From Candidatus Woesearchaeota archaeon (GTDB taxonomy: Archaea > Nanobdellota > Nanobdellia > Pacearchaeales > GW2011-AR1), in contig CAZHCL010000003.1 in NCBI GenBank assembly GCA_964530955.1, forward strand, positions 1,153-65,152: 64,000 bases of DNA. The letters are read 5' to 3'. The notes below the pieces were generated by a model that saw only the letters and a list, made by a program, of their open reading frames with translations, made no database searches and had not been told where the DNA came from. The number at the start of each line of letters is the position of its first letter. Positions within the stretch are counted from its first letter, which is position 1. This document shows, one piece after another, positions 1 through 64,000 of this stretch. A program made the translations under genes and the position numbers.

Positions 1-1047
1 AGTTGGGGTAACAACTCCATAATAAATATCCACCATCGCATCCAACAGTCTTCTTTTAACCAATTCATCAGTCTGATCTCCCTGCTTCATATAAAGGTCA
101 ATTGCTTCTGGGCTAGGCTTTATTCTTCCCATCTTAAGAAGAAGTTTCCATGGAATGAATGTTCCTCTATCATATAATGGAATTCCATCTCTTATGAAAG
201 TGAACATGACTGGATGAGCATCTTTTACAGACTGCCAGAAATCAGTTAATAAATAAACCTGTACATTAAGTACATTTTTAACGCCCGAAAGCGCAGTCGC
301 TTCTCTTATATAATCATAAATTATTCCCCTAAGTTTATCCAATAATTCAAGGCGAGGCATTCTTTTTACATCAGTATCATCAATAACAACGAAAACATCA
401 ACGTCAGAATCCTTGCTTGCAGTTCCCCTGACAAGACTTCCTCCAATTACATAACTAGCAACATATTTCTCAAACTTTCTCAACACAAGAGATTTGTGAA
501 TATTCGCAACTCTGAAAGCGCCTAAGAATCCAATATCGTGCAATGGGAAAGAAGCAGCAATTGCATCCATAATTTCGAATTTACTGTCTAATCCATAAGT
601 CCAGAGGTCAACAGGAGTCTTGATTATAACCCACAAATTCTCTTTTGTTTCTTTAGCAAGCTTAATTATTTCTGGCTTTATCTTTTGAATGTCCTTGTAA
701 TGCTCTTCAGGAATTATCATTAAAATGTAAAGAGGTCTTGTATCAGCTACTTCTTTTGGTATTCCCTCATCTTCCTCAATTATTGGAGCAGCAGGACCAG
801 GAAGGATGCTCATGCTTACAGTAAAATCATATTTCTTTACAACTGCTTTCTTAAAATTATCAAGTTTTGACCTTATTTTATCAAAGTCAATTGCTTCCTT
901 TGACTGCCCCTGATTTTGCATAGGAGAAGTCTGATATTTAGGACCAGTTTGATTCGTCATACTCTGCAAAGTAGGCGCCGCTTCAGGTGTCTTGGGAGCA
1001 TTATTATTAGAATTATTTACAGGAGCGCTGTTCTTTTTGTCAGCCAT
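1..1047 (-). CDS. Pol-beta-superfamily nucleotidyltransferase domain protein (N-terminal 349 codons; C-terminus runs off the left edge)
   Basis: Absent from the ORF track because it is truncated by the window edge. My minus-strand translation from the ATG at 1047 stays open to position 1. It contains GGSLVRGTASKDSDVDVFVVIDD, the G-S...D-x-D minimal nucleotidyltransferase motif. The N-terminus is low-complexity and N/Q/P-rich. Confidence 0.6.
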   Translation of the reverse strand, partial: MADKKNSAPVNNSNNNAPKTPEAAPTLQSMTNQTGPKYQTSPMQNQGQSKEAIDFDKIRSKLDNFKKAVVKKYDFTVSMSILPGPAAPIIEEDEGIPKEVADTRPLYILMIIPEEHYKDIQKIKPEIIKLAKETKENLWVIIKTPVDLWTYGLDSKFEIMDAIAASFPLHDIGFLGAFRVANIHKSLVLRKFEKYVASYVIGGSLVRGTASKDSDVDVFVVIDDTDVKRMPRLELLDKLRGIIYDYIREATALSGVKNVLNVQVYLLTDFWQSVKDAHPVMFTFIRDGIPLYDRGTFIPWKLLLKMGRIKPSPEAIDLYMKQGDQTDELVKRRLLDAMVDIYYGVVTPT

Positions 1048-1166
1048 AAAAGAGGGTGCTTTTTTACATATTTAAAACTATCTTATCCACCTAAAATAGA
1101 TTGATTTATCCTAAGAAAACTATATAAACAAACTCTATCTGCTCTATCAATAAAAGAGGAAAGAAA

Positions 1167-2030
1167 ATGCTAGAAATGTTGATTAACCCAAAGAAAGCCG
1201 AGAGGCGTCCATGGGAAATGTTTTTCGTCGGATTTTTTTACTCCTCACTTTCTTTGCTTATAGTTTCCTGGGTCTTTGCAAAAGATGCAGTCCTATCACA
1301 ATATTCAGGAATTTTAGTAGTTACTTTTACAGTAATATTTTCAATGCCCTTTGTTTATTATACATTAAGGCTGGAAGAAAAAAGAATAAATCCCCGTTCA
1401 GGAACTTTTGCATTGTTAAGAGAGCATGACAGAGCATTATTCGCTTTCCTTTGGCTTTTTCTTGGTTTCGTAGTTGCATTTTCATTTTGGTATATTTTGC
1501 TTTCTCCAGTAGAAAGTTTTAAGCCACAGATAGAAACTTTTTGTGTCATTAACAGACCAGCCAATTTTGCTGACTGTACGCAGCAGTATGGACTGGCAGG
1601 AGATACTTTATTAGCAACGGCACATGCATCAAGTACAAGCGATCATTTCTTTACAATATTTATCAATAATATTTACGTTCTCATATTTACTCTCGTCTTC
1701 TCTCTTGTCTTTGGAGCAGGAGTTATCTTTGTTCTGGCGTGGAACGCGAGCGTCATAGCTGCTGCAGTTGGAATATTCACAAAGTCAAGTCTAGCTTCTT
1801 TACCGCTAGGTCTCGCAAGATATATGATTCATGGACTTCCTGAAATAGCATCTTATTTCATAGTTGCTCTCGCAGGTGGAATGATTTCCGTTGCAGTGAT
1901 AAAGCATGAATTTGGAACTGAAAAGTTCTGGGAAGTTTTGCAGGATTCTCTTAATTTGATTATTCTCTCAATTGTCGTTTTGTTTATCGCAGCATTGATA
2001 GAAGTTTTCATTACCCCAAAGCTGTTCTAA
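1167..2030 (+). CDS. SpoIIM/DUF95-like polytopic membrane protein
   Basis: 287 aa with multiple TM helices. FINNIYVLIFTLVFSLVFGAGVIFVLAWNASV and MIHGLPEIASYFIVALAGG resemble the conserved NN...G..G and HG.PE blocks of the stage II sporulation protein M family. Confidence 0.55.
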   Translation: MLEMLINPKKAERRPWEMFFVGFFYSSLSLLIVSWVFAKDAVLSQYSGILVVTFTVIFSMPFVYYTLRLEEKRINPRSGTFALLREHDRALFAFLWLFLGFVVAFSFWYILLSPVESFKPQIETFCVINRPANFADCTQQYGLAGDTLLATAHASSTSDHFFTIFINNIYVLIFTLVFSLVFGAGVIFVLAWNASVIAAAVGIFTKSSLASLPLGLARYMIHGLPEIASYFIVALAGGMISVAVIKHEFGTEKFWEVLQDSLNLIILSIVVLFIAALIEVFITPKLF

Positions 2031-2108
2031 TCATTGAAGTCCGAGCATAAATAACCTTTAAATAGCTCGTTTTTATTTATATTATCGCATAATTCGATAC
2101 TACTTAAT

Positions 2109-4871
2109 ATGGAAGAGCCAAAAAAAGAAGAAAAACTGCTTGAGGAAAGAAAGCAAAAGGTTTTATCATTCATTAAGGTAAAATATGCTTGGATTTCTTA
2201 TGTTGCTCTAGCGATAGTAGTCTGGTTTGCTGTCTGGCTCAGGTCTCTTCCAATGAAAATAAATCCCTCAACAGGACATCCTGGTCTTTGGGATATAACA
2301 ACTAATAATTGGACTCTTGGACCTGACCTTGACCCTTTCCTGTTCTTAAGATGGGCAAAATACATTGTTGCAAACGGTCATTTAATGCTAAATGACTCCA
2401 TGAGATATCTTCCTGTTGGGTTCAATACAAGCCAAGAATATATTTTGATGCCCTACATGATTGCCTGGTTCCATAATTTTCTTTCATTCTTCCATTTAAC
2501 TTCATCAGTAGAATATTCAGCAGTTGTCTATCCTCTTTTCATGTTTGCACTGGGATTAATAGCAATATTCCTTTTTGTCAGAAAAGTATTTTTGGAAAAA
2601 TTAGGAGTCAAATGGGCAAACTTAACAGCTGTTCTCTCAGTATTTTTTATATCTATAATTCCTGGATTAGTCCCAAGAGTAATTGCAGGAATACCTGACA
2701 AGCAAGGCACTTCATTGTTCTTCATGTTCATGGCGCCTTACTTGTTCTTGTGCGCCTGGAAAGCTGAAAAATTAAGAAATAAAATAATTTTAGCGCTTGG
2801 AGCAGGAATATTTACAGGTCTTTTTGGAATTTATTGGGGAGGTAATTTGCTTGCGTTCATGATAATTAACTTAGCAGTCCTCATATATTTCATTTCAGGA
2901 AATGTAGAAAGAAATAATCTTTATGTTTATGGACTATGGATACTTTCTGCTCTTTTGATAATGCACGAAACAGTAACTCTTTTCACAATAGGTAACCTCC
3001 TTTCCTCTTTTTCTACAGGCTCATCTGTTGCTATTTTGGTTGTTTTATTATTTGACCAATTTGTTTACAAAAAATTCATAAAGCACAAAATAAAAACTGA
3101 GACTGCCAAAAAATTTCCTCATAGTATAATCTCTCTAATTATTTCAGTTTTATTGGTAATAGTCTTGGCTTTAATCACTTTAGGCCCGGGTCCTTTCCTC
3201 CATATAGTCCAGCAATCTATTGCTCAGTTCCTTAATCCAGCCCCAACTGATAGATTCAATGTTACTGTAGCTGAAAATAGATCTCCTTTTTTCAGTGAGA
3301 TTCTTGGAAGTTTCGGGCCTATGCTAGGAAATATTCCATTGTTCGCAGCATTTTTCCTTGTTGGTTCTATTTTCATGGTCTGGAAATTATTTGAGCATAT
3401 TGAGAAGAAGGATAGGATTTATATCACAACAGCCTATGCAATTTTCCTTTTCTGCACTATTTTCAGCAAGTATTCATCAACAGGACTTTTAAATGGCGAT
3501 AACTTCTTAAGTTATCTATTGTATGGAGCAGGAATATTAATATTCGCAGGCACAGCAATATATTATTTCCTTAAGTATCACAAATCAGACAGAGCGCAAT
3601 TGTTCGGTAAGTTAGATTTAGGATTTTTGATTTTGATTACTTTCTTAGTATTTACTCTTTTAACATCAAGAGGTCTGGTAAGAATTATTTTACTTCTTAT
3701 TCCTCCAGCAGCAATTGTAGGTTCATATTTCATTACTGCAGTTGCAATGTATGTTGCTAAAGTGTTTAAAGAAAAACAAGATAATAGAAAAATATTTGCC
3801 TGGTTCCTAGGTATATTAGTTTTAGTCGCAGCAATTTATTCAGCCTATTCTCTTTATTCTGATGCAAAAGCAACTGCTGAAAGTTATGTTCCAAGCGCCT
3901 ATACTCAACAATGGCAACTAGCAATGTCTTGGGTCAGAACTAATACTCCTACAAATGCAGTATTTGCACATTGGTGGGATTATGGATATTGGGTACAAAC
4001 AATGGGATTGAGAGCGACAGTTTTAGATGGAGGAAATGCAATATCTTATTGGGACCATATGATGGGAAGGTATGCTTTAACAGATCCTAATGACACAGAG
4101 GCATTACAGTTCCTTTATACTCATAATGCAACAAATTTGCTTATAGATTCAAGTGATATAGGAAAGTATTCTGCTTTCTCTAGCATAGGTAGCGATATAA
4201 ATTATGACCGGGCGAGTTACATACCTACCTATACTATGGACCCTCAGCAGACTCAAGAGAATAAAAACTCAACTCTATATCTTTATCAAGGAGGAGCTCC
4301 AGTTGACCAAGACATATTCTATACCATAAACGGAACGCAGGTTTTCTTGCCAGCAGGTAAGGCTGCATTAGGAGGAGTAGTCATAGTTAGAGACAATAAT
4401 AGTAGCAAAATAATAAGTCCTCCAAAAGGAATATTTGTATATCAGAATATTCAGTATGCTGTCCCCTTCAGATATGCATTTTCCGAAGGCAATCTTATAG
4501 ATTTCGGCGAAGGTTCTGGATTAGATGCAGGAGTATTTATTTTCCCAGGAGTTGTGCAAACCAGTTCAGGTGTAGCAATACAAAAAGATTACGCGATGCT
4601 CTATCTAAGTGAGAGAACAGTCGGCTCGCAGGTAGCAAGATTCTATCTTTTCAATGAGAATAGTTCTTACTTCAAACTTGTACATAGTCAGGATGACTTT
4701 GTTGTTTCAAGTCTAAAGAACCAGAATGCTATAAGCCAGAATGACGACTTCGTATATTACCAAGGATTGAGGGGGCCTATAAAAATATGGCAGATTAATT
4801 ATCCAGCAGGCATAAAAGCAGATCCAACATATCTCAATATGACCTGGCCGGACAATTTAAGGCACGTATAA
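2109..4871 (+). CDS. aglB: Archaeal oligosaccharyltransferase AglB (STT3 family)
   Basis: 920-aa polytopic protein. WWDYGYW at nt 3972-3992 is the catalytic WWDYG motif of STT3/AglB/PglB. It also has GPDLDPF (DxD in the first external loop) and a DIGK DK-type motif downstream. Confidence 0.93.
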   Translation: MEEPKKEEKLLEERKQKVLSFIKVKYAWISYVALAIVVWFAVWLRSLPMKINPSTGHPGLWDITTNNWTLGPDLDPFLFLRWAKYIVANGHLMLNDSMRYLPVGFNTSQEYILMPYMIAWFHNFLSFFHLTSSVEYSAVVYPLFMFALGLIAIFLFVRKVFLEKLGVKWANLTAVLSVFFISIIPGLVPRVIAGIPDKQGTSLFFMFMAPYLFLCAWKAEKLRNKIILALGAGIFTGLFGIYWGGNLLAFMIINLAVLIYFISGNVERNNLYVYGLWILSALLIMHETVTLFTIGNLLSSFSTGSSVAILVVLLFDQFVYKKFIKHKIKTETAKKFPHSIISLIISVLLVIVLALITLGPGPFLHIVQQSIAQFLNPAPTDRFNVTVAENRSPFFSEILGSFGPMLGNIPLFAAFFLVGSIFMVWKLFEHIEKKDRIYITTAYAIFLFCTIFSKYSSTGLLNGDNFLSYLLYGAGILIFAGTAIYYFLKYHKSDRAQLFGKLDLGFLILITFLVFTLLTSRGLVRIILLLIPPAAIVGSYFITAVAMYVAKVFKEKQDNRKIFAWFLGILVLVAAIYSAYSLYSDAKATAESYVPSAYTQQWQLAMSWVRTNTPTNAVFAHWWDYGYWVQTMGLRATVLDGGNAISYWDHMMGRYALTDPNDTEALQFLYTHNATNLLIDSSDIGKYSAFSSIGSDINYDRASYIPTYTMDPQQTQENKNSTLYLYQGGAPVDQDIFYTINGTQVFLPAGKAALGGVVIVRDNNSSKIISPPKGIFVYQNIQYAVPFRYAFSEGNLIDFGEGSGLDAGVFIFPGVVQTSSGVAIQKDYAMLYLSERTVGSQVARFYLFNENSSYFKLVHSQDDFVVSSLKNQNAISQNDDFVYYQGLRGPIKIWQINYPAGIKADPTYLNMTWPDNLRHV

Positions 4872-4872
4872 A

Positions 4873-5886
4873 ATGACAGATTATAGACTTATCATTCCAG
4901 TACTGATTAGTTTTTTGGTAACTTTATTTCTACTTCCCTATTGGATAAGAAAAGCTAAGCAAATTAATTTAATGTGGGATGACATGAATAAGCTTAAAGC
5001 TAAGAAAGTAGCGGGTTCAGGAGGGCTTATAGTTTTTATAGGATTCACCCTCGGAGTTTTATTATTTATAGCTTACAGAGTATTTTATCAGCAAAGTCAG
5101 GATTCTCTTATAGAAATACTTGCTTCTCTTGTTTTAATCTCTTTATTAGCTGGAATAGGTCTTATCGATGACCTTTTAGGCTGGAAAAGAGGAGGATTAT
5201 CAAAGAGGTCAAGAATTATTGCAGTAGCAGCAGCAGCAATTCCTTTAATGGTCATAAACGCAGGGAGAGATATTATCTCTGTTCCATTTATAGGCAGTGT
5301 AGATTTCGGCATAATTTATCCTCTTATTATAATTCCTATAGGAATAATCGGAGCAAGTACAACATTTAATTTTTTAGCTGGATTTAACGGACTTGAAGCG
5401 GGACAGGGAATAATAACTCTCTTCTCTTTAGCAGTAGTTGCTTTCTTTACAGGAAACTCCTGGCTTTCAGTGCTTGCTTTGTGCATGTGTGCCTCTCTTT
5501 TTGCTTTCTTATTTTACAATTTCTCACCTGCAAAAGTCTTCCCTGGAGATGTAATAACCTATCCTATAGGAGGTCTTATCGCAGCAATGGCTATTCTTGG
5601 AGGTTTCCAAAAAATAGCAGTTTTCTTTTTCATACCCTACGTATTAGAACTTATTCTTAAATCGAGGGGTAAGTTGCAGAAGCAATCTTTCGGCAAGCCA
5701 ATGCAGGATGGTTCTCTCGATATGAAATATGATAAAGTTTACGGATTAGAACATCTTTCAATATATTTAATGAAGAAAGTAGGAATAAAGCCAACTGAGA
5801 AAAAAGTAGTATATTCAATTTGGGCATTTCAAATAATTATAGTCATAATCGGATTTATAATATTTAGGAAGGGTATCTTTCAATAA
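4873..5886 (+). CDS. UDP-GlcNAc:dolichyl-phosphate GlcNAc-1-phosphate transferase (ALG7/AglH-like, MraY/WecA superfamily)
   Basis: 337-aa polytopic protein. NFLAGFNGLEAGQG matches the N..AG.NGLE.GQ signature of ALG7/AglH-type enzymes. VFPGDV lies near the C-terminal part. The start is 1 nt after the aglB stop. Confidence 0.8.
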   Translation: MTDYRLIIPVLISFLVTLFLLPYWIRKAKQINLMWDDMNKLKAKKVAGSGGLIVFIGFTLGVLLFIAYRVFYQQSQDSLIEILASLVLISLLAGIGLIDDLLGWKRGGLSKRSRIIAVAAAAIPLMVINAGRDIISVPFIGSVDFGIIYPLIIIPIGIIGASTTFNFLAGFNGLEAGQGIITLFSLAVVAFFTGNSWLSVLALCMCASLFAFLFYNFSPAKVFPGDVITYPIGGLIAAMAILGGFQKIAVFFFIPYVLELILKSRGKLQKQSFGKPMQDGSLDMKYDKVYGLEHLSIYLMKKVGIKPTEKKVVYSIWAFQIIIVIIGFIIFRKGIFQ

Positions 5887-7127
5887 TGTTATCCAAGATA
5901 AGATCTATAAGAAATGATGCATTGATAAAAGGAAGTTTTATTCTCGTGGTAATGATTGTCTTTGCAAATCTTTTGAATTATATCTTTCAGGTTTCAATGG
6001 CAAGAGTGCTTGGACCTGCAGATTATGGGATATTAGCAGTATTAATGTCTATAATTTACATATTTCTCATACCTAATGAAGCAATTCAGACAGTAATAAC
6101 CAAATACACTTCTGTTTTCAATGTAAATAATAATCTTGGAAAAATAAAAGACCTATTAATAAGAAGTATGAAAAAGGGACTCCTTGCTGCCCTTTTGGTC
6201 CTTATAATTTATTTTGTACTGGGATTTTTCCTGGCTTCATTTTTGAAAATAAACCTTTCTCTGATACTTCTTACAGGATTATTCATATTTATCGTATTTA
6301 CAATGCCCATTTTGAGAGGGATATTACAGGGAAGAAAGAAATTTTATGGTCTTGGAATAAATATGGTCATTGAAGCAATTTTGAAAGTTATTCTAGCATT
6401 AATATTTATTTGGATAGGCTGGAAAGTTTATGGTGCAATGTTAGCAGTAATTGCTGCAAGTTCAATAGCGGTTTTGCTAGTTCTTCTCTCAATAAAAGAG
6501 ATATTATCTGCAAAAAGAGAAAGAGAAGAATTCAGCAATCTTTACTCGCAAAGTCTTCCAATAATTATTGCAATGTTTTCAATAGTTCTTATGTATAGTA
6601 TCGATATAATTCTCGCAAGAAGATTCTTCTCCCCTCAGATTGCAGGAGAGTTCGCATTCGTTTCATTAATAGGCAAAGTAATTGTTTTTGTAAGTTCATC
6701 AATAGGTAAAGCATTATTTCCTTTATCAGCAGAAGAATTTGAAAAAGGCAATAAGTCAGAAAGTCTATTAAAGAAAGCAGTCCTAATGGTTATTCCCATG
6801 ATTATTGTTTCTCTACTTCTTTATCTAGTTGCTCCAGAATTCATAATAAAATTGCTTTCATTAGGTTCAACACAGTACTTGGGAGGCGCGAGCATTCTGT
6901 TTATACTTGGGCTTTCATACTCATTAATTTCATTAACAAATATAATTGTGCTATACAAGCTATCAGTAAAAAAGATGCATAAAAGTGCATACTTTTTGTT
7001 ATTATTTGTAATAATAGAAATAATCCTCCTTTCCATATTCAACTCCAACATAATTGAATTCAGTTTATCTATCTTGTTCTCCAATTTGCTTATGTTTTTA
7101 TACTCTTTTTTATTGATTAAAAAATGA
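5886..7127 (+). CDS. Wzx/MOP-family oligosaccharide flippase
   Basis: 413 aa with ~12 predicted TM helices. The N-terminus has the typical polysaccharide-biosynthesis-protein shape (KGSFILVVMIVFANLLNYIFQVSMARVLGPADYG). TAATG overlap with the upstream gene. Confidence 0.7.
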   Translation: MLSKIRSIRNDALIKGSFILVVMIVFANLLNYIFQVSMARVLGPADYGILAVLMSIIYIFLIPNEAIQTVITKYTSVFNVNNNLGKIKDLLIRSMKKGLLAALLVLIIYFVLGFFLASFLKINLSLILLTGLFIFIVFTMPILRGILQGRKKFYGLGINMVIEAILKVILALIFIWIGWKVYGAMLAVIAASSIAVLLVLLSIKEILSAKREREEFSNLYSQSLPIIIAMFSIVLMYSIDIILARRFFSPQIAGEFAFVSLIGKVIVFVSSSIGKALFPLSAEEFEKGNKSESLLKKAVLMVIPMIIVSLLLYLVAPEFIIKLLSLGSTQYLGGASILFILGLSYSLISLTNIIVLYKLSVKKMHKSAYFLLLFVIIEIILLSIFNSNIIEFSLSILFSNLLMFLYSFLLIKK

Positions 7128-7915
7128 AAGTTGGAATAGTAATTCCTGCGTATAATGAAGAAAGAAGAATAGAAAAGACTCTTAAGGAATATCTAGCTTA
7201 TTTTGATAAAATTGAAAGAGTCAAAAAAATCAAATATAAACTTCTAGTTTCAGTAAATGCGACTACCGACAATACGTTAAATATTGTAAAAAAATATGTT
7301 AAGAAAAATAAGAACCTTAATTATATTAATCTTGTCGAAGGAGGAAAAGGGAATGCGGTTATTCAGGGATTTAAATATTTTATAAAAGAAAAATATGACT
7401 TAATAGGTTTTGTAGATGCTGATTTAGCCACAAAACCTGAGCAGTTCAATGAGCTAATAAAATCAATAAATGGGTATGATGGAATTATAGCAGACAGATA
7501 CATAAAAGGCTCCATTGTGAATCCTAAGCCAACTATTGCGAGGAAAACCGCTTCTAGAATATTCAATATGGCAATAAGGTCCATTCTTTTGCTTCCCTAC
7601 AGAGATACTCAATGTGGAGCTAAACTTTTCAAGCGGGCAGCCTTAGAAAAGGTCATTCCAAATCTTTCATTGTCACAATGGGCATTTGACGTAGATTTAA
7701 TATATTCTTTAAGAAAGCTTAATTTTACTGTAAAAGAATTGCCTACTGTATGGTCGGACATGCAATACTCAAAAATAAATTTTATGAAATCAGGGCCAAT
7801 GATGCTCCTCGGTGTAATAAGGCTCAGACTGATAAACTCTCCATTTAAAGTATTTTCAAGAGTATATGATTTGTCTGTTTTGCTGGCTAATAAGTTGACA
7901 AAGGAGTTAATATGA
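7124..7915 (+). CDS. GT2 dolichyl-phosphate hexosyltransferase (ALG5/DPM1-like)
   Basis: VIPAYNEERRI at the N-terminus, FVDADLATKP (DxD), and RDTQCGAKLFKR plus WAFDVDLIY, which closely resemble ALG5-type Dol-P-Glc synthases. ATGA overlap with the flippase. Confidence 0.75.
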   Translation: MKVGIVIPAYNEERRIEKTLKEYLAYFDKIERVKKIKYKLLVSVNATTDNTLNIVKKYVKKNKNLNYINLVEGGKGNAVIQGFKYFIKEKYDLIGFVDADLATKPEQFNELIKSINGYDGIIADRYIKGSIVNPKPTIARKTASRIFNMAIRSILLLPYRDTQCGAKLFKRAALEKVIPNLSLSQWAFDVDLIYSLRKLNFTVKELPTVWSDMQYSKINFMKSGPMMLLGVIRLRLINSPFKVFSRVYDLSVLLANKLTKELI

Positions 7916-8844
7916 AAGAAACAAAAATTTCTTTTTTAATACCTGCACATAATGAAGAAAAGATAATAGAAAAAACTCTGATTAATTTAGAAAATTTACC
8001 ATATAGTAATTATGAAGTCCTTTTGGGTCTTGACGGATGCGTAGATGGAACTGAAGAAATAGTTAAATCCTTTTGCAAGAGAAATAAAAATTTCAAATAT
8101 TACAAATTGAATTTAAGGCAAGGCAAACCAGCAGTAATTAATAGCATAATAAAAAAGGCAACTGGAGATATAATAATAATAAACGATGCCGACTGGGTAT
8201 TTAATGTGAAAAATAATAAAACATTGAATCTATTTTTGTCAGTTTTCAAAGGCAAAAGAGTTGGGGGAATAGCCGAATCTTTACCAGTTGAGTGGGATGA
8301 AGAAAAAATTAAAAAAGGAAATTTTGGATACAAGATGGTCGCTTACAGTTCTTATTTTTGGTTTGAATACCAGAAGAAGATGTTCACCTATAAAAAAATA
8401 AATTTGGTTTACTTGAAAAAACCAAAAATGTTTCTTACAAATATATTCAGAAGGAAACTTTATCGGGAAAACGTAACTCTTGGGGATGATTTTGAGAGGT
8501 CAGCAAGCATAATGAACGATGGATATGAGATAGTATCATTTGACAAACTGGAAATGCCAAGAATGATTGCAGTTTACGACTATGTTTCAATACCGAGTCT
8601 TTTCAATCAAAAAGTAAGAACTGGAATGGCTAGAAGTCAGGTGAATGAAATTGTCAAGGATAAGGTAGGCTTTTTTGACTATTATCTCCCTTCTGTAATC
8701 TATATTTTAATTAATTCATGGAAAAAAGGGATAGTTTCAGGTATTGCAGTATTATCTTGGGTAGTTTTAACATCCTTTGCAGATATCATCTCAAGATTCA
8801 GGGAAAAGAATACTAAGAAGGGATGGAAATTAAGGCTTAGATAA
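7912..8844 (+). CDS. GT2 family glycosyltransferase
   Basis: SFLIPAHNEEKIIEKTL, LGLDGCVDGT and IIINDADW (DxD). ATGA overlap with the upstream GT2. Confidence 0.7.
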   Translation: MKETKISFLIPAHNEEKIIEKTLINLENLPYSNYEVLLGLDGCVDGTEEIVKSFCKRNKNFKYYKLNLRQGKPAVINSIIKKATGDIIIINDADWVFNVKNNKTLNLFLSVFKGKRVGGIAESLPVEWDEEKIKKGNFGYKMVAYSSYFWFEYQKKMFTYKKINLVYLKKPKMFLTNIFRRKLYRENVTLGDDFERSASIMNDGYEIVSFDKLEMPRMIAVYDYVSIPSLFNQKVRTGMARSQVNEIVKDKVGFFDYYLPSVIYILINSWKKGIVSGIAVLSWVVLTSFADIISRFREKNTKKGWKLRLR

Positions 8845-9996
8845 TATCTTGTCTATTTCTTTCACAAATTCTTTCTTTATTTCAGGATATGAAAATTTCT
8901 TTGCTGATTCTAATATTTTTTTCCTATTTTTCTCTTTAAGCTTGCTGTCAATGCACTTGTCAATTTTCGCTGCAAAATCTATTATGTCATAGGGTTTAGC
9001 CCAGTATCCGTTTACTCCATCTATTATTTGCTCAGTAGGACCAGCTCCATCTCCCCAGACAACTACTGGTGTTCCGCATGCAAGACTTTCAGCAGGCACA
9101 AGTCCAAAATCTTCGAGAGGCGCAGGAAATGCAAAAACCTTTGCATTAGTATAATTAGTTATTATCTCATCAGTTTTAAGTCTGCCAAGAAATTTTATCT
9201 CAACATTACATTTACTTGCAAGAGCAAGAAGACTTTCCTTATAAGATGGTTCAACAGAGCCAGCCATATAAAGTGGCATCTTATTCTTCAGATGTGACAG
9301 CGCTTTTATTAGCCATTCATATTTTTTGTCAGGTATAATTCTGCTTGAACTGAAAATATAATTTTCTTTCAGTTTTTTGTGTCCAGGCTTAAATTTAGGG
9401 TCAAGAGGAGGATAACTCACAACAGTTCCATTAATTTTATAAAGTTTTTCAAGTCTTTTTTTAGTAAATTCACTATTCATGAAAATGAGCTTATTTTTTT
9501 GCAAAAGCCTCTTATCAAGTCTCTTAAGATAATCTCCAAGAGCAAGACCTAGAAAGAGAGATATCTTTCTTTTAATTCCCTGTGTACCAAATGCCCATTC
9601 TATTTTATCTTCTTCATAAAGGAAATGAGGATAATGGTTAACATAGTTTACTTTTTTATTTTTCTTATTTCTAATCAAAAAATTGCAGGGCGCACTATAA
9701 CTGATAAATAAATCAGGATTATGTTTTCTAAGATTATTTATTCCTAAAAAGCATAAAGCAAGGTTTACCCATTCAACAGGAGTTTTAATTATAGATATCT
9801 CTTCAACCTTAATGCCTCCAAAAGGTAGAAGATCGAGTATTTTCTTGTCTAAATGACAGGTAAGAACTTTTACATCATACCCCTCATCTTTAAGAAAATT
9901 GGCATGATTGATGAGTTCTCTCTCTAATCCTCCCTGTTCAGAAAGAAATTCATAAACAAGAACTATTCTTTTTTTGTTAGTGTCTTTTCTGTCCAT
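8830..9996 (-). CDS. GT4 (GT-B fold) glycosyltransferase
   Basis: 388 aa. EDFGLVPAESLACGTPVVVWGDGAGPTEQIIDGVNGY is the classical GT4 E-x7-E region. Confidence 0.8.
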   Translation of the reverse strand: MDRKDTNKKRIVLVYEFLSEQGGLERELINHANFLKDEGYDVKVLTCHLDKKILDLLPFGGIKVEEISIIKTPVEWVNLALCFLGINNLRKHNPDLFISYSAPCNFLIRNKKNKKVNYVNHYPHFLYEEDKIEWAFGTQGIKRKISLFLGLALGDYLKRLDKRLLQKNKLIFMNSEFTKKRLEKLYKINGTVVSYPPLDPKFKPGHKKLKENYIFSSSRIIPDKKYEWLIKALSHLKNKMPLYMAGSVEPSYKESLLALASKCNVEIKFLGRLKTDEIITNYTNAKVFAFPAPLEDFGLVPAESLACGTPVVVWGDGAGPTEQIIDGVNGYWAKPYDIIDFAAKIDKCIDSKLKEKNRKKILESAKKFSYPEIKKEFVKEIDKILSKP

Positions 9997-10958
9997 GCAT
10001 ATAAATCATCAAGACCACTTCTAATACCTCTTTCTGGCTTCCATCCTAAAACTCTTTCTGCTTTGGAAACATTGCAATAAAATACTTTTTGATCCGCCTC
10101 CCTCCAAGGACCAAAAGAGGGTTTTATTTGCCACATGTCGCATAATTCTAATAAAGAAGTGGTATTCTCATAACCTCCCCCTACATTAAATACTTCTCCC
10201 TTAATGTCTGGCGTACCTGAAAGCAAAGCTTTTCCTTCCATTTCAAGTAATCTTACAACATCATCTGCATGAACAGCATCTCTTATTTGCTTTCCATCGC
10301 CATAAATAGTAACCGGCTTTCCAAGCACTTTGTTAATTGCAAAATAAGACATCCAACCTTGGTCCATTATTCCATGTTGATGTCTTCCATACATACATGA
10401 ACATCTATTAACAACTCCTCCAAATTCTCTTACATAAATATCGCCGACAAGTTTTGAACATCCATAAGGTGTGTGATGTTTTGCATCAATTGGAAACTCT
10501 TCAGAAATACCTTTTTCTTTTAAGGCTCCATCAAAATCATATCTTTTATCAAGCTCTCTTAAAGGAACTTTGTTCACATTGTCTCCAAATACTTTATTTG
10601 TCGAAGTATATACTACTGGCGCCCCCACATCTCTGGCCGCAAGTGCAACGTCAAAAGTGCCTACTCCATTTATCATAAAGTCTCTTTTTGGACTCTCTAA
10701 ACTAGAAGTCACGGCAACTTGTGCTGCAAAATGATAAACTATCTCTGGTTTGACTCTATGTATTAGAGAAGGCAAGTCTTCTATTTCAACAGCAGAGAAC
10801 TCAAAGGAAGGATATTGCGACATAATAGATTTTAAATTTAACTCAGAACCTTTCCTAGATAATGAATCGGCTCCAATAACTTGGTGTCCTTTTCCAAGTA
10901 AATGCAAAGTTAAATTAGTTCCAACAAATCCACATGCACCAGTAATCAATGCTTTCAT
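9963..10958 (-). CDS. NAD-dependent nucleotide-sugar epimerase/dehydratase (extended SDR; CDP-paratose-2-epimerase-like)
   Basis: MKALITGACGFVGTNL (GxxGxxG) and HTPYGCSKLVGD (YxxxK). The start was moved from 11048 to the ATG at 10958 because a TATA-like box (revcomp TTTAAAAG, 10981-10988) lies 22 nt upstream. The extension would also overlap the upstream gene. Confidence 0.8.
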   Translation of the reverse strand: MKALITGACGFVGTNLTLHLLGKGHQVIGADSLSRKGSELNLKSIMSQYPSFEFSAVEIEDLPSLIHRVKPEIVYHFAAQVAVTSSLESPKRDFMINGVGTFDVALAARDVGAPVVYTSTNKVFGDNVNKVPLRELDKRYDFDGALKEKGISEEFPIDAKHHTPYGCSKLVGDIYVREFGGVVNRCSCMYGRHQHGIMDQGWMSYFAINKVLGKPVTIYGDGKQIRDAVHADDVVRLLEMEGKALLSGTPDIKGEVFNVGGGYENTTSLLELCDMWQIKPSFGPWREADQKVFYCNVSKAERVLGWKPERGIRSGLDDLYAWTEKTLTKKE

Positions 10959-11019
10959 ATCATGACTGTAAAAAGAGGTACTTTTAAACTTTATTGTAAT
11001 GATAAAATACAATAATCTC

Positions 11020-11757
11020 TTATCTGACCTTCTTAGCCAGAACGACAAAATCAGAGGCTAAACGAGTATAACTTGAAAGTATTCTGTCCAGTTGCCAGAG
11101 AGATTTTGGCAAACCTTCTTGATAAATAGCTCCCCTAATCTTTATTATTTTAAATCCATTCATTTCCAAAATATCTTTCAGTCCGTCAGGAGTAAATACC
11201 CTTACATGCCCCACTGGATTTGGCTCTTTTTTAAGTCTTTTTAATGGACCTGAGCCGATTAGCTTTGACTTTGTTGAAAGCTCAACATAAAGTGGCTGGA
11301 CTCCCAAGGGAACAAGTATTCTATTGAACCAGGCAAGAAGATTAGGAGTTGACAAAATAAGATATCCTCCATCCTTAAGTATTCTATTTGTTTCGCTAAG
11401 AAATAAATCTGTGTTGTATAAATGCTCGAGTATTTCAGCAGCATATGCAATATCGAAAGATTTTGACTTTATTTTTATACCTTCTTCAAAGTTACCCTGT
11501 TGAACGTCAAAACCTCTTTTTCTTGCCTCCGCAACTTCGCTCTTTGAATAATCAAGACCTTTCAGCTTGAGACTTGGCAGTTTATTCTTTACAATATTAA
11601 GAAAATCTCCGTTCCCAGAACCTAAATCAATGAAAGATTTTTTGTCATGTGAAACAGAAGAGATAAAATTTAATGATTTAATTTCTCTATCCAGAAGCAT
11701 AGCCTTCTTACCTCTGTTCTTATTCCAATGGCCATAATGATCTATTATCTTAACCAT
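11020..11757 (-). CDS. Class I SAM-dependent methyltransferase
   Basis: FIDLGSGNGDFL (motif I) and AEILEHLYNTDLFLSETNRILKDGGYLILSTPN (Methyltransf_11-like). Confidence 0.75.
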   Translation of the reverse strand: MVKIIDHYGHWNKNRGKKAMLLDREIKSLNFISSVSHDKKSFIDLGSGNGDFLNIVKNKLPSLKLKGLDYSKSEVAEARKRGFDVQQGNFEEGIKIKSKSFDIAYAAEILEHLYNTDLFLSETNRILKDGGYLILSTPNLLAWFNRILVPLGVQPLYVELSTKSKLIGSGPLKRLKKEPNPVGHVRVFTPDGLKDILEMNGFKIIKIRGAIYQEGLPKSLWQLDRILSSYTRLASDFVVLAKKVR

Positions 11758-11758
11758 T

Positions 11759-13267
11759 TTATTTTACTTGATATATTATTAAGATAGGCTGCGTTTTTGC
11801 AGCGTCTGCGAAATAAGCCTGCACAGGCTGTATGGTGGCTGAGTTGTTCTGCAGCCAGCCAGTAATCCAGGGAGGGTTCCTTTCAAAAGCAGATATTTCA
11901 ATAAACTTTGGTTTGCTTGATTTTACAAAATCATTAAACACAGATTCATTGCCGTAAAATGTATCATTATTATAATTAACAACCTTTCTTTCTGCATAGT
12001 AAGTCATCTCAGTATAGGAGCTAGATATAATCAAATCACTTGGCAAAGAGTTGCCCTTAATCCACAATGCGGCAGATTTAACCTGCGAATATGTGTCTTT
12101 CTTTATTTTTATTAGTCCATCAGCATGAACTAATTGACTATAGCCGATAAAAACAAGTAAACCTATCATTACTATCATAGCGAAAACCTTGCTATTCTTT
12201 GCTATGAAATTCTTTATAAGGATTATCGCATTGCCTGCCATGAAAAATATGAACGGCATCCAGAGGAATACCCATCTATCTTCAGTGCCCCTTATATAGA
12301 ATATATAGAAAGCAGAAGTTATTACTAGTACTATAAGGGAGAAAATTCCAGGGTCAAATGCCCTCTCTTTTTCTTTAACCAAAACATCTGCATATATGAA
12401 GAATTTTAGAGACATCAGTAAACCAATCAGGAATAGAACAAAAAAGGCATTTTCTGTCAGAGAGTAAAAGAATCCAAGGTTATACCATCCGAAAGGAGTA
12501 GGAGTCCCTACTGCACTTGAATATCCTGACCTAAAAGCAAGAGGGTCTCCAAAAGTCGCGTATGCCCAGATGAAATAAGGTATAAGTGTAGCTAAAAATG
12601 CTATTGCAAAATAATAATTGCCTTTTTTCTTGAATGCGCTCGCTCTTTCCTTGATAAGAATAAATATCATAAAAGACAATGGAACAAGCAAAGCAGATAC
12701 TTTGAAGTAGAAAGCTACTGCTGAGAAAATTCCAGCCAATATAGCTGATTTGGTACGGTTATTCTTCCAGAACCTCCACATGAAGAGTATTGAAAGAACC
12801 TGAAAGAGCATTGAAAATGAGTCTGGCTGTACTCTTTCAGTCCAGAATAAAAATGTCCATGAGACAGCAGCAAAGAAAGAAGCAATGAGCCCTATATTTT
12901 GGTTATACATCTCTTTTCCCAAAAAGTAAACAACTAAAACTATCGCTGCAGAAGGAAGCAAAACAAATGCAAATCTGATAAAGTTTTCTCCAAGCCCAAT
13001 CATTAAAGACAAAGCGGCAAGGAATTGAAACAAAGGGGGTCTTTGCGGATTTAAATCATAAGGCACATTCATTGCCCAATGAGTTGCAGTAGACATGTAC
13101 TCAGCCTCATCCCACCATAGTGTCTGCCCCTGAGTAATAGAAAAGTAATACAGCCTTACTCCTAACGCAAAAACAAGTATAAGAATTAGAAGAATATTAT
13201 ATGGATTCTTTAACCATATCTTTATCTTTTCGCTTCTTTTTTTAGCTTCTTTTATGGATTCATCCAT
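11759..13267 (-). CDS. GT-C glycosyltransferase, ArnT/PMT (GT39/GT83)-like
   Basis: 502-aa polytopic protein. LWWDEAEYM in the first loop matches the DE motif of the PMT/ArnT family. It has a C-terminal soluble domain. Confidence 0.65.
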   Translation of the reverse strand: MDESIKEAKKRSEKIKIWLKNPYNILLILILVFALGVRLYYFSITQGQTLWWDEAEYMSTATHWAMNVPYDLNPQRPPLFQFLAALSLMIGLGENFIRFAFVLLPSAAIVLVVYFLGKEMYNQNIGLIASFFAAVSWTFLFWTERVQPDSFSMLFQVLSILFMWRFWKNNRTKSAILAGIFSAVAFYFKVSALLVPLSFMIFILIKERASAFKKKGNYYFAIAFLATLIPYFIWAYATFGDPLAFRSGYSSAVGTPTPFGWYNLGFFYSLTENAFFVLFLIGLLMSLKFFIYADVLVKEKERAFDPGIFSLIVLVITSAFYIFYIRGTEDRWVFLWMPFIFFMAGNAIILIKNFIAKNSKVFAMIVMIGLLVFIGYSQLVHADGLIKIKKDTYSQVKSAALWIKGNSLPSDLIISSSYTEMTYYAERKVVNYNNDTFYGNESVFNDFVKSSKPKFIEISAFERNPPWITGWLQNNSATIQPVQAYFADAAKTQPILIIYQVK

Positions 13268-13273
13268 CGGATA

Positions 13274-14293
13274 TTAGTGCAAATAAGGCTTTTTATTTGT
13301 TTTTATAGGGAGTTTTTCAATTATATCTAGAACTTGCTGAGAAGATATGCTCTTCACAAGTTCTTCATCAAACTCATTCATTTTTTGAGGGAAAAATCTT
13401 TCAAGCATTGGGGAAACTATTTTTTTAACAAGATTATAAGACTCAACTTCCCAGGGAGAAGTGCAAAAGAAAAGAGCTACCGTCTGCTTTTTCAGCCCGA
13501 CAGAAACATGAAGCGCAAAACTATCAGAACAAACCATTATATCACATAACGAAACAAGAGCAGCGAATTCAGATTTAGTATTTGATGCATTGTTCCTGAA
13601 TATCTTTATCTTTTCTTTTTCAAGTTTCTTAGCCAAAACACCATGCTTTTCAGCTTCGTTTGGGCCTCCAAATAAGAGTATATTAAATCCTTTTTTAGAA
13701 GCTTTTTTAACAAACTCAAAAACTTCTTCCTCTGCCCAAACTTTGGAAGGCCACCTGCTAGATGCGCCTATGTGAATTCCAATAATTTTACTATCTGGTA
13801 AATTGTTCTTTTTCTTATAATCAGAAGCATAATCTAAGTCTTTCTTTGAAAGTTTTATCTCATAGCCTTCCTCGTTATAATCAAGCTCAGCAGCCTCAAA
13901 CATCATTTCCTGATAAGTTTTACGATTACTCTTTTTTAGTTCATCATCAAATGTAGTATTCAAATAATATTCAGCTCCAGCATTGAACGCAGCAGCGTAT
14001 CCTCCTTCAGAGTAAAATCCATATTTTTTATCTGCTTCTATCTTTGATGCGAGTTCAGTTGCTTCATCCTCCAAATCAAAGTTGTACAGCAAATCAAACT
14101 TATCCTTATTATTATAAGGCAAAGAGATGACTTCTGACAAATAATCTGCTTTACCCATTATCTCAGCAATATCTCCCCTAGTTATCCAGGTTATTTCGCT
14201 TTCAGGATATTTCGCTTTCAGAGCCTTAGCTATAGGCAATGTCCTTAAAACATCCCCGTCAGCTCCAAGTTTGATTATGACTATTTTCTTCAC
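13274..14293 (-). CDS. GT9 family glycosyltransferase (heptosyltransferase-like)
   Basis: The GTG-initiated N-terminus KKIVIIKLGADGDVLRTLPIAKALKAKYPESEITWIT matches the GT9 signature (L.A.GD....P...LK..P...I). The C-terminal half has GGPNE...LVSLCDIMVCSDS.ALHV. Confidence 0.7.
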   Translation of the reverse strand: MKKIVIIKLGADGDVLRTLPIAKALKAKYPESEITWITRGDIAEIMGKADYLSEVISLPYNNKDKFDLLYNFDLEDEATELASKIEADKKYGFYSEGGYAAAFNAGAEYYLNTTFDDELKKSNRKTYQEMMFEAAELDYNEEGYEIKLSKKDLDYASDYKKKNNLPDSKIIGIHIGASSRWPSKVWAEEEVFEFVKKASKKGFNILLFGGPNEAEKHGVLAKKLEKEKIKIFRNNASNTKSEFAALVSLCDIMVCSDSFALHVSVGLKKQTVALFFCTSPWEVESYNLVKKIVSPMLERFFPQKMNEFDEELVKSISSQQVLDIIEKLPIKTNKKPYLH

Positions 14294-14370
14294 AATCAGA
14301 TGACTTAACTTATTCTTTTAAGCTTAACTGATATACAAAAACTTATAATGTTGAGTAATTTTCAAAGAAT

Positions 14371-14784
14371 ATGAAAATATACATCGCAGGCAAGCTTAGG
14401 GATGATTCAGAAAGAGAATTTCTTGAAAAGATAGACCTATTGTGCAAGTCCCTAGGTTTTAAGACATTTCTTCCTCATAGGGATGTAGGATTAGCAAATG
14501 GAATTGAAGATGTAGACAGAATATTCAAAGGAGATATTATTGATGGATTTAAAGATATAGACCTATTAATTGCTATTCTTGATGGCCTGCACGTTGGAGC
14601 AGGGACTTCCTGGGAGATGGGTTATGCATATGCAAAAAAAATACCCGTAATTGGAATAAAGACAGACGAGCCAGTTTCAGAAGCTCTAGAATACCTAAGT
14701 GCAATTCTTATTGGTTCGGCAGAAATTGTTTCATCACTAGAAGAATTAGAAATTACGCTGAAAAAGTTCAAATCAGGTAAATAA
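14371..14784 (+). CDS. Nucleoside 2-deoxyribosyltransferase-like protein
   Basis: 137 aa. MKIYIAGKL, FLPHRD and GTSWEMGYAYAKKIPVIG match the family pattern (D.GT.fE.GyA.a..KPv). Confidence 0.6.
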   Translation: MKIYIAGKLRDDSEREFLEKIDLLCKSLGFKTFLPHRDVGLANGIEDVDRIFKGDIIDGFKDIDLLIAILDGLHVGAGTSWEMGYAYAKKIPVIGIKTDEPVSEALEYLSAILIGSAEIVSSLEELEITLKKFKSGK

Positions 14785-14786
14785 AA

Positions 14787-15692
14787 TCAATCAAGAGTGT
14801 TTGTTGATTTTATTTCTACTTCGCGCCACCCATCATTATATTTATCACTTTTCTTCATATCTTTGAATGCTTTAAAATAAATGTAAAGTCTGGCAAAGTA
14901 TGCTTCTATTGTCCAGGCAAATTCTTTTAAGCTTTTTGGATAAGTCAAAGAAAATAATGCTCCTTCTTTTATTTCATTGAAGAGAGATTTAGTTCTGGGC
15001 ATATCGGGAGCTATTTTGCTCAGGTTCTCATGAGCTTTAATGTTTCTTACTTTTTGATTTACAAAATCAGTCCAGTTTCCAGGATTTTTTACATAGACTT
15101 CTGCCTTATCAGCGTAGGATATTTTGTATCCCTTTTTCCAGAAAAGATATGGAATAATACTATCTTCACTTGTTTCAAGAGGAAAGTCATAGATTACCGC
15201 CTTTCTTATAGCGAATAAATATCCAGAGCATTCAAAAAATTTCTTTTGATCAGACAATTTCTTTCTTACTCTATCTATGCCCGAAAAGAATAGATTAGCC
15301 CAATATCCGTATTTGCTCTCTCTGGTGTCAATTGAGACAGGTTTTCCAGTAACACATCCTATTTCAGGGTCATTGAATTTTTTCGTTATCTCAGCAACAG
15401 AATATTCAGAGACGTAAACATCTCCATCACTGAGTATAAAAATATCATCTTTGTTTGATGAGCCATATTCTTGGAACAAAAGATTAAGTGCATAGCTCTT
15501 GCCCTCTCCAGGGTCAGGGAAAAACCTTACTTTCTTGCTTTTTACTTTCTCATTTATAAATTCCTCAACTTCAGGAAAAGGGTCTACAACAATTATCTCA
15601 TAATCATCTATTATCTTCTGTTTAAGGAAAGAGTTTATTGCCCTTAATGTTGCATTTGGCTCCTTGTAAGAAGTAATAATTATATGAATCAT
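14787..15692 (-). CDS. GT2 family glycosyltransferase
   Basis: MIHIIITSYKEPNATLRAINSFLKQ, YEIIVVDP and ILSDGDVYV (DxD). Confidence 0.7.
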   Translation of the reverse strand: MIHIIITSYKEPNATLRAINSFLKQKIIDDYEIIVVDPFPEVEEFINEKVKSKKVRFFPDPGEGKSYALNLLFQEYGSSNKDDIFILSDGDVYVSEYSVAEITKKFNDPEIGCVTGKPVSIDTRESKYGYWANLFFSGIDRVRKKLSDQKKFFECSGYLFAIRKAVIYDFPLETSEDSIIPYLFWKKGYKISYADKAEVYVKNPGNWTDFVNQKVRNIKAHENLSKIAPDMPRTKSLFNEIKEGALFSLTYPKSLKEFAWTIEAYFARLYIYFKAFKDMKKSDKYNDGWREVEIKSTNTLD

Positions 15693-15886
15693 TAAATTGC
15701 CTCAAAAGGATAGTCTTCCGGCCTGATTAAAATAATCTTTTCTCCCTCAGAGGGTTTAGCAACTATCCTGCATTTACTTTTGCCCTGCTTTCCTATGTCT
15801 GATTTTTCAATAGCTTCAATTAGACATGTCTGGCCAGCGACTTTTATCTTATCTCCAACCTTAAGGTCTTTTGCCTGCTTCTTCAT
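15692..15886 (-). CDS. aIF5A/eIF5A N-terminal (SH3-like) domain-only mini-protein
   Basis: 64 aa from the internal ATG at 15886. LKVGDKIKVAGQTCLIEAIEKSDIGKQGKSKCRIVA parallels the aIF5A N-domain, including a GK.G loop at the hypusine-lysine position. No C-terminal OB domain. A TATA box sits 21 nt upstream of this ATG. Confidence 0.5.
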   Translation of the reverse strand: MKKQAKDLKVGDKIKVAGQTCLIEAIEKSDIGKQGKSKCRIVAKPSEGEKIILIRPEDYPFEAI

Positions 15887-15907
15887 ATTAAAAACTGCCA
15901 AGCTAAA

Positions 15908-15915
15908 TTTATAAA
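15908..15915. promoter_or_regulatory. Palindromic TATA box TTTATAAA shared by the divergent aIF5A-like/GT2 operon and queC
   Basis: 21 nt to the minus-strand ATG at 15886 and 20 nt to the plus-strand ATG at 15936. Confidence 0.55.
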
Positions 15916-15935
15916 CATTATTAATATTTATAATC

Positions 15936-16658
15936 ATGAGGAAAGCAATAATTCTATGTTCGGGGGGGTTGGATAGTGTAACAACAGCATATCATGTAAA
16001 AAACAGCCTTTCCTATAATTCTTTGATGATTTTATTTTTTAATTACAATCAAAAATCAATAAAAAGGGAAAGAGAGTTATCAAGAAAAACAGCAAGTAAG
16101 TTAAAAGCCAAATTCATGGAAATAAAACTGCCAGAACTTTCTAATATTTCAAATTCTCTCATCAATAAAAAGGGAAAAGTTGCAAAACTAAGTCTAAATG
16201 ACTTAAAAGATACAAAAAGTGAAAGCAGCAAGTGGTACGTTCCCCAAAGGAACCTTACTTTCATAACTTATGCTCTTGCTATGGCTGATTCTTTGTTTAT
16301 AAAAAATAAGGAAAAAAGCGACGTATTTTTAGGATTCAAGTGTGAAGGCTCTGATTCTTATCCAGATACAACAAAGGAATTTTTATCAGCAGTTAATGCT
16401 CTGTCAAAAGTTTCATCGGTTTCACAGGCAAAAATTATCGCTCCATTAATCGATAAAGATAAGGAAGACATAATTTTATTAGGAAAAAAGCTGGGAATCA
16501 ATTTTAAAGACACATTCAGTTGTTACACCGGAAAAAATACTCATTGTGGTCAGTGCTTAGCCTGCAGATTGAGGCAGGAAGGATTTTATTGGGCAAATAT
16601 TAGAGACCCAACAGAATATAAGAAAAAAATGAAAGATTTTAGAACATCTAAAGATTAG
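15936..16658 (+). CDS. queC: 7-cyano-7-deazaguanine synthase QueC
   Basis: ILCSGGLDSVTTAY (SGGxDS PP-loop) and the C-terminal Zn-cysteine cluster CYTGKNTHCGQCLACRLR. Confidence 0.85.
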   Translation: MRKAIILCSGGLDSVTTAYHVKNSLSYNSLMILFFNYNQKSIKRERELSRKTASKLKAKFMEIKLPELSNISNSLINKKGKVAKLSLNDLKDTKSESSKWYVPQRNLTFITYALAMADSLFIKNKEKSDVFLGFKCEGSDSYPDTTKEFLSAVNALSKVSSVSQAKIIAPLIDKDKEDIILLGKKLGINFKDTFSCYTGKNTHCGQCLACRLRQEGFYWANIRDPTEYKKKMKDFRTSKD

Positions 16659-17418
16659 CAAGCTCTTCTATCTTAACAAACTTATTCTTCTTTATATTAT
16701 TTCTAATCAAATAATCAAGATTTTCTATAAATCTATTATGTGAAAAGTTTTTTTCTACGCTGCTTTCCTTCATCTCTATAAAATCCCATGAATGCGCATA
16801 AAATATTGCTTCTTTAAATAATATTTTTAATGCATTTACATATGCGCTTTGCAAAAATTTAGGCAATACTCTTACAAATAATGAAACAAAAGGAACTAGC
16901 AAAGAAGTAGGCGGGATTTCAATTAAACCATTTGTTCTGTGTTTCCGGGGGTTTGAAAAGAAACCAGAGAAATTCCTCGTTATCCTTGTGGGAAAGAAAA
17001 CAAACTGCATAGCATTTAATGGAGTCTTTGATGAATCGTATTTGAATCCATATTTCCCTAAAAGAGAAAGGGCATCATCATCTATAGAATGTTGGGGTGC
17101 CCTGAATCCAGAAGGTTTCATTTTCAAAATTTTTTTAAAGCAAGAAATTGACTTTTTAATCTGCTCTTCTTTTTCATGAATAGAAAGGTCATCAAACCTT
17201 TCGTGCCTGTAAGCATGAAGTGAGATTTCATGGCCTTCTTTAACTAGTTTCTGAAATATTTTAGGGTATTTTTCAATGCAATCACATGTGACAAAGAAAG
17301 TCCCTTTTATTTTATATCTATCAAGTATTTTTACTATGGAAGGTATCCCCTCAGTTATTCCATAATATCCTTCAGTATGCAAGTCAGGTTCTATATCGAA
17401 TGAAAGAGATATTTTCAT
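16648..17418 (-). CDS. Polysaccharide deacetylase (CE4 family)
   Basis: LSFDIEPD (TFDD-like motif 1) and KGTFFVT...GHEISLHAYRHE (H-x4-H metal motif). ATGA-type overlap with cysC upstream. Confidence 0.75.
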   Translation of the reverse strand: MKISLSFDIEPDLHTEGYYGITEGIPSIVKILDRYKIKGTFFVTCDCIEKYPKIFQKLVKEGHEISLHAYRHERFDDLSIHEKEEQIKKSISCFKKILKMKPSGFRAPQHSIDDDALSLLGKYGFKYDSSKTPLNAMQFVFFPTRITRNFSGFFSNPRKHRTNGLIEIPPTSLLVPFVSLFVRVLPKFLQSAYVNALKILFKEAIFYAHSWDFIEMKESSVEKNFSHNRFIENLDYLIRNNIKKNKFVKIEELANL

Positions 17419-17933
17419 TTTACTTTTATAAATTTAAGTATCTGTTCTGCGCAGCTTTGAGGTTTTTTATTTACTACATCTAGTTTTATTTCGGGTTTAT
17501 CAGGAATTTCATAAGGATGGTGTAACCCAATAAAATTCTTTAACTCTCCAATTTCAGCTTTTTTATAAAGTCCTTTAACATCTCTCCTTTTACATTCTTC
17601 ATATGGGCAGTCTAAATAAACCTCAATAAAATCTTTCTTAAAAAATGTACGAGCATTTTCTCTGGATATTTTAAATGGGGAAATCACTGGAACAAGTATA
17701 AAATCAACTTTACCATAGTCATTTTTACATAGTTCAAGTATCAATCTATTATTCTCAAGAATATCTTCCCTCGAAAAACCCAAATGCTTATGTAATCTTT
17801 CTCTGACATCATCCCCGTCAAGAACTTCAAATGAAAGTCCATTATTCTTAAACCTTTCAACAAGAATAGTAGCAATAGTTGATTTTCCGCTTCCAGAAAG
17901 ACCTGTAAACCAGATTATTTTTGTTTTTTTCAT
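17415..17933 (-). CDS. cysC: Adenylylsulfate (APS) kinase
   Basis: 172 aa. IWFTGLSGSGKSTIA P-loop plus LDGDDVR, typical of CysC. Confidence 0.88.
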   Translation of the reverse strand: MKKTKIIWFTGLSGSGKSTIATILVERFKNNGLSFEVLDGDDVRERLHKHLGFSREDILENNRLILELCKNDYGKVDFILVPVISPFKISRENARTFFKKDFIEVYLDCPYEECKRRDVKGLYKKAEIGELKNFIGLHHPYEIPDKPEIKLDVVNKKPQSCAEQILKFIKVK

Positions 17934-20170
17934 TCAACAAACACTCTCTTTCCTTTTTTTATCTTATCCAAAATAATCTTGGATATCTCTTTTCTCATAA
18001 ACCATTCAGGAGGACTTTTGCCCTTCTTGAGCATTTCTCTAACTTGGGTTCCAGATATGTGGAATTTCTGCTCTTCAGGATGATTTTTTTCATCTTTTTC
18101 ATGTACATGCTCCTTTGTCTTAGCAGAATAAAATACTTTGTCAAATCTTACTGGAATTATTCCTAATTCCTCAGCAGAAAACTGGTCAAATACTTTATGT
18201 GAAGCATGAGGATGATAGTAATTTCCAACACCCGTATGGTCTCTTCCAACAATAAAGTGAGAACAGCCATAATTTTTCCTTACAAGAGCAGTGAAGAGAG
18301 CTTCTCTCGGACCCGCATATCTAGAATAGGAAGAAAAAGCAGAAAGAACAACCTTATTTTTAGGATATGAAATTTCCATAGCCTTTTCATAAGATTCCAT
18401 TATCGTATCTGCTTCAAAATCTCCAGATTTCTTTTTACCAATTATGGGGTGTATAAATATTCCGTCAGCTAAACTTTGCTCATATGCTTTCATTTGTATA
18501 AACTCATGAGATCTATGAGGGACATTTCGCGTATGGAAACCTACAACAACAGACCATCCTCTCTCTGCAAATATCTTTCTGGTTTGTCTTGGTGTTAGCT
18601 CATACATCTTGTAAGGAGAATCTTTTCTTTTTAGCATAGTAATCTTACCACCTACGACATATTCTCCCTTATCAACAAAGACCTTAACGCCCGGATGATT
18701 CATATCTCCAGTTCCAAATAATTTAACTGCAGACTGATTTCTATCTATCTTGAATACATCCTCAATCAGAATTTTACCATAAGTTTCTTTATCTTTAGCA
18801 AAAACTAAAGATACTTCTTGACCCTTTATCAGATTCCTTATTTCTTCCTGAGTAGCGCGAAGAAGTATTGGCAGAGGCCAGACAATTCCATTGCTCAAAC
18901 GCATTTTATCAAGAACAGAATTAAAATCTTTTTTATTCATAAAACCTTCAAGAGGGCTGTATGCTCCTATGGCTATTTGTTCCATATCCATCAAAGTTTC
19001 TTCGTCAACTATTAAAGATTTTTTCGGTATTTGATGAACTCCATTTGTGAATGCTCGGTTAACTAAAACTCCTCCGTGAGGTTTTATTAACAAATGGGGA
19101 ACAAAAGGAGATTTAGAATAGTCGCTTTCTTTTATTAATTCTAGAATATTTTCTCCTCTTTTCCATCCTAAGAATTCCAGCTGCTTTATAATAGTTCTAA
19201 GCATATTAACAGTTTCAACAGGATATTTCCCAACAGCAGTTTCCTTTGTAAGAGCTATGCCCGTCGCACCGTCAAGGATAGTGTTTATTATATCATTGAC
19301 TTCTGCTCTATTTGGCTTTAAAGATAAAGACATCTGCTCAAGAGTATTTGTCGCAATAAATATCTCCTTGCCCATCTTTCTACATTCACTAATAACATGC
19401 TTTTGTATAAGAGGTATTCTTTCTATAGGTATATCATGACTTAAGTCTCCTCTATCTATAAGTATTCCATTAGATTGCTTAGCAATTTCAACAAAATTTA
19501 TAAGACCTTTTCTTGACTCAACCTTTGAATATACATTAGCTTGAGGGTGCATTCTTTTGAATTCTTTGACTTCATCAGCCGACTTCATAAAAGATAACGT
19601 AAAGTGATTTATTCCATATTTTTTAGCTAATTTAACCGCAAAAATATCTTTTTTGCTAAAAGCAGGCAGACTGAATGTAGGACTATCTATGTATACTGCT
19701 TTCTTTCCGCCTACTCTTCCGCCGATTAGTACTCTGCATTCTATATATCCTCTTTTTTTTAGGTTAGAAGTACCAAATACTTTAAACAGCACAGAATTAA
19801 AATCAATTGAAACAAAATCTCCTTCTTTTAGGTAATCAACTGAATTAAGAGGATTAAGGCAAAAGTTACTCTTGTCGCACTTTATATTTTTGTTATATAG
19901 CTTTACTATAGCGCCTTCTGTAAAATCTATCTCTTCTTTGTGTGCATTTCCAGACCTTACCTGCGAACCTTCAGTATCTAAAATTATTGGAACTCCATAG
20001 GGCAATAAATCTTTTATTCTCTGCTCAATATCTTCCTGTTCAGTATGGGATAGATTAATTCTAAAGAAGCTGACACCTCTGTCCTTTAATCTAAGCAATG
20101 TTCCAGGATTGTTAGAGCCAGGCCCTATTGTAGATATTATCTTTACATCTTTCATCTTATTAATCAACAT
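17930..20170 (-). CDS. sat: Fusion protein: pyruvate-kinase-like barrel (N) :: sulfate adenylyltransferase / ATP sulfurylase (C)
   Basis: Single 746-aa ORF. Residues 1 to ~345 carry PK motifs IISTIGP, FRINLSH, DTEGSQVR, SKVESRKG, DRGDLSHDIP, ATNTLEQM and LTKETAVGKYP, with no PK C-terminal domain. Residues ~355-746 carry KPHGGVL, GFHTRNVPHRSHEF (RNP.H..H-type) and VGRDHTGVGNYY (GRDHAG) of ATP sulfurylase. Confidence 0.8.
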   Translation of the reverse strand: MLINKMKDVKIISTIGPGSNNPGTLLRLKDRGVSFFRINLSHTEQEDIEQRIKDLLPYGVPIILDTEGSQVRSGNAHKEEIDFTEGAIVKLYNKNIKCDKSNFCLNPLNSVDYLKEGDFVSIDFNSVLFKVFGTSNLKKRGYIECRVLIGGRVGGKKAVYIDSPTFSLPAFSKKDIFAVKLAKKYGINHFTLSFMKSADEVKEFKRMHPQANVYSKVESRKGLINFVEIAKQSNGILIDRGDLSHDIPIERIPLIQKHVISECRKMGKEIFIATNTLEQMSLSLKPNRAEVNDIINTILDGATGIALTKETAVGKYPVETVNMLRTIIKQLEFLGWKRGENILELIKESDYSKSPFVPHLLIKPHGGVLVNRAFTNGVHQIPKKSLIVDEETLMDMEQIAIGAYSPLEGFMNKKDFNSVLDKMRLSNGIVWPLPILLRATQEEIRNLIKGQEVSLVFAKDKETYGKILIEDVFKIDRNQSAVKLFGTGDMNHPGVKVFVDKGEYVVGGKITMLKRKDSPYKMYELTPRQTRKIFAERGWSVVVGFHTRNVPHRSHEFIQMKAYEQSLADGIFIHPIIGKKKSGDFEADTIMESYEKAMEISYPKNKVVLSAFSSYSRYAGPREALFTALVRKNYGCSHFIVGRDHTGVGNYYHPHASHKVFDQFSAEELGIIPVRFDKVFYSAKTKEHVHEKDEKNHPEEQKFHISGTQVREMLKKGKSPPEWFMRKEISKIILDKIKKGKRVFVE

Positions 20171-20229
20171 ACATCCCTTAAAAATATTGTGATGTAAAGA
20201 TTTAAAAGCAAAAAGAAATATTATTCTTA

Positions 20230-20919
20230 ATGAAGTTTAAACAGGTGAAAAAGTTCTTCAAGGGAGAGCATCTGACCCGCCCGTTGATAAAATATATTTA
20301 TCATCCAATAGCCATATTTTTATGTTGGATATATATTAATCTTAATATCTCTGCTAACATAGTTAATCTTCTTGGTTTATTTGCTAACCTTGTCGCAGCT
20401 TTTTTGATATTCAACGGAGGAAGAGGTTCTCTTGTACTAGCAGGATTTCTAATTTTATTTGCATATGTAAGCGATTTATGTGATGGAACAGTTGCGAGAG
20501 CATACGAAAAGAAAGATGCAATGGGTAAGTGGCTTGATGAGTCTGCTGGGCTTATAGGCATTTCATTAATCTTCTTTAGCCTTATGATGAGAACATTTAA
20601 TCAGACTGGAAATATAAGTATTATCTACCTAGGATTTTTGGCTATTTTCGGTTATTTAATGATGAACTTTGCAGCAATACTTTCAGAATTAATAAGAGGA
20701 AGGTTCAATCTGGAAAATAAAGCAGACAAATTCAGAAAGAAATTAGGAAAGAATATTCTTGGAATTAATCCTTCTTTGTTGTCATTCAGCTTTGATGTTC
20801 AATGGACAATTGTTGCATTAGGTATAATATTTAACATTCCTTATATCTTGTTTATTGTGTTTGGAATTCTTGCAAATCTACAATGGATAGGAAGATATTA
20901 CATATTTTGGGGCAAGTAA
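20230..20919 (+). CDS. CDP-alcohol phosphatidyltransferase family membrane protein
   Basis: DLCDGTVARAYEKKDAMGKWLDESAG fits D-x2-DG-x2-AR-x8-G-x3-D-x3-(D), but the last Asp is Gly. Polytopic. Confidence 0.7.
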   Translation: MKFKQVKKFFKGEHLTRPLIKYIYHPIAIFLCWIYINLNISANIVNLLGLFANLVAAFLIFNGGRGSLVLAGFLILFAYVSDLCDGTVARAYEKKDAMGKWLDESAGLIGISLIFFSLMMRTFNQTGNISIIYLGFLAIFGYLMMNFAAILSELIRGRFNLENKADKFRKKLGKNILGINPSLLSFSFDVQWTIVALGIIFNIPYILFIVFGILANLQWIGRYYIFWGK

Positions 20920-20937
20920 CTTAAAAGATAGATTATT

Positions 20938-21192
20938 TTATGCCCATCCAAACCTTGTTTTAACAGCACAAACCCATTCATAGTTGTCCCCTTTCTTTGC
21001 AAGACTATAATGTTCTATCTTATCTTCACCAATAGGCGAACCTTCAAACCCCCACACTCTTGCTCTAATAAAAAATGGAATGCTGTATCTATAACCTGCC
21101 TGCCTTGCTTGTTCTCCTATCTCTTCATCTGTAATAGTTCTTCCCGCATTTAACCTAGCAATTTCAAGAAGCTTTTCTAATTTAACACTCAT
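20938..21192 (-). CDS. Hypothetical small protein
   Basis: 84-aa ORF with non-repetitive composition. No motif recognised. Confidence 0.35.
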   Translation of the reverse strand: MSVKLEKLLEIARLNAGRTITDEEIGEQARQAGYRYSIPFFIRARVWGFEGSPIGEDKIEHYSLAKKGDNYEWVCAVKTRFGWA

Positions 21193-21267
21193 TAATTTAA
21201 TTTATAAATATCATTTATAACTCTTTCTGCCAGATAAATTTATAAGTCTGGTGCTCTGCTTCTTGGC

Positions 21268-21903
21268 ATGGAAAGAATAAAGTATCCCTACAGGCTAAAG
21301 AAGATTGCCAAAATGGCTAGGGGAAAGATTCTTGACATAGGATTCATGCTTCTTCCTAATCCTTATCTGAAGGGTGAGGAAATTATCGGAGTTGATATCG
21401 TTCTTCCAAAGCAAAAACCAGCTAATTATACGAAAATGGTCAAGGCAGACGTTACTAAAAAATTGCCTTTCAAAGATAACTCCATCGATACAATCATTCT
21501 TGGGGGAGTTATAGAGCACATTGAGAATCATGTTCATGCTCTTCGTGAAATGAACCGTGTTTTGAAACCTAATGGGGTCCTTCTAATGGAAACTCCAAAT
21601 CCATATTTTCTACCAGTAATATTTTCAGATGTATTTATGAATTTAAAATATTATTTTGATGACACCCATATAAGTTTATTCCCAAGAAGAATAATTCTTA
21701 AGTTATTATGGCATTCGGGCTTTGATTTGGCTAAAATAGAGAGCTCTGGGATAAATCTAAACGATTATGTTACTTTGCCTACCCCTCAGCAGATAGCTCA
21801 AGATGTAGTCTATGTCGCTGTTAAAAGAACTCCAAAGAATAGAAATTATCAAAAAATTCGTAGCATGAGAAAAGACAATTATGACGATGTTAAAGTAAAA
21901 TGA
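21268..21903 (+). CDS. SAM-dependent methyltransferase (type 11-like)
   Basis: ILDIGF...IIGVDIV and DTIILGGVIEHIENHVHALREMNRVLKPNGVLLMETPN. TATA box TTTATAAG at 21239-21246, 21 nt upstream. Confidence 0.65.
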   Translation: MERIKYPYRLKKIAKMARGKILDIGFMLLPNPYLKGEEIIGVDIVLPKQKPANYTKMVKADVTKKLPFKDNSIDTIILGGVIEHIENHVHALREMNRVLKPNGVLLMETPNPYFLPVIFSDVFMNLKYYFDDTHISLFPRRIILKLLWHSGFDLAKIESSGINLNDYVTLPTPQQIAQDVVYVAVKRTPKNRNYQKIRSMRKDNYDDVKVK

Positions 21904-22505
21904 AAGACATAAATGCCACAGTTATAGTTAATCTTGCTTCAAGTGAGGAAGAAATTCTTAGTAGCCTTCATAAAGATGCAAGATGGGGAATAAATAGAGC
22001 TAAAAGAGAATCTCTTTCTGTTGAAGAATCAGAAGATTGGACTGATTTTTACCCTATGTATGAGCAAACAATGAAAGAATCTGGAGTGGTGGCAACTCCA
22101 ATTGAAATATTAAAGGGTAAAACAGCAAAACTTTTTGTTTGTAAAAAGGAAGGCAAAGTCATTGCAGGAGCAGGAATCTGGTTTGTAGACATATATAATA
22201 AAGAAATTCCGAGACTGTATTTTAATGCTTCATTGAAAGAAAATCAAGCTGCGCAGCCCAATAACCTTCTTTATTGGCACTGTATATTGTGGTGCAAAAG
22301 TCAAGGTTACAAAGAATTTGATCTTGGGGGATGGCAGATAAACGCAAAGGGGCATTTAGAAGGAGTTAACAAGTTCAAAGAGAAATGGGGCAAAGTAGTC
22401 TACTTTAAGAAAGATTATCCGTTGCATAAAGCTCTTGGAAGAAAACTTGTAAGGAATTTTACTCTATTTAGGTTACTCAATAATAAAATTAGAAAGAAAC
22501 ATTAG
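21900..22505 (+). CDS. FemAB-family / GNAT-fold acyl(aminoacyl)transferase-like protein
   Basis: 201 aa. AGAGIWFVDIYNKEIPRLYFNASLKENQAAQPNNLLYWHCILWCKSQGYKEFDLGG resembles the C-terminal block of the FemAB/acetyltransf_6 families (N.L.w..i.wa...G...fDfGG). Confidence 0.5.
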   Translation: MKDINATVIVNLASSEEEILSSLHKDARWGINRAKRESLSVEESEDWTDFYPMYEQTMKESGVVATPIEILKGKTAKLFVCKKEGKVIAGAGIWFVDIYNKEIPRLYFNASLKENQAAQPNNLLYWHCILWCKSQGYKEFDLGGWQINAKGHLEGVNKFKEKWGKVVYFKKDYPLHKALGRKLVRNFTLFRLLNNKIRKKH

Positions 22506-23370
22506 ATTTTCTTGTCAGAAAAAGATCAGTCGCCTTTTCTCCCTGCAGATCATATTCTTTAATTAAATCCTTAACGTTTTTTCTTTCTATTTTCATCCTT
22601 TTTTCATCTATATCAAAAATATTGAATCCTAATTTTCTAATTAAGTTTAGGTAGTCCTCAGGAGAGCAGCCAGATTTTCTAAGGTGGTAGGGAGAAAACT
22701 CAGTAATTATTTTAATATTGGAATTTTTATTTATTATATTTTTCATACCTTTTAAAATTGAAAACTCAGAGCCTTGTGCATCAAGAAGTATAAAGTCAAT
22801 CTTTTGATTTTTTTTGAAGAAATTATCTATTGAAATTGTCTCTATCTCAATGAATTTTCTGTTGTCTCCAGAGTCATATATTCTATGGTCTCCCTGATTA
22901 TATTCATCAAGATATAACTTTGCTTTGCCATCCTTGTCAGATACTGCTTTTTTTACAGGTTCAATATTCAAGCAATTATTGCAAGCAATATTCTTCCTTA
23001 AAATATTGAAATTTTCGTGGTCTGGCTCAAATGCATAGACCTTTCCAGATTCACCTGCCTTCTTAGCCATCAAAACAGTATAGTAGCCTATATTTGCCCC
23101 TATATTTAATGCAATATCTCCTTCTCTTATATTATCAATTAGCAAGTCTCTGAAAAGTTTAGAACCATAGGGTCCATTATTAAGGTCTAAGGTATCAAAT
23201 CTATCTATATAGAACATATTTCCCTCCAACTCAACATATTCTGGCAAAGACCATTTCTTTATCAGGCGATTAAACTTCCTTACAGGTCCACGGTAAACCA
23301 TCTTTATTAGCCTACTTCTGGCAGAAATGTCTGCAAGTTTAGTTCTAACCTTTCTGACAATATTTTTCAT
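22489..23370 (-). CDS. FkbM-family methyltransferase
   Basis: ALNIGANIGYYTVLMAKKAGESGKVYAFEP matches the FkbM signature (D.GAN.G.y....VyAFEP). TATA box (revcomp TATAAATA) at 23392-23399. Confidence 0.75.
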   Translation of the reverse strand: MKNIVRKVRTKLADISARSRLIKMVYRGPVRKFNRLIKKWSLPEYVELEGNMFYIDRFDTLDLNNGPYGSKLFRDLLIDNIREGDIALNIGANIGYYTVLMAKKAGESGKVYAFEPDHENFNILRKNIACNNCLNIEPVKKAVSDKDGKAKLYLDEYNQGDHRIYDSGDNRKFIEIETISIDNFFKKNQKIDFILLDAQGSEFSILKGMKNIINKNSNIKIITEFSPYHLRKSGCSPEDYLNLIRKLGFNIFDIDEKRMKIERKNVKDLIKEYDLQGEKATDLFLTRKSNVSF

Positions 23371-23404
23371 ATAAAACGATTAAAAAAAGAGTATTTATAC
23401 TTTT

Positions 23405-24607
23405 TTAAGAAATAAAATCCAAAATAAGATTCTTTAATTCTATTAGGTCTTTTTCAGGCAGGTTATCTTGCATGACTACTATGCTCTTCCTTGCTGTTTT
23501 GTCTGAAACAGGCAAAGATTTTTCAGGCTCTTTGACTCCTTTAATATTAGCCAAGTACTCATTGTAATAATTAAGGCTTGGTTCAAAACACCCTTTTCTG
23601 AAAAGATACTTGGTTAACTCTAAAGGATTTACATTATTTTTGAATTTTATTGGGAATCTAAGAGCCAACGAGCCATTTTTATAAGGAAGCAGTTCCAAAT
23701 CCTTTTCATTCTTGAGAAGGTCGTACAATCTTTTGTAATTATTTTTTAGTTTTTGGAAAAGTACTTCGTTTCTTCTAATCTGGCTTAAAGCCAAGGAAAG
23801 TTCAAAATTATTAGGTGCTAAGAGACTGCTCTCTTTTCCGTAAATCAAATTTAACTTTTCAAATAGCTTAAATAATATAAATGAAAAAGTAGACATTATC
23901 TTAAATTTTTTTAATTTTACGATGCTTGTCAAAGCAAGCTTTCCAAAGAATCTAGAAATATTTCTCTTTTTATTGATTTGATATTTGTCTCTAATATTCT
24001 TAATCTTTTCAAAAAGCTCTTTATTATTAGTCATAAGAACACCTCCCTTTGTTAAGAAAGTTTTTCCAAAGCTGAAAATAGATACATCGCCGAAAGAACC
24101 TGATTTTATACCATCTATTTCTGCTCCAAGAGAATGAGCACAGTCTTCAATTAGCAAAACCTTTTCTTTTTTACATATCTTCTTTAAAGAAACCATATCC
24201 GCAGGATTTCCATAGATGTTTATTGGAAGAACAGCTTTGGTATTATTATCAATCGCCTGAATAACTCTATCTACAGAAATATTAAAAGTATTTTCCTCTA
24301 TATCGCAATACTTAGTCTTACAATTTTCATTTATTGTTTCAATTACTTCTCTGCAACCAAATGCTTGAGTCACTACATTTTCTTCTTTTTTGACATTAAT
24401 TGCCTTTAGGATAAAATCAATTCCAGACCGCGCACTTGGAATAACTATCGCATATTTAACCCCGATATATTTTTTCATAAAAATTTCTATTTGAGCAGAT
24501 AACTCTTCTTCTGATAAGTACTTATTAACAAGTTCTAAGTCATCCTGATTGAAGTTAGAAAATCTGGCAAGTCTTCTATGAAAATTTAAAGGGTTAAACA
24601 GATTCAT
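23405..24607 (-). CDS. DegT/DnrJ/EryC1-family PLP-dependent sugar aminotransferase
   Basis: IEDCAHSLGAEIDGIKSGSFGDVSIFSFGKTFLTKGGVLMTNN (PLP-lysine context SF...K). 400 aa. Confidence 0.75.
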   Translation of the reverse strand: MNLFNPLNFHRRLARFSNFNQDDLELVNKYLSEEELSAQIEIFMKKYIGVKYAIVIPSARSGIDFILKAINVKKEENVVTQAFGCREVIETINENCKTKYCDIEENTFNISVDRVIQAIDNNTKAVLPINIYGNPADMVSLKKICKKEKVLLIEDCAHSLGAEIDGIKSGSFGDVSIFSFGKTFLTKGGVLMTNNKELFEKIKNIRDKYQINKKRNISRFFGKLALTSIVKLKKFKIMSTFSFILFKLFEKLNLIYGKESSLLAPNNFELSLALSQIRRNEVLFQKLKNNYKRLYDLLKNEKDLELLPYKNGSLALRFPIKFKNNVNPLELTKYLFRKGCFEPSLNYYNEYLANIKGVKEPEKSLPVSDKTARKSIVVMQDNLPEKDLIELKNLILDFIS

Positions 24608-24628
24608 AAAATGAAAGATGACATTACG

Positions 24629-24636
24629 TTTATAAA
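24629..24636 (-). promoter_or_regulatory. TATA box TTTATAAA for the DegT aminotransferase / FkbM genes
   Basis: 21-nt spacer to the ATG at 24607. Confidence 0.55.
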
Positions 24637-24660
24637 TTTTTAGTTATGCGCCAGGTAAAC

Positions 24661-24668
24661 TTTAAATA
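24661..24668 (+). promoter_or_regulatory. TATA box TTTAAATA for the second GT9 gene
   Basis: 21-nt spacer to the ATG at 24690. Confidence 0.55.
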
Positions 24669-24689
24669 ACATATAGCCTAAACTCATTT

Positions 24690-25775
24690 ATGGGCTATGA
24701 AGAATACCAGATACTCCGAAAGATATCTAATACAAAAGCGAACTTTTTCTATTTTTTTGATAAAATAACCTCTTTTTTTATTAAAAGTAAAAAAATAGAT
24801 TCTGAATATCCGAAAAAGATACTAATAATCAGAAATGACCACATAGGAGATTTAGTTTTATGCACTCAAATCTTTCGGGAATTAAAAAAAACATACCCTG
24901 AGGCTGAAATTACTGCTTTAGTCTCTCCATTAGCAAAACCAATCATAGAAAAGAACAAAAATGTGGATAAAATAATTCCTCTCGGACTTTTTTGGAGAAA
25001 AAGAAACATTTCTTCCTTTATTGAATACTTTAAAGTTTTGAGAAAGCTAAGAAAGGAAAGATTTGATGTAGGAGTAGATGTAAGAGGGAGTGTGATTAAT
25101 ATATTTTCACTGCTTTGGCTTGCTGGAATAAAGAAGAGAATAGGATATTATAATCTCACAGGCGGAAAGGCTTTCCTTACAAATCCAATTAAACTTAAGA
25201 AACAGAAGCACACTATAAAAATAGACCTTGATTTAGTGAAGGAAGGTCTAAATCTTGGCAAAGTAAATTATTATCCTGAGATAATAACTGACAAAGAAGA
25301 TGAAAAGGCAGTTTCCAGATTTATTAAGGAAAAAGATCTTAAGAATTTTATTTGCATAGTTCCTGGAGCAAAAACAAGAGCTAAAGATCGTAAGTGGCCA
25401 GAAGAGAATTTTACAGAACTTGTAAAAAATTTTTCTAAAAAATATCCCAATTATAAAATCTTACTTATTGGCGGTTCAGAGGATAAAACTCTCATCGACA
25501 ATTTAACATTAAATAAAAATTGCCTCCCAATTATAAACTTTAACCTACGTGAATTATCCATTATTTTTAAAAAGAGCAAGATGGTAATTGCGAACGACGG
25601 AGGCCCTATGCACATTGCTTGGGTTTCAGGTGCAGAACTTATTTTTTTGTGGGGTTCGGTAAATCCAATTACCATGAGGGCTCTAAAAAATTCAGTAATT
25701 ATAATGGATAAAAATCATGATATAAGTAAGATTAGTTTGGAAAGAGTGGAAAAAGAAATCAACAAGATAATTTAA
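24690..25775 (+). CDS. GT9 family glycosyltransferase (heptosyltransferase-like), second copy
   Basis: ILIIRNDHIGDLVLCTQIFRELKKTYPEAEITALV (GT9 N-terminal signature) and LIGGSED...VIANDGGPMHIA in the C-terminal half. Confidence 0.7.
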   Translation: MGYEEYQILRKISNTKANFFYFFDKITSFFIKSKKIDSEYPKKILIIRNDHIGDLVLCTQIFRELKKTYPEAEITALVSPLAKPIIEKNKNVDKIIPLGLFWRKRNISSFIEYFKVLRKLRKERFDVGVDVRGSVINIFSLLWLAGIKKRIGYYNLTGGKAFLTNPIKLKKQKHTIKIDLDLVKEGLNLGKVNYYPEIITDKEDEKAVSRFIKEKDLKNFICIVPGAKTRAKDRKWPEENFTELVKNFSKKYPNYKILLIGGSEDKTLIDNLTLNKNCLPIINFNLRELSIIFKKSKMVIANDGGPMHIAWVSGAELIFLWGSVNPITMRALKNSVIIMDKNHDISKISLERVEKEINKII

Positions 25776-25780
25776 TTATA

Positions 25781-27346
25781 TTAATCATTATTAGAATAGA
25801 ACGGTTTCTTAAATAATCCTAATGAAATAAGCTTTTTGTTTGAAATTTCTATAAGAATAGATAAATCTTTTTTATCAATTGCTTTCATTAAGAGTATGCT
25901 CGCGGTATATATCGCCACCCCGAAAACTACAAGAGCTACCCCATTGAACAAATTAATATCAGTTACCCTTGATTTGATTAATAGTAAAGCAAGAACCATT
26001 ATTATTGAAGATAAAATTGGCTTGATGATTAATTTTAGGTCTACTTTGATATTTAGTTTTCTTTTTGCAAGAATATAAAGACCGACACTATAAACTGTCC
26101 AGCAGAATACTGTTGCCATTGCTGCACCTGATATCGCTAAGGTAGTTGAATATCTCAAGAAGTAATTTATCAGAATATAGTTTAGGACAATATTTAATAA
26201 TATTATAAATATTAAAAGAGGCAGATACTCCTTTGGCTTTTCCTTTGCAGAGAATATGCTCAGGAATAGAGATACAAAGACTCCGAGAGGAATTATAGCG
26301 GCAAGATAAACCAAAGGTAATGTAGCACTAAGGTATTCTCTTCCATAAATAAATATCAGGAAGTATTTTCCCAATATTGCTATCCCGAATCCTGCAGGAA
26401 TAGAAATAATCATTGAATACTTAATAACTTTATTAAATACTCTTTCAAGACTCTGTTTTTCTACCTGAGTCAGTATGGGAAGAAGGACATAGCTTAGAGT
26501 TAGAAACCCGCCAATGCTAGAGACTAAAATAAAAGCAGCCCTGTAAAATCCAATATAACTTGCATCTTTAATAAGAAGACCTATCATTATTGTGTCTATA
26601 TAACCAAAAAAAGTGAAAGATAAAGAGCCCATAACAAGGTAAAACATGAATTTCCTTATCCTACTTTTTTCTTCTTCACTTATTGAAATAACTCTTCTAA
26701 TGAAATATTTCGCTTTCTTGCGTATCATGTAAAAATCGAATGAAAAAGTTATCAAAGAAGCAATGAATAATCCCGTCATTGCATATCCAACCTTAACATC
26801 TTTCGCAAATAAGGAGATTAGAATAACTATTACTATTCTGGAAATTTGATAGATTGACTCTTTCAGCGCTACATATTTTATGCTTTTCATAGCAAAGAAT
26901 AATGAGGCAAACAGGCTTTCAAAGGAAAGCAAAAGAATATAGAAAGCAGAAAGCAAAAGAGGCACAAAAATTAATGGTTTGTTAAATATATAAAATGAAA
27001 GAGGATAAGAAATAGCTAGTAGAAGAACGAAAGAAATTATGAATATGATTACTTTTAACTTTAGTACATATTGGAAATAGGCTGCCCCTTTTTTCTTATT
27101 TTTTAGTATAGCTGCAGAGACATATCGTATGACTACCTCATCTATCCCTCCGTATGAAAGAGCAAGAAATATGAAAGAAATAGATATTGCTAAGTTATAT
27201 ATTCCAAATTTTTCAGGCAGCAACAACCTTGCAAGAAGTATAGTAAAAACAATTCCTCCAGCCCTTTGGATTATAGAATAGAAAATGTTCCAAAATGAAC
27301 CTTTAATTACCTGAGACGTAAGCCTTTCCTTATTAACTTCAGCCAT
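25781..27346 (-). CDS. Wzx/MOP-family polysaccharide flippase, second copy
   Basis: 521 aa with ~14 TM helices. The N-terminus VIKGSFWNIFYSIIQRAGGIVFTILLARLLLPEKFGIY is typical of polysaccharide biosynthesis (Wzx/RfbX) proteins. Confidence 0.7.
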   Translation of the reverse strand: MAEVNKERLTSQVIKGSFWNIFYSIIQRAGGIVFTILLARLLLPEKFGIYNLAISISFIFLALSYGGIDEVVIRYVSAAILKNKKKGAAYFQYVLKLKVIIFIISFVLLLAISYPLSFYIFNKPLIFVPLLLSAFYILLLSFESLFASLFFAMKSIKYVALKESIYQISRIVIVILISLFAKDVKVGYAMTGLFIASLITFSFDFYMIRKKAKYFIRRVISISEEEKSRIRKFMFYLVMGSLSFTFFGYIDTIMIGLLIKDASYIGFYRAAFILVSSIGGFLTLSYVLLPILTQVEKQSLERVFNKVIKYSMIISIPAGFGIAILGKYFLIFIYGREYLSATLPLVYLAAIIPLGVFVSLFLSIFSAKEKPKEYLPLLIFIILLNIVLNYILINYFLRYSTTLAISGAAMATVFCWTVYSVGLYILAKRKLNIKVDLKLIIKPILSSIIMVLALLLIKSRVTDINLFNGVALVVFGVAIYTASILLMKAIDKKDLSILIEISNKKLISLGLFKKPFYSNND

Positions 27347-27478
27347 ATCAGATATCTCTCTTCCTTTTCATAAAAACATATCTTTTTTAGCTTTTTATTA
27401 TTATCTATCTTTAAACATTTAGCCAGTATATATTTATTGATTCATAAGATATAAAAATGAATAAATTTAACAGTATAT

Positions 27479-28822
27479 ATGAAAAAGAAGGATTATCTCT
27501 TGATTCTACTCTTTGCTCTCTTACTTATATTATTTGCAGTTTTTTCTAAGATAGTTGGTTTTCATGATAGTTTTGAGTACATTAATGTTGCAAAGAATCT
27601 CGCGGGCATAAAAAATGTTCCCATATTTAGCACGCATCCTATAATTTATCCGCTAATAACCTCGCTTTTTCTTAAAATCTGGCCAAGTTTAACAATGATA
27701 AAAATAATAAACGTGCTTTGGGTATTCTTAATTGGTCTGGTTCTCTTTCTAGTATGTAAGGATAGAAAAGCATTTATCCTATTCGCTTTCTCACCTCTTG
27801 TTTGGTATACCAGCATTCAAACGACTCCTGTGCTTCCAGCAGCGTTGTTTTTCTTACTGGCTTATTTCTTTTACAATAACGAATATAAATACAGCAAAGT
27901 AATGTCAGGTTTCTGCCTAGGCTTGGGGGTTGCATTTTATACACCCATGCTTCTTGTTGCAGCCATTTTTGTTCTAGTTTATTTCTGGAACAGTAAGCTG
28001 TCAGATGTTATAAAATTTTCAATAGCAATTGTAATAGGAATAATCCCTGAGCTAGTGATAGACTATCTGGTTTTCGGTAATCCTTTTTATTCATTTATTA
28101 GGTATGCTGGAACAAACGCGCTAGTGCTACTTGGTATAAATCCTAACATAGGAAGTGTTCAAGTAACCCAGCATCTGGAAGTTTTTCTGATTTTCATTGT
28201 TATATCTCCCCTATTGTTCAGGTTGCATAGATTAGAGTTTAAAAAATATAAAAAAGACGTTATTTTTCTAGCAACAATATTTTTAATCTTTTTTATTAGA
28301 GCAGGAATGCTGAAATATTTTTTGATTATCAGTCCAGTAGTGATATTACTCTTGGCTAAAGTTTTAACAGACAAAGAGATTAAATGGCACTGTTTAATAG
28401 CTATACCAATAATTTTACTTCTAACCATGGGATATTTCACATATGCCTACGAGACAAATTTAAAAAAAGATCTATCCTCTATAACAGAAGAATATAACCC
28501 TCAGATTGTAATCGCAGGAGGTTATGAAGCGAGCGGTTTAGCGGCCTTTTCATGGAAAAATGCTCCAAGAATAGAGTGGTTTGAAGATTATAACGCCAGT
28601 CTAGAAAATAGGAGCGTTCTCAGACAATACACTTTTAAGTTTGAGCCTAGAAATATTCAGTTGAATAACATTTTGGAATTTTCTGCTAAATTCTTGCCTC
28701 CAAACGAAACATACGGAAAGAATACTCTATTGATTTCCGCAGACAATAATCTCACTCTGCAAGGTTTCAGTAAAAAGGAATGTTATAAAATCCTTTGCGT
28801 TTATACAAATAATGCTAATTAA
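27479..28822 (+). CDS. Polytopic membrane protein, possible GT-C glycosyltransferase or glycan polymerase
   Basis: 447 aa: many TM helices followed by a ~120-aa soluble C-terminus. The first loop has HDSFEYINVAKNL (acidic D..E like GT-C loop 1). The call is weak. Confidence 0.35.
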   Translation: MKKKDYLLILLFALLLILFAVFSKIVGFHDSFEYINVAKNLAGIKNVPIFSTHPIIYPLITSLFLKIWPSLTMIKIINVLWVFLIGLVLFLVCKDRKAFILFAFSPLVWYTSIQTTPVLPAALFFLLAYFFYNNEYKYSKVMSGFCLGLGVAFYTPMLLVAAIFVLVYFWNSKLSDVIKFSIAIVIGIIPELVIDYLVFGNPFYSFIRYAGTNALVLLGINPNIGSVQVTQHLEVFLIFIVISPLLFRLHRLEFKKYKKDVIFLATIFLIFFIRAGMLKYFLIISPVVILLLAKVLTDKEIKWHCLIAIPIILLLTMGYFTYAYETNLKKDLSSITEEYNPQIVIAGGYEASGLAAFSWKNAPRIEWFEDYNASLENRSVLRQYTFKFEPRNIQLNNILEFSAKFLPPNETYGKNTLLISADNNLTLQGFSKKECYKILCVYTNNAN

Positions 28823-28827
28823 CCAAA

Positions 28828-29370
28828 ATGGGACAAAAAAATTGGAAAAAAATTGATGAAAGAGTAGTTTATTCAGGTTATCGTAAAATGTTAAGAAGAA
28901 GATTTGTTATGCCCAACAATAAAGAAGAGGACTATGATATTGTATCTGGCTCAGACGCTGTTAACATCTTTTGTGTAACTGAAAAGAACAAGGTAGTTTT
29001 AATAGAGCAGTTCAGACCGGGACCAGAAAAAGTTTTAAGAATCACTCCGGGAGGATTATTAGGTGAAAGTGAAAAACCATTGGATGCTGCAAAAAGAGAG
29101 CTACTTGAGGAAACAGGGTATATCGGAGAATTTGTATATCTAGGATCTTATCTCACCTGGGCATATTCCACTGAAAAAGTTTATTGTTTCATAGCAACAA
29201 ACTGCAAAAAAAAGAAAAATTCTAATCACTCAACCGACCCAAATGAATTCATCAATATAGTTGAAATTCCATTAACCAAATTAAAAGAAGAGATAAAAAA
29301 AGGCAAAATTGCCAGAACGAACGACCTATTGTCCGTTTATATGGGTTTAGAGTACCTATCTTTGATTTAG
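28828..29370 (+). CDS. NUDIX hydrolase (ADP-ribose/NDP-sugar pyrophosphatase-like)
   Basis: Nudix box GGLLGESEKPLDAAKRELLEETGY (G-x5-E-x7-REUxEExGU). Confidence 0.8.
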   Translation: MGQKNWKKIDERVVYSGYRKMLRRRFVMPNNKEEDYDIVSGSDAVNIFCVTEKNKVVLIEQFRPGPEKVLRITPGGLLGESEKPLDAAKRELLEETGYIGEFVYLGSYLTWAYSTEKVYCFIATNCKKKKNSNHSTDPNEFINIVEIPLTKLKEEIKKGKIARTNDLLSVYMGLEYLSLI

Positions 29371-30623
29371 CCAATTATTCTCGGCTCTGGGAGAGGAATA
29401 ATAAATTTACCTTTAAATCCTTTATCTCTTAACTTTGGGGCTAATTCATCACCTATATGCCAAGAAAACAGCAAAGCATAGTCTGGCTGATCTTCAAAAA
29501 GTTTAGATTCTTCCAATATGGGAATAAGCGTTCCAGGAACATATTTTCCAATCTTATGCGATCCATTTACTTCCATTATAGCATCTATAATTCCATCATC
29601 TAATCCAGTATAATTAATCAATGTGCTTGCTCTGGAAGGAGCTCCAATCCCATATATCCTTTTATTATTTTTCTTTATATCTTCTAACAAAGAGTATAGT
29701 TTAATTTTTGAGAGAACGACCTTATCTTTGAAAATTTTAAACTTTTCCATGGTTAAAGAAGACTTTTCTTGTTCAAGAATCTGTTTAACGCTATCTCTAA
29801 CAGGATATTTTCCTTTTCTTGCGGCATATACTCTGATGGAACCTCCATGTGAAGGTATCTCTTTAGCATGAAAAACTTCAAGACCATGTCTTTCCAAGAG
29901 ATTTTTTAAGCTACTAAGGGAATAATACCTCAGATGCTCATGATAAATAGTATCATACTGAAGAGTCTCAATAAACCTGTAAAGGTAATGAGACTCTGAG
30001 ATAAACACTCCATTTTCATCAAGCAATTCAAGAATCAAATCAGTGATATGATTGACATTTTCTATATGCGCAAAAACATTCGTCGCAGTGATGATTTTTG
30101 CCTTGCCTTGTTCTTTCTTAACTTTTTCAACCACCTCTTTCGTAAAATAATCTATCACAGTAGGTATTCCCTTTTGTATTGCAATTTCACCAATCTTTTC
30201 AGGAGTAATACCGAGCACCCTATGATTATCCTTAAAGTTAGTCAGCAGGTTACCATCATTTGAACCAATATCAACAATAAGATCTTCCTTTCCCAAATTT
30301 ATCAACTTAGTGCATTCACTATATAATTCCTTAAAATTCTCCCTCAATACTTTAGTAGTACTGCTAGTATAGGGATATTCTGATGGAAAGAGTATTTGTG
30401 CATCAACCACCAGACCCAATTGCACCAACTGGCACTTATCACAATAAAGCATTTGAGCAGGATAGCTTTGTTCTTCCTTGGGCTTGTCACCAATTTTTCT
30501 CATAGTATTCACAGGTGGCAAAAAACCAAGAAAGATAATAGGTTCCAAACTAGTGTTTCCACAAACTTGACATTCGCTCACAACAACGCTTGTGCCTTTT
30601 TTGAATACCTCAGTATCAGCCAT
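29367..30623 (-). CDS. NDP-hexose C-methyltransferase (Methyltransf_13/14 architecture)
   Basis: N-terminal Zn-ribbon CQVCGN...CDKCQLVQL, then SAM motif IVDIGSNDGNLL, then a C-terminal C-methyltransferase-type domain. The start was set to the ATG at 30623 (the ORF track begins one codon earlier at GTG). TATA box TTTATAAA lies 21 nt upstream. Confidence 0.75.
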   Translation of the reverse strand: MADTEVFKKGTSVVVSECQVCGNTSLEPIIFLGFLPPVNTMRKIGDKPKEEQSYPAQMLYCDKCQLVQLGLVVDAQILFPSEYPYTSSTTKVLRENFKELYSECTKLINLGKEDLIVDIGSNDGNLLTNFKDNHRVLGITPEKIGEIAIQKGIPTVIDYFTKEVVEKVKKEQGKAKIITATNVFAHIENVNHITDLILELLDENGVFISESHYLYRFIETLQYDTIYHEHLRYYSLSSLKNLLERHGLEVFHAKEIPSHGGSIRVYAARKGKYPVRDSVKQILEQEKSSLTMEKFKIFKDKVVLSKIKLYSLLEDIKKNNKRIYGIGAPSRASTLINYTGLDDGIIDAIMEVNGSHKIGKYVPGTLIPILEESKLFEDQPDYALLFSWHIGDELAPKLRDKGFKGKFIIPLPEPRIIG

Positions 30624-30644
30624 CACTTCATTATTAGCCCTTCG

Positions 30645-30652
30645 TTTATAAA
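30645..30652 (-). promoter_or_regulatory. TATA box TTTATAAA for the C-methyltransferase gene
   Basis: 21-nt spacer to the ATG at 30623. Confidence 0.55.
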
Positions 30653-30700
30653 TTTATTGTTCTTTTATTACATAATGGGTTTTTTTAGCCTAAACAAAAA

Positions 30701-30708
30701 TTTATATA
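30701..30708 (+). promoter_or_regulatory. TATA box TTTATATA for the SDR epimerase gene
   Basis: 21-nt spacer to the ATG at 30730. Confidence 0.55.
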
Positions 30709-30729
30709 TGGTTGCATCATAAAAATCAA

Positions 30730-31713
30730 ATGATAAAGAGTGCCCTAATAGTCGGTGGAGCAGGATTTATAGGTTTTCATCTAGCTAAGCATCTTGCCGA
30801 ACAAAATTACGATATTGTTATTCTTGACAATTTTTCTAGGGGTAAGGAGGATAGAGAGTTTAATGAATTAATAAGGAAGGACAATGTTAAATTTATTTTA
30901 GGGGATGTTACTAACTATAAAACTTTTGAAAATCTCAAGCAAGATTTTGATTATATTTATTATCTGGCAGCCATTAACGGGACAGAAAACTTCTATAAGA
31001 GACCACATGAAGTATTAAAAGTAGGTATACTAGGAGTAATTAATGTCCTTGAATGGTTTGTCAAGCAAAAAAAAGGGAAGTTACTATTCTCTTCAAGTTC
31101 CGAGGCTTATGCGGGAGCAATGAATCTTTTAGGAGATTCTTTCCCAATACCCACTCCTGAAGAGGTACCTCTTGTTGTAGAAGATCCAAAAAATGTGAGG
31201 TGGAGTTATGGGGGCAGCAAAATAATTAGCGAAGTCGCCATTCATTCATATGCGAAAGTGTTTGACATGAAAAATTTTACAATTGTAAGATATCATAACA
31301 TTTATGGTCCAAGAATGGGTTTTGAGCATGTTATACCTCAGTTTATTGGCAGAATCAATAAGTTAAATGGAAGTTTTGATATTTTTGGAGGCAAAGAAAC
31401 AAGAGCATTCTGCTATGTGTCTGATGCGGTTAGGGCCACCCAGATGATGATGGAAAATCCTCTTACAGATGGTGAAACAATAAATATAGGACGAGACGAT
31501 TCTGAAATTAAAATATCCGATTTAGCAAAAAATTTATTCAAAATAGCTAATGTAAACCCTACTATTAATACAAAACCTGCGCCAGAGGGCTGCGTAATGA
31601 GGAGGTGCCCAGACGTAACAAAATTGAGAAAATTTGGTTTCTCTCCAGTTGTTAATCTCAAAGAAGGTCTCAAATTAACTTATGATTGGTATAAAGAAAA
31701 TCCAAAAGACTAA
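30730..31713 (+). CDS. NAD-dependent nucleotide-sugar epimerase/dehydratase (extended SDR)
   Basis: ALIVGGAGFIGFHL (GxxGxxG) and WSYGGSKIISE (YxxxK). The start was set to the ATG at 30730 rather than the TTG at 30712 because TATA box TTTATATA (30701-30708) is 21 nt upstream of this ATG. Confidence 0.8.
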   Translation: MIKSALIVGGAGFIGFHLAKHLAEQNYDIVILDNFSRGKEDREFNELIRKDNVKFILGDVTNYKTFENLKQDFDYIYYLAAINGTENFYKRPHEVLKVGILGVINVLEWFVKQKKGKLLFSSSSEAYAGAMNLLGDSFPIPTPEEVPLVVEDPKNVRWSYGGSKIISEVAIHSYAKVFDMKNFTIVRYHNIYGPRMGFEHVIPQFIGRINKLNGSFDIFGGKETRAFCYVSDAVRATQMMMENPLTDGETINIGRDDSEIKISDLAKNLFKIANVNPTINTKPAPEGCVMRRCPDVTKLRKFGFSPVVNLKEGLKLTYDWYKENPKD

Positions 31714-32477
31714 ATTCTCATAACTTTTCGATTGCCACTCTTTCTGACTTCTTTAAATCCTCTGAAAAAAAACTTAAGGTATTCTATTATCCATGGTCCG
31801 ACTGAAAAGCTAGATTTTCCGCCATAAAACCTGTTTATTGATATCATCGGAACTTCACCAAGCCTCATGTTCTCTCTTTGAGATATAATCGCCAGTTCAA
31901 AACCTATTGACCAACCCACCTTAGCCTTGAATTCCATATTCTTGAATTTAGATATCCTAAGCATCTTAATTCCATTTGTTGAATCAGTGAATGTGCGCGA
32001 CCCAAAAGAATAAAATATCTTGTTTGCCATTCTGGATAAAATTCTTTCTATAAACGAGCCTCCGTAAACTCTACCCCCATAAGAGTATCTGGTGCAACCA
32101 ACAATATCGCAACCTTCATCCATTAATTTAATTATTTTTTCAAGTTAAATAAGAGGACCAGAGTCATCTGCAGTCATTATAAATGCATATTTGCCTTTTG
32201 CCTCGTTAAGTCCAGTCTTTATAGCATTAGCGACGCCTCTTCCATAGCCATTTTTTACAAGCCTCAAATTTGAATATTGTGTCTGTAATTTTTTTACTAC
32301 TGGAACGCTGTCATCTTCATCAAAATCATACAATATAAGTATTTCATCTTCTTTTCCAAGAGTAGACTCAATAAATCTTATCATCATCTTAAGATTGACT
32401 CCTTCGTTAAAAACCGGAATTAGCACGGACAACTTTTTTCTTTCTCTATTTATTTTTTTCATTTTATCTTTTTCCAT
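31710..32477 (-). pseudogene. GT2 (DPM1-like) glycosyltransferase interrupted by one in-frame TAA
   Basis: ORFs 32145-32477 and 31710-32123 are in the same frame. The joined reading is ...FIMTADDSGPLI*LEKIIKLMDEGCDIVGCTRYSYGG..., which is collinear with a single GT2 (LSVLIPVFNEG ... ADD ... GSRY-like). The stop codon is at 32145-32147. Confidence 0.75.
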
Positions 32478-33195
32478 AAATTACAATTTAATGATGAATC
32501 CTTAGGTATGTTAAACTTTAAATCTTTTATTAATTCTTCAAACATGCATGAGCTTATATCCAGGTTTATTTCTTTATGCCTTTGGTACTCAGATTTTCTC
32601 TCCCCTCCCACATTTACCGTACCTATGAAATTTGATTCTAGTAAAACAGATATTGCCTTTACCATTTCCGAGATAGTTATTTTAGAGGTAAACAAATCCC
32701 TAGGGTATTTGTTAAAGCGGTTCTCAGTAGGATCAAAGAATCTTGCTCTGATTATGCAGAAGTTCGGAAGTAAATTTACCGAGCATTCAGCTCCGAGCTT
32801 CGACCATCCATACTTATTCACAGGAATTGCAGCGTCGGTTTCAGAATAATCTCCTTTTGAACCCCCATAAACCCCATCGGTTGAAATGTGTATAAATCTA
32901 ATTTCATTCTCCTTTTTCTGTTCAATAATCTCGCTGACCAAATTTGCGGTTCCTTTTATGTTAGTTTCGATGGCAGCAGCAGGATCTTTTTCGCAAACCA
33001 CCATCCTAGCTATGGCCGCGCAATTTATAACCGCATCAATTTTATTCTCGCTGAGAAATTTTTTTATTGTTTCAGGCTTTGTCAAATCCAGCTCTTATGA
33101 GTTGGAAGAATAATATTTTCAAACAAACCTGATTTCACTATCTGACTTCCAAGTTTACCCGAGGCCCCAGTAATCAAGATAGATCTAAGCTTCAT
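32459..33195 (-). pseudogene. RmlD-like (dTDP-4-dehydrorhamnose reductase family) SDR with a 1-nt frameshift after codon 34
   Basis: The ATG at 33195 gives MKLRSILITGASGKLGSQIVKSGLFENIILPTHK (Rossmann GxxGxxG), then a stop at 33082-33084. The rest (ELDLTKPETIKKFLSENKIDAVINCAA...YGWSKLGAE, YxxxK) continues in another frame from 33094. The ATG sits 1 nt after the upstream gene's stop, which is operon-like. Confidence 0.7.
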
Positions 33196-33196
33196 A

Positions 33197-34384
33197 TTAA
33201 TGGGTCTTTATAACTCCCCATAGGTCAATTAAATCCTTAACATTGTCCGGTAAAGTAAGATTTTTGTAAGCAGAATGAGGAACACCGACTAAAACTATCT
33301 CGCATTTTTTCATCAATTCTTCCTTTGAGACAAAATCTGGATTCTTAGCAAACTCATCTGAATAGTAAACTTCCGCTCCGTGGAATCTAAGTATCTTGCC
33401 CAGCTTAAATGACAAAGAGTCTCTAATATCATCTATATCTGCTTTAAATGCCATTCCGAGTATTCCTATTTTTTTCTTATGTAAATCTCCATACTTGCGC
33501 TTTAAGTTTTCAACTAAGAAATTAGGAAGACCTTCATTTATTATCATGGCTGCATGTCCCAAAAGAAAATTTGAACTGTCAAAAGATGCTAACTGCATAG
33601 TATCTTTCAAAAGACAAGGACCAGCTGCAAAGCCTGCTGATGGAAGATTAGCTAACCTGCCATAGCTTTCCATCATCGACTTTCTTAGATTATCGTAATC
33701 AACATCAAATCTTTTAGATATCATATAAAACTGGTTAGCGACCGCAAATTGAATATATCTCCAAGCATTGGAAAATAGTTTTATCAGTTCTGCTTCTTTT
33801 ATGGTTGTGTTTATTACTTTAGGTGAAATTGATTTGAATAATTCACTTGCTTCTTTAGATGCTTGCTCGGTAATCCCAGAAACAATCTGGGGAAGTTCTG
33901 AAAGTTCCTTTATTGCATATCCTTGAACTATCCTTTCAGGACAATAAGCTATCTTCCATTTCTTTTCCTCACCAAACAATTTATTAATTTGTTCGCATGT
34001 ATTAGGATAAACTGTGCTTCTTATTACTATCAACTGATTCTCATTTATATAAGGCTTAAAAGTTTTCATTACCTCCAAAAATTCCCTGGTTTTTGGGTTT
34101 AGGTATTCATCTATAGGCGTGCCTATGCAAAATATTATTGTTTTAGCTTTTGAAACTATTTCTTTGTCAAGAGAAACCTTTAAGTTACCACTGGATATAA
34201 CCTCTTTTAAAAGAGGTTCTGAACCATATTCAATAAAAGGCATTACTCCATTCATAATCGATAAAGCCTTTTCCTGATCTCTATCTAATAAAGTAACTTT
34301 GAAGCCTTTTTTTGCGAGCATTATTCCGAGAGGCAGACCTACATGCCCCAATCCACCGACAACAACTAATCCATTTTCTTCCAT
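33197..34384 (-). CDS. Nucleotide-sugar dehydrogenase (UDP-glucose/GDP-mannose dehydrogenase family)
   Basis: LVVVGGLGHVGLPLG (GxGxxG) and GFAAGPCLLKDT (catalytic Cys context). The start was set to the ATG at 34384 because a TATA box (revcomp TTTATAAT, 34406-34413) is 21 nt upstream. Confidence 0.8.
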   Translation of the reverse strand: MEENGLVVVGGLGHVGLPLGIMLAKKGFKVTLLDRDQEKALSIMNGVMPFIEYGSEPLLKEVISSGNLKVSLDKEIVSKAKTIIFCIGTPIDEYLNPKTREFLEVMKTFKPYINENQLIVIRSTVYPNTCEQINKLFGEEKKWKIAYCPERIVQGYAIKELSELPQIVSGITEQASKEASELFKSISPKVINTTIKEAELIKLFSNAWRYIQFAVANQFYMISKRFDVDYDNLRKSMMESYGRLANLPSAGFAAGPCLLKDTMQLASFDSSNFLLGHAAMIINEGLPNFLVENLKRKYGDLHKKKIGILGMAFKADIDDIRDSLSFKLGKILRFHGAEVYYSDEFAKNPDFVSKEELMKKCEIVLVGVPHSAYKNLTLPDNVKDLIDLWGVIKTH

Positions 34385-34405
34385 CAATTTCCTTAATTTA
34401 TTAAT

Positions 34406-34413
34406 ATTATAAA
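34406..34413 (-). promoter_or_regulatory. TATA box (TTTATAAT on minus strand) for the dehydrogenase / RmlD-like / GT2 operon
   Basis: 21-nt spacer to the ATG at 34384. Confidence 0.5.
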
Positions 34414-34502
34414 CATTACTATGATATAAAAACAAGGGTCTATTTTTGAATTATTGTTTCATAAATCCAAAACATTAAAAACCTTTTATTCAATGATTTT
34501 TT

Positions 34503-34781
34503 ATGGTTTTAGTTAAAATACTTGGTGCGTTGGACCTTTTTTCCTGCTTTGTATTCTTAATGCTGAACTTTGGAATACCTCCCTATTTTCAAGTGGTTTT
34601 GTTCTGTGCGGGATTACTTTTCCTAAAGGGGCTTTTTGTGTTGAGGGGAGAGCCATTAAGCATCATTGACTTATTTTCATCCCTTGTTCTTTTGCTTTCA
34701 TTGGGATTCCATGTTTCTCCAATTTTGCTCTGGATACCTTCTTTCTTGCTTCTGGCAAAAGGAATAGTAAGCTTCTTTTAG
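34503..34781 (+). CDS. Small membrane protein (3 TM), unknown function
   Basis: 92-aa hydrophobic ORF. An AT-rich box ATTAAAAA lies 21 nt upstream. Confidence 0.4.
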   Translation: MVLVKILGALDLFSCFVFLMLNFGIPPYFQVVLFCAGLLFLKGLFVLRGEPLSIIDLFSSLVLLLSLGFHVSPILLWIPSFLLLAKGIVSFF

Positions 34782-34804
34782 TTTTTTGAGAATTTAATTA
34801 AGAA

Positions 34805-35494
34805 TCACTTTTTCTTTGCATTCGTCTTAACCTTGTTTTCTTTAGGAGATTGCTTTGAAAGTGCATCTTTCTCTTTCTCTATTGCCTGTTCTAAATCATC
34901 AAGCTTCTTTATCTGTAGGGCAACATCTTTCTTTGACATTTTAGGATTCTCTGCTGCTCCCCCTCCAGCCTGTGCCTGCAACTTGCCTTTAAACTGCTCA
35001 GGGCTCATTTTCTGGACAAAATCCATTATAGACTTCTTTTCCATCTTAAGAACAGTCTTCGATGTATCCTCCACATGCGCATTTAATATAGTCATTCCAG
35101 ACAAAACACAGCTAAGGTTCCATACTTTTTTACCTTCAACATTTTGTATTATTGCAATAATCTTCTTTATGTCCGCAGTTATACTTCTGTTCTTCATTTC
35201 ATCTTCAAGAATACCGGGTATCTGGTCAAGATCAATATTTGTTTTCAAATCAAGTTTGTCAGGTACTTTTGAGTTCATAAGGTCAAGCATCTGCATAGTT
35301 ACTCCCTTATCAAGTGTAAAAGCAGCAATTTTCTTCTTATCAGGAACATAATAGTCAATCTGATGAACATTTTTGCCCTCTTCCATGTCCAAGACAAAGA
35401 ATCCTGCAACAATAAAAGTATTTTTGAACTCTTTTTGAAAATTCTTGAATACATCTGATTCATTCAGTTTTGTTACGTATGGTGCAATTTTCAT
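34805..35494 (-). CDS. Hypothetical protein with a Lys-rich coiled-coil tail
   Basis: 229-aa ORF with non-repetitive globular N-terminal ~170 aa and a C-terminal charged tail (KKLDDLEQAIEKEKDALSKQSPKENKVKTNAKKK). The antisense ORF 34833-35351 is low complexity. Confidence 0.5.
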   Translation of the reverse strand: MKIAPYVTKLNESDVFKNFQKEFKNTFIVAGFFVLDMEEGKNVHQIDYYVPDKKKIAAFTLDKGVTMQMLDLMNSKVPDKLDLKTNIDLDQIPGILEDEMKNRSITADIKKIIAIIQNVEGKKVWNLSCVLSGMTILNAHVEDTSKTVLKMEKKSIMDFVQKMSPEQFKGKLQAQAGGGAAENPKMSKKDVALQIKKLDDLEQAIEKEKDALSKQSPKENKVKTNAKKK

Positions 35495-35524
35495 TTTTAT
35501 CTTTTTTTATTTAGCTATTTAGGT

Positions 35525-35722
35525 TTATAAGGCTTTATATTCTGATGTATCTTTCAGAACTAAAACTGGAAAACTTGTGCTTCCAGGGTACCTTTCCTGC
35601 GCTAATACATATTTTCCAAGTTCATCCTCTTTCATACCCGAAGGCAAGGTGACTCTTTTATCTATTATAACTTTGCGAGTCAAATTATCAGCAATTACTT
35701 CAAGCCAGCTAGGAAATTCCAT
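35525..35722 (-). CDS. Small hypothetical protein, probably co-transcribed with thrS
   Basis: 65-aa ORF starting 12 nt downstream of the thrS stop. It has no TATA box of its own at the canonical spacing. Confidence 0.35.
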   Translation of the reverse strand: MEFPSWLEVIADNLTRKVIIDKRVTLPSGMKEDELGKYVLAQERYPGSTSFPVLVLKDTSEYKAL

Positions 35723-35734
35723 TTTTATTATTTA

Positions 35735-37504
35735 TCAAAGTTTGCCTTCAATTTTATCTTTCAACTCTTTTATAAATTTATCAATTTTAACGTCAAACTC
35801 TGGCTTTTTATCTCCTCTTCTCCTTACCGCAAGTGTCTTCTTTTCCTCTTCCTTATCTCCAATAACTATCACATAAGGTATTTTTTGCATTTCAGCATCC
35901 CTCACCTTATCGCTTACAGTTGTGTTTCTAAAGTCAGAGTCTATTCTCAGATTAGGAATTTCTTTTCTTATGTTTTCAACTATTTTCTCGGCAGCCTTAT
36001 TGTTTCTGTCTGTGAAATTAATTACCCTTACCTGCACAGGAGAGAGCCAGACAGGCAAGGCGCCATTATAGTGCTCAATCAGTATTCCTATGAATCTTTC
36101 CAAGGATCCAAAAACTGCTCTATGAAGTATAAGAGGGGTATGGCTTTTTCCATCTTCACCCATATACTCTAATTCAAATCTCTTAGCAGCATTAAAATCA
36201 AGTTGAAGGGTTGAACATTGCCATTCTCTGCCCAAAGAGTCTTTAATCTGGACGTCAAGGCTTGGACCATAGAACTTTGCTTCTCCTTCCATCCTCTCAA
36301 ATTTTATCTTTTTCTTCTTCAAAATATTTGCAAGCGATTCCTCTGCGCTCTTCCATAGTTCATCAGATCCCAAATATTGACTTTTCTTCTCCTCGCTTCT
36401 CAGGCTAAGTGTAAAAGTATATGTGAATCCAAATTTCTTTAAGAACTTTTCAAATATATCAAGAACATTCAGGACTTCGCTTTCTATCTGATCCTCTCTT
36501 ATGAAAATATGAGCATCATCTTGATGTAACCTAATAACTCTGAAAAGTCCGTTCAAAACACCCGATAGTTCCATTCTGTGTAGCGGAGAATATTCTGATA
36601 TTCTTAATGGAAGGTCTTTATAACTTCTGGTTTTAGTTCTAAAATAAAGATAGTGGCCAGGGCAATTCATAGGTTTTAATGCGGCAGGTTTACCTTCATA
36701 TTCAGTCAAGAACATGTTCTCCTTGTATTTGCCCCAATGTCCAGAGACTCTCCAAAGTTTGTTATCATAAATCTGAGGAGTTGAAACTTCTTGATAACCT
36801 AATTCTTTCTGAAGCTCCTTTGAGAAATTAACCAGCTCAGTGAATAATATCTGACCTTTAGGATGCCAGAAAACGCTTCCAGGAGATGCCTCATTGAAGC
36901 TAAATAAATCTAATTTTTGTCCTAATATCCTATGGTCATTTTCCTTTAATTTAGAGGTGTCTAGCTTTGATCTTGATATTTCTTTGAGAAGTTTGGATAT
37001 ATCCTCCTCTTTAAACACATCATCTTTTATCATATTAATATTTGCTCCTTTTACAGATTGTGAAGTGGAAGTTATTCCAGATACTTCGCTTCTAAATTCC
37101 TTGCTTAATTCAGAAAGAGGATGCCCCTTGCACTTAAGCTCAAATTCCTTATAGTATCCAAAAGGAGCTCTAGTTACTTCAAACCCTTCTTTTTCCAAAA
37201 TCTGCTCTGCCTCAGTCAGATATTTAAGAGCAGTTTCAGGATCGCTCAGGTTAGAAGATAAATGAGCATAGGGATAAAGAACTAATTTATTCGCTTTAAC
37301 TTCCCCAGCAGTCTTTTTCACAGAAGCAATCATTTCTTTCAGAATTTTTTCATTATCTCCCTTTTCAACAGCAGTAAATATTACCAAAGGGTCTTTTACA
37401 TTTATTTCCTTCTTCCTTTCCTCGCTCAGTTCCTCAGGATTCTTTATTGCCTTTTTAACTGCCTTAAATTTGATATAGTCGCAGTGTAAGGTAAGTATTC
37501 TCAT
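35735..37504 (-). CDS. thrS: Threonyl-tRNA synthetase, archaeal type with N-terminal editing domain
   Basis: 589 aa. The N-terminus MRILTLHCDYIKFKAVKKAIKNPEE is the archaeal ThrRS editing-domain type. The class II core has HRMELSGVLNGLFRVIRLHQDDAHIF and AVFGSLERFIGILIEH, followed by a C-terminal anticodon-binding domain. Confidence 0.9.
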   Translation of the reverse strand: MRILTLHCDYIKFKAVKKAIKNPEELSEERKKEINVKDPLVIFTAVEKGDNEKILKEMIASVKKTAGEVKANKLVLYPYAHLSSNLSDPETALKYLTEAEQILEKEGFEVTRAPFGYYKEFELKCKGHPLSELSKEFRSEVSGITSTSQSVKGANINMIKDDVFKEEDISKLLKEISRSKLDTSKLKENDHRILGQKLDLFSFNEASPGSVFWHPKGQILFTELVNFSKELQKELGYQEVSTPQIYDNKLWRVSGHWGKYKENMFLTEYEGKPAALKPMNCPGHYLYFRTKTRSYKDLPLRISEYSPLHRMELSGVLNGLFRVIRLHQDDAHIFIREDQIESEVLNVLDIFEKFLKKFGFTYTFTLSLRSEEKKSQYLGSDELWKSAEESLANILKKKKIKFERMEGEAKFYGPSLDVQIKDSLGREWQCSTLQLDFNAAKRFELEYMGEDGKSHTPLILHRAVFGSLERFIGILIEHYNGALPVWLSPVQVRVINFTDRNNKAAEKIVENIRKEIPNLRIDSDFRNTTVSDKVRDAEMQKIPYVIVIGDKEEEKKTLAVRRRGDKKPEFDVKIDKFIKELKDKIEGKL

Positions 37505-37525
37505 GTAAAAAGTAGAATTTGTTAA

Positions 37526-37533
37526 TATTTAAA
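37526..37533 (-). promoter_or_regulatory. TATA box (TTTAAATA on minus strand) for thrS
   Basis: 21-nt spacer to the ATG at 37504. It lies just 3' of the stop of the exonuclease gene (37537). Confidence 0.55.
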
Positions 37534-37536
37534 GAT

Positions 37537-38430
37537 TTAGAATAAAGTACCCTCAAGACCATTCGTAGGTTTAGTACTATGCGAGGTTTTAGTTTCTTTC
37601 CTCTCAGGTTTTTTTTGTTCTTGTCTTGCAGAGAGTTGGTGTATTTTATCAATGTCTAGTCCACTAACCCTTAAATATTCCAATGTAGCAGCAAGAGTAG
37701 CAACATCTAAAACATTATGGTTAATAACTTTGGCCATGGGAGTTATAACATCTGCTTCAAATTCATCTTCCTTTCTTCCATAAACAAATTCTCGGTATAT
37801 GGTCGGTATATCAGCTCCCCTAACTTCATCCTCCCTATGTACCCCAAATAATATTTTTTCCAAAGTCTGAAGTTTGTTATCTGGTAATTCGGTTCCTTTC
37901 TTTTTAAGAAAATCACCAACAAGAGGATAAAGGTCACAGTGCCTATCGCCAAGCATTTTTTTAAGATCAGGCATTTCTCCTTTTCTGAAAAGAGCATACA
38001 TTTCAAGCCTTTTTGAAATTCTATCAAAATCAAAGGCAGTTCCATTATAAGTGAAGACTAAATCTGCCCTTCTTAGCAAATTAAAACATCTTCTCATAAT
38101 AGTTTCTTCTCCGTAATAGTCAAAGGCAAAAAGAGTTTCAGTTTCGAAGTCTCCATTAATACTCCCTAATGTAATAGTGTTAATCTGAGAGTCTGAAAAC
38201 AACCCGCAACTTTCTATGTCAATTAAATAAATTTTTCTATCTTCTAAACTCTTCGGAAGGCTTAGATAATAGGTTCTTATCATCTGAGGAATTTTTCCAT
38301 GGTCTATTTCAATTAACCCTTTAACAACTTCTAGATAATGATACCCTCTTCGGTCATTAATTATTCTACCGTGAGTTTTTTTAGCTAGTTCTCTCCATTT
38401 ATTTTCAACTTGTCTTTCATATTGTTTCAT
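37537..38430 (-). CDS. RNase H-fold DEDDh 3'-5' exonuclease, YprB/PolB-exo-like
   Basis: 297 aa. It has ExoI LIDIESCG (DxE), ExoII VFTYNGTAFDFDRI (N-x2-FD) and ExoIII HNVLDVATL (H-x3-D). The start overlaps the upstream stop (TGATG). Confidence 0.65.
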   Translation of the reverse strand: MKQYERQVENKWRELAKKTHGRIINDRRGYHYLEVVKGLIEIDHGKIPQMIRTYYLSLPKSLEDRKIYLIDIESCGLFSDSQINTITLGSINGDFETETLFAFDYYGEETIMRRCFNLLRRADLVFTYNGTAFDFDRISKRLEMYALFRKGEMPDLKKMLGDRHCDLYPLVGDFLKKKGTELPDNKLQTLEKILFGVHREDEVRGADIPTIYREFVYGRKEDEFEADVITPMAKVINHNVLDVATLAATLEYLRVSGLDIDKIHQLSARQEQKKPERKETKTSHSTKPTNGLEGTLF

Positions 38431-39836
38431 CAGGGCTCACCTTTTTTTATTAAATATTCAAGCATATCAATAACCCATTTTCTCTGCTCCTGAAGACCTT
38501 GTTTCGACAACATTTTTAAAGTTTTTTCCAAGCCCATTTTTGCATGGGTTTCTGTTAACGCTCTAAAGTTAATATTTGGATAAGCACCCTCAGAAACATG
38601 GTAATCTTGTTCCACTTTTTCAATTAAACTAAGAAAAGCTTGATGAAATTGATTAAACTCTATCACTCTTATTCCATGGTTTTCTATTCCGAGAAGTGCT
38701 TTTTCATATTTTCTTGGCTCTTGATGCAAAAATAAAATTGCTCCGTCCATAGGTTTCTCATCTTTCTTTCCATCTCTCCAGACGCTTTTTCCTCCATATT
38801 TATCAATAATTTCTTTTAATCCTCCTGGAAATATAGGATTATTATCTGCTTTAACCTCAATTGCAGTATTGCCTATTCTTCCATCAGCCCAACCCATTTT
38901 TCTAGAAGAGTATCTAAATCTTTTTCTACTATGCTCAAAATGAATTTCATTAAAATCAGGTAAACCCAGCCTTAAAGGATCGTCATATCCTCCTCTAGAT
39001 GTCCAGACTATATATGCTTGAACATATTTTTCGGCTAATTTTCCGCACTGGCCTGCCCCCCTAATGCCTGCTCTAATCTCAGAATTAGAGATATCTCCAA
39101 GATAGGCTGCTGTCTGAGTAAATGTGTTACATTTAGAAAGCTCAGAATGTTCTTTTTCTCTTAGAAATAATCCTTTGTGATCAAGAATATATTTTATTTG
39201 AAGACTTAATTTTCTGTGCCTTGGATCGGGAGAATGCCATAAATATTTTTCAGATATAGGTATCCCATTGCCCAAGGCTATTTGAATTTCAGTTTTAATT
39301 TTTTCAAAATCTATTGCTTCATCATTAGTCCTTCTGACAAGCAACCTATAAAGTCCCGGCCTTCTATCTTCCATAAATCTTGCCATTCGAGAACCTGATT
39401 CTCCACCTCTGTAACTGCTTTTTATCCACTTGTAACTATTAGGATGTTCTTTCTTAAAATCAGAGATGCTTGGTAATGGGTGCGAAACAGGATCATGGAC
39501 ATATCTCTCAACTTCATGAGCTTTCCAGAAGTGTCTAAAGGCGTGATCCGCTCTCTCTAAAAAATTATAATAATGAGCTTCTTCGTTTGTGGCAATTCCT
39601 AAAAGTTCAGCACCCGCTCTTATCGATTTTCTTGGACGGTCAGTATTCAGTAACCCGTATTTTCTTACATCTTCATAAACCTTCCCAGATAATCTTCCTC
39701 TCCTTCTAATCTCAAGTTCGGCTTCTCTCCTTGTTTCTTCTAGAGGTCTCAAATGAATTTTATATTTAAGAGTGCCTCCGCTGATTGTATAGCCTCCGTC
39801 AGGCAATTGCTCTACATGATAATTATTTTTTACCAT
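38430..39836 (-). CDS. Orphan 468-aa protein with a C-terminal PD-(D/E)xK-like nuclease motif
   Basis: No family recognised for residues 1-260; that part is Arg/His/Trp-rich. GKLAEKYVQAYIVW (E269) ... GWADGRIGNTAIEVKADN (D318, E327, K329; nt ~38850-38885) fits the E...D...ExK arrangement of restriction-endonuclease-like folds. Confidence 0.4.
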   Translation of the reverse strand: MVKNNYHVEQLPDGGYTISGGTLKYKIHLRPLEETRREAELEIRRRGRLSGKVYEDVRKYGLLNTDRPRKSIRAGAELLGIATNEEAHYYNFLERADHAFRHFWKAHEVERYVHDPVSHPLPSISDFKKEHPNSYKWIKSSYRGGESGSRMARFMEDRRPGLYRLLVRRTNDEAIDFEKIKTEIQIALGNGIPISEKYLWHSPDPRHRKLSLQIKYILDHKGLFLREKEHSELSKCNTFTQTAAYLGDISNSEIRAGIRGAGQCGKLAEKYVQAYIVWTSRGGYDDPLRLGLPDFNEIHFEHSRKRFRYSSRKMGWADGRIGNTAIEVKADNNPIFPGGLKEIIDKYGGKSVWRDGKKDEKPMDGAILFLHQEPRKYEKALLGIENHGIRVIEFNQFHQAFLSLIEKVEQDYHVSEGAYPNINFRALTETHAKMGLEKTLKMLSKQGLQEQRKWVIDMLEYLIKKGEP

Positions 39837-41355
39837 TTAATTTTCCACTTTTTACTTTTCGATGTAAGTCAGCAAGGGTCTCAATTGAATACTGCCCACT
39901 ATCGAATCTATTACCTGCTTCGGCTGTTATTGCTTCTAGAAACATCCAAGAAAGAGGGGCTTCTAACATTCCCTGACTTAATTTTTTTGCCCCATTAACA
40001 GGATAATACATCCTTTTTTCATCAAGAAGTTCTTTCAAAACAATTTCGTCAAGTTCAGCTCCGGCATTAGTTGATTTTATCTCAGCTACAACTGTTTCAG
40101 TGTATGTGTTGTCGAATAATCCCCCATCCATCCACATTAGATGAGGTTTTCCTAGATTTAATCTGAAATAATCGTAAACTGCTCGTGCTTCAGGCATCGT
40201 TAAAAGTTCCCTTACTTTAAAGCCTTCCAAATAATTAAAAGTTTTTTCTATTCCATTGCCATTGCCATCCGCTTTTTTAGCCATTGAAACAAGAACTCTT
40301 ACCAGTTGGGACTGACCATCTACTCCTCTTCTGTGAGCATCATTTGTGGATTGATTAATAAAAAATGAGTCAACATCCTCTCTAGAAGTATACAATAATG
40401 AGGCTAATTCTCCATGATAAAGAGGTCTTAGGTTTCTGGGCAATTTTGCAAAAGGTCCTCTTAACTCTTCCATAACTACCCTTCTTTCTTCGAGTTTTTG
40501 AAAGACCTCAATTCCCTTTGATTCCTTTATTCTATCAACAAGAAAATCAAGACTTCCTTGGCTGGAATCTAAACACAATTCAAGTTGTTCTCTTCCAGAT
40601 GGTTCTAACAACAATTCATCAATATCTTTTTTCCATGGCATCAACACTACATTTAATCCCTCACCAAGATTTTCCCTGCAAACTCTTTCAGCTGCTTTTT
40701 TACCCGGTTCATCTCCATCAAAAACTAATATTTTTTCTATAGTTGAATCTCCTCCAAGAGCATTAACCTTACTTATATGCTCAGCAGTTAAGGCTGTTCC
40801 GCAGGGGGAAACAACATTACAGATTCCATTCTGGTATGGAAGCAAAAGATCGAATGGACCTTCAACAAAGAAGCACCTACCCGCATCCCTTATACTCTTT
40901 TTCGCATGATAAATTCCGTAAAGAGTACTACTTTTATCATAAATAGTTGTTCCTCTTCCATTAAAATATTTTCTTGTTTCTTTTGGGTCTAACGTTCGTG
41001 CAGTGGCGCTCACTACTTCTCCTTTTTCATTAAATATAGGAAAAACAATTCTGTTTCTAAAGAAGTCATATGCTCTATCAGGAACTGCTTTGTCTCGTGA
41101 TACTAATCCTGCTTGAATTAAGCAGTCAAGAGGATATCCTTTCTCTTCTATAAATCTTTGATTTGCTAAAAAATTCCAATCATTAGGAGCATATCCTATC
41201 CTAAATCTATCAATTGTTTCAAGAGTAAGACCTCTTCCAGTTAAATAATCTTTAGCAAAACTGCTTTTCTGCAGTTGCTGTTGAAAAAGGGTGCATGCTT
41301 CTTCCCAAGCTCCCGTTAACATCTCTTTGCTAAACTCTCTTTCTTCCTCAGGCAT
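39823..41355 (-). CDS. dnaG: Bacterial-type DnaG primase catalytic core (RNA-polymerase subdomain + TOPRIM), no zinc-ribbon domain
   Basis: 510 aa. LFQQQLQKSSFAKDYLTGRGLTLETIDRFRIGYAP, FRNRIVFPIFNEKGEVV, KYFNGRGTTIYDKSSTLYGIY, FFVEGPFDLL (TOPRIM E) and LVFDGDEPGKKAA (DxD) are collinear with E. coli DnaG residues ~115-350. There is no CxxC/CxxH zinc ribbon at the N-terminus. Confidence 0.75.
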   Translation of the reverse strand: MPEEEREFSKEMLTGAWEEACTLFQQQLQKSSFAKDYLTGRGLTLETIDRFRIGYAPNDWNFLANQRFIEEKGYPLDCLIQAGLVSRDKAVPDRAYDFFRNRIVFPIFNEKGEVVSATARTLDPKETRKYFNGRGTTIYDKSSTLYGIYHAKKSIRDAGRCFFVEGPFDLLLPYQNGICNVVSPCGTALTAEHISKVNALGGDSTIEKILVFDGDEPGKKAAERVCRENLGEGLNVVLMPWKKDIDELLLEPSGREQLELCLDSSQGSLDFLVDRIKESKGIEVFQKLEERRVVMEELRGPFAKLPRNLRPLYHGELASLLYTSREDVDSFFINQSTNDAHRRGVDGQSQLVRVLVSMAKKADGNGNGIEKTFNYLEGFKVRELLTMPEARAVYDYFRLNLGKPHLMWMDGGLFDNTYTETVVAEIKSTNAGAELDEIVLKELLDEKRMYYPVNGAKKLSQGMLEAPLSWMFLEAITAEAGNRFDSGQYSIETLADLHRKVKSGKLNGKK

Positions 41356-41376
41356 AAATTTAGAGCCTTATTAGGC

Positions 41377-41384
41377 TTATTAAG
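41377..41384 (-). promoter_or_regulatory. TATA-like box (CTTAATAA on minus strand) for the dnaG-like three-gene operon
   Basis: 21-nt spacer to the ATG at 41355. It matches the consensus less well than the other boxes. Confidence 0.4.
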
Positions 41385-41488
41385 GATTACTTTTCATCAA
41401 AACATTATTTTGTAACATATATGTTGCCCGTAATCTATAAAATCAACGAAAGCTTTAAATATAGTAGTAACTATTAAATAGTAACAAA

Positions 41489-42049
41489 ATGAACATAGTT
41501 AATACGGCTACATCAGGACTATCTTTTCTATTAGATGCTACTCGGCTTTTTCATTTAGTTGATGCTCCTAAAAAAAGAATTCCTCAGATAGCAAATGGAA
41601 AATTATTGGAAATCCCCGTTTACAGCATTTTTAGAGTTCCCCCTCTTAACTGCGCCAGATATACTCGTCTAGCTGCCAGAGATATATTCCATCTAGATTA
41701 TCCTGCAGGAGCTGCCTGGGAAAAGAAATATGGAACAATAACTGTTGCATCTGGAGGAGATTTAAATCTTAATGAACTTGCCAGAAGTAATACTATTCAT
41801 CCAGGAATGTTAGTAGGTTTATTCAATGATGATAGTCATTACAGAAACAGTTTAGATTCCCATGGTCAAAAAGTGGATGTTACCCATTCTGCTTTATATC
41901 TAGGAATGGATGAAGGAGATGCATTACTAGCAAATCAGTTTGTAGCGAAGACATTTGTTTTCCCATTTTCAAAAATGAGCTCTAATTTGCATGCAAGACA
42001 GGTTCTAGCCCCATTAAATTGGGAAACTGTTAAGAATTTTTCAATATAA
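41489..42049 (+). CDS. Hypothetical protein with a weak papain-like (NlpC/P60 or YiiX-type) signature
   Basis: 186 aa. A candidate Cys sits in PPLNCARYT. IHPGMLVGLFNDD...VTHSALYLG resembles the GD.v.f....H.giYlG block of NlpC/P60 amidases. The gene has visibly higher GC than its neighbours. Confidence 0.3.
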   Translation: MNIVNTATSGLSFLLDATRLFHLVDAPKKRIPQIANGKLLEIPVYSIFRVPPLNCARYTRLAARDIFHLDYPAGAAWEKKYGTITVASGGDLNLNELARSNTIHPGMLVGLFNDDSHYRNSLDSHGQKVDVTHSALYLGMDEGDALLANQFVAKTFVFPFSKMSSNLHARQVLAPLNWETVKNFSI

Positions 42050-43145
42050 ACTGGTCAAAAACTTTCTCGGCTTCTTTTCTTTTCTTTTGATGTTCTTTCA
42101 GGAATACATTGATTTTTTCAATCAATATAGCCTTTAATTCCCCCGAAAGAAGTTTTCCAGATTTATAATCATTATAAATCTTTGTCAGCTTTGTATCATC
42201 AGGTTCAAAGAAATATTTTAAGTACTGGAACGAAACGTCGATGTCAGGATTCCCTCCAAGCTTTCTATGCTCTTCCAAGGTATCTTTCCCTCCAGAAAAT
42301 GCATACTTGTTTATTTTCTTTTTAACATCCTCGGCAGAGTCAGAGAGATATATTACTCCATTAGACTGTTCAGAAGAACTCATCTTCGCCCCGCCGTTAA
42401 GTGAAGGCATAAACCTTGCATGAAGTGCAGCAGGCTTTTCAAATCCAAAATCTTTATGCTCGGCTATATCTCTTGTCAATCTTATGAAAGGATCCTGATC
42501 AATAGCCACAGGAACCACAGACATATGTTTTCCTCTAAGAAATTGAGGGAATAATATATGCGCCGCCTGCATTGCAGGATAAAAACTCCAGCCTATATTA
42601 TTTTCTGGTTTAAGACCAAAAGCAGCCTTAGAAGTTGAATAGGTTATTCTTTTTGCAACTCTTGCAGCATATTTGTAAATATCTGTGTAAGCAAAGTCCT
42701 CAAAAATGAAAGTCTTTCCTGGCTTGAACCCCAGCGCAATGAGATCTATTATATTATCTCTTGCGTATTCAATAACTTTGTCAAAACTCAAGTTTTCTTT
42801 AACGTAAAACTTTTCATCATCAGAGATCGGTATGAATACTTCACAATCAAACTGCTCCTGAAGTGATTTGGCAACAAGGAAAGGAACTAAATGACCCAAA
42901 TGCATCTTTTCTGAAGGCCCTCTTCCTGTCAAGACAGAAACTTTTTTACCCTTATCATGAGCGTCAAGCCATTTATCAAAGTCCCTATGCGCAAAATAAA
43001 GACTTCTTCTAATCAGAGGATGGCTATTTTTCAACCTTTCTTTGACGTTCTGATTAAGCGCGCTAACTCCAAACTCCTTAATCAGCTTTTCATAATCAAT
43101 CTCTCCCGAGACTTCCCAAGGAGTAACACTGAATTCTTTTTTCAT
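42030..43145 (-). CDS. trpS: Tryptophanyl-tRNA synthetase (archaeal/eukaryotic type)
   Basis: GRGPSEKMHLGHLVPF (HIGH) and KMSSS (KMSKS). The start was set to the ATG at 43145 (MKKEFSVTPWEV) because TATA box TTTATAAA (43167-43174) is 21 nt upstream. The 25-codon extension in the ORF track is hydrophobic junk. Confidence 0.9.
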   Translation of the reverse strand: MKKEFSVTPWEVSGEIDYEKLIKEFGVSALNQNVKERLKNSHPLIRRSLYFAHRDFDKWLDAHDKGKKVSVLTGRGPSEKMHLGHLVPFLVAKSLQEQFDCEVFIPISDDEKFYVKENLSFDKVIEYARDNIIDLIALGFKPGKTFIFEDFAYTDIYKYAARVAKRITYSTSKAAFGLKPENNIGWSFYPAMQAAHILFPQFLRGKHMSVVPVAIDQDPFIRLTRDIAEHKDFGFEKPAALHARFMPSLNGGAKMSSSEQSNGVIYLSDSAEDVKKKINKYAFSGGKDTLEEHRKLGGNPDIDVSFQYLKYFFEPDDTKLTKIYNDYKSGKLLSGELKAILIEKINVFLKEHQKKRKEAEKVFDQFILKNS

Positions 43146-43166
43146 AATGCTATCTGTGTGAACTTG

Positions 43167-43174
43167 TTTATAAA
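43167..43174 (-). promoter_or_regulatory. TATA box TTTATAAA for trpS
   Basis: 21-nt spacer to the ATG at 43145. Confidence 0.55.
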
Positions 43175-43203
43175 TATTCACAATCAGGAAAATTCCGATA
43201 AGA

Positions 43204-43211
43204 TTTAAATA
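43204..43211 (+). promoter_or_regulatory. TATA box TTTAAATA for the surface protein gene
   Basis: 21-nt spacer to the ATG at 43233. Confidence 0.55.
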
Positions 43212-43232
43212 TACATTCATTCATTGAATTAC

Positions 43233-45275
43233 ATGAAAAAGAGGGTGTTAAAGTCGCTTTTAGCAGTATTGCTTGTAATTTCTCTAGTTAGCTTTTCCTC
43301 CGCAGAAATATTGCTTTCTCCTTCCTCATCAGGATACAGCATAGGAGATGATTTTTCTCTTAGCGCAACAGTAATTCCTAATTCGGACACAAATGGTTTT
43401 TTCACGGCAGACCTAGTCTGTGACAACAGCAAGATAGAAATATACAGAACTCCTTTAAACTTAAATGCTTTGCAGGAAACTAATCTTACAGTCAATGCAA
43501 CTCTGGATAAGTCTCTAGTAAATAATATTGTTGGAAATTGCTACATAGACGCAAATTTCGGTTCTGATGAAGTAAAAAGTAGTTCTTTTGAAATATCAAA
43601 CAAGATTGACCTAAACATATCCCTTTCAGATTCAACAGTAGATCCTGGCAATCAGTTCACTCTTTCTGGAACAGCCACAAAAAGAGGCAACAATGTTAAT
43701 GGATACATAAACATAACCATATCAGGTATCGGCTACTACTCCTTATCTGAAGTTTCAAATGGAACTTTCTCTCAAGAAATATCAATTCCTGAAAATTTAT
43801 CTTCAGGGATATATGCAGTAAGCTCAGATGTTTATGAAAAAGATTCTCAAGGAAATATAGCAAATGAAGGAACTGATTCTTCAATGTTTATTGTCCGGCA
43901 GATTGCAAAAAAGGCAGATGTTGCGATAAATGCAGTTAACCTAACTCCTCCAGCAAACCTGTCATATATTCCTCTTCTCTATGATCAGGCAGGAAAAGAA
44001 ATGCAATCCTCTCTGATAGTTTCTGTTTATGACCCAAGTGGAAGTTTATATGTTCAAAGAACAGATTTTGAAGGTCAGTCAAATTTACTAAGCGTTCCAA
44101 ATAATGCCTCTCCAGGTAACTGGGTGATAGAATCATCCTACGCTGGTTTGAGTTCAAAAGTTCCTTTTTTTGTTTCAGAAGTTCAAAAAGCTTCTTTCAC
44201 ACTTGACAATCAGACTTTAATTGTAAAGAATGTAGGGAACGTGCCCTATTCAAAGACAGTCGAGATAACTATTGGTTCTGATAAAGAAGTAAAATCTTTT
44301 AATTTAAATGTGGGCGAAGAGCAGAGATTCAAGCTAACTGCCCCCGATGGGAATTATGACATCTCTATAAAAGAAGACGAAACTTCGCTTCCAGTGGGCT
44401 CTGCATATTTAACTGGAAATGCAGTGGCAGTAAAAAGCTTAAACAGTCTATCTAGCGGATTTAGTTCAACCCTATGGATCTGGATTATTGTTATTATAGT
44501 TCTTTTGGCTGTTGCACTTTATTACTACAGAAAAGTCAGAAGTAAATCATACTTTGGAAAGACTCCAAGTTTCTCATCTCCAATAAAGAGAAAATTAATT
44601 CCTATAACACAATCTTCTTTTCCTTCAAAAGAGGTTGACTCCCAAGCCAGAAAAACAAGAATAGAAACCTATGACCCTGAATCCTTGGCCGCTTCTGCAA
44701 GTTCTGCTTCATCTTCCCTTTCCTCAAACGATAACAAGGAAGAAGTAGTTGTCATAGCAGTAAAAATAAAGAATGAACAGAAATTAAAGGACTCTGAAAG
44801 TTCAGCCTACAATACAATTGAACATATTCTACAAAAAGCAAGACTTGCAAAGGCGAAAGTTTATGATCAGGGAGCATTTAAGGTAATTATTCTATCATCA
44901 AGGATAACTCAGAAGACTGAGCTTGAAAATTATGCTTCTGCAGTCAAGTTGGCAAATCAAATTGATGAAACATTGAGAGAATTCAATAAGAAATATGCAA
45001 TAAAGATAGATTATGGAATAGGCGCAAATGTCGGGCAAATGTTCGTTGAATTCGTTGATAACAAAGTTAAATTCACTTCATTCGGGAATACAGTTATTCT
45101 AGCAAAGAATGCAGCCGAAAAAGCAAATAACGAACTTCTTATTTCTCAAGGTTTACACAGAAAAGTTTACAATATTGTCAAAGGCGATGTAACTCCCTAT
45201 GGTCTTTACAAAGTTAATTCAATTTTGGATAGAACCCAACATTCTCAGTTTATCCAAAGGTTCATGAAGAAGTAA
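43233..45275 (+). CDS. Type I membrane surface protein: signal peptide, Ig/CARDB-like ectodomain, one TM, cytoplasmic degenerate cyclase-homology-like domain
   Basis: The signal-like N-terminus is MKKRVLKSLLAVLLVISLVSFSSA. The ectodomain has beta-rich repeats (NVGNVPYSKTVEITIG is CARDB-like). The TM helix is LWIWIIVIIVLLAVALYYY, followed by a Ser-rich linker. The C-terminal DYGIGANVGQMFVEF...FTSFGNTVILAKNAAEKA resembles the RIGIHTG...GDTVN.A.R block of class III cyclases. ATG at 43233, with TATA box TTTAAATA 21 nt upstream. Confidence 0.55.
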   Translation: MKKRVLKSLLAVLLVISLVSFSSAEILLSPSSSGYSIGDDFSLSATVIPNSDTNGFFTADLVCDNSKIEIYRTPLNLNALQETNLTVNATLDKSLVNNIVGNCYIDANFGSDEVKSSSFEISNKIDLNISLSDSTVDPGNQFTLSGTATKRGNNVNGYINITISGIGYYSLSEVSNGTFSQEISIPENLSSGIYAVSSDVYEKDSQGNIANEGTDSSMFIVRQIAKKADVAINAVNLTPPANLSYIPLLYDQAGKEMQSSLIVSVYDPSGSLYVQRTDFEGQSNLLSVPNNASPGNWVIESSYAGLSSKVPFFVSEVQKASFTLDNQTLIVKNVGNVPYSKTVEITIGSDKEVKSFNLNVGEEQRFKLTAPDGNYDISIKEDETSLPVGSAYLTGNAVAVKSLNSLSSGFSSTLWIWIIVIIVLLAVALYYYRKVRSKSYFGKTPSFSSPIKRKLIPITQSSFPSKEVDSQARKTRIETYDPESLAASASSASSSLSSNDNKEEVVVIAVKIKNEQKLKDSESSAYNTIEHILQKARLAKAKVYDQGAFKVIILSSRITQKTELENYASAVKLANQIDETLREFNKKYAIKIDYGIGANVGQMFVEFVDNKVKFTSFGNTVILAKNAAEKANNELLISQGLHRKVYNIVKGDVTPYGLYKVNSILDRTQHSQFIQRFMKK

Positions 45276-45313
45276 TTCATTACATTTAAAAGGTATTTTT
45301 TGTTCGTTCATTA

Positions 45314-45787
45314 ATGGAAAATAAATCTGTAGGATGGATAATAATAGGCATGGCTGCTGCTATAATTGTGATTATTCTTATTTTCAATTCAGCATTACAT
45401 GATATAGTTAAATCAAGCTGCGGCGAACTTCATTCATTAGTCTGTCCCATGAATAATACAATAAGTGAACAAACTGGTCTGGCTTTAGCTATAGTGGGCA
45501 TTCTAGTAATATTCGGTCTTGTTCTTATTTTATCAAAGCCTAAGGAAAAAATAATTTTCAAGAAAATAAAAGAAGTTAGAAAAGAGATAGACACTTCACA
45601 TTTGACAAGTGAGGAGAAAAAAGTTCTTAATATCATAAGCCAGAATAAAGCTATTTTCCAGGCAGATTTAATTGAAAAAACAGGTGTAGGAAAAGTAAAA
45701 ATGTCGAGATTGCTTGACAGGCTCGAAGGAATTGGAGCAATTGAAAGAAAGAGAAGAGGAATGAATAACGTAATAGTTCTTAAGTGA
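45314..45787 (+). CDS. Membrane-anchored winged-helix (MarR/TrmB-like) transcription regulator
   Basis: Two TM segments followed by LTSEEKKVLNIISQNKAIFQADLIEKTGVGKVKMSRLLDRLEGIGAIERKRRGMNNVIVL (wHTH). Confidence 0.6.
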   Translation: MENKSVGWIIIGMAAAIIVIILIFNSALHDIVKSSCGELHSLVCPMNNTISEQTGLALAIVGILVIFGLVLILSKPKEKIIFKKIKEVRKEIDTSHLTSEEKKVLNIISQNKAIFQADLIEKTGVGKVKMSRLLDRLEGIGAIERKRRGMNNVIVLK

Positions 45788-45850
45788 CTAATTAGGAAGT
45801 GAAACTAGTTTCATAAAAGCGTTTATATAACTCTTTTTTTATAATCTTCT

Positions 45851-46537
45851 ATGTCATTTAAACATTTTATCAAGGAATTGAATGGTAGCAGGGTCGAAGG
45901 AGAATTAATAATGACTTTCTTCTATTCACTGTTAACTTCATTAGTATTTCTAGTAATAGTCTATTACTTAAAATTAAATCAAATAGAAGGCTTCGTTTCA
46001 AAGTATGGTCTTTTCCTTTTCCTTTCGGCTCTTTCATATGCTCTAATATCTCCAGCAATAAGACAGGTAAGAGCTTACAAAGAGCTTCCTTGCATGTCTG
46101 GAATGATGATTGGAATGACTTTAGGAATGATTTCAGGATTCTTGCCTGGATTTTATTTAGGCGCAACCAATGGAATGTTTGTAGGAAGTGTATTTGGAAT
46201 GATTATAGGAATAGTAATGGGTGCTTGGACAGGTAAATGTTGCGGAATAATGGGTATAATGGAAGGAGTAATGGCTGGATTCATGGGTGGATTGATGGGG
46301 GCAATGAGTTCAGTAATGCTTCTAAACGACCATTTGAAATACATGGCAATCATAGTATTAGTAGTATCTGCTGTAATTACTTTAGGGCTCAATTACATGA
46401 TCTTTAAGGAAACTACGGAATCAGAAAGGCAAAAAAGAGAAGATCATTTATTCACCATAATGATTACTCTAATTTTAATTGCAATAACAACCTGGTTTAT
46501 GGTCTTCGGACCAAGAGGAGGAATATTTTTAGGATAA
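45851..46537 (+). CDS. Met/Gly-rich polytopic membrane protein (possible metal handling)
   Basis: 228 aa. It has repeated GM-rich helices (MSGMMIGMTLGMISGF, GMFVGSVFGMIIGIVMGAWTGKCCGIMGIMEGVMAGFMGGLMGAMSS). It lies immediately upstream of the cupredoxin/CopZ/CopA genes. Confidence 0.45.
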   Translation: MSFKHFIKELNGSRVEGELIMTFFYSLLTSLVFLVIVYYLKLNQIEGFVSKYGLFLFLSALSYALISPAIRQVRAYKELPCMSGMMIGMTLGMISGFLPGFYLGATNGMFVGSVFGMIIGIVMGAWTGKCCGIMGIMEGVMAGFMGGLMGAMSSVMLLNDHLKYMAIIVLVVSAVITLGLNYMIFKETTESERQKREDHLFTIMITLILIAITTWFMVFGPRGGIFLG

Positions 46538-46538
46538 C

Positions 46539-46916
46539 ATGAAAAATACAACAATTTTAGTTATGATCGTATTAATTGTTTTAGGAGTAGGAGCATTTCT
46601 CTATTCTAGTTCTGGAAGCCAAGGAAACAATTCACAAACGAATTCTCAGGATAGTAATGTTCAGAAAATAACTCTCGGAATAAAAAATGCAAATTATTAT
46701 CCTAACACGATTACTGTTAAAGAAGGAGTTCCTGTAGAAATAACTCTTGACAGTTCAGTACAAGGATGTTTAAGGTCTTTCAATATAAATGATTTTGGAG
46801 TTCATGCATCTTCTCAAAATCCAAGCCAAACAATCAAATTCACTCCAACTAAAACAGGAACATTCCGCTTTGCCTGCTCAATGGGCATGGGCTACGGAAC
46901 AATAATAGTACAATAA
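46539..46916 (+). CDS. Secreted or anchored cupredoxin-like domain protein
   Basis: N-terminal TM/signal segment. YPNTITVKEGVPVEITL ... FRFACSMGMGYGTIIV is typical of the cupredoxin_1 domain found in copper-resistance loci. Confidence 0.6.
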   Translation: MKNTTILVMIVLIVLGVGAFLYSSSGSQGNNSQTNSQDSNVQKITLGIKNANYYPNTITVKEGVPVEITLDSSVQGCLRSFNINDFGVHASSQNPSQTIKFTPTKTGTFRFACSMGMGYGTIIVQ

Positions 46917-46934
46917 AAAGAGGAAAAAATTAAA

Positions 46935-47174
46935 ATGGAAAAAATTAGAAATGAAACGATTATTTTTGGAATAATAGCAGTCATAATTGTCCTAGCATTG
47001 CTTTTTGGGTCAACTGGAATGATGGGTTATAGATTTGGATACGGCATGATGGGATATTACGGAGGTTTTTATTCATTCGGATGGATTATTATGCTATTAA
47101 TTATAGTCGCCCTAGTGCTTCTCATATTTTGGCTAATGAAACAAATCAGGTTTAATAAAAAATATATAAAATGA
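46935..47174 (+). CDS. Small membrane protein with GMMGY repeats
   Basis: 79 aa with two TM segments flanking MMGYRFGYGMMGYYGG. ATGA overlap with copZ. Confidence 0.4.
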   Translation: MEKIRNETIIFGIIAVIIVLALLFGSTGMMGYRFGYGMMGYYGGFYSFGWIIMLLIIVALVLLIFWLMKQIRFNKKYIK

Positions 47175-47383
47175 AAAAATACAATCTAAGTATAGATGGA
47201 ATGCATTGCGCTTCATGTGCAAGCAACATTGAAAGAAGTTTGAAAAAAGTGCCAGGCATAAAAAATGTGTCAGTTTCAGTTTTGTTAAAGAAAAGCATTG
47301 TTGAGGCAGAAGATTCTGTTAAAATTGAGCAGATTAAAGAAGCTGTTTCAAAAACAGGCTATAAAGTAACTGCAATCAATTAA
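47171..47383 (+). CDS. copZ: Copper chaperone CopZ (HMA domain)
   Basis: 70 aa with the GMHCASCA metal-binding motif. Confidence 0.88.
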
Positions 47384-47393
47384 TCTAAACAAT

Positions 47394-49352
47394 ATGGAAG
47401 AACATAATACTAATAGCACAGAAATTAGAGAAGCCAGCGAAGATCCTGAAATAAAAAAATGGTTCACTAAACTTATTTGGGCTTGGATATTTACAATTCC
47501 TTTGATAATAATTATGTTTTTTGACAGATTATTTGGAACGAGTATTATTCCAGAAAATTGGATGACTCCAGTAATTTTAATTATCGGATTTCCAGTAATT
47601 TTCATTCTAGGTTGGAGCACAATAAAATCAGGTCTTAAAGGATTTGCAAATTTCTACTTCAGCATGGATTCTCTAATTGCATTAGGCACTATTCTGGCTT
47701 ATTTAACAGGAATTGCAAGTCTATTCTTCAAAATTCAAGATTATTCAGGCATTTCAGCAATGATTATGTCCATTTTTATTACCGGAAAATATATTGAGTC
47801 AAGGGCAAGAGGCAGGGCCACTTCTGAAATAATGAAACTATTACAGTTAGGAGCAAAAAAGGCAAGAGTTCTTCGTGGTAAAGAGCAAATTGAAATTCCA
47901 ATAGAAGAACTAAGGATTGGAGATGTAATGATTATAAAACCTGGGGAAAAAATACCTACTGATGGAATAGTTGTCAAAGGAGAAAGTGCAGTTGATGAAT
48001 CCATGGTTACAGGAGAGTCGATGCCAGTAGAAAAAAGTAAAGGCAGCCCGGTTATAGGAGCAACAATAAATCAGGATGGAATATTATATGTAAAAGCATC
48101 AAAAATAGGATCTGATACTTTTTTAGCACATATAATTCAACTTGTTGAGTCTGCTCAAAGTGAAAAAATTCCAATACAAAAGTTAGCAGACAAAATAACA
48201 AGTGTATTTGTTCCAGTAATTCTTCTTGTCGCATTACTTACGGGAATTAATTGGTTTGTATTTACTCAGGATATGAGCTTAGCCATAGGTGTTGCTATTG
48301 CTGTGCTAGTTATTGCCTGCCCATGTTCTCTCGGTCTGGCAGTGCCCATAGTAATAATGGTAAGCTCTGGAATGGGTGCAAAACACGGAATACTGATAAG
48401 GAAAGGAGAAGCAATTCAAACAATGAAAGAAATAAAATATATTGTTTTTGATAAAACGGGAACTATTACGAAAGGAAAGCCCGAGGTGTCTGAAATTTAT
48501 TCTCTGGTTCCAGAAAAATATCTGCTTACAATTGCTGCAAGCCTAGAAAATCTTTCTGAGCATCCAATAGCGCTGGCGATAGTGAATAAAGCACAACTTA
48601 AGAAATACAAACACGTTGTCAATTTTAGCATAAATAGAGGAAAAGGTATTGAAGGAAATATCGGAAAGAGCAAATATGTAATCGGAAATGAATCTTTCAT
48701 GAAAGAAAAAGGTATTTCTCTGAATAAATTATCAGAAAAAATAAATAAATTTCAATCCGATGGAAAAACAACCATGATAATATCTGAAAACAAGACAGCT
48801 ATAGGGGTAATTGCTGTTTCCGATTCACTAAAGGAAGATTCAATAGAAGCGATTACAAAATTAAATACTTACGGTTACAAAACTGTTATGATTACTGGAG
48901 ATAATGAACTTACTGCAAAGGGAATTGCAAATCAAGTAGGCATTTCACAGGTAATTGCAAATGTCCTTCCAGAAGAAAAAGCGAAAAAAGTATCTGAGTT
49001 GCAAAAAGAAGGAATGGTTGCATTTATAGGAGATGGAATTAATGATGCTCCTGCTCTTAAGCAAGCTAATGTAAGCATTGCAATGGGAACTGGAACAGAT
49101 ATAGCAATAGAATCAGGAGACATTGTGCTCGCAAACGGTTCATTAATCGGAGTAGTCCAAGCAATAAATTTAAGCAAGGCAACTTTTAGAAAAATAAAAC
49201 AAAATCTATTCTGGGCATTCGGTTACAATGTTTTAGCCATACCTTTAGCAATCTCAGGCGTTTTGCATCCAGTAGTAGCGGAGATAGCAATGGCTCTTTC
49301 TTCAATAACAGTAGTCGCTAATGCTAATCTTCTTAGAAAATCAAAAATCTAG
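47394..49352 (+). CDS. copA: Copper-translocating P1B-type ATPase
   Basis: IACPCSLG (CPC), [15 protein letters not shown] and [10 protein letters not shown]. There is no fused N-terminal HMA domain; that function is supplied by the separate CopZ. Confidence 0.9.
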
Positions 49353-49726
49353 ATTTTTATCAGCGCATCTCCATCAAGATAATATCCATTGTGACCTGCC
49401 TCGCCCTGCATGAAAAGAGAAAGAAACTGAGTTCCCTGTTCACTTATTCCTGATTCTCTAGCTTTTTTAATCATATGTGCTTTCAAACATTGGGGGCAGC
49501 ATCCTTTTATGACTTTCCTACTTTTCTCATCGCTAACTAATCTATTCAATGAATTTCTATAGGAATAATCTTCAAGTTCAGCTATAAGATTATCTGGAAT
49601 TATTAATCCCCTTGCCAGACCTTCTATTTTATGTCGAAGAAGGCTTCGTGCAAAGTCACTCGGATAAATCTGACTTTCAGTAGAAAAAGCATATTCAGAA
49701 GCGAAGTTTGTATTTTTTAATCTCAT
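49349..49726 (-). CDS. Hypothetical protein
   Basis: 125-aa ORF with a CCPQC motif. No family recognised. Confidence 0.35.
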
Positions 49727-49895
49727 TTTTATATTGTCCTGCAGTAACCAAAGAAAAATAGTCTTGAATTACCTGCAATAAGAAATAAACACGCAAGTAG
49801 GACTAAGGGACTTGAGATTCTTGTTCATCCACTTATTCATTGTCATACTTTGCATATTAAAATTAGAACTCTGTTATTTATATATCTTGCGCTTC

Positions 49896-50426
49896 TTATT
49901 TTTTATCCCAGAGAAGTTTTGTATATCCTTCTTTCACAATATCTTTATTTGCTATTCCTAATTTCTTTATAACCTCAAGGACTTCTTTCTTTGCAGATTC
50001 CATATTCTTAGGAGTGGCAAGATATTCAACCTCAACAAACCATCCTAATTTCTTAACATGATTCAGCTCTATATGAAAATTCTTTTTTATTTCATAAAGC
50101 TCAGTATATTTTTCTTTTGTAAGCCATTTTTTAAAACCAAACTCATTAATCAATTTGATAAAACTTTCAATGTCAGGAACTTTAAACTCAGTTTCTTTCT
50201 TTGCATAAACTCCATTTTCATAAAATATTCTTTGCTTAAAATTAATTTCATGGAATCCAGAACGCTTTCTTACTCTCAGACTTTTTTTAGGATAATTTTT
50301 AGTATTTTCAAGAGTGTAATAATCATCAATCTTCCTTTCCTTGCCCTTGTAATGTCCTATTTTTTGGGCAAGAACTCTGAATCTCTCAGGATTTATTATT
50401 CTGGCCTTAGACTCAACTTCTATCAT
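49896..50426 (-). CDS. CYTH-domain protein (CyaB-like adenylyl cyclase / triphosphatase)
   Basis: MIEVESKARI carries the ExExK signature. 176 aa. TATA box (revcomp TTTAAATA) at 50448-50455. Confidence 0.75.
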   Translation of the reverse strand: MIEVESKARIINPERFRVLAQKIGHYKGKERKIDDYYTLENTKNYPKKSLRVRKRSGFHEINFKQRIFYENGVYAKKETEFKVPDIESFIKLINEFGFKKWLTKEKYTELYEIKKNFHIELNHVKKLGWFVEVEYLATPKNMESAKKEVLEVIKKLGIANKDIVKEGYTKLLWDKK

Positions 50427-50447
50427 ACATATAAATGGAAAACAAGT

Positions 50448-50455
50448 TATTTAAA
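50448..50455 (-). promoter_or_regulatory. TATA box (TTTAAATA on minus strand) for the CYTH gene
   Basis: 21-nt spacer to the ATG at 50426. Confidence 0.55.
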
Positions 50456-50476
50456 GTTTTATTAAAAGGAAAATTA

Positions 50477-52075
50477 TCAATCCATTCCGTCGTAATTATT
50501 AGGAAGTGCTTTGCTGGAGAGGTTTTTGCTAACCAAAACATCATCTATTCTCAAAATCATCTGCGCCACTTCTGAAGCAGATTGTATTGCCTGAAGTTTA
50601 ACTTTGATTGGTTCTATAATTCCAGCAATAAAAGTATCTTCTATTCTATCTTTTATCAAGTTTAATCCTTCTCTCATTGCTCCGGCTTCGTGTCTTCTCT
50701 TAAGTTCAGTAATTGTATCTATAGGGTCCAATCCAGCATTTTCTGCAAGGGTCTCAGGAATGGACTCTAAAGAATTTGCGAATTCTTCAATAGCCAATTG
50801 TTCTCTTCCACCGAGAGTTTTAGCATAAGCTTTAAGTCTTTTAGATAATTCTATTTCAACTGCTCCCCCTCCAGGAAGAACTTTATGACTTTTTACAGCG
50901 GAAATAACATCTCCCAATCCATCTTTGATAGCTCTTTCAACCTCATCAATAACATGCCCGCTTGAACCTCTCACTATAATAGTAATTACTTTAGGATTTT
51001 TGCATCCGATTATGTAGGTCAGTGATTCATCACCTTTTCTGATTTCATCAATATTTTCAGCAAAACCAAAATCTTTTTCACTAATGTCATTAATGTTTGA
51101 AACTATTTTAGCAGAAGTTGCTCTTGAAATCTTTTCCATGTCGCTTTTTGAGACTCTTCTGCATGCAAATATTCCTGCTTTTGCAAAATAATACTGAGCA
51201 ACATCATCTATTCCTTTCTGGCAGAAGACGGCTGTTGCTCTAGTGCTTATAATTTTTTCAGTTAGATTTTTTAGATATCTTTCTTCCGAATTGACAAAAC
51301 TCTCAAGCTGTTCAGGGGTTGAAATTGAAATTCTTGTCTCTGTTTCAGGATTCTTAAGTTCGATAGGGAAGTCAACCAAAAGAATTTTGGCATTTTTAAC
51401 TGAGGAAGGCATTTCAGCGTTAGCTCTCTCCTTGTCAATAACTACCCCAGATATTAATTCGCTTTCGTCAACGCTATCTCCTGAAATTTTCTGTATCTTT
51501 ATATTTTCTTCGCTGGTTGTTTGTCCCGAAGAAACAGCATCAACTGCAGCCACTATTAATTCAGATAATTTTTCTCTACTACCTTCAGCTCCTTTTCCAG
51601 TCATTGCAGTCATTGCAATCTGCTTTAATGTATTTTTTTCAGTCAAGGGCAAAGCTATTTCTTCCAAAATCTCCTTGGATTTTTCAGCAGCCATTCTATA
51701 TCCTTTAACAATTACAGTAGGATGTATCTTTCTATCTAGCAGCTTTTCAGCATTTTCAAGCAGTTTTCCTACAAGAAGAGCAACAGTAGTTGTTCCATCT
51801 CCAACTTCTAATTCTTGAGTTTTAGCTATTTCAACAATCATCTTCGCAGCAGGGTGATCTATCTCCATCTCTTCAAGTATAGTGACTCCATCATTGGTAA
51901 TGATGATATTCCCAGAAGAATCAACAAGCATTTTGTCCATTCCCTTAGGGCCGAGAGTAGTTTTAACTATATCAGCAATAACCTTAGCCGCGAGTATATT
52001 ATTCCTTTGAGCGTCTTTTCCAATAGTTCTAGAAACACTTTCAGGCATAACATAGCCTGGTTGCTTTTCTTCCAT
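50477..52075 (-). CDS. ths: Thermosome subunit (group II chaperonin)
   Basis: [22 protein letters not shown] and [12 protein letters not shown] (ATP site). 532 aa. Confidence 0.93.
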
Positions 52076-52096
52076 GAAAATACAGACAGAATTGAT

Positions 52097-52104
52097 TTTT
52101 TAAA
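52097..52104 (-). promoter_or_regulatory. TATA box (TTTAAAAA on minus strand) for the thermosome gene
   Basis: 21-nt spacer to the ATG at 52075. Confidence 0.55.
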
Positions 52105-52166
52105 AGTTTATGTGTTCAACTATATACTTAAAATTCTAAAAATAAGAAAAAATAAAAAATAAAAAC

Positions 52167-52286
52167 TTACCAGCCGTCGCCTTCTTCATCATCAGGGTTT
52201 TCGTCAGAGTCTTCTTCTTCAACCTCTGGATCGTCAAGCTCTTCGTCAGAAGGCTTTTTACCCTTAACCTGTCTTTTTTTATCCAT
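52167..52286 (-). CDS. Possible 39-aa highly acidic micro-protein
   Basis: My translation is MDKKRQVKGKKPSDEELDDPEVEEEDSDENPDDEEGDGW. It is below the ORF-track size cutoff and sits in an otherwise empty 454-bp intergenic region. There is no canonical TATA box at 21 nt. Confidence 0.2.
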   Translation of the reverse strand: MDKKRQVKGKKPSDEELDDPEVEEEDSDENPDDEEGDGW

Positions 52287-52529
52287 TTTTGATATCCAAA
52301 TTTAGTTAACAAAAAGCCAGCTATCTATTATTTAAATTTTTCGTTTTTTATCTTCCTGTAATGAAAGAGCTATGGGAAGGAAAACCATTAAACAAGAGGT
52401 AAACAAAAAAACAGCCAACTAGCAAGAGAAGAATTACTGTTTCAACAATCGCAAGGGTTCTATGATTCATTTTGATATAAAATTCTTCCAGAAATAAAGA
52501 ATATAAGCATTTCGGTGTTTTTTGGCTAA

Positions 52530-53972
52530 TTATCCTTTGACAACTGCCAAAGGTCTAAGTCTTGCAACAAGCTGGCCAATTCCTAGCTCATCGGAAACTC
52601 TTGCAACCTCATTGACATCCTTGTAGGCCTCAGGAGCCTCTTCAAGAGCGCCTTTCATTGAGCCTGCTTTAAGCATTATATCCTTATCATTCATCTCTTT
52701 CTTCAAATTGTCAACAGAAAGATTTTTTATTGCAAAGCTTCTGGATAAAACTCTTCCTGCCCCATGGGCAGTGCTACCAAAAGAAAGTTCTTCAGCTTTT
52801 TTAGTTCCAATCAGCACATAAGAGAAAGTTCCCATACTCCCCGGAATGAATATTGGTTGGCCTATTTTTCTGTATTTTTCAGGAATTTCCTTTCTTCCAG
52901 GTCCAAATGACCTTGTAGCTCCTTTTCTATGCACGCATAGAGTTTGATTTTCCCCGTCTATTTTATGTTCCTCAAATTTTGCAATATTATGGCATATATC
53001 ATAAATTAGTTCTAGTTTTGACTTAGGGAAGAACTTTGAAAAGCTTTTTCTTACTTGATAAGTAATTAATTGCCTGTTAGTAAATGCAAAATTTGCAGCC
53101 GCAGCCATTGCAGCCCTATAATCTTTACCAAGAGGAGAGTCAATGGGGGCGCATATCAGTTCACGGTCAGGTAAATGTTCCCATCCGTATTCCTTTTCCA
53201 TTTTCATTATGTAATCCGAAGCAGTTTGATGTCCCAATCCTCTGCTTCCGCAATGAATCATAACTACTATCTGTCCCGTTTCTTTTATTCCCATTTCTTT
53301 CGCAATCTTTTTGTCAAAAATACTTTCAACTTCCTGTATTTCAAGGAAATGGTTGCCAGAGCCAAGACTTCCGAGTTGTGACCTTCCCCTAGCTTTTGCT
53401 TTTTGACTTACTTTACTAGAGTCAGCTCCGATTATGCATCCATTATCTTCTATACACTCCTGATCTTTTTTTGTTGCATACTTTTTCTTAACTGCCCAAT
53501 CTAATCCAGTGTTAAGGACTTCATTTAATTCCTCATCTGAAAGAGTGAATTCAGATTCTTTTCCAACACCTGAAGGAACATTCTTATAAATTTCATTCAG
53601 AACTTCTTTCCTCTTGCCTAGGAATTCTTTCTTGTCAAGGTTTGATGCAAGCAATCTTACTCCGCAATTTATATCATAGCCTATTTCGCCAGGCGAAATA
53701 ACCCCTTCCTTTAAATCATAGGCAGCCACTCCACCTATGCAGGCACCATACCCTTGATGAGCATCAGGCAGAACAATGATATTTTTTACAACTCCAGGCA
53801 TTGCAGCCATATTCTTTGCCTGTGAGAGAGTTTTATCCTCTTTTATTTTATCAAGAATTTTTTCAGAGGCAAAAATATTGATTGGAACATTCATCTTGCC
53901 AGTTTTCTTTATTTGCCAGATATAATTGTCAATCTTATCAATCTTCAATTTATTTTCAGTTGATTTTTCCAT
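52530..53972 (-). CDS. rtcB: RNA-splicing ligase RtcB
   Basis: 480 aa with HCGSRGLGHQ, IPGSMGT and TAHGAGR motifs. The archease gene is immediately upstream. Confidence 0.92.
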   Translation of the reverse strand: MEKSTENKLKIDKIDNYIWQIKKTGKMNVPINIFASEKILDKIKEDKTLSQAKNMAAMPGVVKNIIVLPDAHQGYGACIGGVAAYDLKEGVISPGEIGYDINCGVRLLASNLDKKEFLGKRKEVLNEIYKNVPSGVGKESEFTLSDEELNEVLNTGLDWAVKKKYATKKDQECIEDNGCIIGADSSKVSQKAKARGRSQLGSLGSGNHFLEIQEVESIFDKKIAKEMGIKETGQIVVMIHCGSRGLGHQTASDYIMKMEKEYGWEHLPDRELICAPIDSPLGKDYRAAMAAAANFAFTNRQLITYQVRKSFSKFFPKSKLELIYDICHNIAKFEEHKIDGENQTLCVHRKGATRSFGPGRKEIPEKYRKIGQPIFIPGSMGTFSYVLIGTKKAEELSFGSTAHGAGRVLSRSFAIKNLSVDNLKKEMNDKDIMLKAGSMKGALEEAPEAYKDVNEVARVSDELGIGQLVARLRPLAVVKG

Positions 53973-54022
53973 GTTTATCTTAAATTAAAGTCTATTTATT
54001 AATTTGACTATCACTAGATAAG

Positions 54023-54451
54023 TTAAACATCAAGCACAACCTGAGCCTCATATTTTTCTTTTTTTCCAGAAGTTATTTTTTTAATATACATTTCAGCATA
54101 GGTGGCTGCCTTAACATGATTTAAACTATATTTTTTAGTATTATCACCTATAATTTCTGCCTTTAATTTATTTTTCAAAATTTTTACTTTAGCACTGGAA
54201 ACAGCAAGATTCTCAGCATCAAGAAGGTAGATTAATTCATCCATAAAGTTATAGAGTAATGCTTCCAAATCATCACCCGAAACCTCAACAATCTTTTTCT
54301 TTTTACTAGCTATTTTTTTGTCTCCAGATATACAGCTTGAAAAGGCCAAAGCGCAATTTTCAAATAAATTGTTCATTGTACTGCCAAACGCTTTAAACTT
54401 TATATCTGCAGTGTGTTCGAGAAAAACAAACTTCTTTTCCATTTCTTTCAT
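54023..54451 (-). CDS. Archease (RtcB activator)
   Basis: FVFLEHTADIKFKAFG and a C-terminal VKAATYAEM block. The start was set to the ATG at 54451 (the ORF-track start is a TTG at 54499) because TATA box TTTATAAA lies 21 nt upstream. Confidence 0.85.
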   Translation of the reverse strand: MKEMEKKFVFLEHTADIKFKAFGSTMNNLFENCALAFSSCISGDKKIASKKKKIVEVSGDDLEALLYNFMDELIYLLDAENLAVSSAKVKILKNKLKAEIIGDNTKKYSLNHVKAATYAEMYIKKITSGKKEKYEAQVVLDV

Positions 54452-54472
54452 ACAATAAATAATTGAATTAAG

Positions 54473-54480
54473 TTTATAAA
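54473..54480. promoter_or_regulatory. Palindromic TATA box TTTATAAA shared by divergent archease and metalloprotease genes
   Basis: There are exactly 21 nt between the box and the ATG on each side (54451 on minus, 54502 on plus). Purine-rich BRE-like flanks sit on both sides (GAATTAAG on plus, AGAGGGAA on minus). Confidence 0.6.
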
Positions 54481-54501
54481 TTCCCTCTTTTATATACAAT
54501 A

Positions 54502-55428
54502 ATGAAGGTGATGGATATTGCTGTATTTCTACTTCTTTTCATTGTTGCAGCTTTTGCCATATACATGCTCTGGCTTGAGCTTCCTGGCGCAACAGAGCAG
54601 TTCCAGAATGTAAATTTCTCTGCTTCGGCCCAGAAATCCTATGATAATGGAACACAATTTTATCCAAATATGAGGTATCCTTCAGGAAATATAAGTTTCA
54701 GTATAGCATCTGTCTGCGATTCTAAAAAAGAAACAGATGCAATTACTGCATTCGGGATATTACAGGACAAGACTATTCTTACATTCTATCAAGTTCCTTC
54801 AAATGGAGAAATTCAAATACTCTGCTCAGACATTGCGCCGGAACCAACAGATGCAGGGCATTTCATCGCTGGAGAAGGAGGACCAAGAGACATTTTAAAC
54901 TTCAGCGGGCAGTTATATGTTATCTCATCTGGAAGAGTCTCACTTTACAAAACTGACAATTGTAAGGAACCAAATATAGCAATCCATGAAATTTTGCACG
55001 CCCTAGGCTTTGACCATAACAAAAATCCAAATAGCATAATGTTTCCAATCACTAGCTGTAGCGAAACGCTAGATAAATACATAACTGATGAAATAAACCT
55101 TTTGTATAAAACCCCTTCTCTTCCAGATATACAGATAGTAAACGCAAGCGCTGTAAAAAATGGTAGATTCTTATCATTTAATGTTGATGTAGCTAATTAC
55201 GGTCTTGCAAACGCAGACGATGTTAACCTAACATTATACAATCAAAATCAGAGGATTGCAGATTACGATTTGAATAAAGTTTCTATGGGGATAATCAAAA
55301 AGATATCTGTTGATAATCTTCCAATTCCAAGAGACACCACTGAAATAAAGATGATAGCCTATCTTACCGATGGCGGGCAGGAAATCTCATCTTCAAATAA
55401 TCAGGTTGAACTCAGTATTTCTTCCTAG
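54502..55428 (+). CDS. Membrane-anchored metzincin zinc metalloprotease (matrixin-like) with a C-terminal CARDB-like domain
   Basis: N-terminal TM helix. IAIHEILHALGFDHNKNPNSIMFP carries HExxHxxGxxH plus a Met-turn. The C-terminal ~100 aa is beta-rich (FNVDVANYGLANADDVNLTLY). Confidence 0.8.
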   Translation: MKVMDIAVFLLLFIVAAFAIYMLWLELPGATEQFQNVNFSASAQKSYDNGTQFYPNMRYPSGNISFSIASVCDSKKETDAITAFGILQDKTILTFYQVPSNGEIQILCSDIAPEPTDAGHFIAGEGGPRDILNFSGQLYVISSGRVSLYKTDNCKEPNIAIHEILHALGFDHNKNPNSIMFPITSCSETLDKYITDEINLLYKTPSLPDIQIVNASAVKNGRFLSFNVDVANYGLANADDVNLTLYNQNQRIADYDLNKVSMGIIKKISVDNLPIPRDTTEIKMIAYLTDGGQEISSSNNQVELSISS

Positions 55429-55476
55429 AAGACTAAGAAGGTTTATAAGTTAATCAACATATTCTTTTCCGAGGCG

Positions 55477-56031
55477 ATGGAGCTTCAGAAGCCTAATTCT
55501 GAGAAAGTCAAGATGGATAGAATACCCTATGAAAACATTGGAAATTTAGGTAAAGATTATGAGCATGAGCCAAGAATAGTTGTTCCTGAAGGATTAATTG
55601 CCGGAAAAAATTTGGTCTTAAAGCTTTATTCAATGTTAAAACCAAATAATATTCCCGGCACAGATATTAAACCCGCAGTAGAATTTGTAAAAGCAGAGAT
55701 GAAAAAGGATAGAATTAAGCCCTATATTGGAATGGGTTTTGCGATACTTTCTGAGGACGTGCTAAACATCGCAAGATGGAATAACGAGCACCCTATAGTT
55801 CTAATGAATGATGTGTATTCTTATGAAAGAGGAGATATTGCAAATGCAAGAGCAGATGATATCAGGGAATCTGGAAGTTTTTGTACATGGGAGCTTGAAA
55901 TTGTAGGGCATGAAAGAAATTCCTGGATAAATTTTCTTACTTCAAATAAGTCTCAAGAGCAGAAGAACAGATACTTAAATGATTTTACGGGAAAACTTAA
56001 GTATAAGCCAATCGCCAGAAAAGCCCCTTAG
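55477..56031 (+). CDS. Hypothetical protein
   Basis: 184-aa ORF of normal composition. No motif recognised. Confidence 0.4.
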   Translation: MELQKPNSEKVKMDRIPYENIGNLGKDYEHEPRIVVPEGLIAGKNLVLKLYSMLKPNNIPGTDIKPAVEFVKAEMKKDRIKPYIGMGFAILSEDVLNIARWNNEHPIVLMNDVYSYERGDIANARADDIRESGSFCTWELEIVGHERNSWINFLTSNKSQEQKNRYLNDFTGKLKYKPIARKAP

Positions 56032-56051
56032 CCGATAAGGAATTTATCTAA

Positions 56052-56819
56052 TCAATCTACTCTTTCCTGAGTAAAGTCTATAGGTTCAGAACCTTTTCCA
56101 AGATTATAAATTAATCTTTGGTTTTTAAATTCAAGAATTCCATAATCTCTTAGTTCTTGGGGAGAATATTTTTGGTCTAATCCAAGAGAAGAATAGACAA
56201 GTTTACCATTATTTGCATGGTAAAACTGAAAGCATTGTGGGGCTATCAATTTATCTTTAGGTGATTCTTCCTCTATTTTAGCTAATAACTCAGCTAAATC
56301 CCCATGCGAACTAGGCAAAGACCCCTTTCTTACAACGGTATTGAATACAAATCGATCAAATCTTTTAGGTCCAGTATATACAAATTCACTTCCCCAAACA
56401 AGTAATCTATTTTCACCCCTCATTTTTAGGTCGCTAGGATTATATTCTTTTCCAATCACCTGTTCACCAAAATTATTCACATCCCAAGACATTTCCTCAA
56501 TAGTAGGGTCTCTAAAATTTATGTCAAATCTTGCTAAAGCAAAAGCAGGGCTTTTTCTAGATAAAGAATACTGAGCAACACCTGCTACCCCAGCATATGA
56601 CCCCCACAGAGAAAGTGCTTCTTTCATTCTTGTCTCATTAAAACCGCCTTTAAAAGTATGATTAAGTGTTTGAAATCCATTATGAGGTATATTAGTATCG
56701 CTCTCAAAGTCGATCACTACTGGAGAAAAAAGAGAAGCATCAGTCAAAAATATTCCTGCTTTTAATTCATGAATTCCTATTTCTCTAGTTGACCAAACTA
56801 CCGAACATTGTTCATCCAT
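56052..56819 (-). CDS. Hypothetical protein
   Basis: The ORF-track start at 56840 is TTG, only 3 nt from TATA box TTTAAATA (56844-56851). The ATG at 56819 (MDEQCSVVW) is 24 nt downstream of that box, so it was chosen. No family recognised. Confidence 0.4.
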   Translation of the reverse strand: MDEQCSVVWSTREIGIHELKAGIFLTDASLFSPVVIDFESDTNIPHNGFQTLNHTFKGGFNETRMKEALSLWGSYAGVAGVAQYSLSRKSPAFALARFDINFRDPTIEEMSWDVNNFGEQVIGKEYNPSDLKMRGENRLLVWGSEFVYTGPKRFDRFVFNTVVRKGSLPSSHGDLAELLAKIEEESPKDKLIAPQCFQFYHANNGKLVYSSLGLDQKYSPQELRDYGILEFKNQRLIYNLGKGSEPIDFTQERVD

Positions 56820-56974
56820 ATATGCAGTGAAGATTTTCAAAGCTATTTAAATTAGTCTGTCAATTGTTACCTTTCTAAGTGGTGAATATGGAATTCAAAC
56901 TTATTTCTATTTTACCCTCTAGAGTTAAATTTAAATAGAACTTTCAACAATAAAACACATAAAAGAGACTGCAA

Positions 56975-57478
56975 ATGGCTGACAAAGAGGAAATAATAAA
57001 GGAGAAACTTGAACATTCCGGAATCTGGGATTTCAAAGGGTTCTACAAATTTGCTCATTCCTGGCTTGAGGAAGAGGACTATGATGTTGAAGAGCAAAAG
57101 TATTCTGAGACAGTCGCAGGACAGAGCAGGAATATAAACTTCGAGTGGAAAGCAACTAAATCTCAGACCGATTATTTCAAAAATGAACTCAAAGTCAAAT
57201 TTGAGGTAAAAGAGCTTACTGAAGTTGAAGTTGAAATTGATGGAAAGAAGAAAAGGATGAATAAGGGAAAGATAAGTGTTGAAATTAAAGGCACACTTAT
57301 AAGCGATAAGGAAGGTAAATGGGATGCAACTCCATTTTATCAATTTATTAAGCAAGTATACACCAAATATGTAGTTCCAGCAAGAACAGAAAACATGCAA
57401 AGCAGAATTACGGGAGATGTAATTGGTCTTAAAGAGGAACTTAAGTCATTCCTAGAATTATCGGGCAAAAGAAATTAA
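56975..57478 (+). CDS. Hypothetical charged soluble protein
   Basis: 167-aa K/E-rich but non-repetitive ORF. It is preferred over the antisense ORF 56912-57400, which is F/L/N low-complexity. Confidence 0.45.
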   Translation: MADKEEIIKEKLEHSGIWDFKGFYKFAHSWLEEEDYDVEEQKYSETVAGQSRNINFEWKATKSQTDYFKNELKVKFEVKELTEVEVEIDGKKKRMNKGKISVEIKGTLISDKEGKWDATPFYQFIKQVYTKYVVPARTENMQSRITGDVIGLKEELKSFLELSGKRN

Positions 57479-57539
57479 ATTTTCTCATTTTATTATTTAC
57501 AATACAAATATTTATATAATACTTGCTTCAATTAAGTCT

Positions 57540-58916
57540 ATGACAAAGAGGGTTTTAATTTTAGCGTTAATAGTTGCCATGTTATTACCAGGTGTACTCG
57601 CTTCTCTGTCAGTTGAAAAAGTTGACAAAGGAAGTGTTATAATTTCTGAGCTGAATAATCCTGCTGTTTTCAATCTTACAATAAATAATCCTGATGGACC
57701 TCAACAGGCAGAAATATATTCTTTTACTGGAATCTCATTTAGCCCAAGAGGATTCTTTGATATTCAGACAGGACCAAACAATCTTGAAATGAGAGTCTAC
57801 CCAAGCCAGTCAATCCTGTCACAAAGAGGTCTTTACAATTTACAATATCAGATTAAGGGAACAACGAGCGGGATTACCGCTGATTCCCTGCAGATAAATA
57901 TTGTCGGTCTTAAAGATGCCCTAATAATGAAATCCTCAGACCTAAATCTTGGGGATGATAAATTGATCTTGCAGGTTACAAATACACAAAATACTAATCT
58001 TGAAAATCTCAATCTTGATTTTTCTTCATTATTCTTTAATGAAAGCAAAACTTTATCCCTTACTCCCTATCAATCAGCAAATGTAAGCATTGATATAAAT
58101 AAGGATAATATAAAATCGCTTTCGGCGGGAAGGTACACATTCACCGTAGGAGTAGGTCTTCAAAGCGCAAGAGTCAGCGTTGATGGAAGTCTTAATTATC
58201 TTCCAAAAGAAGCATCAACACTCTATCAGAGCGGAAGGGGTTTTGTTCTGAGGCAGACGAATTATACCAGAACAAATACTGGAAATGTTCCCATGACTGC
58301 TCAAATTCAGTTAACCGAAGATATTTTGAGCAGACTTTTCACACTCAATTCAGCAGATGCAACTCAAGTTAACAGACATGCGTTATATGCTACCTACATC
58401 TGGGAAAAGAGCTTGCAACCAGGAGAATCCTTCTCTGTAATCTCAACCACAAATTATACTCTACCTTTAATATTTGTTTTGCTCATTGTGGTAATCGCTC
58501 TTCTTGTAAAGTTATATACAAGAACAAATCTAGTTGCTGACAAGAGAGTTTCCTATGTAAAGACCAGAGGCGGAGAATTCGCCCTTAAGGTTACGATACA
58601 TGTAAAAGCAAAGAAATATGTTGAGAATATACAATTAATAGATAGATTACCTGGAGTCGCCCAGCTTTATGAAAAGTTTGGAATAATGCCTGATAAATTC
58701 GACAAAGCAACAAAGAGACTGTTCTGGAATATTGAAAGACTTAACGCGGGCGAAGAGAGAGTATATTCATATATAATCTATTCAAAAGTAAGAATAGTTG
58801 GCAGATTCGAATTGCCTCCTGCAACTCTTATTTATTTGAGAGATGGAAAGACTGAGCAGACATTATCAAACAAGGCATTCTTTGTCACAGAGACAAACAG
58901 AAGTGACATTTATTAG
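57540..58916 (+). CDS. Membrane protein: signal peptide, beta-rich ectodomain, one TM, second beta-rich domain
   Basis: Signal-like N-terminus MTKRVLILALIVAMLLPGVLAS and TM helix LPLIFVLLIVVIALLVKLY. The C-terminal IQLIDRLPGVAQ...WNIERLNAGEERVYSYIIY resembles DUF11/CARDB-type Ig-like domains. TATA box TTTATATA lies 21 nt upstream. Confidence 0.5.
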   Translation: MTKRVLILALIVAMLLPGVLASLSVEKVDKGSVIISELNNPAVFNLTINNPDGPQQAEIYSFTGISFSPRGFFDIQTGPNNLEMRVYPSQSILSQRGLYNLQYQIKGTTSGITADSLQINIVGLKDALIMKSSDLNLGDDKLILQVTNTQNTNLENLNLDFSSLFFNESKTLSLTPYQSANVSIDINKDNIKSLSAGRYTFTVGVGLQSARVSVDGSLNYLPKEASTLYQSGRGFVLRQTNYTRTNTGNVPMTAQIQLTEDILSRLFTLNSADATQVNRHALYATYIWEKSLQPGESFSVISTTNYTLPLIFVLLIVVIALLVKLYTRTNLVADKRVSYVKTRGGEFALKVTIHVKAKKYVENIQLIDRLPGVAQLYEKFGIMPDKFDKATKRLFWNIERLNAGEERVYSYIIYSKVRIVGRFELPPATLIYLRDGKTEQTLSNKAFFVTETNRSDIY

Positions 58917-58938
58917 TATTTCTTAATCAATGATAAGA

Positions 58939-58946
58939 TTTAATAA
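58939..58946 (+). promoter_or_regulatory. TATA box TTTAATAA for the proS-gatD operon
   Basis: 21-nt spacer to the ATG at 58968. Confidence 0.5.
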
Positions 58947-58967
58947 ACCCATATCCTAAATTTAAAT

Positions 58968-60431
58968 ATGACAAAAAAGGAAGCTGTCAAGAAAGATGAA
59001 AAAGGCATAACTGTCAAAAAGAATGAAAATTTCTCTGAATGGTATACTGAAATAGTCCAGAAAGCAGAGCTCTGTGATTTACGTTATAATGTCAAGGGCT
59101 TTGTAGTTTTCCAGCCCTGGTCTGTTCTTGCAATGGAAAAGATGTACAAATATTTAGAATCTGTTTTACAGTCAAAAGGACACAAGCCATATTTCTTCCC
59201 AACAGTAATTCCAGAAGGAAATCTGAAAAAAGAGAGCAGCCACATAAAAGGATTCACTCCAGAAGTATTTTGGGTAACTGAAGCAGGAAGCGATAAATTC
59301 GAAGAGAGATTAGCTTTAAGACCAACTTCTGAAACAGCATTTTATCAAATGTTTTCTTTATGGATAAGAAGCTACAAAGATCTTCCATTCAAGACATATC
59401 AGAGAGCTAATGTTTTCAGATATGAAACAAAAGCAACAAGACCTTTCCTTAGAAGCAGGGAATTCCATTGGGTGGAGACTCATTGTGCTCATGCAAGTGA
59501 AGAAGATGCAATGAAGCAGGTGCATGAAGACATGCAAACAACAAAAGAAGTGCTGCATGATTATTTCGGCCTACCTTTCATTTTTTTTGAAAGACCCTCC
59601 TGGGATAGATTTCACGGTGCGCACAGAACTTTCGCAGCAGATGTTCTAAATCCAGACGGAAGAGTTGTTCAACAGCCTTCAACTCATCTTCTTAAGCAAG
59701 AATTTGCGAAAGCATTTGACGTTAAGTTCAAAGATAATGAAGGAAAGGACAAGTATGTCTGGCTTACATGTTATGGCCCAGCAATTTCAAGAATGTTTGC
59801 AAGTGTAGTCATTGTTCATGGAGATGACAAGGGATTAAGGTTTCCCTGGGAAATTGCTCCTCTGCAGGTTGCAATAGTTCCAGTAGTAGATGATGAAAAA
59901 GTTCTTAAAAAAGCAGCTGAAATAAAGAATGAAATTGAGAAATTTGCTTCTGTAGAAATAGATTCTAGTGAAAAGAGTGCTGGAGAGAAGTTCAATTATT
60001 GGGAGATGAAAGGAGTTCCAATAAGAATAGATATAGGTTTGAAAGATTTGCAAAGTAAAAAATTAACCATATTCAGAAGAGATTTAGATAAGAAGGAGCA
60101 GATTGATGAGAAAAACATTATGCAGGAGATAAGAAAAATTGCCAAAGAATCAACTCAAAACCTGATAAAGCAGGCAGATAGCTTATTCAAAGAAAGAGTA
60201 AAAGATGCTAAAAATCCAAAAGAAGTAAAGAAAGTTATTGAAGAGGGAGCAATCGCAAGGTGCATGCTCTGTTCTGTAGAAAAAGATGGAGAAAAATGCG
60301 CAGAAGTTATTGAAAAAGAGTCGGGAGCCAAAGTAAGAGGAACAAAGCTCGAAAAGGAAAAAGTTTCTGGAAATTGTGTTGTTTGTGGAAATAAAGCAAA
60401 AGAAGTAGTCTATATAGCTAGGGATTACTAA
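58968..60431 (+). CDS. proS: Prolyl-tRNA synthetase (archaeal/eukaryote-like)
   Basis: 487 aa. The class II core has RPTSETAFYQMF and FRYETKATRPFLRSREFHWVE. The C-terminal Cys module is CMLC...CVVCGN, and the protein ends in ...IARDY (conserved terminal Tyr). Confidence 0.9.
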   Translation: MTKKEAVKKDEKGITVKKNENFSEWYTEIVQKAELCDLRYNVKGFVVFQPWSVLAMEKMYKYLESVLQSKGHKPYFFPTVIPEGNLKKESSHIKGFTPEVFWVTEAGSDKFEERLALRPTSETAFYQMFSLWIRSYKDLPFKTYQRANVFRYETKATRPFLRSREFHWVETHCAHASEEDAMKQVHEDMQTTKEVLHDYFGLPFIFFERPSWDRFHGAHRTFAADVLNPDGRVVQQPSTHLLKQEFAKAFDVKFKDNEGKDKYVWLTCYGPAISRMFASVVIVHGDDKGLRFPWEIAPLQVAIVPVVDDEKVLKKAAEIKNEIEKFASVEIDSSEKSAGEKFNYWEMKGVPIRIDIGLKDLQSKKLTIFRRDLDKKEQIDEKNIMQEIRKIAKESTQNLIKQADSLFKERVKDAKNPKEVKKVIEEGAIARCMLCSVEKDGEKCAEVIEKESGAKVRGTKLEKEKVSGNCVVCGNKAKEVVYIARDY

Positions 60432-60432
60432 G

Positions 60433-61704
60433 ATGGTAGAAATTAATTTTGCGCCGGGAGATTCTGTAAGATTAAGATTGGCTAAAGAAGAGCTCGATGG
60501 CATTGTTCTTGAAAATCCAGACCCTTCTGTTCTTCTAATAAAGTTAGAATCAGGTTATAACATAGGGATACCAAAAGAAAATATCCTTGCTGCAAGAGCT
60601 TTAAAGAAATACAAGGAAGAAAGCAAACAAAAGAAACCTTTGCAAAAAAGCGAAGGAAAGCCTTCAATAGGTTTGATAATAACCGGAGGAACAATTGCCG
60701 CAAAGTTAAATCCTAAAACTGGTGGAGTTTATTGGCTTACCGATGTCAATGAATTTTCAAATTTCTATCCCGAATTATTTGAATTTGTCAATGTAAAGAA
60801 AATAGAAGTCCCATTCATGACTTCTTCTGAATCAATGACTTCAGAGCATTGGATTAAAATTGCAGAAGCAATAAAGCCTATGCTTGATGACCCTGAAATA
60901 AAAGGAGTTATAGTAACCCACGGCACAGACTTTTTGCATTACACTTCAGCGGCACTTTCGTTTTTCCTTAAGAATCTGAACAAGCCAGTTGTTTTGACCT
61001 ACAGCCAGAGAAGCGTTGATAGAGCAAGTAGCGATGCAAAGTTAAATCTTCAATGCGCTGCAAGAATGGCTATAGGTGAAGCAGCAGAAGTGATGCTTGT
61101 CGGTCATGCATCAACAAATGATGACTATTGCTATGCTCTTAGAGGAACAAAAGTAAGAAAATTGCACAGCAGCAGGAGAGATGCATTTAAGCCAGTAAAT
61201 ACAGAGCCAATTGCAAAAGTCTGGCCTGACAAAGTAGAATATCTATCAAAATATAATTCTAGAAACAACGGAAAGCCAGAGTTAGATATATCATTTACTG
61301 ATAAAGTCGCTTTGATTAAGTTTTATCCAGGTCAGGATTCAAGCATATTGGACTTTTACGCTTTGAAGTATAAAGGAGTAGTCATAGAAGTTGGAGGTTT
61401 AGGTCATCTTCCTCCAAGTGAATCGGCCCATAGTTGGATTCCAGCTCTAAAGAAGCACATAAAGAATGGACTAGTAATATGCGGAGCTGCTCAAACAATA
61501 TATGGAAGGTTAGATCCATATGTTTACAGTAATGGAAGAGAGCTTGTAGACGCAGGAGTTATTTTCTTGGGAGATATGTTAGCAGAAACAGCTCTCGTTA
61601 AGTTAGGCTTTGTTCTAGGACATCATGGCTGGAAGACCAAAGCAGGGGAGATGATGCTCTCAAATATGGCTGGAGAGCTTAATGAAACCCTTTCTGTTGA
61701 ATAG
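60433..61704 (+). CDS. gatD: Glutamyl-tRNA(Gln) amidotransferase subunit D
   Basis: 423 aa. A GatD-type N-terminal domain is followed by asparaginase motifs ITGGTIAAK and THGTDFL. The start is 1 nt after the proS stop. Confidence 0.85.
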   Translation: MVEINFAPGDSVRLRLAKEELDGIVLENPDPSVLLIKLESGYNIGIPKENILAARALKKYKEESKQKKPLQKSEGKPSIGLIITGGTIAAKLNPKTGGVYWLTDVNEFSNFYPELFEFVNVKKIEVPFMTSSESMTSEHWIKIAEAIKPMLDDPEIKGVIVTHGTDFLHYTSAALSFFLKNLNKPVVLTYSQRSVDRASSDAKLNLQCAARMAIGEAAEVMLVGHASTNDDYCYALRGTKVRKLHSSRRDAFKPVNTEPIAKVWPDKVEYLSKYNSRNNGKPELDISFTDKVALIKFYPGQDSSILDFYALKYKGVVIEVGGLGHLPPSESAHSWIPALKKHIKNGLVICGAAQTIYGRLDPYVYSNGRELVDAGVIFLGDMLAETALVKLGFVLGHHGWKTKAGEMMLSNMAGELNETLSVE

Positions 61705-61785
61705 ACAGAAAAACTTAAAAACAGCCATTTATTAGTCTAATCGTAAATAATGGATAAGAAAGAGTTAATCTTTTTTTATTAAAGC

Positions 61786-63414
61786 ATGATGAAAAATTTC
61801 AAGAAAAATAAAGACTTCAAAGGAAGACCTAAGGGAAAATTTGAGTCTTTCAAAGAATTTGTACATGCAGATGAAGCAGAGCTAGGTTCCATAGATGCCT
61901 CCCAGAAAGGAAATAACCTCATTGTAACAGGTTTAATTGACCAGATAGAGCAAACAGGTGGTCCTACAATACTTTACCTAAACGATGGAACAGGAATACT
62001 CGCTCTTAAGGCTTTTGAGGGAGCAGGGGTCCGCGCATATCCTGAAATTGACGTCGGAGATCCAGTAAAAGCTACAGTTGCAATCCAAGAATATAACGGA
62101 GAATTGGAAGGCGAAGTAAGCAAATTGCAAAAACTCAATCCAGAAGAAAAGCAAGTTATGCTTAAAAAAATCGCAGATTTGCAGAGAAAAAGAGCCGAAG
62201 TTAAAGATATGCCTTTCTTAGTCAAAGAGAAAATACTTGACAAATTAAAAGACAGATTTATCAAAGCAGCTACAGAGATTAGACTTGCAATAATACAGAA
62301 CAGGCCAATAATAATAAGACATCATAACGATACAGATGGATATTCTTCAGGCTATTCTTTAGAGAGAGCAATTTTACCTTTAATTACAAAACAGCATATT
62401 TCAGTCAAGTCAGCCTGGGAATTTTACACTCGTGCTCCTGTAAATGCTCCAATGTATGAAATGGAAGATTCAATAAGAGATACAGTGCATTCTCTTTCTA
62501 ACGCGGCAAAATTCTCAAACAAAATGCCTCTCGTTTTAATTGTTGATACTGGTTCAGGAGAGAAAGACGTTTTAGGAATAAAACAGGGAAAAGTTCACGG
62601 AATAGATTTCATTGTAGTAGACCATCACGCATTCGATTCTGATTTGATATCAAAAGAAACACTAGTTCATATAAATCCTTTCCTAGTAGGAGAAGACGGA
62701 GCAAAGTTCTCTGCGGGAATGCTTTGCACAGAACTTGCAAGATTTATCAATCCTGATCCAGAACTGAACATATTGCAAATTCCAGCAATGGCAGGACTTG
62801 CAGACAGGATTGACAACGCTCCCGTTATGAAAGAATACCTTTCTCTTGCTGAAAAGAAAGGGTACAATAAATCTCTTTTAGGAGATATAGCAACAGTAAT
62901 AGATTTTGTTTCCTCAAAATTAAGGTTCATGGAAGCAAGAGAATATATTGAAGTATTATTCGGAGAGCCTATGAGCAAGCAAAAGGCGCTTGTTGAGCTT
63001 CTCGTCCCTTACATAAGAGATATGGAGAAGAAAGGTGTTGCGATAGCAAAAGAAGCAGCAAGTTCAGAAAAGATTAAAGAAATAACTGTTCAGTCTATTG
63101 AAATAGAAAGCACTTTCGCAAGAGGATTTTATCCAAAACCAGGAAAATGTGTAGGTCTTTTGCACGACTATGCCTATGAGGAAAAGAAAATAAGCAAATT
63201 AGTTACTCTGGGCTTGATGAACGATGGAATTATAATAAGAGCTACTGCAGAATCCACTTTCTCAACGAATGAGCTTGTAGATTATCTTCAAAAGTCAGTT
63301 CCAAAAGCCTTTGTAGAGGGCGGTGGTCACAAACAGGCAGGTTCAATCAGATTTCTCCCAGTTAGGAAAGCCGAAGTCCTGCAAGCCATTAAGACCTATA
63401 TTAAGGGGCTTTAG
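61786..63414 (+). CDS. RecJ/Cdc45-like DHH phosphoesterase with an N-terminal OB-fold
   Basis: IIRHHNDTDGYSSG and FIVVDHH are DHH motifs, and GGGHKQAGS is the DHHA1 GGGH. Residues ~40-115 look like an OB-fold (LIVTGLIDQIEQTGGPTILYLNDGTG...ATVAIQEYNGELEGEV). Confidence 0.75.
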   Translation: MMKNFKKNKDFKGRPKGKFESFKEFVHADEAELGSIDASQKGNNLIVTGLIDQIEQTGGPTILYLNDGTGILALKAFEGAGVRAYPEIDVGDPVKATVAIQEYNGELEGEVSKLQKLNPEEKQVMLKKIADLQRKRAEVKDMPFLVKEKILDKLKDRFIKAATEIRLAIIQNRPIIIRHHNDTDGYSSGYSLERAILPLITKQHISVKSAWEFYTRAPVNAPMYEMEDSIRDTVHSLSNAAKFSNKMPLVLIVDTGSGEKDVLGIKQGKVHGIDFIVVDHHAFDSDLISKETLVHINPFLVGEDGAKFSAGMLCTELARFINPDPELNILQIPAMAGLADRIDNAPVMKEYLSLAEKKGYNKSLLGDIATVIDFVSSKLRFMEAREYIEVLFGEPMSKQKALVELLVPYIRDMEKKGVAIAKEAASSEKIKEITVQSIEIESTFARGFYPKPGKCVGLLHDYAYEEKKISKLVTLGLMNDGIIIRATAESTFSTNELVDYLQKSVPKAFVEGGGHKQAGSIRFLPVRKAEVLQAIKTYIKGL

Positions 63415-63492
63415 AATTAATCAATTAGTCGGGCATTTAATTGATATTTCTAGGACATAAATATTTTTAAACTAATCAATTTTCCCTAAAAT

Positions 63493-64000
63493 ATGGATAA
63501 TCTCAAGCTTCTTACTAAACTTGATATTTCTGCTACAGTTTCTCCAGCTTATGATTGGTGGTCAAGAACAAAATATCTAACAGTTGGGAGTCTTCAGGAA
63601 AAACTTAAGAAAAAACACGCGTTTATTCACTACAGCGAATTAGCTTGGTTAGAGGCAAATTTGGCTAAAACCTTAATGACTGTGAGATTTTGTAGGAAAA
63701 GAGATATTAGTCTTAAACCAGAAGTTTACCAGGTAGCAGTTCCATTAGATTTTACATTTTCCGAAGAGTATCATACCCGAGTTGTGGGGTTGGATATGGT
63801 TAATAAATATTTGAAAGTTAGTTTATCAGAATATCCAGTTAGAGAAGCAAGTTTAAAGATAGGCAGAGAGGGTCCTGCAATGGATGAAGGTACTAAGATC
63901 AAAATGGGCACGAAATTTGGAATTAGGGGAGAAATTCGAGGATTAAAAAATCAAAAAACCTTAGAAACGGCAATGCAAACTCTCAGAGTACTCCGAATTA
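63493..64000 (+). CDS. Hypothetical protein (N-terminal 169 codons; runs off the right edge)
   Basis: My translation from the ATG at 63493 (MDNLKLLTKLDISATVSPAYDWW...) stays open to the window end. An AT-rich box TTTTTAAA lies 21 nt upstream. No family recognised. Confidence 0.4.
   Translation, partial: MDNLKLLTKLDISATVSPAYDWWSRTKYLTVGSLQEKLKKKHAFIHYSELAWLEANLAKTLMTVRFCRKRDISLKPEVYQVAVPLDFTFSEEYHTRVVGLDMVNKYLKVSLSEYPVREASLKIGREGPAMDEGTKIKMGTKFGIRGEIRGLKNQKTLETAMQTLRVLRI

What the first reader, a model, noticed from the sequence alone, without database searches (positions are those of the whole stretch)
17930..20170. Pyruvate-kinase-like barrel fused to ATP sulfurylase
One uninterrupted 746-aa ORF joins a PK A/B-domain module to a complete ATP sulfurylase. 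The PK catalytic positions look retained: R/N/S-H in FRINLSH, D-T in DTEGSQVR, K-x-E in SKVES, RGD in DRGDL, T in ATN, and E in KETA. The allosteric C-domain is missing. The sulfurylase part has RNxPHRSHE and GRDHTG. I do not know this architecture. A PEP-driven ATP-regenerating or ADP-removing module coupled to sulfate activation (Sat uses ATP; the adjacent CysC makes ADP) would be a neat solution to the unfavourable APS equilibrium. That role is speculation.
Basis: partly seen in the sequence, partly recalled or inferred. Interest (0 to 1): 0.65.

Follow-up and report, generated by a model that had tools for sequence, protein, structure and literature searches.

The report
Pyruvate-kinase barrel fused to ATP sulfurylase
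An archaeal gene joins a pyruvate-kinase catalytic module to the enzyme that activates sulfate, and this little-noticed design recurs in hundreds of microbial species, always among genes for making the sulfate donor PAPS, so it probably recharges ATP on the spot for sulfating cell-surface sugars.

Summary
Window 17930-20170 (-) is one uninterrupted 746-aa ORF: pyruvate-kinase (PK) A+B barrel (aa 7-321, no C-domain), PUA_2 (362-515), ATP-sulfurylase (523-734). cysC follows, and then a polysaccharide deacetylase, each joined by a 4-nt ATGA overlap. The locus lies inside a large archaeal (DPANN-like) glycan cluster.

It is not an assembly artefact. More than 120 protein clusters and at least 590 hits in a one-genome-per-species collection carry this PK subfamily. 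Of the 80 best loci, 78 have PK-Sat in one ORF and 13 of these also have CysC fused.

All PK substrate and metal ligands are invariant. A subfamily signature is invariant too (E114, Q117, D292, S297, N328). The signature clade also includes PK-CysC fusions without Sat, and stand-alone barrels beside sulfotransferase, APS-kinase or sulfatase genes. Sulfotransferases are the commonest neighbours; no PAPS reductase or sulfite reductase is among the commonest.

Best explanation (about 0.6): a PAPS-synthesis module with a built-in, unregulated PEP:ADP phosphotransferase. It regenerates ATP and removes the ADP that traps APS kinase in a dead-end complex. The activity is inferred, not shown.

I found no paper describing this. 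Databases call it either "sulfate adenylyltransferase" or "pyruvate kinase". I rate it a new variant of a known kind, interest about 0.62.

The parts
17930..20170 (-). Whole PK-PUA-Sat fusion ORF (746 aa; probable true start is M6 at nt 20155)
   Evidence: ORF; three Pfam domains; >120 collinear homologue clusters; AF2 pLDDT 93.7, pTM 0.90; residues 1-5 below 50
19208..20152 (-). Pyruvate-kinase A+B barrel module (aa 7-321), no C-domain. Ligand residues: R37, N39, S41, H42, D65, T66, R72, K157, K216, E218, G241, D242, T274, E310
   Evidence: PF00224, E 4.5e-61, full profile; end-to-end alignment with 3t05, 2e28 and PKM; positions invariant in 121 sequences; Foldseek matches to PK A+B
19667..19954 (-). 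PK B-domain (lid), about aa 73-168, including K157 (equivalent to K206, an ATP/ADP phosphate ligand)
   Evidence: alignment; all-beta segment E81-E162 modelled at high pLDDT; K157 in 120 of 121
19088..19207 (-). Linker, aa 322-361 (end of the last PK helix, short helix 342-349, extended segment).
   Evidence: 10-residue block mean pLDDT 79-96 across the linker; helix 342-349; 99% coverage in homologues, no break
18626..19087 (-). PUA_2 (N-terminal domain of ATP sulfurylase), aa 362-515
   Evidence: PF14306, E 1.9e-43
17969..18604 (-). ATP-sulfurylase catalytic domain, aa 523-734. Carries HTRNVPHRSHE (H546...H555) and GRDHTG (642-647)
   Evidence: PF01747, E 1.3e-78; NF003166 444.9 > 387; TIGR00339 365.9 > 322.95; 8a8d, E 3.8e-97; TM 0.93 to 8a8d; motif residues invariant
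17415..17933 (-). cysC (APS kinase, 172 aa). Its ATG overlaps the fusion's stop codon (ATGA at 17930-17933)
   Evidence: PF01583, E 3.4e-48; TIGR00455 180.5 > 138.7; sequence of the overlap
16648..17418 (-). Polysaccharide deacetylase-family gene (256 aa), third gene of the apparent operon. Its ATG overlaps the cysC stop (ATGA at 17415-17418)
   Evidence: PF01522, E 3.2e-24; homologues in 6 related loci, 2 of them within 50 bp of the PK gene
20171..20229 (.). 59-bp A+T-rich divergent intergenic region between the fusion and the CDP-OH_P_transf gene; presumed promoter region (not tested)
   Evidence: sequence; gene coordinates
20230..20919 (+). Divergently transcribed CDP-alcohol phosphatidyltransferase-like membrane protein (229 aa). 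A recurrent neighbour of the PK gene; role unknown

Best explanation
The gene encodes the first enzyme of a PAPS-synthesis operon (PK-Sat, CysC, deacetylase). The operon serves sulfation of a cell-surface glycan in a DPANN-type archaeon.

The C-terminal two thirds are a working ATP sulfurylase: ATP + sulfate -> APS + PPi. The N-terminal third is a catalytically competent pyruvate-kinase A/B module that has lost the allosteric C-domain and is therefore unregulated. It uses PEP to convert the ADP released by APS kinase back into ATP next to the two ATP-consuming enzymes.

The net reaction becomes sulfate + ATP + PEP -> PAPS + PPi + pyruvate. That adds the roughly -31 kJ/mol of the PK reaction to the pathway. 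It keeps local ATP high for the unfavourable Sat step. It also removes the ADP that otherwise locks APS kinase in the E-ADP-APS dead-end complex.

Shown here: the architecture, residue conservation, the subfamily clade, fusion partners and gene neighbourhoods. Inferred: PK activity, its substrates, the direction of benefit, and any physical channelling.
For: (1) PK fold and ligands. There is a full-length PF00224 match, end-to-end alignment with solved PKs, a confident model and Foldseek matches to PK A+B. R72, N74, S76, H77, D112, T113, R119, K206, K269, E271, G294, D295, T327 and E363 equivalents are invariant, or nearly so, in 121 homologues of 48-65% identity and in about 140 more distant representatives.

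(2) Rosetta-stone evidence. An exhaustive search with the PK half alone against 1.84 billion representatives gave, in the top 150: 84 PK-Sat, 3 PK-Sat-CysC, 2 PK-CysC without Sat (Pfam-confirmed) and 47 PK-only proteins of 380 aa or less, mostly stand-alone barrels plus some fragments. Canonical ~470-aa PKs appear only from about rank 130.

(3) Genomes. There are at least 590 hits in the species-level genome set. Of the best 80 loci, 78 are fused, 13 of them with CysC; 24 more have cysC directly downstream.

(4) Neighbourhood. Among 147 flanking genes the top Pfam families are Sulfotransfer_3 (19) and Sulfotransfer_1 (18). Glycosyltransferases, sugar-nucleotide enzymes and Inositol_P (CysQ-like, 5) follow. 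No PAPS reductase or sulfite reductase is in the top 25. A sulfotransferase-like ORF lies within 8 kb in 50 of 80 loci, and 33 of 61 such ORFs lie within 140 bp of the PK gene.

(5) Stand-alone members sit beside a Sulfotransfer_1 gene (L004), a CTP_transf_like-APS_kinase gene (L007) and a sulfatase-family gene (L008).

(6) Biochemical precedent. With human PAPSS1, omitting the PK/PEP module lets ADP accumulate and PAPS is 'practically missing'; the authors attribute this to the E-ADP-APS dead-end complex (PMC9885120).

(7) The departures at positions 114 and 117 do not argue against catalysis. K114Q rabbit PK has near wild-type kinetics. Crenarchaeal PKs with uncharged residues at 117 (Ser, Val) are active and K+-independent, and Gln also occurs at 117 in that branch (PMC8835810, PMC4374775).

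(8) ATGA overlaps join PK-Sat, cysC and the deacetylase.
Against: - No enzymatic data exist for any member.
- The C-domain is absent, and the protein scores below NCBIfam's pyruvate-kinase cut-offs (TIGR01064: 252 vs 306).
- Six positions that are conserved in glycolytic PKs are replaced by other, equally invariant residues: K114E, E117Q, A292D, G297S, Q328N and S361-G362 -> T-K or A-A. This is the pattern expected of a changed property (cation, nucleotide or substrate preference), not of a plain PK.
- In canonical PKs the alpha6' helix RGDLGME and a trans Arg across the A-A interface are needed for activity (PMC3467265). Here the helix reads RGDLS(H/R/S)(D/E/Q), and the oligomeric state is unknown.
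- About half of the fused loci show no cysC nearby.
- The window has no recognisable sulfotransferase, no PPase and no PEP-forming enzyme.
- I could not test whether these genomes also have a normal PK.
Confidence: 0.6

Rival explanations
1. The PK-like barrel is catalytic but neofunctionalised. It keeps the phosphoryl-transfer machinery but uses a different donor or acceptor: a nucleotide of the sulfation cycle other than ADP, another enol or hydroxy-acid, or even a sulfuryl rather than a phosphoryl group. In that case it would be a new enzyme activity rather than an ATP regenerator.
For: There is an invariant subfamily signature at six positions near the active site or the A/B hinge: E114, Q117, D292, S297, N328 and T361-K362 or A-A. 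The signature-bearing sequences form one clade of 121 of the 133 sequences in the tree, separate from the canonical PKs. The fused Sat half has co-diverged: HTRN instead of QTRN in 153 of 163, and GRDHTG. The protein scores below the PK equivalog cut-offs. From memory, unverified here: PK can catalyse sulfuryl transfer from sulfoenolpyruvate (Peliska & O'Leary 1989).
Against: Every residue that contacts PEP, Mg2+, the monovalent cation and the nucleotide phosphates in canonical PK is retained. Positions 114 and 117 vary among active PKs. The PK-CysC fusions are most simply explained by ADP/ATP exchange. No alternative substrate is suggested by a conserved neighbour.
Confidence: 0.2
2. The PK barrel is a non-catalytic regulatory or scaffolding domain. 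It would sense PEP, ATP or ADP (energy charge) or drive oligomerisation of Sat. This would resemble the APS-kinase-like allosteric C-terminal domain of fungal ATP sulfurylase.
For: There is precedent for degenerate kinase-like domains on Sat (Penicillium ATPS 1i2d is among the hits; its allosteric role is from my knowledge). AF2 gives a rigid inter-domain arrangement (pTM 0.90). The regulatory C-domain is lost, so the barrel might itself have become the sensor.
Against: The residues that are strictly invariant include those needed only for chemistry, not for binding: K269, T327 and E363 equivalents, both Mg2+ ligands and the mobile B-domain lid with K206. Degenerate regulatory domains normally lose such residues. 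Stand-alone barrels and PK-CysC fusions exist without Sat.
Confidence: 0.12
3. It is simply the organism's housekeeping glycolytic pyruvate kinase that happens to be fused to Sat in reduced genomes. There would be no specific functional coupling.
For: DPANN and CPR genomes are small and domain fusions are common. DPANN metabolic surveys report PYK and Sat in most MAGs (PMC8091004). I could not check for a second PK in these genomes; the window has none.
Against: The same subfamily occurs in large-genome bacteria: Thauera, [Flexibacter], Chloroflexota, Planctomycetes, Actinomycetes. It forms its own clade with a distinct signature. It lacks the regulatory domain. Even when unfused it is embedded in sulfation or glycan clusters, not glycolytic contexts.
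Confidence: 0.06
4. Artefact: two separate genes joined by an assembly or sequencing error at the junction.
For: None beyond the fact that raw reads for this window were not available. One related MAG (L053) shows a split, overlapping pair consistent with a frameshift.
Against: The collinear architecture appears in more than 120 independent protein clusters and in 78 of 80 species genomes. The linker is conserved and confidently modelled.
Confidence: 0.01

Closest known systems
Bifunctional PAPS synthases (Sat-CysC fusions: Aquifex aeolicus 2gks; metazoan PAPSS1/2; NCBIfam NF004040)
   Same: Sulfate-activating enzymes are joined in one polypeptide so that an unfavourable first step is pulled by a coupled second activity. 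13 of the 80 best relatives of this gene also carry CysC at the C-terminus.
   Different: Here the extra partner is an N-terminal pyruvate-kinase barrel. In the window CysC is a separate, overlapping gene. NF004040 scores 272 against a cut-off of 669.
Canonical pyruvate kinase (EC 2.7.1.40; PykF/PykA, PKM; PF00224 + PF02887)
   Same: A-domain barrel with inserted B-domain lid. All PEP, Mg2+, K+-site and nucleotide-phosphate ligands are retained.
   Different: No C-domain, so no allosteric site and no C-C tetramer interface. Invariant E114/Q117/D292/S297/N328 signature. Below equivalog cut-offs. Sulfation rather than glycolytic gene context.
Homo-oligomeric archaeal/bacterial ATP sulfurylase (Methanothermococcus thermolithotrophicus 8a8d; Thermus thermophilus 1v47)
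   Same: The Sat half is a close structural and sequence relative: E 3.8e-97, TM 0.93, rmsd 2.2 A. The HxxH and GRDHxG motifs are kept.
   Different: About 360 extra N-terminal residues (PK plus linker). The sulfate-site motif reads HTRN instead of QTRN.
Engineered PAPS-synthesis cascades with PK/PEP ATP regeneration (e.g. PMC9885120)
   Same: The same set of activities (Sat, APS kinase, PK) and the same rationale: remove ADP, avoid the E-ADP-APS dead-end complex, and regenerate ATP.
   Different: That is a man-made mixture of separate enzymes, with a pyrophosphatase added. Here the combination is a natural fusion or operon, and no PPase was seen in the locus.
Other energy- or product-coupled sulfate activation systems: CysDN (GTPase-coupled) and Sat-pyrophosphatase fusions of some eukaryotic algae (from my knowledge, not checked here)
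   Same: An additional energy-releasing reaction is attached to ATP sulfurylase to overcome its roughly 1e-8 equilibrium constant.
   Different: The coupling partner and chemistry differ. CysN uses GTP hydrolysis through conformational coupling. The PPase fusions remove PPi. Here the partner would be PEP-driven ADP-to-ATP conversion acting by mass action.

Membership tests
Pyruvate kinase (PF00224 barrel; EC 2.7.1.40) | (beta/alpha)8 A-domain with inserted beta-barrel B-domain | tested here: met
   PF00224 at aa 7-321, profile 2-328 of 328, E 4.5e-61. AF2 pLDDT above 90 across the region. Foldseek matches to PK chains, probability 1.00.
Pyruvate kinase (PF00224 barrel; EC 2.7.1.40) | Substrate and metal ligands R72, N74, S76, D112, T113, R119, K206, K269, E271, G294, D295, T327, E363 (rabbit numbering) | tested here: met
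   All are present in the query. They are invariant or nearly so in 121 close and about 140 distant homologues.
Pyruvate kinase (PF00224 barrel; EC 2.7.1.40) | C-terminal alpha/beta domain (PF02887) carrying the allosteric site | tested here: not met
   No PK_C hit. The PK alignment ends at about aa 332 and is followed by the Sat PUA_2 domain.
Pyruvate kinase (PF00224 barrel; EC 2.7.1.40) | One of the two known hinge-loop signatures: T113/K114/E117/T120 (K+-dependent) or L113/Q114/K117/(L,I,V)120 (K+-independent) | tested here: not met
   The query and family have T(S)113/E114/Q117/(S,T)120. The signatures are defined in PMC8835810 and PMC4374775.
Pyruvate kinase (PF00224 barrel; EC 2.7.1.40) | Score above the NCBIfam equivalog cut-off | tested here: not met
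   TIGR01064 scores 252.3 against a cut-off of 306.4. All other PK models are also below their cut-offs.
Pyruvate kinase (PF00224 barrel; EC 2.7.1.40) | PEP + ADP -> pyruvate + ATP activity | not testable with these tools
   Needs a recombinant enzyme assay.
ATP sulfurylase, Sat type (PF14306 + PF01747; TIGR00339 / NF003166) | PUA-like N-domain plus catalytic domain, scoring above the curated cut-offs | tested here: met
   NF003166 scores 444.9 against 387. TIGR00339 scores 365.9 against 322.95. Pfam E-values are 1.9e-43 and 1.3e-78. TM 0.93 to 8a8d.
ATP sulfurylase, Sat type (PF14306 + PF01747; TIGR00339 / NF003166) | Catalytic motifs (Q)xRN..H..H and GRDHxG | tested here: met
   R548, N549, H552, H555, G642, R643, D644, H645 and G647 are invariant in 77 sequences. 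However, the first residue is H546 rather than the canonical Q: HTRN in 153 of 163 fused Sat halves, against QTRN in 8a8d, 1v47 and the PK-less Sat-CysC of L065.
Bifunctional PAPS synthase (Sat + APS kinase in one chain) | APS kinase domain in the same polypeptide | tested here: not met
   In the window cysC is a separate ORF (17415-17933) overlapping by 4 nt. The domain is fused in 13 of 80 related loci.
Sulfation-associated C-domain-less PK subfamily (defined here) | PK A+B only. Signature Q117, D292, N328, usually with E114 and S297. Fused to or next to Sat, CysC or sulfotransferase genes | tested here: met
   The query signature string is RNSHDTEQRKKEDRGDSTNTKE. It lies inside the 121-member signature clade. 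It is fused to Sat with cysC downstream.

The most novel reading that the evidence does not exclude
The signature-bearing PK barrel may not be an ordinary ATP regenerator. It could be a dedicated enzyme of the sulfation cycle with altered specificity or tight physical coupling. One version: a PEP-driven 'PAPS synthase' in which ADP is handed directly from APS kinase to the PK site. Another: a barrel whose acceptor or donor has shifted to a sulfonucleotide-related substrate. Either would make PEP a previously unrecognised energy currency of sulfate activation in at least 590 species. It would also mean that 'pyruvate kinase' calls in many DPANN and CPR metabolic reconstructions are not glycolytic.
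Probability: 0.2. Interest if true: 0.85.

Novelty: new variant of a known kind. Interest (0 to 1): 0.62.

Why it matters
1. It would add a third natural strategy for overcoming the very unfavourable ATP-sulfurylase equilibrium, besides GTP coupling (CysDN) and product removal (APS kinase, PPase). That strategy is in-cis ATP regeneration and ADP removal paid for by PEP, the same trick biotechnologists add to PAPS-synthesis cascades.

2. It defines a large, phylogenetically broad PK subfamily: DPANN archaea, CPR bacteria, Omnitrophota, Chloroflexota, Planctomycetes, Proteobacteria and others. This subfamily is tied to sulfation rather than glycolysis. Automated 'pyruvate kinase' annotations of these proteins can falsely complete glycolysis in reconstructions of reduced genomes.

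3. It flags PAPS-dependent glycan sulfation as a common trait of DPANN and CPR cell surfaces.

4. A natural single-chain PK-Sat-CysC enzyme could be useful for enzymatic PAPS production.

5. It is directly testable. Cultured carriers exist (Thauera sinica, [Flexibacter] sp. ATCC 35103), and the assay is the standard PK/LDH-coupled one.

Tried and rejected
- **Assembly artefact:** rejected on recurrence of the architecture.
- **Sulfotransferase in the window:** tblastn with the L001 sulfotransferase and a home-made sulfotransferase HMM built from Pfam-confirmed seeds found nothing at E <= 10. Pfam scans of 46 window ORFs also found none, so the acceptor-side enzyme of this particular locus is unidentified.
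- **Second PK in the window:** none.
- **Prior descriptions in the literature:** five searches returned only papers that use PK as a coupling enzyme or list PYK and Sat separately.
- **Published contacts of positions 328, 361 and 362**: I learned only that Ser362 lies at the gamma-phosphate/glycerol site and that the alpha6' helix and a trans Arg matter. This was not enough to interpret the substitutions.
- **CDP-OH_P_transf-like neighbour as a substitute sulfotransferase:** considered and dropped. Where it recurs, it usually co-occurs with a normal sulfotransferase.
- **Assimilatory sulfate reduction as the pathway served:** considered and rejected. CysH and sulfite reductase do not appear among the 25 commonest neighbour families, while sulfotransferases top the list.
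- **Fused fraction:** the 78 of 80 figure is biased, because loci were ranked by similarity to a fused query. The unbiased top-150 representative list has 47 PK-only proteins of 380 aa or less, about a third, some of them fragments.
- **Methods:** my gene calls in related loci are crude greedy ORF picks, and the NJ tree is a simple distance tree.


Full report
**1. The observation**

One search lists one ORF at 17930..20170 on the minus strand. It is 746 aa, has an ATG start and is uninterrupted, exactly as reported. Pfam splits it into three parts:
- PK barrel PF00224, aa 7-321 (E 4.5e-61, covering profile positions 2-328 of 328)
- PUA_2, aa 362-515 (E 1.9e-43)
- ATP-sulfurylase, aa 523-734 (E 1.3e-78)

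No PK C-terminal domain is found. NCBIfam places the C-terminal part above the curated cut-offs for sulfate adenylyltransferase (NF003166: 444.9 vs 387; TIGR00339: 365.9 vs 322.95). All pyruvate-kinase models score below theirs (TIGR01064: 252 vs 306), as expected for a protein lacking a third of a PK.

The closest solved relatives are Methanothermococcus thermolithotrophicus ATP sulfurylase 8a8d for the Sat half (E 3.8e-97) and S. aureus, G. stearothermophilus and PKM pyruvate kinases for the N-terminal half (E about 1e-45). Base composition is uniform across the junction.

**2. Gene arrangement and host**

The gene immediately downstream (17415..17933, -) is APS kinase (PF01583, E 3.4e-48; TIGR00455 above its cut-off). 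The next gene (16648..17418, -) is a polysaccharide-deacetylase family protein. Both junctions are 4-nt ATGA overlaps, so the three genes look like a translationally coupled operon. Upstream, a 59-bp A+T-rich spacer separates the fusion from a divergent CDP-alcohol-phosphatidyltransferase-like membrane protein.

The surrounding 30 kb is a glycan-biosynthesis cluster. It contains:
- an STT3/AglB-like oligosaccharyltransferase
- a GT4-family phosphosugar transferase
- two flippases
- GT1, GT2 and GT9 glycosyltransferases
- epimerases/dehydratases and a UDP-sugar dehydrogenase
- a DegT aminotransferase
- several methyltransferases
- a PMT_2 protein

The other window genes mark the host as an archaeon. 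They include ThrRS with the archaeal editing domain, a thermosome subunit, RtcB, GatD and a DnaG-type primase. The best homologues of the fusion come from Pacearchaeota, Woesearchaeota and Nanoarchaeota MAGs.

**3. The fusion is real and recurrent**

A word-indexed search of 5.8 billion proteins returned 1230 hits. All 120 of the best clusters have PK, PUA_2 and ATP-sulfurylase together, at 48-65% identity; coverage is 99-100% in all but two (87% and 96%). About 15 also carry a C-terminal APS kinase. Source names for them are either 'sulfate adenylyltransferase' or 'pyruvate kinase'.

AlphaFold with a 77-sequence alignment gives mean pLDDT 93.7 and pTM 0.90 for the whole 746-residue chain. That means a defined arrangement between the two halves. 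Only residues 1-5 fall below 50, so M6 at nt 20155 is the likely true start. The linker (aa 322-361) is partly helical, with 10-residue block means of 79-96. Foldseek against the PDB matches the C-terminal half to 8a8d (TM 0.93, rmsd 2.2 A) and the N-terminal half to PK A+B domains. No solved chain covers both halves.

**4. PK catalytic residues**

- R37 (R72), N39 (N74), S41 (S76), H42 (H77)
- D65 (D112), T66 (T113), R72 (R119)
- K157 (K206)
- K216 (K269), E218 (E271)
- G241 (G294), D242 (D295)
- T274 (T327)
- E310 (E363)

In a MAFFT alignment of the query with 120 homologues, every one of these is invariant or nearly so (120-121 of 121; T274 is T in 113 and S in 8).

- K114 -> E67
- E117 -> Q70
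- A292 -> D239
- G297 -> S244
- Q328 -> N275
- S361-G362 -> T308-K309

The literature puts positions 113-120 on the hinge loop between the A and B domains, where they set monovalent-cation dependence. E117 goes with K+-dependence and K117 with independence. K114Q rabbit PK is kinetically near wild type. Crenarchaeal PKs with uncharged residues at 117 (Ser, Val) are active and K+-independent, and Gln also occurs at that position in their branch (PMC8835810, PMC4374775). So E114 and Q117 do not argue against catalysis. They do define a third, uncharacterised hinge signature.

The alpha6' helix (RGDLGME in canonical PKs) and a trans-acting Arg across the A-A interface are required for activity in known PKs (PMC3467265). 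Here the helix reads RGDLS(H/R/S)(D/E/Q). In the sequences I inspected by eye, the equivalent of the trans Arg (KPNRAE) is mostly R or K.

**5. The PK half belongs to a sulfation-linked subfamily**

This is the key new result. I ran an exhaustive phmmer search with aa 1-345 alone against 1.84 billion representatives (50% clusters). It gave 12,507 hits. The top 150 break down as follows:

| Architecture | Count |
|---|---|
| PK-Sat | 84 |
| PK-Sat-CysC | 3 |
| PK-APS kinase without Sat (P0169, P0173; Pfam-confirmed) | 2 |
| PK only, 380 aa or less (mostly stand-alone barrels of about 325-376 aa, some fragments) | 47 |
| Other | 14 |

The 'other' class includes one PK-CBS protein and one Phosphodiest-PK-PUA_2-Sat protein of 1151 aa. 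Ordinary ~470-aa PKs appear only from about rank 130.

The signature E114/Q117/D292/S297/N328 is shared by essentially all of these, whereas the canonical PKs in the list show K or Q114/E117/A292/G297/Q328. In a neighbour-joining tree the signature-bearing sequences form one clade of 121 of the 133 sequences. Outside it lie the canonical PKs and a small D292/E117/H328 group that also includes Sat fusions.

**6. Taxonomic spread**

The best 80 loci come from:
- DPANN archaea (Pace-, Woese-, Nanohalo- and Micrarchaeota)
- CPR bacteria (Saccharibacteria, Parcubacteria and others)
- Omnitrophota, Planctomycetes, Chloroflexota, Actinomycetes
- Alpha- and Gammaproteobacteria
- NC10, Elusimicrobia, Bdellovibrionota

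Two are cultured strains: Thauera sinica CGMCC 1.15731 and [Flexibacter] sp. ATCC 35103.

Of these 80 loci, 65 have PK-Sat, 13 have PK-Sat-CysC and 2 have a stand-alone barrel. Twenty-four of the 65 have a separate cysC directly downstream. The fused fraction is inflated, because loci were ranked by similarity to a fused query.

**7. Gene neighbourhoods**

Context look-ups for unfused and PK-CysC members gave:

| Member | Type | Neighbourhood |
|---|---|---|
| P0121 | stand-alone barrel | beside a Sulfotransfer_1 gene |
| P0126 | stand-alone barrel | beside a CTP_transf_like-APS_kinase gene |
| P0170 | stand-alone barrel | overlapping a sulfatase-family gene |
| P0173 | PK-CysC | in a polysaccharide cluster with a sulfotransferase |

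A Pfam tally of 147 genes flanking the PK gene, sampled from the 80 loci, is headed by Sulfotransfer_3 (19) and Sulfotransfer_1 (18). GT1/GT4 glycosyltransferases, epimerases/dehydratases, methyltransferases, GT2, DegT aminotransferases and Inositol_P (CysQ-like PAP phosphatase, 5) follow. PAPS reductase and sulfite reductase are not among the top 25.

I built a sulfotransferase HMM from Pfam-confirmed seeds; its consensus shows the 5'-PSB and 3'-PB motifs. It finds such an ORF within 8 kb in 50 of the 80 loci, and 33 of 61 such ORFs lie within 140 bp of the PK gene. One locus even has a CysC-sulfotransferase fusion right after PK-Sat (L046).

The pathway served is therefore PAPS-dependent sulfation, mostly of glycans, and not assimilatory sulfate reduction.

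**8. Mechanism**

The best-supported reading is a PAPS-synthesis module with built-in ATP regeneration:
- Sat makes APS + PPi from ATP and sulfate.
- CysC makes PAPS + ADP.
- The PK barrel converts ADP + PEP to ATP + pyruvate.
- Net: sulfate + ATP + PEP -> PAPS + PPi + pyruvate.

The standard free energy of the PK reaction is about -31 kJ/mol (textbook value). This both biases the whole pathway and keeps the local ATP/ADP ratio high. It also addresses a specific, experimentally documented weakness of APS kinase. With human PAPSS1, leaving out a PK/PEP module lets ADP accumulate and PAPS is 'practically missing'. The authors attribute this to the dead-end enzyme-ADP-APS complex (PMC9885120).

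The PK-CysC fusions that lack Sat fit this logic particularly well, because CysC is the enzyme that produces ADP. Loss of the allosteric C-domain fits a module that should run whenever its partners do.

Shown: architecture, conservation, clade, fusion partners, neighbourhoods. Inferred: PK activity, substrate identity, and any channelling. I put about 0.6 on this mechanism.

**9. Rivals**

- (a) The invariant signature, the separate clade and the co-diverged Sat half leave about 0.2 for a catalytic barrel with altered specificity. On the Sat side, the motif is HTRN instead of QTRN in 153 of 163.
- (b) A non-catalytic sensor or scaffold, like the APS-kinase-like domain of fungal Sat, gets about 0.12. 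It is disfavoured because residues needed only for chemistry are invariant, and because barrels occur without Sat.
- (c) A housekeeping glycolytic PK that merely got fused gets about 0.06. It is disfavoured by occurrence in large-genome bacteria and by the sulfation context of unfused members.
- (d) Artefact: about 0.01.

**10. Caveats for this locus**

- No sulfotransferase, pyrophosphatase or PEP-forming enzyme was recognised in the 64-kb window.
- Whether the genome has a canonical PK is unknown.
- Raw reads were not available.

**11. Comparison with what is known, and novelty**

The Sat half passes the membership tests for Sat-type ATP sulfurylase. The N-terminal half has the fold and ligands of PK but fails three family features: the C-domain, the hinge signature and the equivalog score. 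I therefore describe it as a PK-derived subfamily rather than 'a pyruvate kinase'.

The closest known systems are:
- Sat-CysC PAPS synthases
- GTP-coupled CysDN and Sat-PPase fusions (both from my knowledge)
- man-made PAPS cascades with PK/PEP

Five literature searches found no description of a PK-Sat protein. DPANN metabolic surveys score PYK and Sat as separate functions (PMC8091004), which this fusion could confound.

The architecture is thus present in databases but, within the searchable literature, functionally undescribed. I rate it a new variant of a known kind: a multi-enzyme sulfate-activation complex with a new, widespread partner domain. Interest is about 0.62.

Noticed in passing
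window 17415-17418 and 17930-17933: ATGA stop/start overlaps link PK-Sat to cysC and cysC to a polysaccharide-deacetylase gene. This suggests a translationally coupled three-gene operon. A deacetylase next to PAPS synthesis recalls N-deacetylase/N-sulfotransferase logic, but that is speculation.
   Followed up: partly
window 1-64000 (whole window): No recognisable sulfotransferase is present, although 50 of 80 related loci have one within 8 kb. The acceptor-side enzyme of this locus is unidentified. ORFs without any Pfam match that could be candidates: 27479-28822 (447 aa) and 20938-21192 (84 aa).
   Followed up: partly
window 20230-20919 (+): A CDP-alcohol phosphatidyltransferase-like membrane protein is transcribed divergently from the fusion. 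Its role in a sulfation locus is unexplained.
   Followed up: partly
window 18505-18537 (aa 546-556 of the fusion): The Sat sulfate-site motif reads HTRNVPHRSHE. H replaces the canonical Q of QTRN in 153 of 163 PK-fused Sat halves. PK-less Sats (8a8d, 1v47, the L065 Sat-CysC) keep Q. The Sat half has therefore co-diverged with the PK half.
   Followed up: partly
L071:3-10790 ([Flexibacter] sp. ATCC 35103, NZ_MTQF01000013.1): In a cultured strain, a PK-Sat-CysC triple fusion (925 aa) follows a 290-aa protein with no Pfam match and an NRPS of at least 2382 aa (C-A-T-C-A-T-TE). This could be a PAPS supply for a sulfated or sulfonated non-ribosomal peptide. From memory, this strain is a monobactam producer; I did not verify that.
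   Followed up: partly
P0256 (1151 aa): A four-part architecture: type I phosphodiesterase/nucleotide pyrophosphatase (PF01663) + PK + PUA_2 + ATP-sulfurylase. Its PK half belongs to a sister group (D292, E117, H328) outside the main signature clade.
   Followed up: no
L007:3325-4206 (-): Next to a stand-alone PK barrel lies a 293-aa protein combining CTP_transf_like (a nucleotidyltransferase fold) with APS kinase. It could be a minimal or alternative sulfate-adenylylating enzyme fused to CysC.
   Followed up: no
L046:10254-11645 (+): An APS kinase-Sulfotransfer_1 fusion (463 aa) lies directly downstream of PK-Sat in a MAG labelled Methanosarcinales. With it, the whole path from sulfate to sulfated product is encoded in two adjacent genes.
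   Followed up: partly
L065:175-1965 (+) and L065:7962-10262 (+); also L069, L073: Some genomes (NC10, Chloroflexota) carry a conventional Sat-CysC gene (QTRN type in L065) within 8 kb of PK-Sat. This hints at two parallel sulfate-activation systems, perhaps assimilation versus sulfation. The L069 and L073 copies lack the RN..H..H motif.
   Followed up: no
L053:8001-10182: In a Microthrixaceae MAG the fusion appears as two overlapping ORFs: PK plus partial Sat (542 aa) and Sat (326 aa). This is probably a frameshift or sequencing error, and it is the only split case among the 80 loci.
   Followed up: no
window 38430-39836, 43224-45275, 45851-46537, 57540-58916: Four sizeable ORFs (468, 683, 228 and 458 aa) have no Pfam family at all. 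This is typical DPANN dark matter and unrelated to the finding.
   Followed up: no
window 15936-16658 (+) and 14371-14784 (+): A QueC-like PP-loop ATPase (7-cyano-7-deazaguanine synthase family) and a nucleoside 2-deoxyribosyltransferase-like gene sit in the middle of the glycan cluster. A QueC homologue also occurs in 2 related loci (L030, L033). Their role there is unclear.
   Followed up: no

What the first reader, a model, noticed from the sequence alone, without database searches (positions are those of the whole stretch)
37537..41355. Overlapping three-gene operon: DnaG-type primase core + orphan nuclease-like protein + DEDDh exonuclease (best candidate for an undescribed system)
Three minus-strand genes are translationally coupled: 39823-39836 is a 14-nt overlap, and TGATG shares base 38430. 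They follow one TATA-like box at 41377-41384. The products are (1) a bacterial-type DnaG RNA-polymerase/TOPRIM core without a zinc ribbon, (2) a 468-aa protein with no family I recognise except a C-terminal E...D...ExK arrangement, and (3) a YprB/PolB-exo-like DEDDh 3'-5' exonuclease. No helicase, polymerase, integrase or Rep gene accompanies them. I do not recognise primer synthesis plus endonuclease-like plus proofreading-type exonuclease as any described replication, repair or defence module. It could be a relic mobile-element replication module, a DNA-targeting defence system, or a lineage-specific repair system. All three options are inference.
Basis: partly seen in the sequence, partly recalled or inferred. 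Interest (0 to 1): 0.8.

Follow-up and report, generated by a model that had tools for sequence, protein, structure and literature searches.

The report
Archaeal primase–double-nuclease operon, undescribed
A small group of tiny symbiotic (DPANN) archaea carries a conserved three-gene operon that joins a bacterial-type DNA primase to an undescribed nuclease-like protein and a proofreading-type exonuclease; no described replication, repair or defence system has this combination.

Summary
Three overlapping minus-strand genes encode a bacterial-type DnaG core without a zinc ribbon, a 468-aa protein with no database family, and a PF13482 DEDD-type exonuclease.

The 468-aa protein is not an orphan. 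An exhaustive HMMER search found 55 clusters. Eight long members are fusions to the exonuclease.

In about 24 distinct lineages, the exonuclease follows the 468-family gene wherever downstream sequence exists. A DnaG-derived gene precedes it wherever enough upstream sequence exists. All named carriers are Woese-/Pace-/Nanoarchaeia-type DPANN. None was found in viral, phage or plasmid collections.

The trio sits among housekeeping genes, often in the order TrpRS–trio–ThrRS.

AlphaFold models (pLDDT 91–93) plus invariant E269/D318/E327/K329 indicate a PD-(D/E)xK-like nuclease domain. No fold match is significant.

The DnaG partner erodes by lineage. Only a trio-specific C-terminal domain is universal.

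Best reading: a chromosomal DNA replication/repair complex in which a two-nuclease core is tethered to a primase-derived subunit (inferred, confidence 0.45). Defence, nucleotide salvage and a domesticated viral module remain rivals. I found no description of it in the paper library searched.

The parts
41377..41384 (-). Candidate TATA-like box (CTTAATAA), 21 nt upstream of the ATG of gene 1. Compatible with a leaderless transcript.
   Evidence: Sequence. The heptamer is not enriched in the window (34 matches against 45.6 expected). It occurs at the same distance before the RtcB and ProRS starts. Inference only.
39823..41355 (-). Gene 1: bacterial-type DnaG-derived primase subunit, 510 aa, no zinc ribbon.
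   Evidence: PF08275 at 6.5e-33 plus Toprim_2/4. TIGR01391 scores 213.5 bits against model positions 106-397. PDB bacterial DnaG polymerase domains match at 1e-30. The nearest relatives outside the trio are genuine bacterial dnaG-rpoD genes.
40900..41286 (-). DnaG catalytic-core N-subdomain (aa 24-152), including a KYxN...LYG motif (RKYFNGRGTTIYDKSSTLYG).
40609..40872 (-). TOPRIM domain (aa 162-249). Acidic residues E165 and D169 (VEGPFD) and D213 and D215 (FDGDEPG) are intact.
39826..40224 (-). Trio-specific C-terminal domain of the DnaG-like protein (aa 378-510). Proposed docking domain for the nuclease unit.
   Evidence: A leave-one-out HMM recognises aa 378-467 (E 1.6e-6). It also recognises L011, L012 and L018, but none of 114 bacterial DnaGs. 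The domain is kept in L012 and L035, where the polymerase domain is absent.
39823..39836 (-). 14-nt overlap between the stop of gene 1 and the start of gene 2.
38430..39836 (-). Gene 2: founding member here of an unannotated family ('X468'), 468 aa.
   Evidence: No family hit. 55 homologous clusters. AlphaFold model with pLDDT 93.1.
38589..39101 (-). PD-(D/E)xK-like alpha/beta domain (aa 246-416).
   Evidence: Domain model with pLDDT 91.3 and alpha-beta-beta-beta-alpha-beta order. Top-ranked but non-significant fold hits are MspJI, VC1899, Cdn1/Can2, FANCM-FAAP24 and XPF, and Mrr, TnsA and YqaJ.
39030..39032 (-). Codon of E269, on the long helix that precedes the beta-sheet.
   Evidence: Near-invariant in the family.
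38850..38885 (-). D318-G-R-I-G-N-T-A-I-E327-V-K329: the putative active-site hairpin.
   Evidence: D318 is invariant. E327, V328 and K329 are at least 90% conserved. They are conserved in 22 of 22 lineages, except K to R in L012.
38437..38441 (-). SD-like GGTGA, 6 nt before the ATG of gene 3, inside the 3' end of gene 2.
   Evidence: Sequence. Functional role is inferred.
37537..38430 (-). Gene 3: DEDD-type 3'-5' exonuclease of the PF13482 / PolB-exo / MrfB (YprB) kind, 297 aa. Its start shares base 38430 with the TGA of gene 2.
   Evidence: PF13482 at 1.1e-17. Weak PolB exonuclease hits in the PDB. The fused homologues hit MrfB 8un9.
38212..38220 (-). ExoI motif: D71-I-E73.
   Evidence: Conserved in all lineages.
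38029..38031 (-). ExoII aspartate D134, within YNGTAFD.
   Evidence: Conserved in all lineages that have coverage.
37705..37719 (-). ExoIII motif: H238-N-V-L-D242 (Hx3D, the same spacing as the Yx3D of PolB).
   Evidence: Conserved in all lineages that have coverage.
35735..37504 (-). Context, not part of the unit: archaeal ThrRS, 32 nt downstream. It has its own TTTAAATA in the spacer.
   Evidence: The same neighbour is present in L012, L018, L023, L024, L029 and L034.
42030..43220 (-). Context, not part of the unit: class-I TrpRS/TyrRS-type synthetase upstream.
   Evidence: The same neighbour is present in L011, L012, L016, L024, L025 and L034.

Best explanation
The operon encodes a chromosomal protein complex found in a restricted set of DPANN archaea (Woese-/Pace-/Nanoarchaeia-type).

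Its constant catalytic core is a pair of nucleases. One is a new family with a PD-(D/E)xK-like endonuclease domain (gene 2). The other is a PolB-exo/MrfB-like DEDD 3'-5' exonuclease (gene 3). The two act as one unit and are fused into one polypeptide in many lineages.

Gene 1 is a DnaG primase of bacterial origin. It has replaced the usual DnaB-binding end with a trio-specific C-terminal domain. I propose that this domain docks the primase on the nuclease pair.

Proposed mechanism, which is inferred and not shown: at damaged or stalled replication intermediates, the endonuclease domain incises a branched or gapped DNA. The exonuclease then resects the 3' end. In most lineages, including this one, the tethered primase lays down an RNA primer on the exposed single strand so that the archaeal polymerase can refill the gap. 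I call this 'cut, resect, re-prime'.

Shown: gene order, coupling, fusion, conservation of the active sites, the high-confidence fold, the bacterial affinity of the primase core, and the housekeeping context.

Inferred: the physical complex, DNA as the substrate, and the order of the steps.
For: 1. Strict co-occurrence and order. The exonuclease is immediately downstream of the 468-family gene in 30 of 30 loci with downstream sequence. A DnaG-like gene is upstream wherever there is enough upstream sequence. The same holds for the most divergent family members.
2. Fusion. Eight of eight long homologues are 468-family + PF13482 fusions. Loci L007, L009, L015 and L034 also carry fusions.
3. Start/stop overlaps occur in the window and in relatives.
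4. Active sites are under selection. E269, D318, E327 and K329 are conserved in 22 of 22 lineages, with one K to R exception. The DEDD + H residues are conserved in every exonuclease. The TOPRIM E and DxD are conserved in 13 of 15 DnaG-like proteins.
5. The AlphaFold models reach pLDDT 93.1 and 91.3. They show alpha-beta-beta-beta-alpha-beta order, with D318 at the start of one strand and ExK on the next. The top-ranked fold neighbours are PD-(D/E)xK nucleases in three independent searches.
6. The C-terminal domain of the DnaG-like protein is trio-specific. It is the only part retained in every lineage.
7. The context is core-genome:
- TrpRS-trio-ThrRS in the window, L012, L024 and L034.
- One of the two synthetases in L011, L016, L018, L023, L025 and L029.
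- GluRS, HisRS and TGT in L009.
- PheRS-beta and both RFC subunits in L005.
- FEN1 divergently adjacent in L036.
8. GC content is flat across the region.
9. No relatives were found in IMG/VR, phage or plasmid collections.
10. The RNA-polymerase domain is 35-39% identical to genuine bacterial replicative DnaGs encoded in dnaG-rpoD operons.
11. Cluster-2 DPANN are reported to use a fused PriS-PriL as their replicative primase (PMC7414124). This DnaG would therefore be an additional primase, not the replicative one.
Against: - No experiment or homology to a characterised system supports the proposed order of events.
- The PD-(D/E)xK assignment rests on motif, topology and ranking only. No fold or profile match is significant: the best Foldseek E-value is 0.11 with TM 0.44, and there is no consistent Pfam signal in 36 members.
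- Primase chemistry is dispensable in some lineages. The polymerase domain is absent in L012 and L035 and catalytically dead in L018. Re-priming therefore cannot be the universal function.
- The family is sparse for a housekeeping function: 55 clusters among 1.84 billion representatives, and 6 loci among 185,579 species genomes.
- The family evolves fast. It shows 24-31% identity where the flanking synthetases show 44-57%.
- Identities did not track those of ThrRS or TrpRS (rho 0.04 and 0.12). Vertical inheritance is therefore not demonstrated.
Confidence: 0.45

Rival explanations
1. The trio is an anti-virus or anti-plasmid defence system. The nuclease pair degrades invading DNA. The DnaG-derived subunit senses or marks foreign single-stranded DNA.
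For: - Sparse distribution.
- Rapid sequence divergence and no congruence with the flanking synthetases.
- Modular erosion of one subunit.
- The DnaG region matches the primase-like parts of the PADLOC DRT models UG29 and RTasDnaG-like.
- An AbiEii gene lies 3 kb downstream in L034.
- DPANN archaea are reported to lack CRISPR-Cas and restriction-modification systems (bioRxiv 10.1101/2025.04.20.649705).
Against: - The trio holds the same position between housekeeping genes in deeply diverged lineages.
- There is no island signature or GC shift.
- Genes 2 and 3 hit no PADLOC model.
- There is no ATPase, sensor, methylase or toxin partner.
- No copies were found on viruses or plasmids.
Confidence: 0.15
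2. The trio is a nucleotide-salvage or DNA-scavenging machine. The endonuclease and exonuclease break down host-derived or imported DNA to supply nucleotides to a symbiont that cannot make them. T7 gp3 and gp6 do this for the phage (established knowledge of T7).
For: - A constant endonuclease + exonuclease core with intact active sites.
- The primase is dispensable in several lineages.
- The carriers are DPANN with small genomes. DPANN metabolic dependence on hosts is described in PMC6349945.
Against: - It does not explain why a primase-derived subunit is always retained and coupled.
- There is no signal peptide, transporter or nucleotide-metabolism gene fixed next to the trio.
- An unregulated cytoplasmic DNase pair would need an immunity mechanism, and none is seen.
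Confidence: 0.12
3. The trio is a domesticated remnant of a viral or plasmid replication module (primase + junction endonuclease + exonuclease, T7-like) that became fixed in the chromosome of an ancestor.
For: - The enzyme set resembles the T7 class II genes gp3, gp4 and gp6 (established knowledge).
- The DnaG matches phage primase PHROGs as strongly as it matches TIGR01391: phrog_6444 at 213.7 bits against 213.5 bits.
- Domain erosion of the primase in several lineages.
- The RPD phylogeny is unresolved, and the window/L011 pair sits beside Parcubacteria-type DnaG.
Against: - There is no integrase, Rep, helicase, polymerase, capsid or att-like feature nearby in any locus.
- No viral or plasmid relatives of gene 2 were found.
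- The nearest DnaG relatives are cellular dnaG-rpoD genes.
- The nuclease active sites are strictly conserved, so the module is in use and is not a relic.
Confidence: 0.1
4. The complex acts on RNA, in tRNA or rRNA processing or quality control. The archaeal DnaG-exosome association is the precedent.
For: - The trio is repeatedly next to tRNA-related genes: TrpRS, ThrRS, GluRS, HisRS, TGT, PheRS-beta, an Elp3-like protein and ThiI.
- DEDD and PD-(D/E)xK superfamilies both include RNases (established knowledge).
- Cluster-2 DPANN lack the exosome subunit Csl4 (PMC7414124), the subunit that anchors archaeal DnaG to the exosome (Hou et al. 2013, as listed).
Against: - Gene 1 is of the bacterial DNA-templated primase type. 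Relatives have a CHC2 zinc ribbon, and the KYxNSPET-like and TOPRIM motifs are intact.
- A separate archaeal-type Toprim protein exists in L012.
- The exonuclease is closest to the DNA exonucleases PolB-exo and MrfB.
- Information-processing genes are dense in these small genomes, so adjacency to them is weak evidence.
Confidence: 0.08
5. Gene 1 is simply the cell's bacterial-type replicative primase, and genes 2 and 3 are unrelated neighbours.
For: - The RNA-polymerase domain is intact.
- The context is housekeeping.
Against: - Genes 2 and 3 are fused in many lineages.
- Co-occurrence and gene order are strict.
- The DnaG carries a trio-specific C-terminal domain.
- The polymerase domain is lost in L012 and L035 while the operon persists.
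- PriS-PriL is reported as the replicative primase of this clade.
Confidence: 0.03

Closest known systems
Bacterial DnaG primase within the DnaG-DnaB primosome
   Same: Gene 1 has the DnaG catalytic core. It carries PF08275 + TOPRIM with intact acidic residues, and matches solved bacterial DnaG polymerase domains at 1e-30. Relatives in other lineages also have the CHC2 zinc ribbon.
   Different: - The window copy lacks the zinc ribbon.
- No DnaB-binding C-terminal domain is detectable. It is replaced by a trio-specific domain.
- The fixed partners are two nucleases, not a helicase.
- The host is an archaeon that is reported to use PriS-PriL.
MrfAB (YprA/YprB) mitomycin-adduct excision repair of Bacillus subtilis
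   Same: Gene 3 belongs to the same PF13482 family as MrfB. MrfB is a metal-dependent DnaQ-like exonuclease that is coupled by operon to a partner enzyme.
   Different: - The partner here is not a YprA-type helicase.
- Gene 3 has no TPR tail.
- A primase and a PD-(D/E)xK-like protein are present instead.
Bacteriophage T7 DNA-metabolism genes gp3 (endonuclease I), gp4 (primase-helicase) and gp6 (exonuclease)
   Same: The enzyme classes match: a DnaG-type primase, a PD-(D/E)xK endonuclease and an exonuclease encoded together. This comparison rests on established knowledge and was not tested here.
   Different: - There is no helicase domain and no viral context.
- The exonuclease is a 3'-5' DEDD type, not the 5'-3' type of gp6.
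- Gene 2 shows no detectable homology to gp3.
LigD-type repair enzymes (primase-polymerase + 3'-end nuclease + ligase) of bacterial NHEJ
   Same: The concept matches: a primase is physically joined to an end-processing nuclease for DNA repair. This comparison rests on established knowledge.
   Different: - The primase superfamily differs: AEP in LigD, DnaG/TOPRIM here.
- There is no ligase or Ku.
- There is no sequence relationship.
PD-(D/E)xK nuclease domains of Card1/Can2/VC1899, MspJI/Mrr and XPF/FANCM
   Same: These are the best-ranked structural neighbours of aa 246-416. The catalytic arrangement E...D...ExK is the same.
   Different: - The matches are not significant (E at least 0.11, TM at most 0.44).
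- There is no CARF, methyl-DNA-binding or helicase module.
- About 250 N-terminal residues and about 50 C-terminal residues have no structural neighbour.
Archaeal DnaG (exosome-associated TOPRIM protein)
   Same: It is a TOPRIM-containing 'DnaG' in an archaeon.
   Different: Gene 1 is of the bacterial type. It has a DNAG_N subdomain, relatives have a zinc ribbon, and its nearest relatives are bacterial. A separate Toprim-only protein is present in L012.

Membership tests
Bacterial DnaG primase (TIGR01391; PF01807 + PF08275 + TOPRIM + PF08278) | CHC2 zinc-ribbon DNA-binding domain (PF01807) | tested here: not met
   The window protein starts at TIGR01391 position 106. There is no Pfam hit and no remnant upstream. 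The ribbon is present in relatives L005, L009, L010, L016, L034 and L036.
Bacterial DnaG primase | RNA-polymerase domain: DNAG_N subdomain plus TOPRIM with a conserved Glu and a DxD | tested here: met
   PF08275 at 6.5e-33 and Toprim_2 at 4.2e-11. E165, D169, D213 and D215 and the KYxN...LYG motif are present. PDB DnaG matches at 1e-30.
Bacterial DnaG primase | C-terminal DnaB-helicase-binding domain (PF08278) | tested here: not met
   No Pfam hit. hhalign of the last 140 aa against the last 150 aa of bacterial DnaG gives probability 8.5%. None of 114 bacterial DnaGs matches the trio C-terminal-domain HMM.
Bacterial DnaG primase | Score above the equivalog cut-off | tested here: not met
   TIGR01391 scores 213.5 bits against a cut-off of 283.6.
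Bacterial DnaG primase | Primer synthesis on single-stranded DNA, in partnership with DnaB | not testable with these tools
   This needs biochemistry. Whether the genome encodes DnaB could not be checked from one 64-kb window.
PD-(D/E)xK nuclease superfamily | Catalytic signature: an acidic residue on helix 1, D at the start of a beta-strand, and (D/E)xK on the next strand | tested here: met
   E269, D318, E327 and K329. D318 is invariant and the others are at least 90% conserved. Conserved in 22 of 22 lineages.
PD-(D/E)xK nuclease superfamily | alpha-beta-beta-beta-alpha-beta core fold | tested here: met
   The predicted models (pLDDT 93.1 and 91.3) show H251-280, strands 314-316, 319-321 and 324-329, H337-347, and strand 365-370. 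This is a prediction, not a solved structure.
PD-(D/E)xK nuclease superfamily | Significant sequence or structure similarity to an established member | tested here: inconclusive
   The best Foldseek hits are MspJI (E 0.11), VC1899 (probability 0.72, TM 0.44) and Cdn1 (TM 0.43). The best viral hit is an Mrr-type enzyme at E 0.37. There is no Pfam or PDB profile hit.
DEDD 3'-5' exonucleases of the PF13482 / PolB-exo / MrfB kind | Pfam PF13482 above the gathering score | tested here: met
   65 bits against a cut-off of 22.
DEDD 3'-5' exonucleases of the PF13482 / PolB-exo / MrfB kind | ExoI DxE, ExoII D, and ExoIII H/Y-x3-D | tested here: met
   D71, E73, D134, H238 and D242, conserved in all lineages with coverage.
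MrfAB repair system | A YprA-type helicase partner and a TPR tail on the exonuclease | tested here: not met
   No helicase is present in any of the 36 loci. Gene 3 has no TPR hit.
Known anti-phage defence systems (PADLOC) | All components match models of one system, and the system lies in a variable island | tested here: not met
   Only the DnaG region hits the primase-like parts of DRT models. Gene 2 has no hit, and gene 3 has only a marginal 13-bit hit to a homing-endonuclease model. The flanks are conserved housekeeping genes.
Archaeal (exosome-type) DnaG | A TOPRIM protein without the DNAG_N subdomain or zinc ribbon, inherited vertically in all archaea | tested here: not met
   The DNAG_N subdomain is present. 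The nearest relatives are bacterial. A separate Toprim-only gene is present in L012.

The most novel reading that the evidence does not exclude
The trio is a previously unrecognised kind of archaeal genome-maintenance machine. A bacterial primase was captured by DPANN archaea and re-wired through a new C-terminal domain. It now works on a fused endonuclease/3'-5' exonuclease core built around a protein family with no structural neighbour. The result is a 'cut, resect, re-prime' complex with no counterpart in bacterial, archaeal or eukaryotic replication and repair.
Probability: 0.3. Interest if true: 0.8.

Novelty: new variant of a known kind. Interest (0 to 1): 0.66.

Why it matters
DPANN archaea have very small genomes, and most are thought to depend on a host. 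How they replicate and repair DNA with so few recognisable genes is poorly understood. This operon matters for four reasons:
- It documents a bacterial-type DnaG in archaea as part of a fixed three-gene module. It is not a stray transfer.
- It defines a new protein family with a confident predicted fold that has no significant neighbour in the PDB or in viral structure sets.
- It offers a natural experiment in subunit erosion. The zinc ribbon, the polymerase domain or the catalytic residues are lost in different lineages, while the docking domain persists.
- It gives three small, soluble-looking proteins that can be tested directly for primase, endonuclease and exonuclease activities and for complex formation.

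If the complex couples incision, resection and re-priming, it would be a new solution to gap or fork repair. If it turns out to be a defence or DNA-scavenging device, it would be a new one for a group reported to lack CRISPR-Cas and restriction-modification.

Tried and rejected
- **Word-indexed protein searches.** With the 468-aa protein and with its family profile, these found only the protein itself plus one member. Only the exhaustive HMMER search found the family.
- **Database family searches.** Pfam, NCBIfam, PADLOC and PHROGs gave nothing for gene 2. A scan of all 36 members at E up to 10 gave no shared family. PDB sequence and profile searches gave only noise, or the MrfB hit from the fused exonuclease part.
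- **Fold searches.** Foldseek with the whole chain and with the isolated domain gave no hit with E below 0.1.
- **Genome scan.** The first attempt failed because alignment A2 was too divergent. It was repeated with A3.
- **Identity correlation with ThrRS and TrpRS.** This was meant as a test of a host-like phylogeny. It showed no correlation, so I treat it as uninformative or mildly contrary, not as support.
- **NJ tree of the primase polymerase domain.** It was unresolved: the trio was a clade in 2 of 60 bootstraps (the first attempt timed out). I make no claim about a single or multiple acquisition of the catalytic core.
- **hhalign comparisons.** The trio C-terminal domain against the bacterial DnaG C-terminus, and the gene 2 N-terminal region against either of them, gave no signal. 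The idea that gene 2 mimics the DnaB N-terminal domain is unsupported.
- **Split zinc ribbon.** I rejected the idea that the window's DnaG has a separate zinc ribbon nearby.
- **RNA elements.** I rejected an RNA element as part of the locus. There are no tRNA or Rfam hits in the window.
- **Literature.** Five searches found no description of the trio. The library does not cover all journals.

Full report
**1.
Three minus-strand ORFs occupy 39823-41355 (510 aa), 38430-39836 (468 aa) and 37537-38430 (297 aa). Genes 1 and 2 overlap by 14 nt. The stop of gene 2 and the start of gene 3 form TGATG and share base 38430. A GGTGA lies 6 nt before the ATG of gene 3.

- Gene 1 matches PF08275 (6.5e-33) and Toprim models. 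It aligns to TIGR01391 only from model position 106, so it has no zinc ribbon. No ribbon remnant lies upstream.
- Gene 2 matches nothing in Pfam, NCBIfam, PADLOC, PHROGs or PDB sequences.
- Gene 3 matches PF13482 (1.1e-17), and weakly matches the family-B polymerase exonuclease.

The proposed TATA box is CTTAATAA at 41384-41377. The heptamer is not enriched in the window: 34 matches against 45.6 expected. It sits at the same distance from the start codon as copies in front of RtcB and ProRS. It is plausible but unproven.

ThrRS starts 32 nt after gene 3. That spacer contains its own TTTAAATA.

**2. The middle protein belongs to a family.**
The word-indexed search found only the protein itself. 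The exhaustive HMMER search found 55 clusters, 34 of them below 1e-10. One member is annotated 'hypothetical protein [Candidatus Pacearchaeota archaeon]'.

Eight homologues of 687-839 aa carry PF13482 at their C-terminus. They are fusions of gene 2 and gene 3.

The family alignments have two invariant columns, D318 and W353. Near-invariant residues include E269, R320, E327, V328 and K329.

**3. Structure of the middle protein.**
An AlphaFold model built on the family alignment has mean pLDDT 93.1. It contains:
- a small N-terminal beta unit;
- a helical region up to about residue 280;
- an alpha/beta domain (about residues 298-410);
- C-terminal helices.

A separate model of residues 246-416 has pLDDT 91.3. 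E269 lies on the long helix, D318 at the start of a strand, and E327-x-K329 on the next strand. This is the arrangement of PD-(D/E)xK nucleases.

No Foldseek hit is significant. However, the best-ranked hits are PD-(D/E)xK proteins in three independent searches:
- MspJI, VC1899, Cdn1 and FANCM/FAAP24 with the whole chain;
- Mrr-type and other restriction enzymes, TnsA and YqaJ in the viral library;
- MspJI (E 0.11), VC1899 (TM 0.44), Cdn1, FANCM-FAAP24, XPF and Can2 with the isolated domain.

I accept a PD-(D/E)xK-like nuclease domain as likely, at about 0.8. The remaining 300 or so residues have no recognisable neighbour.

**4. The trio is a conserved unit.**
I collected 36 loci:
- the same organism (L001-L004, L019);
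- six GTDB species genomes, all named Woesearchaeota, Pacearchaeota or Nanoarchaeia;
- thirteen metagenome contigs;
- contigs looked up for individual family members;
- two loci (L032, L033) that are bacterial dnaG-rpoD controls rather than trio loci.

HMM searches over the first 31 loci show the exonuclease directly after the 468-family gene in 30 of 30 loci with downstream sequence. They show a DnaG-like gene directly before it wherever enough upstream sequence exists. The three most divergent members show the same order.

No relative of gene 2 was found in IMG/VR, in 50,697 phage records or in 72,556 plasmids.

**5. Genomic context is housekeeping.**
In the window the trio lies between a TrpRS-type gene and ThrRS. 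Thermosome, RtcB, archease, ProRS and GatD genes are nearby. GC content is flat.

- TrpRS-trio-ThrRS recurs in L012, L024 and L034. In these loci the middle protein is only 21-27% identical to the window's.
- One of the two synthetases flanks the trio in L011, L016, L018, L023, L025 and L029.
- Elsewhere the neighbours are GluRS, an Elp3-like enzyme, HisRS and TGT (L009), PheRS-beta and both RFC subunits (L005), or FEN1 (L036).
- No integrase, Rep, helicase or polymerase is present in any locus.

**6. The DnaG-derived subunit is the variable part.**
Its polymerase domain is 35-39% identical to genuine bacterial DnaGs encoded in dnaG-rpoD operons. One of these is from Parcubacteria.

The TOPRIM Glu and DxD are intact in 13 of 15 lineages, including the window. 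Other features vary:
- the zinc ribbon is missing in the window, L011 and L018;
- the whole polymerase domain is missing in L012 and L035, which keep only a ribbon and the C-terminal domain;
- L018 has lost the catalytic acidic residues;
- L007, L026 and L027 have the gene in two ORFs.

The only universal part is the C-terminal 130-150 residues. Leave-one-out HMMs of this region recognise the window (E 1.6e-6), L011, L012 (2.7e-14) and L018, but none of 114 bacterial DnaGs. No similarity to the bacterial helicase-binding end is detectable.

I infer that this domain docks the subunit on the nuclease pair.

**7. What argues for caution.**
- The family is sparse: 55 clusters among 1.84 billion representatives, and 6 of 185,579 species genomes.
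- It evolves quickly.
- Pairwise identities do not track those of ThrRS or TrpRS (rho 0.04 and 0.12, ten pairs each).
- A simple NJ tree of the polymerase domain does not recover the trio primases as a clade.

Vertical inheritance is therefore suggested by synteny but is not proven. A conflict-related role cannot be excluded.

**8. Interpretation.**
The constant, strictly conserved part is an endonuclease-like protein plus a DEDD 3'-5' exonuclease acting as one unit. A primase-derived subunit is tethered to it.

The literature held here reports that cluster-2 DPANN use a fused PriS-PriL primase for replication (PMC7414124; PMC6349945). This DnaG is therefore an extra primase.

The most economical model is a replication-associated repair complex that incises, resects and, in most lineages, re-primes. 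I give it a confidence of 0.45.

Rivals, with my confidence in each:
- a defence system (0.15);
- DNA scavenging for nucleotides (0.12);
- a domesticated viral replication module (0.10);
- an RNA-directed role (0.08);
- unrelated neighbours of an ordinary primase (0.03), which the fusions and co-occurrence contradict.

**9. Comparison with known systems.**
Each component belongs to a known superfamily: bacterial DnaG, PD-(D/E)xK (probable), and PF13482 / MrfB / PolB-exo. No described system shares more than one component with this trio:
- the DnaG-DnaB primosome lacks the nucleases;
- MrfAB pairs the exonuclease with a helicase;
- T7 gp3/gp4/gp6 has the same enzyme classes but includes a helicase, uses a 5'-3' exonuclease and is viral;
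- LigD joins a different primase superfamily to an end nuclease.

I found no paper describing the trio in five searches. The library is not complete.

**10. Verdict.**
This is a real, conserved module, undescribed as far as I could find, built on a new protein family. I file it as a new variant of known primase and nuclease DNA-metabolism modules. I give a 0.3 probability that it is a new kind of machine. Interest: 0.66.

Noticed in passing
window 17930-20170 (-): A 746-aa ORF combines a pyruvate-kinase barrel domain (PF00224, 4.5e-61) with PUA_2 and ATP-sulfurylase domains (PF01747, 1.3e-78). This is an unusual fusion of a glycolytic enzyme domain with a sulfate-activation enzyme.
   Followed up: no
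window 41489-42049 (+): A divergently transcribed 186-aa ORF lies between TrpRS and the operon and has no family hit. The same slot is occupied in relatives: a homologue in L016/L017 (1e-22), a 194-aa protein with a weak Phage_lysozyme hit in L011, and a 164-aa Peptidase_M15 protein in L034. This may be a conserved small cell-wall hydrolase slot.
   Followed up: partly
window 1-33000: The left half of the window is a glycosylation and surface-polysaccharide cluster. It includes an STT3/AglB-type oligosaccharyltransferase, several GT1, GT2, GT4 and GT9 glycosyltransferases, PMT_2, a Polysacc_synt flippase and a DegT aminotransferase.
   Followed up: partly
L001 10353-16273 compared with window about 32400-34800: A contig from the same organism has identical trio proteins but diverges from the window just beyond the 229-aa gene (window 34805-35494). 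L001 continues with GT2, epimerase and Polysacc_synt genes. This suggests strain-level variation in the glycan cluster next to the conserved region.
   Followed up: no
window 37505-37536 (-): The 32-nt spacer between gene 3 and ThrRS contains TTTAAATA about 22-29 nt before the ThrRS ATG. ThrRS probably has its own leaderless promoter rather than depending on read-through.
   Followed up: no
window 53996-54002 (-) and 58940-58946 (+): TTAATAA occurs 21-23 nt upstream of the RtcB and ProRS start codons. The spacing is the same as before gene 1 of the operon. This hints at a shared promoter element for leaderless genes in this organism.
   Followed up: partly
L007 4753-6232, L026 5202-6656, L027 5177-6656: In one Nanoarchaeia lineage the DnaG-like gene is split into two ORFs, a zinc-ribbon part and a polymerase part. 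The split appears in three independent contigs, so it is probably real and not an assembly error.
   Followed up: partly
L012 19716-20894 (-): A separate 392-aa Toprim_4-only protein lies about 8 kb from the trio. It is probably the archaeal exosome-type DnaG. Both DnaG kinds therefore coexist in one genome.
   Followed up: no
L034 9693-10349 (-): An AbiEii toxin-family gene lies about 3 kb downstream of the trio in one relative. This is the only defence-type gene seen near any copy.
   Followed up: no
window 61786-63414 (+): A 542-aa protein has an OB-fold (tRNA_anti-codon) and a DHH domain. It is probably a RecJ/Cdc45-like (GAN-type) nuclease, and it is the only other replication or repair candidate seen in the window.
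   Followed up: no
window 57540-58916 (+): A 458-aa ORF has no Pfam hit at E up to 0.001.
   Followed up: no
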